This document shows, one piece after another, positions 1 through 29,510 of a stretch of 29,510 bases of DNA. Origin of the DNA: Trichoplax sp. H2 (lineage: Eukaryota); contig NOWV01000187.1 of NCBI GenBank assembly GCA_003344405.1, forward strand, positions 124,001 through 153,510, given 5' to 3'. Position 1 is the first letter of the stretch, and each line of letters begins with the position of its first letter. The translations under genes were made by a program, and so were the position numbers. The notes under the pieces are model-generated. The model saw only the letters and a program-made list of their open reading frames with translations, was not told the origin of the DNA and did no database searches.

Positions 1-91
1 GTATTCCATGTAATGATGCAACCCTTCCAATTATTTATCGGAATTTACTCTACAGCATAGCATAGTACTAACTTAAGACGCACAAATCTTC
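1..91 (+). pseudogene. Decayed linker-exon remnant of upstream unit A (partial, runs off window start)
   Basis: By eye the DNA resembles gene B linker exon 13416-13520 (tattccat..., gaatt(c)tac..., catag(c/t)a...). It has stops in all three plus frames and lies about 285 nt before a PAN exon. Confidence 0.4.
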
Positions 92-375
92 GTACTCTAA
101 GAATAATTAATGAATCACCTGGATAAGATGGCAAAATTTCGACATCTAACCGTTTAAAATGAGATATTCAACGTCTGTAGTTAACAGTTTGATAAACTGT
201 TTATAAAATAGAGAGAGAGGAACAGATATAGCTTTAGGCATTTTATCTGTAAAGTATTTCATTCATTCTAAGACACCTTGTCAAGAAATATAGGGTAATA
301 TGATCATTCTCGAAAACTAATGTTATGTTCTTTTTTCTTTATGTTCTACCTTACTCTCTAACTATATGATTCTAG

Positions 376-572
376 CTCAAAGTTCTTATCGAATGGTCGG
401 TATTCCAACTACTAACATACTACAACCAATCATGTCGTGGTCTGGCATATCGCGCCATCAATGCGCTTTCTACTGCACAAGAAATTTAATCTGTTCCCAT
501 TTTGACTACAACTCTTCGATTATCTTTACTACAGATAATTCTCAATGCACCCTGTATAGTGTAAAGGCATAA
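376..572 (+). CDS. Unit A terminal exon: PAN/apple-like domain
   Basis: Acceptor ttctag|CT (phase 1). Encodes SGISRHQCAFYCTRNLICSHFDY...QCTLYSVKA*, the PAN core C-x3-C-x5-C-x2-F-x-Y...C-x-L. Homologous to the other terminal exons. Confidence 0.75.
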
Positions 573-2713
573 GCCTGGCAGCTCAATGACTAATCGTTGA
601 GTAACAATTATAGCCTTTTTTTAGATACGACAGCCATAATATTCAGCTAATAAATTATTAAGTGCTATCGAAATATTAACCCACGGTATTGTTATATTGA
701 CAACATACATATAATTAGTTTGAAATTTTGCAAGTCATGCCATGAAGTAGCAATTCACTACCATGATCAAGATAGATGTATCTAATGCATCATTTTATGC
801 CTTTAAATGCTTGAATATAATTGTTGTTAGATAGAAGAAACTTTACTTAACCAAATGAATATTTAACTTAGTTAACTTAATTAAGTTGCCATGGATTATG
901 TTCTTGTTCAGAGTAGACGGTTATAACAGATTAAATGATCGTTTTAATTTACAAAATACTTGTATTTTATTTTTTTTCGCTCCTAAGGCGCTTAAATAGT
1001 CCTTAAGCTCCAAGATCATGATTGTAATTCCTTTTTAATGCTAACAATATCCTAATACCCGGTAAGGATGATAAATACTATGCCTTCTAAAGTCAGCTAT
1101 TATCATATTTTCGAGTATAATTTTTCGGAGAATGTCAGTACGGTTATATCAATCTTAAGCTCTAGCTTTATTATCTTCGAATGCAAGTATGAAAATTATT
1201 AAAGATTTCGCTATGTCCTTATCCTGATTATTAAATATATAGAGTTACAGATTCAATTCGATCCTATTTCTTTGCAGTTTTTCAAACTTCTTTTAATATT
1301 AAAAACTAGCTTTAATTAGCTATTATCGAATAAGTAATTATATATGTTTTTATACTGTTGAAGGAAGACTTATTTACATTGAAGAGACCAAAATTTACTG
1401 AATACAATCTCTGTTGTGACTTTCATCATTTATTATTTATATTACTCATAACGGATTATTCGGTAAAAAATGTTAAAGTCATCTTATAACAAATAAGATC
1501 GGTCACTTGACGTTCTTCTCTAAAGTAATACTTACTATAATAAATAGATAATTTCAGTATTATTAACATGCATAAAACTATTAGTTTTTAATGTATTCTG
1601 TAACGCTAACAATTCTACATAGAATCGTCTAACTAAAGGGTTCGTGAAACGCTTGCATCATTAAAATATCTGTAGAACTATTTTAGGAGTACTTTATTGC
1701 ATTTTTTGGAGACACCCTGTCTACCCAGATAGAATTTAAAATGCTAATTTAGTAAAATAAAAAATTAGATTTTACGTATTCCAAAGTATTTCTAATATTT
1801 GAAATTAAAAATATCTATTCAGTCTCATTTTCATTTTCGTTGATATTCTATCATAAATTATAATTATAATCTGAACCCAACAAATATACTGTTGATAATA
1901 TCCTGCATATCCTGCTTTCTTTCTCGTATTCAATGCTGTTTTTATCGGACTTTGATAATTACAAGATATTAGAGATTCCTGCTTTGATCTAATGGAAAAA
2001 GAAGCGGTTTTCTAAACCTGCCAATTTGCTAAAATTATATATAATTGGCTTAAATAATAAGTTTTTTAATGGTATAATATCGCGGAATACCTATTTTATT
2101 TCGTGATTTAAGCTTAATTTTCTTTCCGAAGCTCAATAAAAATAAGAATAAACATCTACTTAAAGGGCTCTAATGAAATAGATTGCTATAATTCAAGTCT
2201 ATACATGTGAACATGCATGTGGATAAAGTTTTTTCTGAAACTCGCAATAATAATTAATTACCGAAGTATGAGGGGGATAAGTACAAGCCCATACTGCTTA
2301 TTAGATGAATTAATAGAGCTACTAAATAGTCTGATCAATTTAATTCGTATAATTATCTGTATTGTACAGTAATATTTATATCATACTCGTATGTGCTATA
2401 TTGCTCTAAATTACTTTAACATCTGCCATCTCTGGAATATTATATATAGATAGAATGTGATAAAATAAGATGAATAATGTAAGGTGTATAGTTTGAAGAG
2501 TATTAAATTTCGCACTTTTCTTGCCGTATTCAGCTACTGTAATTCATTAATTATTAAATATTGTTCCCTAGGCTCAGGAAATGAAAATAATTAACTCTTT
2601 GCAAATCATCAAATTTAATTTCGAATTTTTCTCGTTAGTTGTATTTCGTGACATTGCATCATTGCTTCCTACATAGGCCGTTTTATGCTCTACATTTCAA
2701 AAGTAACAACTAA

Positions 2714-2749
2714 ATGGCATTTGATTTTCAACTTTATATTCTTATAATC
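2714..2749 (+). CDS. Gene A2 exon 1: signal peptide N-half (MAFDFQLYILII)
   Basis: ATG, 12 mostly hydrophobic codons, strong phase-0 donor ATC|gtaagc. Same layout as gene B exon 1. Confidence 0.7.
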
Positions 2750-2918
2750 GTAAGCTGCTGTAGTTTTGTTAATTATAATTGTTATACGCAGATTGTAATT
2801 ATTTTTAAAACCAACTATAGGCCCATCATATTACATATGGATTTTAACCTTATCATCTGACTTGAATCTTAGTCTCGTAATGCTTTACATGATTAATATT
2901 ATTCTAATTCATGAATAG

Positions 2919-2967
2919 GCTATCATTATATCAATTTATGCTCCTATAACGATAGGTATTCCTGCAG
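2919..2967 (+). CDS. Gene A2 exon 2: signal peptide C-half (AIIISIYAPITIGIPA)
   Basis: aatag|GCT...GCAG|gtaagc, 49 nt, phase 0 to 1. Ends in G-I-P, like G-L-P and N-L-P in the 46-nt exon 2 of genes D and B. Confidence 0.7.
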
Positions 2968-4987
2968 GTAAGCTAGGATAGATTGTAGAATTATGATTAG
3001 GGATATATCAAGAGGAGATATTTATATTTTCCTTTTTACTGTTATTGACCGACTGTATTGAGTTATTAAATATAGCTAGAGGAGCCAATACTGGTTTGGA
3101 AAGTTTATTGAATTTAGACTAAAATTTTAAATCATCGCTGCTGTAATAGATTATCTGTCCGACATAAAGTAAAATAACACCACTTATATGATTATTATGG
3201 ATTTAGATTATACTCACATACTTAAAATTTTCAGTGATACGTATAAATAAACCCCTTAATTCTAATAATACTATACTTCAGAATTAAATTCAGACTGTTT
3301 ACAGCCATTAGACTGTAAATATATTCTAAGTCATTTATAAATTATAGCGATGAAGGTTCTCTTCTCAAATCAATTAGTCTGTGGAAAAATTACGCTGCCA
3401 TTATAATATCTTACAAAGATATTTGTGTATGTATCATATTGACAAGTGGCGATTTACATGAAAAGGTCCTCTGCTTATGCTTGATTTAAAATTATTTTTA
3501 TATTACGTTATAATTATTCAACTTTCACGAAAATGCCACCTCAAATAGATCTTTATGCCAATAAAGGAGCTCAGAAGGATCCAGGTAATTTCAAGTATAG
3601 TCATAAATAACTCTGATCATAATCATAATTATTAATAAATGATAGGCTTGACGAGTCCTAGCGTTCAATACCTTGCTGCATAATTTAAATATTATTTTAC
3701 CTGCTTTCCTCTTTGATTGTTAAGGTATCGAGCTTATTCGCCACATTATGAGTAGATATAACTAATAATTTACTGATATGGAATCCTTATTCAGTATATC
3801 AAATTTATTTCTGGATTAATTAGCAGTCCTTGATCACAAATAATAGCGCACCCATTCTCAAGGTTCTATTCCATCGTAATCTGGTTATAAAAGATCACTG
3901 ACTGCCAAAGCATACAAGCAGATACTATTATAAATTATGCTAATATCTAGTCATGAATTTGTACTGGAAAGTTAATATCTATCTCTAAAATAATACCGTC
4001 CAACTTTTTGGTTGGTAGTCAAAGTTAATACTGTACACTGTGTAGTACCATAATGGTTTAATAAAATTTAGGTTCTTATATGAAGGTTCGTTAAAGATAT
4101 TTTCCATGATAGTAAGGACGTATCTTTACGATCAAGCAATTTAAATTTTAAAGCATTCCTGAATTGAGCTTATAATTACGTATTGTAATTATGCAGTAAA
4201 AGTGCTAAATACTGTACATCATACAAGTAAAGAAACTAGATTAAGAACACTGATCTGAGTGTAGTGAGAGGGCCACCTACTTGTATTACAGAATATTTAA
4301 GCTCTTAAGATGCTATAATTTTAGCAATTCATCTTCATAACAACCTTTTATCCTTAAAGTAATTGGATATGATGATTCCATTACCATTTCAAATTTCTTA
4401 GAATTATTCTAACCTACCGTACTTTCTATAACAGAAATAACGGCCTAGGTACATAAGTAAACTGATTCAAATGCACGATAAGTTGTCTGGGAAAAATATC
4501 AATTCTATCTAGTAATTCTTCGGTCTAATCATGATATTTTACTGACTAAACTAATAACATTTAATTAGTATTAACTACCATACTACTGTATAAGGCAATC
4601 TGTAAAATAACCTTTAGAAGAATTATTATTCTAAGCAGAGACAGAATCACTGCAGAATTGAAATTATAAAAAGATCTGGAAAAACATAGTTTAGATCTAG
4701 AATCTGATCATCTAATGCTTCATTCGTAAAGATATAAGTTTGTCTACTTGGCAAACTGCAAATAATTAATTAGCTATGATTTATATGTAATACGTTTAAG
4801 TTAAGTAATGTTACCTGTATTGAATTTGGAGTTCATTGAATCTTAAAGCAGTCTTGTTGTTGGTTGTCTATAGCTGATGAAACTGAAATTACAGAAGCTC
4901 TTTATAACCGTGAAATGCAATTAATTATTATAAATAAAATTAAGAAAACTTAGATTAATTTCTCCAATTCTGATTAATACTCTCCCT

Positions 4988-6797
4988 GGGCTGTCAGAAT
5001 AATCAGCTAAAATATTCGTAAAACGATTGGTGACTACCGTTCACTGTAATGTACATATATCTAAATTTGACAATCACGTATTTTCTAGCACATGAAATTT
5101 TCTTATTTTACTGCTAATTAAATACCATTTAAGAATTATTCGAGATTTATAAATAGTAGCAGGACCTGCGAATTTTAAGTTACAATATATTAGATATTGA
5201 TTGATTGATATAGAAGTGTCTACTGTTGAAATGCATATTTTTCCACCAACCAGCATTTTTTTGGTGAAAGTTACCACAGAATCGTAGCTTTAGGTATTCG
5301 TGTTCGCTTCTTGACAAGAGCACACCAGTTAATAGTGAAACTGCCTCTTTTTAAAATTGTTTCTGAGACTTGTAAATGAAATTAGACTGCTAATATAGAG
5401 ATATTTTAGCGATAGTATTATTTAGATAAATATTTTCTTGAATTTACAAAATTTTAATTACTGTGCTTGATATATCTACCAGAACCTGGCACAGCTGCTG
5501 CTACTACCACCAGCACGAGTGAAAGTTCACCTTTATTTGTAATGTCTTATTATGAAAAGAAAATTTCAAGAACAACAGAGTGTACAGGTAATATTTTATT
5601 TCTGATGATTGCGGAATATGTGCATTCTTCTGGCGGCTGTAGCAAGCACATACTTCACTCCATTTAACTATAATCAAACGTGAAATAACAGTAATATATT
5701 AGTAGAGTTATGTAAACATCAAAAACATGATATAGATAATATTGTCTGAACATATTGTTACGTAAAATAAAATCGCCAAACATTACCTTCCGCACTAACA
5801 ATAAATAAACATTATGTCTACAGCCCAAAACTCTCTTCTTGCTATCGCTAGGAGACATAATTACTCATGTTTCTCTAGATCAAAAAGCATTAACCCCGAC
5901 TAGGTAATAATTTTTAGCTAAATTAAATAGATTTCAATGTCATTAATATCGATAACATTGCTAAAAATAGACTATTATTGAGACCAAAAGAAAGATAACG
6001 TTGCTATCTAGATAAAGTCAATGATGACATTGTTTTCTGTCCCGATAAATCAACTGAATACGAGCTCATGTTTACTATTCAAGTCATCTGATTTTATGTT
6101 GGCACTTGATCATATCGCAAAAGCTAAACTTTAATTTATAGATATTACGGACTTTCGGCGCGATTAAGCGAAATAATCCGGTGAATGAGTGTTTATGTTT
6201 CCTATTCAAGTTATTCGATTAATGCTAGTCCTTAATCAAACAGTAGAGGCTAGATTTTATTTTATAGATACTACCAACTTGCGGTACAATTAGAAATTTT
6301 TATAGCGATAGTTTCAAAATATCGTTATCGTCGTCCATAAAATACAGTAATTTGTTTTATAACAGTCTACTAGCTGATCCCTTACGCTATCCTCATTGAA
6401 GGGAATTAAGTTCTAACAATTCAGCGATCACGCGGATAAGTACTGTTTCGTGTTTTACAAAAATCTCTCCAAAGGAAATCTTTATTGCGTAACTTGTCTC
6501 AAATGCAACATTCTAGATACTTATTATAAAAGTGAAATTTACAGCACTCAATTGCGGCTAAACCTAGGCTCATTTTCTAACTTTGGCATTTTCTATTTTA
6601 GTTCAGGCCTTCTACAATATTGTACACTCTCCTCGCGGTAATTTGTTATCAATCAGTATAACACTTCATGGAATTACACTACATCAGTGTGCTAATGGAT
6701 GCACTCAAAATAGACTGTGCCAACTATTTGGTTATCAAAGCTGTCTTCAAAACACTATAGGCTATAACGTTTGTACTTTATTTCTTCTCTCGCTGGC
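4988..6797 (+). repeat. Copy 1 of a local segmental duplication (partner ~15881-17946)
   Basis: Collinear similarity across intron, linker exon and PAN exon, e.g. aaagttcacctttatttgtaatgtctta and tcagtgtgctaatggatgcactcaaaataga are identical in both copies. Confidence 0.9.
5483..5587 (+). CDS. Gene A2 linker exon: S/T-rich segment followed by MSYYEKK
   Basis: ctaccag|AA...ACAG|gtaata, 105 nt, phase 1-1. Encodes (E)PGTAAATTTSTSESSPLFVMSYYEKKISRTTECT, similar to gene D linker ...VLSHYYKQMDIEAEYT. Confidence 0.7.
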
Positions 6798-6801
6798 GTG
6801 A
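6602..6801 (+). CDS. Gene A2 terminal exon: PAN/apple-like domain (spliced product 129 aa, no lectin domains)
   Basis: ctattttag|TT, phase 1. Encodes HGITLHQCANGCTQNRLCQLFGY...VCTLF. Exons 36+49+105+200 = 390 nt join in one open frame. Confidence 0.75.
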
Positions 6802-6980
6802 ATAGATTGTCATAACTTACCTATTAAAGCTATGTTTCTAATATAGCAAATTACTATGTCTGGACGCATAGATTAGCTAGTTATTATTTAGCTATCAAAA
6901 CTTTCTGGCTATGTATAGTATTATTGGTCATATTAAATAAAATTCATACTGCATCTTTATGAAGGCTTGGTCGTGAAGAT

Positions 6981-7335
6981 ATATCAATGTTTTCAAAGTT
7001 GAAAGCTCCTTTAGAATCCATTAATCATAATATTTACTCCATTTATGGGTAACTACTATCAAGGTATCAAAATTGTTTACTTATTCATCAACATGCTATA
7101 GGTCCTTAATCATATACGATATTATTAGCCTTAAAATTGAATTTAGACTGGATATTTATGGAACCTTTAATGTAAAAGTATATCGATTTTTTCAAAGTTG
7201 AAAGTTCTTTTAGAATCCGTTAACTATAATATTTTCTACTCTACTCTGTTTATGGATGACTATTGTCAAGATATGAAATTATTAACCTATTCATCAATAT
7301 GCAGTAGGTCCTTAACATTAACACTTGTTTATAGC
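6981..7335 (+). repeat. Diverged direct tandem duplication, ~200-bp period (6981-~7130 and 7180-~7335)
   Basis: Both copies share ttttcaaagttgaaag(c/t)tc(c/t)tttagaatcc, tattcatcaa(c/t)atgc and taggtccttaa. Confidence 0.85.
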
Positions 7336-7449
7336 ATCTATTACGGCATAGGAACATATGGTATCAACAGAATGATCAAGTCTTTCCACAAAATATCACA
7401 TAGCTATAATACTTGTACTTTGTTTATAGTGCCTTCAGAGAGAAATTAA
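7300..7449 (+). pseudogene. Degenerate PAN-exon remnant
   Basis: TLVYSIYYGI resembles gene D TLVPIISYHGV. DNA at 7376-7425 (atcaagtctttccacaaaatatcaca...tgtactttgttt) matches the 3' half of the A2/A2' PAN exon with a 1-nt indel. The central C-x3-C-x5-C motif is missing. Confidence 0.55.
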
Positions 7450-9155
7450 ATAATTATGCATACGTGAATATTTTCTTCGAATCACTACTTTTGATCATTA
7501 TAATTCTTCTTTTACTAATGGCATGCTTATTGTAAACCTTTTAATCCTTCGGCGATCGAAACTTGCTTCAGAAAATCGTCCGCAACAACATCCAAGTTCA
7601 ACAGTTGGTTTGTAATGGGCAAACAAAGCTATGGTAGCAACTACATATCGACACTAATTTCAAACTTCTTTGCTGTAACATATCCGAGTTAAAATTTCAA
7701 GAAACCATTGCTTTTAAATATGTTCAAGATTTAGACATCAAGACTCATCAAATCGGTACGAGATTACGTCATGCTGTATTTGTTCTACAGCGATGTTAAT
7801 TTCAAATTAACACTAAGGTCTATCTTAGCAACACTATAAGATGCTTATATAAAACAGCATAGATTATAGCTTCTGAATATTTAGTGGGAGGGTGGCAGGG
7901 ATTTGTAGCATTGCTGTACGAAGATACGCTAGTAATTTAGCCGTTAGGTATTTTCATTATAGGATATAAATTAGAACGTATGTAGACGCTTATTTATAGA
8001 ATTGTTAATGTAAAAATGTTATTAGTTCACCTATCAACACTGCTAACAAAATATCAGAGCATCGGCATCATATTTGAAGCTTGTACAGCTTCAAGAAATG
8101 TTAATGATTTAGCTATCAAGAAAAAGTTTACGTTGATAATTTATTTTTTGTATATTTAAAATGATTTCTTTTGTCATATAACTAATATAGTCCATGAATA
8201 ATATACTTATATTATCATTATGTAAAAAATTTTAATTAGGTATTCTTAATACTTAAAAAGAAATATTTATTAAAGCTACAGATTAAATAATTTTGTTCAC
8301 TATTTGTTATTGCTGGATTAAAATTCTGATCATTTTTGGTCAGAATTGGAAATGCAAATAAAGGTATCACGCTACTGTTGATTTCTCAATGGACATAACC
8401 ACTCCGCTAAAAAGAATAATTAAGATATTTTAGCTACCGGTAATTAATGTGAACTCAATTACAATGTGTAAAAAAAGAAATTAGAAAGAAATTGTACAGA
8501 TAATTATTTTTTATTCTCTACTGTTACTTAATTATTGATAACACTTTTACAATAATACAGTACGATGGCGATTCATAATCTATTCAATCTTGTAATTAAA
8601 TATTCACTCATATATCAGTTTTGATGCATTTTATTATGGTTTATTATATCTGTGAATGGGTGCTGAAGATCATCTCATGGTTATAATTCTGTATTAAATA
8701 GCAAAATGCTTGTTAGATAGTCGCGTAAGGAAGTCAATGACTTCATCTTATTATAGGGAGTAAAGAGGATAATTTATAATGTTACCTATTTCATGATTAC
8801 TAAGAGATAAAATATATTCTTTGGATAAGATCACAGATAATTACTAAAGTATGTTGTTTTAGCTAAACATAAGAAAAAATCCTAGAATGGGTATTAGACA
8901 AATTTTGCTATTTTGGTAATATATTGTATTTGATTTAATTGGTAGGTGAAAGTAGTCTTGGGAAACAATCAGATTAATTATTCATGCCGTTAAAAACAAA
9001 TTATTATTGCAAGATTTTACACCTGCTCCTCCTTCATATACGAACCTAGTGTTATGCTATTTTGTTCCTGAACTTAGCTAGCTTAAAATTAAAATTAATA
9101 ACAAATGAAAATTGTTAGGTCTCATTTTATACCTATCTAAGAAATTTGTACAGTT

Positions 9156-9194
9156 ATGACATTCAAAATTGGTAGCATTTTCTTGATTGCTTTG
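9156..9194 (+). CDS. Gene B exon 1: signal peptide N-half (MTFKIGSIFLIAL)
   Basis: ATG, 13 codons, perfect phase-0 donor TTG|gtaagt. A cag just upstream (9151-9153) suggests a 5'UTR intron. Confidence 0.75.
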
Positions 9195-10956
9195 GTAAGT
9201 TTAAGACTTGACCAGTAATCTTCACTTTATCTACATTTAAATTTAGTACGAAGGATTATTTGTATTATTGTACAATTTACAGCTTGATTAATATGTTAAT
9301 ATCGTCAATCTTTTCCTAAGAAATCAGTTTATTAAGGCGTTATTACTGTAAGGCAACGCCATTTTTTGAGAAGCAACGATTTATGAACAATCCTGGTAGA
9401 AAAGGCTCTGTAGCGTACATAGAGCATATGAAAATCCTTTGCAGTCTTAGAGCAATTAACCGTCTGCGTGATCTTTAAGATAATGTCATTTTAGGGCCTG
9501 AGGATTGTTAAGCTACAAAATTAATGCTAGTTGTTGTAACATAGATACTAAGCAAAGTCATCACTTAGTAAAATGGTATCTGTGATCGTACAGCGCTTTT
9601 ACGGTCATAAGTCTTATGATATCATTTTAAGGTTATCATTTTATATCATTTATGCCAGAAAACGTTTTGTAGATGCTGCTCAACCTATATTAAATGGTGT
9701 ATGTAGCTTACAGTAATTTTTATATTCACAAGCCTTTGGGTAACATCACAGAGTTTAATGATTTTGATAGTATTTCACGCAATATTTATACTGGATATGC
9801 CGTGTATGATATTAAATCTTAGCTCTAAATAAATCTCTAGCCCTAAAAATATTGCTAAATTCATAAACGTGAAGACAGTATAAATTGCTGGAATACAGAT
9901 TATTCTTTATAATACCTGTCATGGTATGAGAGAAGGCTAAGTAGACAACATTGAGCCTAAGCATAATTGTACCTTAGTATTATAGAATATCATAGACATG
10001 TAAATCTCGTGTTAAAGATGGTTTGAGGCATTAACGATTAATAAAGTCACTGTTATATAGTTGGGTAGATAAAGATTCTGTAAGCAAAATTGAATATAGA
10101 CAATAATTGCCCTAGGTTTTCGTCTAATTGTACACTTATGAATTTAGGAATAATGCTATAAGAGTTTGATAATTGTCCATATTTCAAGTATTTATGCCAG
10201 GAAAGATTCTATACACTATTTCCAATCTATTATATGACAGTGAAGCTTACTGTCACTTATTTTTTTTTTAACCTTACGAAAGACTATAAATCTAGTGAAG
10301 GACGTTCGATATGACTTATTGCAAAAATTGTGTGATTTAAACATTTTCTCTCAACATGGTTTTGATTATGCAATTTCAGTGCATTTCAACCTTTAGAAGG
10401 CGTTTGTACTTTAGAATAAATTGATGTGCCAGATTACGAAGGGTGTAATGCCTTAATGTTTCTCGTAAAGTAGCATTAACTAAATTTTATTCGTGTTATA
10501 TTAATTAAATCTTAGTTCCAAAAGGTCTTGTCGCCCCAAAATAACATTTTACGCCATGCTATTCAAACTTAAATGCTTCAATTTTTCTAATAAAAAAATA
10601 TCAATATAAACTCTATCCATTTATCCCAATTTATTCCAATATTTGAAAGACCCTTACAACTTTCAATAACTTTTGCATAATGTCTGCAGAATACTTTTAA
10701 ATCATTTGGCATGTAGCTGATTCTAATAGCTGCGTACTTGTCGCCATTTATCTTAAATTTATACTTTCCAACTTATCGTGACTCGCATCCTGTATGAATT
10801 TGAAATATAGATAACCTTATTTGCTCTTTAGATCATCGCTTTGAATTTAATATTTATACAATTGTTTAACTAACGATTAAAATACCGTAAGACAAATAAT
10901 CTAGGCTTTAGGAGAGGGCTGATAGAAAGGGACTTTGTTTATTACACTTTAAATAG

Positions 10957-11002
10957 ATCGTATGGTTTCAAGTGAAGACGGTGCTGAATTTGCCTTTCTC
11001 GC
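10957..11002 (+). CDS. Gene B exon 2 (IVWFQVKTVLNLPFS)
   Basis: aaatag|ATC...TCGC|gtaagt, 46 nt, phase 0 to 1. Same length and phases as gene D exon 27099-27144. Completes a hydrophobic signal peptide. Confidence 0.75.
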
Positions 11003-11179
11003 GTAAGTTATATTAATGAGATACTTGCACTTTTTCTTGATTGCTTATTTACTAATAGAAAGAGATCAATAGCTTTATTTAAAATCATACGATGTATTTA
11101 TGCTTTTTGTTCAGAAGAATTATTATAGATTCTAAAGTTAGTCTTTTTCTCATTCATTTCTCGAATGTATCAAACGCAG

Positions 11180-11575
11180 TGGAAAAATTTTGGCTTCGGA
11201 CGACTTCCAATATTTCAATTTGCTATCATGTTCCTAATATGACGATGACAGCTACAAGTGCTCGTTCATATTGCCAATCATTAGGTGGTGATTTGGCTAT
11301 CTTGAATACCTCACTCAAGAATAACGATTTCGTCTTCTATTACTACACGCAATTTCAACTTGATGAAGATTTATGGATTGGATTAAGGAACAGTTATAAA
11401 ACTCCAACGCACATAATTAATCAGTGGGTTAATGGTCAGTCAGTTACGTTTTCAAATTACGCTAATGGTGAAGAAAATAGTGCTACTTACAACTGCTTTG
11501 CTATGCAACGCAACAGCACTCATAGCTGGTATAATGAGCCCTGCAACAATTTACACTATTTTGCTTGTCAACGAA
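11180..11575 (+). CDS. Gene B exon 3: C-type lectin-like domain 1
   Basis: cgcag|TG...CGAA|gtaag. Motifs ARSYCQSLGGDLA, LWIGL, W-VNG, NC, WYNEPC and YFACQ match CTLD consensus. Confidence 0.92.
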
Positions 11576-12861
11576 GTAAGAAAGTAACTGTTATTTCATA
11601 ATTTTTATTTAATGAGAGTTGGAATGGGATCGTTAGAGTATTGCTAGTGAGAATTTTTTGTGCATCTTCTACTAACTTAACAGCGTTTACTTGTACTATA
11701 GCGCAAGCTTTTTAAATTATCTTGGTAGGAAGTAAATATTCACATTTAAATAAATCGATTATGCAGCCTATAGTAGCACTCAGTTATTTCATATAAAAGT
11801 TGAAATATAAATTCAATAATGATAATTGTATGGAGGTAAGTGACATTTATTACTAAAAGAAGATTCTTGAAAGATATCGAAAATTTTATTTGTCAACTGA
11901 GAGTCTGAAAGCCAAAATTGCTTTTAGTAGATATTTGATTTAATTAATTACCCTAAAAATTTTTCATAAGTACATTAGCATTTGGTTGTTAATAGTATTT
12001 GGATGAAAGCTGCATTTAAATCGTTCAGGCATTAGTACTGCGGAGAACTAATTCTTGTAATCGAATAATCTTTTATGCTTTTAGTTTGAAGGTTCACAAA
12101 ATTTAGAATTAATCATCAGTAAGTAGTTCTATATGATTAAATTATCTACCAGTATCCTTTATAAATCTGTATACTGGTATTTAGTTAGGTATAGTATTAA
12201 CGGCAATATCAATGTTGTACTGAGTATTTGAGATATTTTGCTACTTTATATTCTTGCAGCAACTTTCAATAATGTTAACTATTAGAAGCTAATCATAACT
12301 AGATTGAATATTGAAAAGAAATTTTTTTAACTCAATTAAGTATAACAAAAAGTTATACATTATTAGCACTCAATTCTTATATTTTTAATGATAGCATGAT
12401 AATAGTTGTACAAATGTTGTTGAGATATTCTCACTGAAAAGGTTCCATTCTCGAAATGTTTTGATCATATTGGTATTAGAAAAAGAGTTTCAAAAAGGAT
12501 AGATAAATTTCAAGCTAGTTTTTTCGTGGATCTTGGCTAAATAGCTTCAATTTGCAATCTCTACATTATTATTAAATAATCCAAGAGAATAACAGCGTCT
12601 ATATAAGCAGTAATGAAATTGAGGGTACTCAGAATAATATTAATTGCCGCTTTATGATATGATGCTGTAGCTAATATAGAATAAGCGGGGAAAGCGATGA
12701 ATCTTACTATTTGTGAGCTGAATGTAGGATACTTAGTTAGCATGAAAGAATCATAGAGACCAAACTGGACGGCAGTAGCTTTTTAGTCAATATCAACATG
12801 TTTTTCTGTCTAATTATTGGCTCTGTATGTAACTAACTAATAATTACCATTTTTAACTTAG

Positions 12862-13236
12862 ATTGTAGCTATAACGTCCAATATAAAGACCGTGTCTATA
12901 CGTCGGAAATAAACTCGAAAAATTACAGTGCTTGTCGAACCTTTTGCAAGGAGGATGGAGATTTGGCTATTGTCAATAACGAGGAGCTCACTAATATTTT
13001 TCATGGCTTATATTTCCATTGGTCTATAACGGCTTGGATTGGTCTTGAAGATTTATTGGGTAAAACTGATGCTGAAAGCTATATCTGGGTAGATAATTCA
13101 ACAACCAGCGCTTACAATGATTGGGCATTTCCTACCGTACTTCTATTTCGCTGCGTTATGTTATACCCTATTTTTGGCAGATTTCAATGGTATGATACAT
13201 CATGCAGTACGATGGGATGGTGTTTATGCGAGAGAG
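12862..13236 (+). CDS. Gene B exon 4: C-type lectin-like domain 2
   Basis: aacttag|AT...AGAG|gttaat, 375 nt, phase 1-1. Motifs CRTFCKEDGDLA, AWIGL, WVD, RCV, WYDTSC and LCE. Confidence 0.9.
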
Positions 13237-13415
13237 GTTAATATGATTGTATGGCAGTAATTACTTGTAGAAGATTAGCTACTCTAGTTGATGTTTGAAA
13301 ACATTTTTGTATAGTTAATAAAACGTCATTTCCCCTTAAATCTTCGGATAAGTAATGCACGACTAAATTTAACTCCTTGTAATAATTACATTTATTTTCT
13401 TATCTTCTCAATAAG

Positions 13416-13520
13416 CTGCACAAAATTATTCCATTACTGTTCAAGAACCATCTCTGCCACCATCCATAGAATTCTACTTGTATAATACCATAGCAATCAT
13501 TCAAGGCAGTGCAAATTCAG
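13416..13520 (+). CDS. Gene B exon 5: linker (AAQNYSITVQEPSLPPSIEFYLYNTIAIIQGSANS)
   Basis: Pyrimidine tract then aataag|CT...TCAG|gtaaat. 105 nt, phase 1-1, open, same position as the other linker exons. Confidence 0.75.
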
Positions 13521-14565
13521 GTAAATTAGAAAGTAAACAAAAATTAAAAGAAATCAAATTCAATAGCAGAAGAGAACTAGTTCAATATATCAGAGATCCT
13601 ATTAACCAATTAAATCACAAATAGTAGTTATATCAAAATTTGAATTATATATAAGGTTTGGCGCTTAGTAGTTAATAAATGCTTCTTCAATTTCTTATCA
13701 ATTTATAAAAATTTTCTGCTGATTGGAGCAAAGTTTTACGGTAGTATAGAACTGTAACATTTAAATTATCCTGTCAAATTTGATTCACATTGGTAGCATT
13801 CTAGAAAGATTTATGACTGTAAATTAGTAAATTTATTAACAAATACCAATCACAAGTATTTCAACTTTTAGATTACGGTAGATTTGACATTCAAATTAAA
13901 AGTGAGATAACTATGCAATAATTTATTATCTTTCTCTGCTACTTGTAAAGTTTCGGCAGATTACGCATAAATTCTATTTTGTGACAATTTATAAGTAAAT
14001 ATTTTGTAAATAAACTTTCCCATTCAATTAGATGTACTACAGAGAGACTAGTATACAGAATGTAAAATTACGTATTTTATTTGTTACTTATATTGCAAAT
14101 CATCACTTTGTTCAAATTTTAGATTGAAATGCGTTTTAAGATGATATTAACAAATGCTGTGCTTTATATCTCAGCTATTTAAGGAATTTTATTGAGAGTT
14201 CATGTATATTGTAGTAACAGCTTACAAGTAATGATGGTAACAGTCAGCTACCTAATTTAATTATATTTATTATGTATAGAATAGGAATTGTAGGAGTAGG
14301 AACTAGTGGCTTTAATAATGATTTGTTAAATCAAATATCGTAACGCAACAGATTGAAAAGTCTTAATAGGCTTTTAAAATGACTTTGTTTGCATGAAGAC
14401 TAATGTTACAACGATTAATATTTTGACTGATGGATATTATCCTGATCTCTACAGCTAATTCATGCCGTTCCGAATGGTTTTATAAATCGTAACTCATTAA
14501 CAATATTATCTTGATATGCAATCATTAATTTATTTTACATTGGTTACTTTTATAAAATTATATAG

Positions 14566-14759
14566 TGCAAGTTTCCTACCAGTTTGTATCAACGATGGAA
14601 ATTAGTTCTATACCTTTGAAATCGTATAATGGTATTTCTCGTAGTCAGTGCGCTATCCGTTGCGCCATGGCTACTCTATGCAGTCAGTTTGGCTATACTA
14701 ATTCCCAAAACGAAAACTATGCGAATAATTGCCATTTATACGTAAATTCCTCTAATTGA
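14566..14759 (+). CDS. Gene B exon 6: PAN/apple-like domain (full product 384 aa: SP-CTLD-CTLD-linker-PAN)
   Basis: tatag|TG, phase 1. Encodes SYNGISRSQCAIRCAMATLCSQFGY...NCHLY. The six exons sum to 1155 nt in one open frame. Confidence 0.85.
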
Positions 14760-15880
14760 ATGTCATCATTGCACAAGCTTCAAGTAAAGACATCAAAGTA
14801 AATGGAGAAAACTGAGTGTGTCATGGTGAATAGTATGATAATAATTATTACTTACAATTTATAATGTCAATTATAATTCAAATAAGAAATTGATAAATTA
14901 ACTCATTTCCGTTAGATTACCATGTTTTATATAGGTTCCAAAATAATCAGTCTTTAAACTCTTTCTTAGCTTAAGCAATGTAATCGATATACTGTACTTG
15001 ATGATTAGTCAATCAGCTACAGAATTATCCAATTTATTGCCAATTTTACAATGTCATTATAAATGTCGTCAATTTTGATTTAATGGTACGCTTGGAAACT
15101 ATATTAGCAATGACATGTTTGATATATATTTTATGTGAACTTATAAAATGACCTAAAAATAGTTATATTAATCAATTTATTCAATTCAAATAGTAATTTA
15201 GACTGTAATATTTGATAAATATACTCAAATGAAACGGCATTGGATATCACGAATCCGTAGTTAAGATGCGATTAGGCAACGTCATTATGTTCTGTTGCAA
15301 AAATTTACTTTCAAAGATTTGAAGCTACTGCATGATCAAAATAGATTTAAATAGAACAAGACTTTAATGAAATGCTAGTATATATTTTCTTTATATATTA
15401 CTCCACCAATTCTTAGTAACTGGCAATCATATTAATATACAAAACGCAATTAGCAATCAATCTAATAAAAATCTGAATATTATTCCAATTAAATGATTTA
15501 TCATTTTTACGACCTTGTATCGATATGATATCATAGTTTTGATGAATACTATTATCGCATTTGGCAATATTGTCACATAAGGTAATTATGGATTGTTATG
15601 AACATATATTAGTGAAATTATAGAATAGGATTCCTTTTGGAGATTACAACCTCATGACCTGTGCGAGTAGATATCAAATAAGGAAAATAAAATACTGCGT
15701 GAACGTTTAATTTCAACAATAAAACTATCCTTCGTGTTCCTTAAAACTTTTGGTCCTGAAACAATTATATAAATAATTAGTGTGTGTAGTGCATATTGGT
15801 AAAAAAATAAAGATCTTTCACACTGTACTTATACCTTTATTTTTTAATGCCAGACCAGACTGAACCATGTATATCTGAAT

Positions 15881-17946
15881 TGGCTATCTTACTGAATTGC
15901 TAAAATAGTAATAAAACAGTTACTAACTACCATTCACCATAGTTTACAAATATCTAAATTGAACAATCTCATATTTTCCAATAGATAAAATTCTCTTTTC
16001 TTACTTATTATACTGCAAATTGCAAAATCATTTGAGAATTATTCGAGATTTATGATGTAGTAGAATCTATGAATTTTCAATTTATACAATGTTAATCTGG
16101 TGATATTAATTGATTGATGCAGCGGTGTTTAGTATCGAAATGTATAATCTTCCAACTTCCAGTATTTTTGATGTAAGTTCTACAGAATCGTAAACGTGAA
16201 TTTTTGTATTCACTTCTAGACAAGATCACTCCAGTTAATAGTGCAATTTCCTTTCGGAAAATTGTTTCTGAGAATTTTAAATGAAGCTGGACAAAGATAA
16301 TATAAAGATATTTTAGTAATAGTAAAATTTGGATAAACATTTTCTTGAATTTACAATATTTAAGTTACTCTGTGATTGATCTACCAATACCTGGTGTAAC
16401 GGCCGCTATTACTGCAGCTACGAGTAAAAGTTCACCTTTATTTGTAATGTCTTACTATGAAAAGAAAATCTCGAGAACAACAGGTTATATAGGATGTAGT
16501 GAAGTGGGTTCATTTATATCGGCTAACTCTGCAGGCGGATCTGCGGTAGCCATGATACTTTAATAGTAGTGAAGAGTTTGGAAATAGATAGAAGGACAGT
16601 CGCAGTGTGTGCTTAGAAAAGCCTTTATTTAAAAGGTGATATGCATAGGACAAACTTGATTAATATGCGAGAGTTAGTATCAAGAAGTGAAGTAAAGCGA
16701 AATGATCTATATTCTTAGAACGATCGAAAATTTATACCAATGCATAGTAATGTGATTACAATACTAAATTATACTCTATGTATTACTCTTACGACCTAGT
16801 TTTATCGTAAATAATTACTTGTAATACTTAAAAATATTTGATGTTAATTGTGTATTCAACTGTACTAAGATGGGTCGTTAATGGATTTCCATCAACGACT
16901 GTGTGAGTTTAGGCTATTTAATATAGGAATTATAAAGTTGTAATTAAGATGGCGAATGTTACACGAACAGTGCACCTCCGCAGGTAACAGTTAATTTATA
17001 GACGATTAATTTAATAATTATAATTAATATATTATAGTAACCATATACAAATCAGTATATAATAAGCTATTAATTTTGTTAGTTGATTAATTTGAAGATT
17101 GCACCTATTGGCTTAAGAAAGAATATATGTCCGTTCTTTATTAACTAAACTGAATTGCTGTATTTGATCTATCAGTAAGGCACACTATTAAATAAAAAGT
17201 TCACATAAAACTATCGTACTCATTCTACGTTTAGCTCATTTACAGTCTTAGAACTACGCAGAGTCACTTTAGACGTAAGATAGCTAAGAGATAGTACTTC
17301 AGTTTGGTCTCTGTGCCATAAGTTTGATTGTGACAATTACTGCATTCTATTGCATATTGCCAACATTATAAAAGTACGGTGCACGTTACATGTTATATAT
17401 CTAAGATACTACACAGGTAATATTCTATTTCTAGCGATTATGCAGTATATACAATCTTCTGAAGGCTATAATAAGTACTATTTCACTCCATTAAACTATA
17501 ATCCCAAATTTAATACCTGCAAATATTACCCCAAGTTAAGTAAATATCAATAACATAATACAAATAACATTGTCTGAGCATATTGTTATTTAAAGTAAAA
17601 TTATCAAATATCACCTACCCTCCTCGCTAGAAAGTAAACAATATGGCTGTAGCCCGAAATGCTCTTTTAGTTATCGCTGAAAGATGTATTAATTATTCCA
17701 TGTCTTTCTCTAGATCAAGCAATATTAACCTCAATTTAGTACTAACTTCTAGCTAAGCTACATAGATTTCATTGTCATGATTTCGATAACATTGCTAGAG
17801 TAGATTATTATGGACTTCATGGTATTGCATTACGTCAGTGTGCTAATGGATGCACTCAAAATAGATGGTGCCAACAATTTAGCTATCAAGGCTTTCTTCA
17901 AAACACCATAGATTCTAACGTTTGTACTTTATTTCTTCTCCCACTG
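15881..17946 (+). pseudogene. A2': inactivated duplicate of the 3' half of gene A2
   Basis: Linker exon (from ~16388) has its acceptor AG changed to AA (16386-16387) and a 919-bp insertion at its donor. A deletion equivalent to about 5982-6663 removes the PAN acceptor and first codons (junction ~17812). Confidence 0.85.
16495..17413 (-). mobile_element. Putative solo LTR, 919 bp, probably minus orientation
   Basis: Absent from the paralogous site near 5587. Termini TGTAGT...ACTACA form a 6-bp inverted repeat. Flanks TAGGA/CAGGT look like a decayed 5-bp target duplication. Minus-strand TATAAA (~16731-16736) precedes AATAAA (~16624-16629). No long ORF. Confidence 0.65.
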
Positions 17947-18771
17947 ACTGCCACAACTACCCTTGCGATACAAGAAAACAACACAGTACTTATAATAAAC
18001 TTCACGTTAATCCGCAGAACTACTTCCCTAGCCTACGGTATAGTAGTTGGAATTCTTGCGAAGTACATTATCGATAGCTTTGTTTGCCAAAAAGGTATAC
18101 AGGACCACATCAAAAAAACTATCCATACTATTCCCCGCGATTGTCGTATATAATTAGTCGTTCTATCGATATCAGTTATACTTTTATTTTCTCGATGTTG
18201 GTTAGAATTAGATAATACTGCAGTGAATAGTGAAAATCGTAAAGTTAAAGATATATTTAACTACATTACCGGTAACTGGAAAAGACTCTACAGAAGAGAA
18301 AAACGATTTAAATTACAGACCTTGATTACGTGTTCTTTGATTGCCTTCGTATTAATCCGAAAATAGAGTAATAAAGTTTCATCCGCTACTACCATAGTAT
18401 GCTAAGAAGTCCCTGCAAAAGAGATAAGGTTGAGCTGCAAGTTAGTAGCTCTTATACTTTATATTAGTAAACAGGTAAAAAATATCAATTTAAGGAAAGA
18501 TAATCAAAGAATGAGTTGAACCATAAATTCTTTAATTGTCTACATCCAATCAGTAAAGTTATGAAAATATTGATCAAAAGATATCATTAGTACAGTGCGG
18601 TAATAGATTAAAAGGCAATATGCTTACTGTACAATGATCATATGCATAAGTTAGCAAATTTTGAAGTACAAGCAGTCGTAGCGGTCGCTAGTAAAATCCT
18701 TCTACGAATTAAGGCTTTGGAAAAATAAATAAAATTTAGTTGTGAACTATTTCCTATTTCTTATTTACTAG

Positions 18772-19158
18772 ATTGTCCAGAATATTAATTCCAATATGAA
18801 AATCGTTACTTTGCTGTTGATATAAGTATAAATAACTTTGATAAGGCCCAATCTCAATGTAAAGCGACTTATTCTAGTGGTGATTTAGCTATGATCAAAA
18901 ATCTGGAATTAAGTACTGCTCTAACTGGTTATTTATTTTAGCTACCAACCAATGCTTGGATTGGCTTGCGGGATTTACATAACCTCGATAGTAAAGATTC
19001 CTTTGTTTGGTTTGATGGAAAAACTGCCAATACCTTTACCAATTGGGGAAATTTCTCTTCGAATTCTGATCAAAGTTGTGTCTGGATAAATTGTAGCTTG
19101 GAAAACAAATGGACCAGTACTAAATACAATTATGCTGCTTATTCGCTATGCGAATTAG
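18772..19158 (+). pseudogene. Unit C: disrupted CTLD2 exon
   Basis: Aligns with CTLD2 of B and D (QYENRYF, QC...GDLAM, AWIGLRD, SLCE). In-frame TAA at 18786-18788 and TAG at 18939-18941. The conserved Cys after W is Tyr (WTSTKY) and the donor reads G|gcattt. Confidence 0.88.
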
Positions 19159-19482
19159 GCATTTTCTTTACTATCAATGATACCGTGCTATCCCTACTTT
19201 CAATTAAATCTAACATCTATGTTATTAATTTACATGTTAAGCATGTTTAACAGTAAATCAGAAATCTGTGCTATTAGTTTTTAATGATAACGTTTAAATA
19301 CTTTTTTCAAAGTTAATCAATTTATATATAGGCTTTCTGTTTGGAAGCAATGTAACGATTTTATTTTAAAATCAATAGTTGCTAATTTATGCAGCTCCAT
19401 GTTATAACAGCCATCATAATTAAAAAAACTGTTGAATTTTAATTTGGATGGACAACGCTGCTGTAAATTTGCCTACTACTAG

Positions 19483-19637
19483 GTAGCAAAGCAATAAATG
19501 CAATTGAGCCTGCGACTACGCAGGCATCACCATCTTCAACTATTTTTCCGGTCACTTCCACACCATCATCGTCCTCAACATTACATGTGGTCATTCTTGT
19601 CTATACCAACAGCTTTCGAACACCAATGCTATTTCAG
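19483..19637 (+). pseudogene. Unit C: frameshifted S/T/P-rich linker exon
   Basis: actag|GT...TCAG|gtaaat is 155 nt, not a multiple of 3. The entry frame reads EPATTQASPSSTIFPVTSTPSSSST and the exit frame reads LYQQLSNTNAIS, consistent with a 1-nt deletion. Confidence 0.7.
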
Positions 19638-19807
19638 GTAAATTCTATGGAGAAAACGGTGGCAAGGTAGCGGAGGGATGCACAATGTATTTCACAATTT
19701 TTATATATAATAGTTCATGTAACATAGATGAAAGATGCTATTTTCGTCCAAGTAATCATTAAGAAATTAGAGCAAACAGAGTAATTTTAGTTCGTTTTTT
19801 AATCTAG

Positions 19808-20049
19808 TAATTCAAGTAATGTATACAACCATGATTCCACCAGCCGAAGAGTTAGTGCTACCGATCGCAAGTTTTACAGGTATATCCGTCCATCAGTGTG
19901 CTCATATTTGTACAGGCCGCCAGGTTTGTCATCGGTTTAGTTTTAAAGGAACGCTAGAGAATTCGACAACTGACAACATCAGCACATGTATCTTGTATAC
20001 CAGTGTGACAAAATCCGATCGCGAAAATTCCAAAGTTGTAGAAAATTAA
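19808..20049 (+). CDS. Unit C terminal exon: intact PAN/apple-like domain within a pseudogenised unit
   Basis: aatctag|TA, phase 1. Encodes SFTGISVHQCAHICTGRQVCHRFSF...TCILY, open to TAA at 20047-20049. Confidence 0.65.
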
Positions 20050-20931
20050 AACTTTATTAGATCTAATACAAAGACTAGCTACATACGGCTCTACTCTAGC
20101 CGAATATAACTATTGAAAGGCTTCTAGAAAGAACAATCACATAATCTAATGACTCCAGCTTCTATACTTTCCGTAGCCTTCGCTTCTACAATCGGCATAG
20201 CAAAATTCTACCATATTTTACTAATATTCAGCTTATTATTAGTTACACTATTTTACAGCGAACCATTATTAATCCAATATGGTAGTGATTACAGTATTTT
20301 CGTAGACATTATTCCTACCACTCAAAGTACAATGAACTAAGCCTATCTTAATATATGATTTGCAATTCTATTTCTGCCCCTAACCTTATTAGTCGCTAAA
20401 TATCTTACTGTATATAGTTATCTGTACTCTAGCATAGAGCCTATCCTTACAGTATATAATTACGGGCTACTAAATATATATCATAAGGCAAATATAGAAA
20501 AGATACTGCCGTACATCATACAAAATATGGCTAATAGTTTACAACCACCATACTAAGTTACTTTACAACTGGTACCAGCCATGATGTCTCCGCTTAAGAT
20601 TTAAAACTAAATATTCTATGACTGTAATCACCTTCAAGTAATATCTTCATACAAAAAACAGAAAAAAAAAGAATTGAATTTCAATACCGAGTTAAATGAC
20701 TTAAATTACTTTTGAACTAAATAAAAATATTTGCAAGATTACTTGATGAAATACCTTCACATTGTTGAATGAGATAAAAATTACTTTTGATTTTATATCT
20801 TAGAATAAAAGTTACTTCCTGCTTTAATACATTGGATAGTAGCTGATAATATAGTGTTTCTAAGTTTCTAGACTACAAATACTATAAATAATTAATGTAT
20901 GTTACCAAACCGTATACTAGGCTGTCAAGTA

Positions 20932-22687
20932 GTAACTTTACGTTCCTCCGGAAGTATTTATCTGCACTAATTTTCGGGTGATGAGTGTATCTGTACTACT
21001 TTATATGTTGGTATAAATGACAGTATACTGCTCATAATATGATCGATTCCCGATAATTTAGATTAATGCAGTTAAAATTTAAATTAACAAAGTTTTTAAT
21101 AAAGTTCGAATTTCATGATTTGATTCAGGTGAGCTTGTAATAATTTTTTCATCGTGATGATATCGGATTTGTCAATACTTAGAGTTATAATGCAAATAAA
21201 AGTCAGAAAGGGTAGGTCTAATAGTTGTCACGAGCTAGGAATAGCCCTAACTTGCAACAAGGATTGAGATAGTGATTTCTACGCTTTACTACTGTAATTT
21301 GGAATTCCAGACAATTGATATTCCAACGCAGTTAGGGTTTAGTACTAAGCCATTTCCTCTAAACTTAGGAATTGTACTTTGAACCTTAACAACCTTGGAG
21401 GTGATAGATATAATCCAGTTTAGCTGGTTGGCAATTACTATTTTAGTCTATGTAATCCTAAATTAAGGATATTAACTGTTAAACGCTAAAATTACAATTA
21501 AGGAGACCGTAGAACATTTCTGAGATATAAACATATATAGAATGTAAATAGAAATAAAGTATACGTCACGAAGATTACTTTCGTGACATAGTATATTGTA
21601 ATTTTAATACCCTCATTGCTAACTTCATTTTGAGACAAGGTATATAACAAACTGCTGTCGTATTCAAATTCTTATGATTAATCTTACTTTAGTTGCTAAA
21701 TTGAATTATGTTAGTACTTTCTTTATTTTATTACGCTGAGTTAACCTGTAAGGCCTGTTAAGCAGTATCGCAACATTTACGTTCCTCCAGAGAAAATTAT
21801 TAGTACTAATTTCTAAATTTACTAATGATGAGTTTATCTATACTAGTTTACGTTTCTGTATAGATAGCCGTATTCTTTAGAGAATGTTATTGTGACGGAG
21901 TATAGACTCCATCAATTAATTGTGGCATTAGCCTTGGTAATTAGTAATTAAGATTTTATCAATTGTTAATAACATTTATTTATTAGCTATGGGATAATTA
22001 TAACATTATTAGTAGTCTAATTACACTTGTTGTAGACTCTGTGCAGAGCAATGTGTTTACAGAAGTAATAAGTAATGTTCACGCCATAGTAATCTCTGTT
22101 ACTTTGTGCTGAGCCTTTGGTTGTTAATTGGCTCTTAATTAGTTCATAACTCATTAGTGTTGTTTACGCCGTTTGTCATACTAAACCATATAGGCAAACG
22201 GCTATACAAAAGCTGTATGTTTTAGAGTTGCTTACCTAAGCTGTGCACCGGGTGCAACCTAGCTAGGGTATATAAAGCCCAGCTCTCTCACTAGTAGTTC
22301 AGTTGTCGGTTGACCGTGGGGTCAGAGTAGTCTTGGATGGCAAGACTACCTTCGCTCAATAAAACTATTTCAAAGCCCTAAGACTAGTCTACGCTTAGCC
22401 CGTTGGGGGTATACTTGGCTGTTGTAGCCCTAGCATTCATACAAACTTCGAAGGCCCAGGTCTCCCTGTCGTGGGCTGACTACGACAGTTATCTATTTTC
22501 CATGAATTGATGTAGTTAAAATGTAAATTAAAAAAAATTTTTAATAAAGTTTGAATTTCATAATTTATTTTTGATAATTATTATTACTAGGACAAGTTTG
22601 TAAATATTGTAGCATCATGACAATATCGGATTTATCAATACTTAGAGATAAACAACATATAAATATCGGAAAGGGTGGATTTGATAG
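20932..22687 (+). repeat. Diverged ~300-bp intergenic direct duplication (20932-21224 vs 21772-21890 plus 22488-22687)
   Basis: Shared blocks tttacgttcctcc, tttttaataaagtt(c/t)gaatttcat and atatcggattt(g/a)tcaatacttagag. The second copy is split by the solo LTR. Confidence 0.85.
21891..22487 (+). mobile_element. Solo LTR of an LTR retrotransposon, 597 bp
   Basis: TGT...ACA termini. Perfect 5-bp target-site duplication GTTAT (21886-21890 and 22488-22492). TATATAAA at 22269-22276, then AATAAA at 22358-22363. The neighbouring duplicate copy lacks it. Confidence 0.88.
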
Positions 22688-25600
22688 CAAGTTTACAGTT
22701 TTATTGCTATAATTCCTTCATAGCAAACTTGGGTTTGCTAGATGATGTATAATGACATACTGTCCCATCCAAATTCCTGCGAGTTAACTTGCTTTAACAA
22801 ATAAATTGAATTGTATTATATTTTTATTATTTCTATTACGGTCAATTGTATTCGTTTGTATCATAATAATAAATAGTTGCAAGTAAAACAGATGATACAA
22901 ATAATTTATTAAATTAAGCTGTTTACGTTTTTGACATGCTACCGAATCATTAATGACTTTCTTGTACGATATTACGAATACGCTGATGTACGAAGAGATG
23001 AGTAAATAGTCTAAACTGTAATTATGTTATTGACTGACTAGTAGATACGGGAAATCCAGCTATAATCCAAGCAAAATTACTGACACATTGTTTATCCTCT
23101 TTATTAAAGAAATATAAATATGCTATCTTTTTTACTATTCAACTTATGTAATGAAACTAAGGAGCTGTAAGATTTTGCCAACAAAATTTACTTAAACTCT
23201 TCCAATATTATACCAGTTTGCTTTCAAATAAGCTACATCTCTCGTAAATTAAAAAGAAATACATGTTTAGTTTATCAAGTTCCAACATTCTTTATTATTA
23301 GCATAATATAATATTAAGCATTGCTTTAATAGTCAATAATCTTCCAAATATTTCTTGAAATAAGCTAGAAAGTTGTAATTATCTGAGACTAAATACAATC
23401 TTCCTAGGAAAGGGACTCATGCAACGATCGAATGAAATTATAAGTGGTCGCAACTTAAATAATTGCGGATGGAATTAACTTTAATTGTTTAAAAATTAAT
23501 AATTTACTTGCATGAAAAGATTATTTTTTAAGTCTTTCTATTAGAAAAGGCGGATAAACAAACTATTCAAGCTGAAAATAAAATTTCTCCATTATCTATT
23601 TCCAGACAGAAGATAAATAATGTAGCTAAACTATCGCAAGCAAGCATTTTAATGATTTGCTAAGAAGGAAAGCGCTTGCAAACTTCGCTATTTATCTGAG
23701 CCAGCCTTACCATCAATTTATTTTTCATCTCTAAATTCAGTCTTTGTATAGTAGAATAGCAAAAGGTAACTATGATGGAATTACAGAAGATATTATAAAT
23801 TAAAATTGGTAACATTGCTCTATCATACTTCTACTATTGTCTTCATTTCCTGGAAATTACTAGAAACTTATGAGATTGGACAAACATGTCTTCACAACTT
23901 TCCGTTCATAATAAAAAATTAAATTCGGCTTTGTTATTTCAAGCAAAGAATAGTTAGTTGTTTATTCTATCAATGGCTGTATCTTGTTTGCTATCTGCGC
24001 ATTTCGGTATCTGTAAGAATACAGTTATGCTTTAAGAAGAAACTTCATCAGCTAGTACAGCCAATAATTTTATTTAACACCAACGGTAGTGTGCAATCTA
24101 ATACCGTAAGTACGCTTTGAAATATCTGACTTTGTGCTATGTATTCACCTGAAATCATTCTTATCCAGTTAATAACTGCTATTGTCTACGATTTTAAGAG
24201 GAGCATGGTATCTGCCCAAATTGGTAAGAGTAATATATCACAGACACAGAAAAAGTAGAGACTGCAAGACCATGAACAAAATTCGACAAACAATTTAGTC
24301 ACGTTTCTAAATTGAATGGAATATTTTGCCCTTGCACGAGTTGCACACGTTGCTGCATAGGTCCGGTTTTAACGTAAAATTAATAATTGATGATAAAAAA
24401 TGATGAATTAACATAGTAAATATCATAATGAAAGTATATAAGCCACTAAATATAGTTAATGTAAAGACCTACAGTTTTACTCTAACAATAAACCTCTGAT
24501 GTTAAAAATATGTCTTCAATGCCTTTCTGAAATGTAGTAGTACGTCAATGAAGCTGGATTATCATGAGTTCCCTTAGAGTTAGTAGCGTGATTTTAGCAA
24601 AATTTAATGATTTTGGAATCTAACTATGAGTAAATTCAATCTATAGTTGAGTCTTTCGTTTCATCCTTATACCTTAGACAGAAGCTGAATAACCTAGTAG
24701 TTGTGAATATGATCGATTAAATTTCAAAATTATTAGTTACATTAACCAAGATAATGTCGGAGCAGTTTAAAATATTGACATTAAATAAAATTTAGCATTG
24801 CTGCTGTAATACCTAGAGATGCGAATTTTATATACCAATTGCTTCGCACTTAACAAATCACTTGCAATTATCTGTGTAAAACATTCTTTTAATATCTAAG
24901 TTTACATTGGATAGATAACTATTTTATATGTAATTTCGATATGGACGGTTCTAATGATTAATGATGACAACTTTGCTTAGAATATGATTGAATTCTGCCA
25001 TTTTAACCACTGAGATGCATGGAAGAAGATAGTTTGAGTCGGCTTATTCATTTCTAAATCTCTTAATTTGTTCCTACGTTCTGGAAATTCGAAATTTGAT
25101 GGTCCGGCACTATGATGTTGGGAAGATTGCGGTTACAATTATTTCTATCACTTTCGGTATGAAATTTGATTTCCTTTGAAATAAAGAGCATTACAGAATT
25201 CTATACTTCTTGCTTTCCATGTGCTCTAACTTTGAAACATAACTAATTATTTATCGTAGTCATAAACTAGCTCTATGACATGATAATGAAAAAGCTAAAA
25301 GTACAAATTCTCTCTAAACTGTTAGCAATGTTAAGCCACTAAAATCCGTCTAAGAAATACTTGGGAACACTCACACGTACCCCTAATTCTACTAATCCTC
25401 AATGATCTGCACGCCTTTAGCTTTATGTTAACTATTATGCTTAAGAACTAACTATATTATAAAAAATACTGCGCTGATATGCCCCTTTAGCAATAACTTA
25501 AAATTATTATTAGTACCGGTATCAAAATGCCAATAAAATTAGATATTAAATTCATATGTAAATAATTACTACGGTGACACTTAACAATATCGATTTCCGA

Positions 25601-27098
25601 TTACTAACACAGGACAGTCAGATTATAATATGCTATTCACAGAATCAATAAGACAAAATATGCAATCTAATGTGAATTAATCATAATTACGTATTGCGGC
25701 TCAAGATGTGTAATGTATGAATTATCTCATAATCTGGGTAAAGCTATCTGTCAATAAATATCACTATCTTCTCTACGGTGAGAAAGCACTATGATAATTT
25801 ATCATGAGAATTCTATTTATAAATTGCAATGCTAATCAGTTAAGTTACTTTCATATTTTGATCTATTTTATAATTTAGTTTTATTTCATAATAGGTTATA
25901 CAAAACTTAACACGACTGAATTCCTTTAATCCTGTATATTCGATTCGTATTTGACCGTAAATATATATATACGTAACATATATATATAAGTGAGGGTTTG
26001 ATTGTTGATTAACTATAATTATATTGTTAGCAGTGCATTTACTGGTAATTGTAATAAACGTGTTCTACTAATGGTCATTAGAGAGTAGATCACACAAGTA
26101 ATTTTATAATTGTAGATTTTATTACTGATTCTCTATCGATTAAGATACTGCGTAATAGTACAACAAGCTCTGACAGACAAGGAAAACTTCTTACGAAAGC
26201 AGATCTTAGAAAAGAAGGACTAAGAATAATAATAACAGAAAAGCGTAGCTGCTTAAATACGTAATTTAACTTGTTTACAATATAACAATTGCGAAAAGCA
26301 TCTTTTAACACTTACAAAACTTAGTATGAGAATAAAATTCTACGATTAGTATCATATTCTACGAAGCTGAAATTAAAGTACATAAAATCTTGACAATAAT
26401 AGCATATCTAACAGCATCACTACACTCGTATTTTTCTAATCTGCTATGTTTCTATAAGCTTACATCTTTATTAATGACTAGGTGCATTTGCGTATAATCA
26501 TTATTTTCTCATTTTAATTTATTCCTGGATTTAAGAGTTTTTCTAGTTACTAACTATTCTTATTAGCTGTACATTCGCTACTTCTCTAAGTCGATTTGCG
26601 TACAAATTTAAGAATTCAGAATTTCAGCATTACCTTAAAGCAGCACTTATTTAGTATTCTATTTTGTAATGTCAGAATACTTAATTCGTGGGTGACTAGC
26701 CCTTTGTTGTATTTATCACTCCTTATTTTGATTGAATTTAGTTTATTGCCTTAGAATCGAATAGGCTGGATAAAGCGATACCTGAATATATTTATTATTT
26801 GCTGTTTTGGTTAATTTTTTAATTCACTGGCGACTTACTATAATTTGTTAGTATCTGATTAGCTAAACCTTGCAGCACAAAGTTTAATTAGCCTTAAGCC
26901 ATTTTTAAAAGTTTTCATTACTGATCTTTTTTTATCTATTTCAGTAGATTCAAATTTAATTAGTGAAATATTTTTGAAGCATATATATTACTTTATGTAT
27001 TTCAACTCGTTCCGTGTGAAGTACAGTTTTATAAATGGCTACTTACGTGTACAATTTTCTTCGATTTTGATCCTTTTTCATAATTTTATTATTCTTAG

Positions 27099-27144
27099 AT
27101 AATTACTGCAGTACAGCGGATGCTGTTTGGATTGCCATTAGGAA
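27099..27144 (+). CDS. Gene D exon 2 (IITAVQRMLFGLPLG)
   Basis: attcttag|ATA...GGAA|gtaagt, 46 nt, phase 0 to 1, equivalent to gene B exon 2. Exon 1 was not confidently located. Confidence 0.7.
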
Positions 27145-27337
27145 GTAAGTGCTCTATTTAATATTATATTAACTAGAGCACGCTATTAAATATCTCCCGG
27201 CGATAACCTTACAAATTTTTATAGTTCTAAAGGAGATTGATGTTGGTTAATTTCTGATCACTAGATATTTGTACTTTTCTGTTATCGTTTATAAAATTAG
27301 TAATTCGCTCCCAATTTTATGCATAATGAATAAATAG

Positions 27338-27739
27338 TGGACAAATCTTGGATTCGAAGCTATCCAACTTATCCAGTCTGCCATCATATTCCTGATATTC
27401 AGATGAAATTTTCTCAAGCTCGCACATATTGTCAGTCATACGGTGGCGATTTGGCTATATTCCAGTCTGGGAACATGAGCATTTATTTCAATTTTAAGAC
27501 TATATTCTATAGCAATTTTGGCTTGCAAAATGATACCTGGATAGGACTGACTGATCTTCGCATATCAGAATCGGAAAATCAAGCTCAGTGGATTAATGGC
27601 CAGATAGCAAACACATCTAATTTACAACCAGGTCAACCTGATGGCGCAACAGAAGATTGCTATGCGATTAATGGAACTGGAAATCAAGAATGGTTTGATG
27701 ATTACTGCAATAAATTGAAATATTTTGTATGTGAGAAAG
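27338..27739 (+). CDS. Gene D exon 3: C-type lectin domain 1 with QPD motif
   Basis: aaatag|TG...AAAG|gtacgc. Motifs ARTYCQSYGGDLA, TWIGL, GQPDG, EDC, WFDDYC and YFVCE. Confidence 0.92.
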
Positions 27740-27915
27740 GTACGCTGACATGATAGAATTTGGATGGTCATGAATGAATTAGATTGATGACGAATTTTAA
27801 GATTAAGATGCAGAATTAGTTAACCTATATAATTAAATGTCATGTACTGTGATCGAGGTCAATATCATCAATATAAAGATTGTTAATGTATTCATTTTTC
27901 ATATTTTTGAATTAG

Positions 27916-28305
27916 TTTGTAATGATTCTCACATTCAGTACGAAAATCGACACTTTTTTGTCTATGAATTCTTGGGTAACTATGATAGTAGTCGACAAAT
28001 TTGCCAGAATTACACCGAAGGAGGAGATTTTGCAATGCTAGATAATGCTGAGATAAATAATGTCTTCAATCATTATTTATATTTATGGTCCTCTTCGATG
28101 TGGATGGGACTGAGAGATATTAATAACGAAGATAATATAAATAAATTTGTTTGGGTTGATGGTACTTTGGCCGATACATATACAAATTGGGGTGCCTATA
28201 TGCCATTATCAGATCGAGATTGTGGTCTTATGGCAAGAATTGGTCAGGATTATAAATGGCTAAACCTTGCATGTAATATCTTTTTGGCATCACTTTGTGA
28301 GTTCG
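27916..28305 (+). CDS. Gene D exon 4: C-type lectin-like domain 2
   Basis: aattag|TT...TTCG|gtaagt, 390 nt, phase 1-1. Motifs RQICQ...GGDFAM, MWMGLRD, WVDG, YTNW, DCG, WLNLAC and LCE. Confidence 0.92.
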
Positions 28306-28405
28306 GTAAGTGTAATCTTCATTTGTAATCCGCCTTTATTAAAGTAATATTGAATAATGATAATCTATATTTATATCATTCATTAGATCTCATTTCTTTC
28401 ATTAG

Positions 28406-28507
28406 AATCAGCTTCTACACCAGTCTCACCTACTTCTGCTCCTTCTGCTATTACTACAGTGCTTTCTCACTACTATAAACAAATGGATATTGAAGCTGAA
28501 TATACAG
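28406..28507 (+). CDS. Gene D exon 5: S/T/P-rich linker (ESASTPVSPTSAPSAITTVLSHYYKQMDIEAEYT)
   Basis: tttcattag|AA...ACAG|gtgcga, 102 nt, phase 1-1. Donor chosen by homology to the A2 linker; an alternative in-frame donor lies 15 nt downstream. Confidence 0.75.
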
Positions 28508-29196
28508 GTGCGACGGATATTGGTAGAATTTGAGAATAATTTAGACTAGTTTATAAACATTTAACAGGGCATAGATTCGCATAAATTATAATTGAACGTA
28601 TAAGTCATATTCAGTTTTATTAAAACTGAATCGAATTTATTCAAGCTCCTGTTTGTATAGAATTTATTACTTTATAATTCTATAAAAATAGATAGATAGT
28701 ATATTAATCTATTAATAAATATAAGGTAATATACCTGATTTTAATGTAATTTAATCGGATACAAAATAATTGATATTCTACTGTAGCGATACTGTAGCGA
28801 TTTTCAGATACATTGAGTCCACTAGATGAGCTAGCTTATGGACAATACAGTCTTTTGACCAACGTCCTGTTTTAAGTCATACTTTCTTTAGATATACTGT
28901 ATACCTTACTACCGAAGCATACTATTGATAGCAAAGAGACATCGGATTGATACCTAAATTTTGCGTAGTACCATACCTGCTAGTAGCCTATTGGTTGAAT
29001 AAATATTGCATTTTGTGATAATTGTGCAAATTTTGCTATTCATAAGGCTATTTTTTTACGACCGTGGTGATCGATTGATTATATTGTTAGTTTGGTAGTG
29101 TATATTTATAATGAAGGAAGTGGTAAATGCTAAAGAATAGCAGATAAAATATATGTTATACATATTTATTGTTATGCTATTTAATGTTAAACATAG

Positions 29197-29387
29197 CTAC
29201 TGGTACTTTTGGACTCCTTGCTTCATCTAATACTTCCACACTGGTGCCAATAATTTCTTACCACGGGGTTTCACGCCTTCAGTGCGCTTTTTATTGCATG
29301 AAAAATACTGTGTGTATTCAGTTTACCTACAATTATACCGTAGGTAATACTTCTAATGAAAATATTTGCACCCACTATTCAAACTAA
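29197..29387 (+). CDS. Gene D terminal exon: PAN/apple-like domain
   Basis: acatag|CT, phase 1. Encodes SYHGVSRLQCAFYCMKNTVCIQFTY...ICTHYSN*. Confidence 0.85.
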
Positions 29388-29510
29388 AATTATAGTCTGG
29401 CAATGATCTTCTCAGAGTTTACATTAGAATTTACCTTACATTGTACTTTAAAAAAAGTTATGATATTCAATGAGCCGAAATTGCTAATAGCACGTTAAAT
29501 AGACTTTGCA

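What the first reader, a model, noticed from the sequence alone, without database searches (positions are those of the whole stretch)
5483..6801. PAN domain appears circularly permuted: its last strand (YYEK) sits in the preceding exon
Known: PAN modules such as plasminogen (…VVLFEKK) and the HGF N-domain (…FDLYEN) end with an aromatic-E-K/N strand well after the fourth core Cys, and that strand pairs with the first strand of the sheet. Seen: here the stop comes 5-8 residues after the last Cys in four of five intact exons (CTLYSVKA*, CTLFLLSLA*, CHLYVNSSN*, CTHYSN*), so the strand is absent. Every linker exon instead carries a matching motif 10-12 residues before its end: MSYYEKK (5542-5562), FYLYNT (13472-13489), LYQQ (unit C) and HYYKQ (28468-28482). 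Inference: this segment completes the fold from the N-terminal side, a circular permutation that follows an exon boundary.
Basis: partly seen in the sequence, partly recalled or inferred. Interest (0 to 1): 0.8.

Follow-up and report, generated by a model that had tools for sequence, protein, structure and literature searches.

The report
Short PAN module with upstream aromatic strand
A cluster of placozoan lectin genes ends in a shortened PAN-type binding module that lacks its usual last strand, and a conserved aromatic segment in the preceding exon may stand in for it, but this could not be shown.

Summary
The window matches named Trichoplax sp. H2 proteins. It holds a tandem family of secreted lectin genes: signal peptide, two C-type lectin exons, a Ser/Thr-rich linker exon and a terminal PAN-like exon.

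The observation largely holds. Four of five intact PAN exons stop 5-8 residues after the last Cys. Spliced contigs show that in unit B this exon is the last one, with the stop inside the transcript. A hydrophobic/aromatic cluster lies 11.5-15 residues before the exon end in all five paralog types.

Two corrections:
- The focal unit (5483-6801) is a gene fragment without lectin exons. In another strain's contigs it carries 8 nonsynonymous of 9 changes, one in an invariant Cys, so it is probably a pseudogene.
- The unit C motif (LYQQ) lies in a frame that clashes with that exon's entry phase.

The interpretation stays open. Two papers place the last strand of the PAN/apple sheet between the first strand and the third strand, so an N-terminal replacement is sterically natural. 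All three structure predictions were too poor to test it, because there are too few homologues.

Most likely the module starts in the linker exon. I put strict circular permutation at about 0.22. Interest is modest.

The parts
376..572 (+). Unit A1, terminal PAN-like exon (stop 570-572). It is the end of the gene for P0153 (Trichoplax sp. H2) and its T. adhaerens relative P0016.
   Evidence: Acceptor AG, phase 1. tblastn P0153 488-554, 97%. Pfam PAN_1 E 2.4e-05, 24.5 bits against a cut-off of 21.4.
5483..5587 (+). It is part of a 3' gene fragment.
   Evidence: AG/GT sites and length. Motif translation. No lectin exon between 573 and 5482.
6602..6801 (+). Unit A2 PAN-like exon (stop 6799-6801). 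Probably pseudogenic.
   Evidence: Contig X5 record 6 covers 6601-7063 unspliced. The acceptor is joined to donors at 6180 and 6248, and those paths meet a stop 3 codons after the linker exon. 8 of 9 strain differences are nonsynonymous, including an invariant Cys to Tyr.
9156..9194 (+). Unit B exon 1 (start codon and hydrophobic N-terminus).
   Evidence: tblastn P0151 1-13. Joint 9194|10957 GT..AG.
10957..11002 (+). Unit B exon 2.
   Evidence: Joints 9194|10957 and 11002|11180, GT..AG, in X4, X5 or X6.
11180..11575 (+). Unit B first C-type lectin exon.
   Evidence: Pfam Lectin_C E 2.9e-15. Spliced contigs.
12862..13236 (+). Unit B second C-type lectin exon.
   Evidence: Joints 11575|12862 and 13236|13416. 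tblastn P0151 217-342.
13416..13520 (+). Unit B linker exon (105 nt, phase 1-1), with the motif at 13472-13489 (P0151 residues 361-366).
   Evidence: Joints on both sides in X4 and X5, GT..AG. Lengths and sites.
14566..14972 (+). Unit B terminal exon: PAN-like coding part 14566-14759 (stop 14757-14759), then at least 213 nt of 3' UTR.
   Evidence: X4 record 3 and X5 record 9 cover 14564-14972 without a joint. X9 covers 14617-15072. PAN_1 E 2.7e-04.
16388..16483 (+). Unit A3 linker relic, a decayed copy of A2 (acceptor AG changed to AA).
   Evidence: blastn 5006-5578 against 15899-16483, 75%. Splice sites.
17814..17946 (+). Unit A3 relic of the 3' part of the PAN exon. Its 5' part and acceptor are deleted and its stop is lost.
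   Evidence: blastn 6663-6795 against 17814-17946, 87%, abutting intron-derived 17413-17814. The ORF runs on to 18153.
18783..19154 (+). Unit C, single C-type lectin exon (approximate limits).
   Evidence: tblastn with P0151, P0153 and P0002.
19483..19637 (+). Unit C linker exon, 155 nt, so its entry and exit phases clash.
   Evidence: An X9 contig over 19509-20047 has one more base than the window.
19808..20049 (+). Unit C PAN-like exon, with a 19-residue tail after the last Cys.
   Evidence: PAN_1 E 9.8e-04, profile positions 21-59 of 76.
27338..27739 (+). Unit D first C-type lectin exon (402 nt, phase 1-1).
   Evidence: Read from the sequence. tblastn.
27916..28305 (+). Unit D second C-type lectin exon (390 nt, phase 1-1).
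   Evidence: Lectin_C E 1.2e-10. P0002 is 100% identical.
28406..28507 (+). Unit D linker exon (102 nt, phase 1-1), with the motif at 28468-28482.
   Evidence: The junction between the second lectin exon and the linker exon appears spliced in the T. adhaerens model P0002.
29197..29387 (+). Unit D terminal PAN-like exon (stop 29385-29387).
   Evidence: PAN_1 E 5.2e-04.

Best explanation
These are secreted placozoan lectins. Each has a signal peptide, two C-type lectin domains, a Ser/Thr-rich (mucin-like) stalk and a short C-terminal PAN/apple-type module.

The PAN-like exon encodes a weak first strand, then the core: strand 2, helix, strand 3 and strand 4, with the two core disulfides. It stops right after strand 4. 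The canonical last strand and the outer disulfide are absent.

The folded module most likely begins in the preceding exon, not at the exon boundary. A conserved hydrophobic/aromatic stretch lies 10-13 residues before the end of the linker exon. I infer that it pairs as a hairpin with the first strand of the PAN exon. Together they would fill the two sheet positions beside strand 3 that canonical PAN domains fill with their first and last strands.

Shown: gene structure, the terminal stop, the PAN-like core, and the conserved position of the stretch. Inferred: that the stretch is a strand of the module. Undetermined: which of the two slots it occupies.
For: Gene model: spliced contigs for unit B and named proteins that end at the same stops.

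PAN identity:
- Invariant G, Q-C-A, C, C, F and C columns across the 5 exons.
- PAN_1 E-values from 2.4e-05 to 0.035 in 6 of 6 ORFs.
- The best sequence match among solved structures is Toxoplasma MIC4 (E 0.012), followed by HGF N domains.
- The exon-only model (pLDDT 57.2) has strand 16-21, helix 25-34, strand 40-44 and strand 54-58.
- Against 48161 solved chains, its ranks 1, 2 and 4 are PAN/apple (Z 5.1, 5.0, 4.8), as are at least 18 of the 50 rows listed.

Missing end:
- PAN_1 matches stop at profile position 45-59 of 76.
- The model aligns to factor XI apple 4 residues 272-336 of a 90-residue chain, to HGF 40-106 of the 28-126 fragment, and to the Eimeria PAN module 18-64 of 86 residues.
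- The last strand is interior, next to the first strand (PMC8763576 and PMC9024836, passages).

Upstream stretch:
- It is present in all 5 paralog types at a fixed distance, while the rest of the linker is not alignable.
- Its start lies 44 residues before the first core Cys in unit B. That is more than in factor XI or HGF, about 25-29 residues by my own count on recalled sequences, and more than the PAN exon itself needs. So it is an extra element.
- The ESM Atlas model of P0151 aligns 67-74 residues to PAN-type models in 9 of 10 rows, and 6 of 10 ranges begin at or before the motif (a lead only).
Against: - AlphaFold2 of whole P0151 leaves residues 343-377 as coil at pLDDT 21-31. The whole model is poor, with mean pLDDT 43.
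- The exon-only model leaves the exon's first 15 residues unstructured.
- Structure matches have only middling Z (5 or lower), and Foldseek found nothing at E <= 0.001.
- 4 of 10 Atlas rows begin after the motif.
- Whole-protein PAN_1 scores (15.4-19.2 bits) are below Pfam's cut-off of 21.4.
- Only five paralog types and two species were available.
- Tyr, Phe, Ile, Asn and Lys codons are common in this 30% G+C DNA.
Confidence: 0.55

Rival explanations
1. Strict circular permutation. The upstream stretch occupies exactly the interior slot of the missing last strand, between strand 3 and the first strand. It descends from a last strand, for example of a lost upstream PAN copy.
For: The sheet order puts the last strand beside the first, and their chain ends meet. 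A strand followed by a 12-14-residue loop and then the first strand can therefore reproduce that geometry. The PAN exon's own N-terminus aligns to PAN_1 profile positions 4-7, which leaves the upstream stretch as an extra element. A2/A3 carry a literal aromatic-aromatic-E-K-K.
Against: No model places the stretch. Only 1 of 5 paralog types has the E-K ending. The others share just an aromatic pair. The Atlas alignments that include linker residues are sequential, not permuted. Unit C keeps both an upstream stretch and a 19-residue tail ending in a hydrophobic pair followed by E-N, so replacement is not clean there. Descent from a last strand has no support at all.
Confidence: 0.22
2. The PAN-like exon is a self-sufficient minimal core of three strands and a helix. 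The upstream stretch has another role, such as a stalk-to-domain junction, a strand for self-association, or a processing or sorting signal.
For: The exon-only model gives just that core. Matches to Pfam PAN_4 run to position 48-50 of its 51 in A1, B and D, so a curated short PAN family ends at the same place. The best structural match is a short apicomplexan apple domain, SML-2.
Against: PAN_4 scores (14-18.5 bits) are below its cut-off of 27. Pfam limits are not fold limits. The exon keeps a conserved aromatic-hydrophobic first-strand pattern that would have no partner. The fixed spacing of the upstream stretch argues for a structural tie. I could not check whether SML-2 or MIC4 have a last strand, because the papers are not held.
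Confidence: 0.28
3. For the focal coordinates only: unit A2 is a decaying partial duplicate and makes no linker-PAN protein.
For: There are no lectin or signal exons within 4.9 kb upstream. A2 and the clearly decayed A3 are a segmental duplication of just this 3' part. The listed joints lead from the PAN acceptor to donors at 6180 and 6248, and those paths meet a stop 3 codons after the linker exon. In another strain's contigs, 8 of 9 PAN-exon differences are nonsynonymous, including loss of an invariant Cys, against 2 of 5 in unit B. The accession numbers of the A1 and B proteins are consecutive.
Against: In the window both exons are open, with intact AG and GT sites. Contigs cover both exons. 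Four joints were not shown. The divergent contigs could come from a paralog. A2 could be an alternative 3' end of the A1 gene.
Confidence: 0.65
4. A downstream exon or a minor isoform supplies the last strand.
For: Contigs drop rare variants (tool note). Another contig lies at 15035-16123.
Against: Contigs of three runs read through the stop of unit B without a joint. Gene models of two species end there. All the stops fall in the same short window after the Cys.
Confidence: 0.04

Closest known systems
Long PAN/apple domains: plasminogen N-terminal domain, HGF N domain, factor XI and prekallikrein apple domains (Pfam PAN_1, PF00024)
   Same: The same core: the strand before the helix, a helix tied by two disulfides (C-x3-C ... 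C ... C) to strands 3 and 4, and an aromatic residue after the third Cys. These are the top structural and sequence matches.
   Different: The module ends 5-8 residues after the fourth core Cys. The last 15-25 residues of these domains (short strand F, last strand G/b5, outer Cys) have no counterpart. It has an extra conserved aromatic stretch about 15 residues further upstream than their first strand. Whole-protein PAN_1 scores are below the cut-off.
Short apicomplexan apple domains: Sarcocystis SML-2 (2yil/2yip), Toxoplasma MIC4 (4a5v, 2ll4)
   Same: The best structural match (Z 5.1-5.3, rmsd 2.2-2.5 A, 47-49 aligned) and the best sequence match (E 0.012). The size is similar. Their titles call them galactose-binding lectins.
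   Different: Identity is 17-23%. I could not establish what follows their fourth strand, because the papers are not held. They are tandem domains of parasite adhesins, not lectin-stalk-PAN proteins.
Pfam PAN_4 (PF14295), a 51-position short PAN family
   Same: Matches run to the end of the profile (position 48-50 of 51) in A1, B and D, so the C-terminal limit coincides.
   Different: Scores of 14-18.5 bits are below the cut-off of 27. Only profile positions 17-50 match.
Proteins that combine C-type lectin and PAN domains in other animals
   Same: An ESM Atlas cluster of 142 members, mostly molluscs, carries PAN_1 (67%) and Lectin_C (63%) and is the first structure row for P0151 343-440. P0014 is a multi-lectin protein with one full PAN domain.
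   Different: Those PAN parts were not examined in detail. P0014's PAN continues about 25 residues past the fourth Cys.
Natural circular permutations of small domains (swaposin versus saposin, concanavalin A; recalled, not searched)
   Same: It would be the same kind of event if the strict reading holds.
   Different: Nothing here shows the permuted connectivity. No paper in the library pairs 'PAN domain' with 'circular permutation' (0 papers). The only paper with 'apple domain' and 'circularly permuted' is about E. coli fimbriae.

Membership tests
PAN/apple superfamily (Pfam PAN_1 PF00024) | Four core cysteines, spaced C-x3-C-x5-C then C, that tie the helix to strands 3 and 4 | tested here: met
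   C28, C32, C38 and C55 are invariant in 5 of 5 exons, with Q27, A29 and F41.
PAN/apple superfamily (Pfam PAN_1 PF00024) | Score at or above Pfam's gathering cut-off (21.4 bits) | tested here: inconclusive
   Exon ORFs: A1 24.5, B 21.1, D 20.3, C 19.4, A2 14.8, A3 14.4 bits. Whole proteins: 15.4, 19.2 and 18.7 bits.
PAN/apple superfamily (Pfam PAN_1 PF00024) | Core fold: strand, helix, two-strand hairpin | tested here: inconclusive
   The exon-only model has those elements but pLDDT 57.2. PAN/apple chains take ranks 1, 2 and 4 of 48161, but Z is only 4.8-5.1. Foldseek found nothing at E <= 0.001.
PAN/apple superfamily (Pfam PAN_1 PF00024) | Five-stranded sheet b1-b5-b3-b4-b2, with the last strand coming after the fourth core Cys | tested here: not met
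   The chain ends 5-8 residues after that Cys in 4 of 5 exons. PAN_1 profile positions 60-76 are unmatched in 6 of 6 ORFs. Topology is from PMC9024836 and PMC8763576.
Apple subtype (factor XI, prekallikrein) | Outer disulfide C1-C6 joining the two chain ends | tested here: not met
   B, A1 and D have no Cys in the linker tail, none before the first core Cys and none after the fourth.
Circularly permuted domain | The N-terminal segment occupies the spatial slot of the missing C-terminal strand | tested here: inconclusive
   In the whole-protein model the segment is coil at pLDDT 21-31, and the model's mean pLDDT is 43. No coordinates and no non-sequential aligner were available.
Circularly permuted domain | The relocated segment is homologous to the ancestral terminal segment | not testable with these tools
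   The segment is 6-9 residues long. Only A2/A3 resemble the aromatic-E-K ending. No further relatives could be fetched.
C-type lectin domain (Pfam Lectin_C PF00059) | Score above the cut-off of 22.6 bits | tested here: met
   57.3 and 42.5 bits for window exons. 71-77 bits with two stretches each in P0151, P0153 and P0016.

The most novel reading that the evidence does not exclude
Placozoan lectin-stalk-PAN proteins carry a natural circular permutation of the PAN/apple fold. The interior last strand has moved to the N-terminal side, is encoded by the preceding phase 1-1 exon, and pairs with the first strand as a hairpin. This would be the first permuted member of the fold and an example of permutation along an exon boundary.
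Probability: 0.22. Interest if true: 0.55.

Novelty: new variant of a known kind. Interest (0 to 1): 0.35.

Why it matters
PAN/apple modules are widespread binding domains. They occur in coagulation factors, growth factors, parasite adhesins and plant receptors. Their last strand sits inside the sheet, so a family that lacks it must solve a folding problem.

If the upstream strand fills that place, the family would show how a small disulfide-rich module can be rewired. It would also show that the unit that folds need not be the unit that the exon delimits. That matters for domain annotation, because these proteins are filed only as C-type lectins.

If not, the family defines a minimal PAN core.

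Either way the practical gain is modest: better gene models and domain limits for a placozoan lectin cluster that may act in glycan recognition.

Tried and rejected
- Two-chain fold (complex prediction) of the B linker exon against the B PAN exon: score 0.02, no verdict, controls not run, and my alignments were not used. It is not evidence either way.
- Whole-protein AlphaFold2 of P0151: too poor to use for fold search.
- More homologues:
  - The search for homologous proteins with D's second lectin exon, lengths 'longer': none.
  - P0151 residues 336-440: only itself among 12 candidates.
  - A profile of the five PAN exons against the 152 proteins fetched: only P0016 and P0151, plus a weak P0014.
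  - A metagenome scan with the PAN alignment could not be made, because no stretch was conserved enough.
  - No genome is held for the window.
- A first alignment that included the linker exons was discarded, because MAFFT laid them on the PAN columns. A second, with single-lectin proteins, scattered fragments.
- Sequencing runs: no RNA holder is listed on record apart from X9. X4-X6 are treated as RNA only because their contigs are spliced. The direct 5587|6602 joint of unit A2 is not among the 15 joints shown, and 4 more were not shown. Units A1 and D were outside the stretch laid.
- Permutation-aware alignment (CE-CP, US-align) was not possible, because no model coordinates are given out.
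- Papers on SML-2 and MIC4 structures are not held, so I could not check whether short apple domains keep a last strand.
- Rfam and tRNA scans of the window found nothing.
- Earlier notes of this scan: none on this genome or sequence.
- The supplements of PMC6321704, which list Trichoplax sp. H2 lectin gene models, are closed and may name these genes.
Full report
WHAT THE WINDOW IS

The DNA is about 30% G+C and has short exons with GT..AG introns. The exons of unit B are 98-100% identical to P0151, a 440-residue protein named 'Macrophage mannose receptor 1 [Trichoplax sp. H2]'. The first PAN-like exon belongs to its neighbour P0153 (same contig, next accession number) and to the T. adhaerens protein P0016.

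The window holds a tandem family, all on the + strand:
- A1: only its last exon lies in the window.
- A2: a linker exon and a PAN exon.
- B: complete.
- A3: a relic.
- C: one lectin exon, a linker exon and a PAN exon.
- D: two lectin exons, a linker exon and a PAN exon.

Lectin_C is well above the Pfam cut-off. P0016 shows the full plan: hydrophobic N-terminus, two lectin domains, about 170 residues of Ser/Thr-rich stalk, then the part at issue.

THE OBSERVATION

Four of five intact PAN-like exons stop 5-8 residues after the last Cys. Unit C stops after 19.

The linker exons of A2, B and D are 105, 105 and 102 nt, phase 1-1, with AG and GT sites. Unit C is different. Its linker exon is 155 nt. 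Its acceptor phase and its Ser/Thr-rich part fit one frame, and the donor phase fits another. The first frame gives a VYTN-type motif at the usual place. An X9 contig over 19509-20047 holds one base more than the window, so this may be a 1-nt difference.

TRANSCRIPTS

I laid contigs of four runs on 5001-25000. X4 and X5 hold contigs that join all six exons of unit B at GT..AG:
- 9194|10957
- 11002|11180
- 11575|12862
- 13236|13416
- 13520|14566

From 14564 the contigs run unspliced to 14972, which is 213 nt beyond the stop. X9, the one run on record as RNA, covers 14617-15072.

So the PAN exon is the last exon of unit B in the assembled contigs, and no downstream exon supplies a strand there. 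Rare isoforms would not show in contigs. The gene models of two species end at the same stops.

THE FOCAL UNIT A2 IS PROBABLY NOT A WORKING GENE

- tblastn finds no lectin exon between 573 and 5482.
- A2 and A3 are a segmental duplication of only the 3' part, 74-87% identical.
- A3 is clearly dead. Its acceptor AG has become AA, the 5' part of its PAN exon is deleted, and its stop is lost.
- For A2, the joints shown lead from the PAN acceptor (6602) to donors at 6180 (GT) and 6248 (GC). Joints at 5025>5474 and 5589>5885 are not at splice sites.
- Along these paths the frame from the linker exon meets a stop after 3 codons. Only the hypothetical 5587|6602 splice gives an open 100-codon frame.
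- In the other strain's contigs, 8 of 9 differences in the A2 PAN exon are nonsynonymous. One turns an invariant core Cys into Tyr. In the B PAN exon 2 of 5 are nonsynonymous, and both are conservative.
- Caveats: 4 joints were not shown, and the contigs might come from a paralog.

IS IT A PAN MODULE, AND IS THE STRAND MISSING?

Evidence that it is PAN-like:
- The five exons share invariant G, Q-C-A, C, C, F and C columns.
- PAN_1 matches all six ORFs (E 2.4e-05 to 0.035). Only A1 passes the cut-off, and the whole proteins do not.
- A profile of the exons finds only PAN-type solved structures: MIC4 at E 0.012, and HGF N domains at E 0.6-3.8.
- AlphaFold2 of the B exon alone (5 rows) gives pLDDT 57.2, with strand 16-21, helix 25-34, strand 40-44 and strand 54-58. 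The first 15 residues are coil.
- Foldseek finds nothing at E <= 0.001.
- VIA-align against 48161 chains puts SML-2 (Z 5.1), factor XI/kallikrein apple domains (Z 5.0) and plasma kallikrein (Z 4.8) at ranks 1, 2 and 4. At least 18 of the 50 rows listed are PAN, apple, MANEC or WSC entries (second look). Z near 5 is only middling, so I call the fold PAN-like, not proven.

Evidence that the C-terminal end is missing:
- PAN_1 matches end at profile position 45-59 of 76.
- The model aligns to 272-336 of the 90-residue factor XI apple 4 chain, to 40-106 of the HGF 28-126 fragment, and to 18-64 of the 86-residue Eimeria PAN module.
- Against PAN_4 (51 positions) the matches do reach position 48-50. 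A curated short family therefore ends at the same place, though scores are below its cut-off.

Passages in PMC8763576 give the apple sheet as C-E-D-G-A, plus a small B-F sheet, with strands lettered in sequence order. Passages in PMC9024836 give the PAN/apple topology as b1-b5-b3-b4-b2. The last strand is thus interior, between strand 3 and the first strand. Without it the first strand has no partner.

The PAN exons keep a first-strand-like aromatic-hydrophobic pattern near their start, and PAN_1 aligns its positions 4-7 there. The upstream stretch starts 44 residues before the first core Cys in unit B, so it is an extra element. It is separated from the exon's first strand by 12-14 residues. 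A hairpin of the two could fill both empty positions.

The stretch is retained. A hydrophobic/aromatic cluster lies 11.5-15 residues from the exon end in all five paralog types. Only 38 of 20000 shuffles are as tight. The rest of the linker cannot be aligned.

WHY IT REMAINS OPEN

- The whole-protein model is poor, with mean pLDDT 43 and the linker as coil at 21-31.
- No deeper alignment could be built.
- The ESM Atlas holds its own model of P0151 (pLDDT 0.61). For residues 343-440:
  - several of the ten structure rows belong to PAN-family clusters or aligned parts (PAN_1, MANEC, PAN_2, PAN_4);
  - TM by query is 0.50-0.56;
  - 9 of 10 rows align 67-74 residues, more than the exon's 63-64;
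  - 6 of 10 ranges begin at or before the motif, which is P0151 361-366.
  This suggests that part of the linker exon belongs to the globule. The register is sequential, and the tool marks it as a lead only.
- Only A2/A3 have the E-K-K ending that recalls canonical last strands.
- Unit C keeps a 19-residue tail as well as an upstream stretch.

VERDICT

The most likely reading (0.55) is a short PAN variant whose fold starts in the linker exon. Strict circular permutation is a sub-case at about 0.22. A self-sufficient three-strand core with an unrelated upstream element is at about 0.28.

The library searches found no report of a permuted PAN or apple domain. The finding is a new variant of a known kind, of modest interest until a structure or a confident model exists.

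Noticed in passing
window 9156-11180: The named model P0151 disagrees with the spliced contigs at its 5' end. The contigs join 9194|10957 and 11002|11180. P0151 includes 9582-9695 and reads through 11116-11179. About 55 of its first 85 residues are therefore probably not in the main transcript.
   Followed up: partly
window 17949-18058: A stretch of about 110 nt has very high contig depth in all four runs (up to about 6400 in X4), with different loose ends on both sides. It starts where homology between A3 and A2 ends. There is no Rfam or tRNA match. It is probably a dispersed repeat or an abundant small RNA inserted at the end of the A3 relic.
   Followed up: partly
window 16286-18521: One X4 contig has three joints with CT..AC ends (16286>16391, 16621>17618, 18411>18521). 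These would be GT..AG introns of a minus-strand transcript running across the A3 relic and towards unit C.
   Followed up: no
window 20342-22450: Contig depth is high in all runs (up to 420), with many variant contigs, indels and loose ends, and there is no ORF over 70 codons. This looks like an expressed repeat family.
   Followed up: no
window 19483-19637: The unit C linker exon is 155 nt, so its entry and exit phases clash. An RNA-library contig of another strain has one extra base somewhere in 19509-20047. This could be a real frameshift or an assembly error.
   Followed up: partly
window 28508-28530 and P0002: The T. adhaerens model P0002 (TRIADDRAFT_62581) is a fragment of the unit D ortholog. 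It reads on into the intron after the linker exon, so its last 7-8 residues are intronic.
   Followed up: partly
window 5026-5473 and 5590-5884: Contigs of X4 and X5 skip these two stretches at non-splice ends (AT..AT, AA..AA). They are probably insertion/deletion differences between strains, or a paralog.
   Followed up: no
window 15035-16123: A contig of 1085 nt (X4) or 768 nt (X5) lies between unit B and the A3 relic and overlaps the sequence duplicated from upstream of A2. It could be a long 3' UTR of B or a separate transcript.
   Followed up: no
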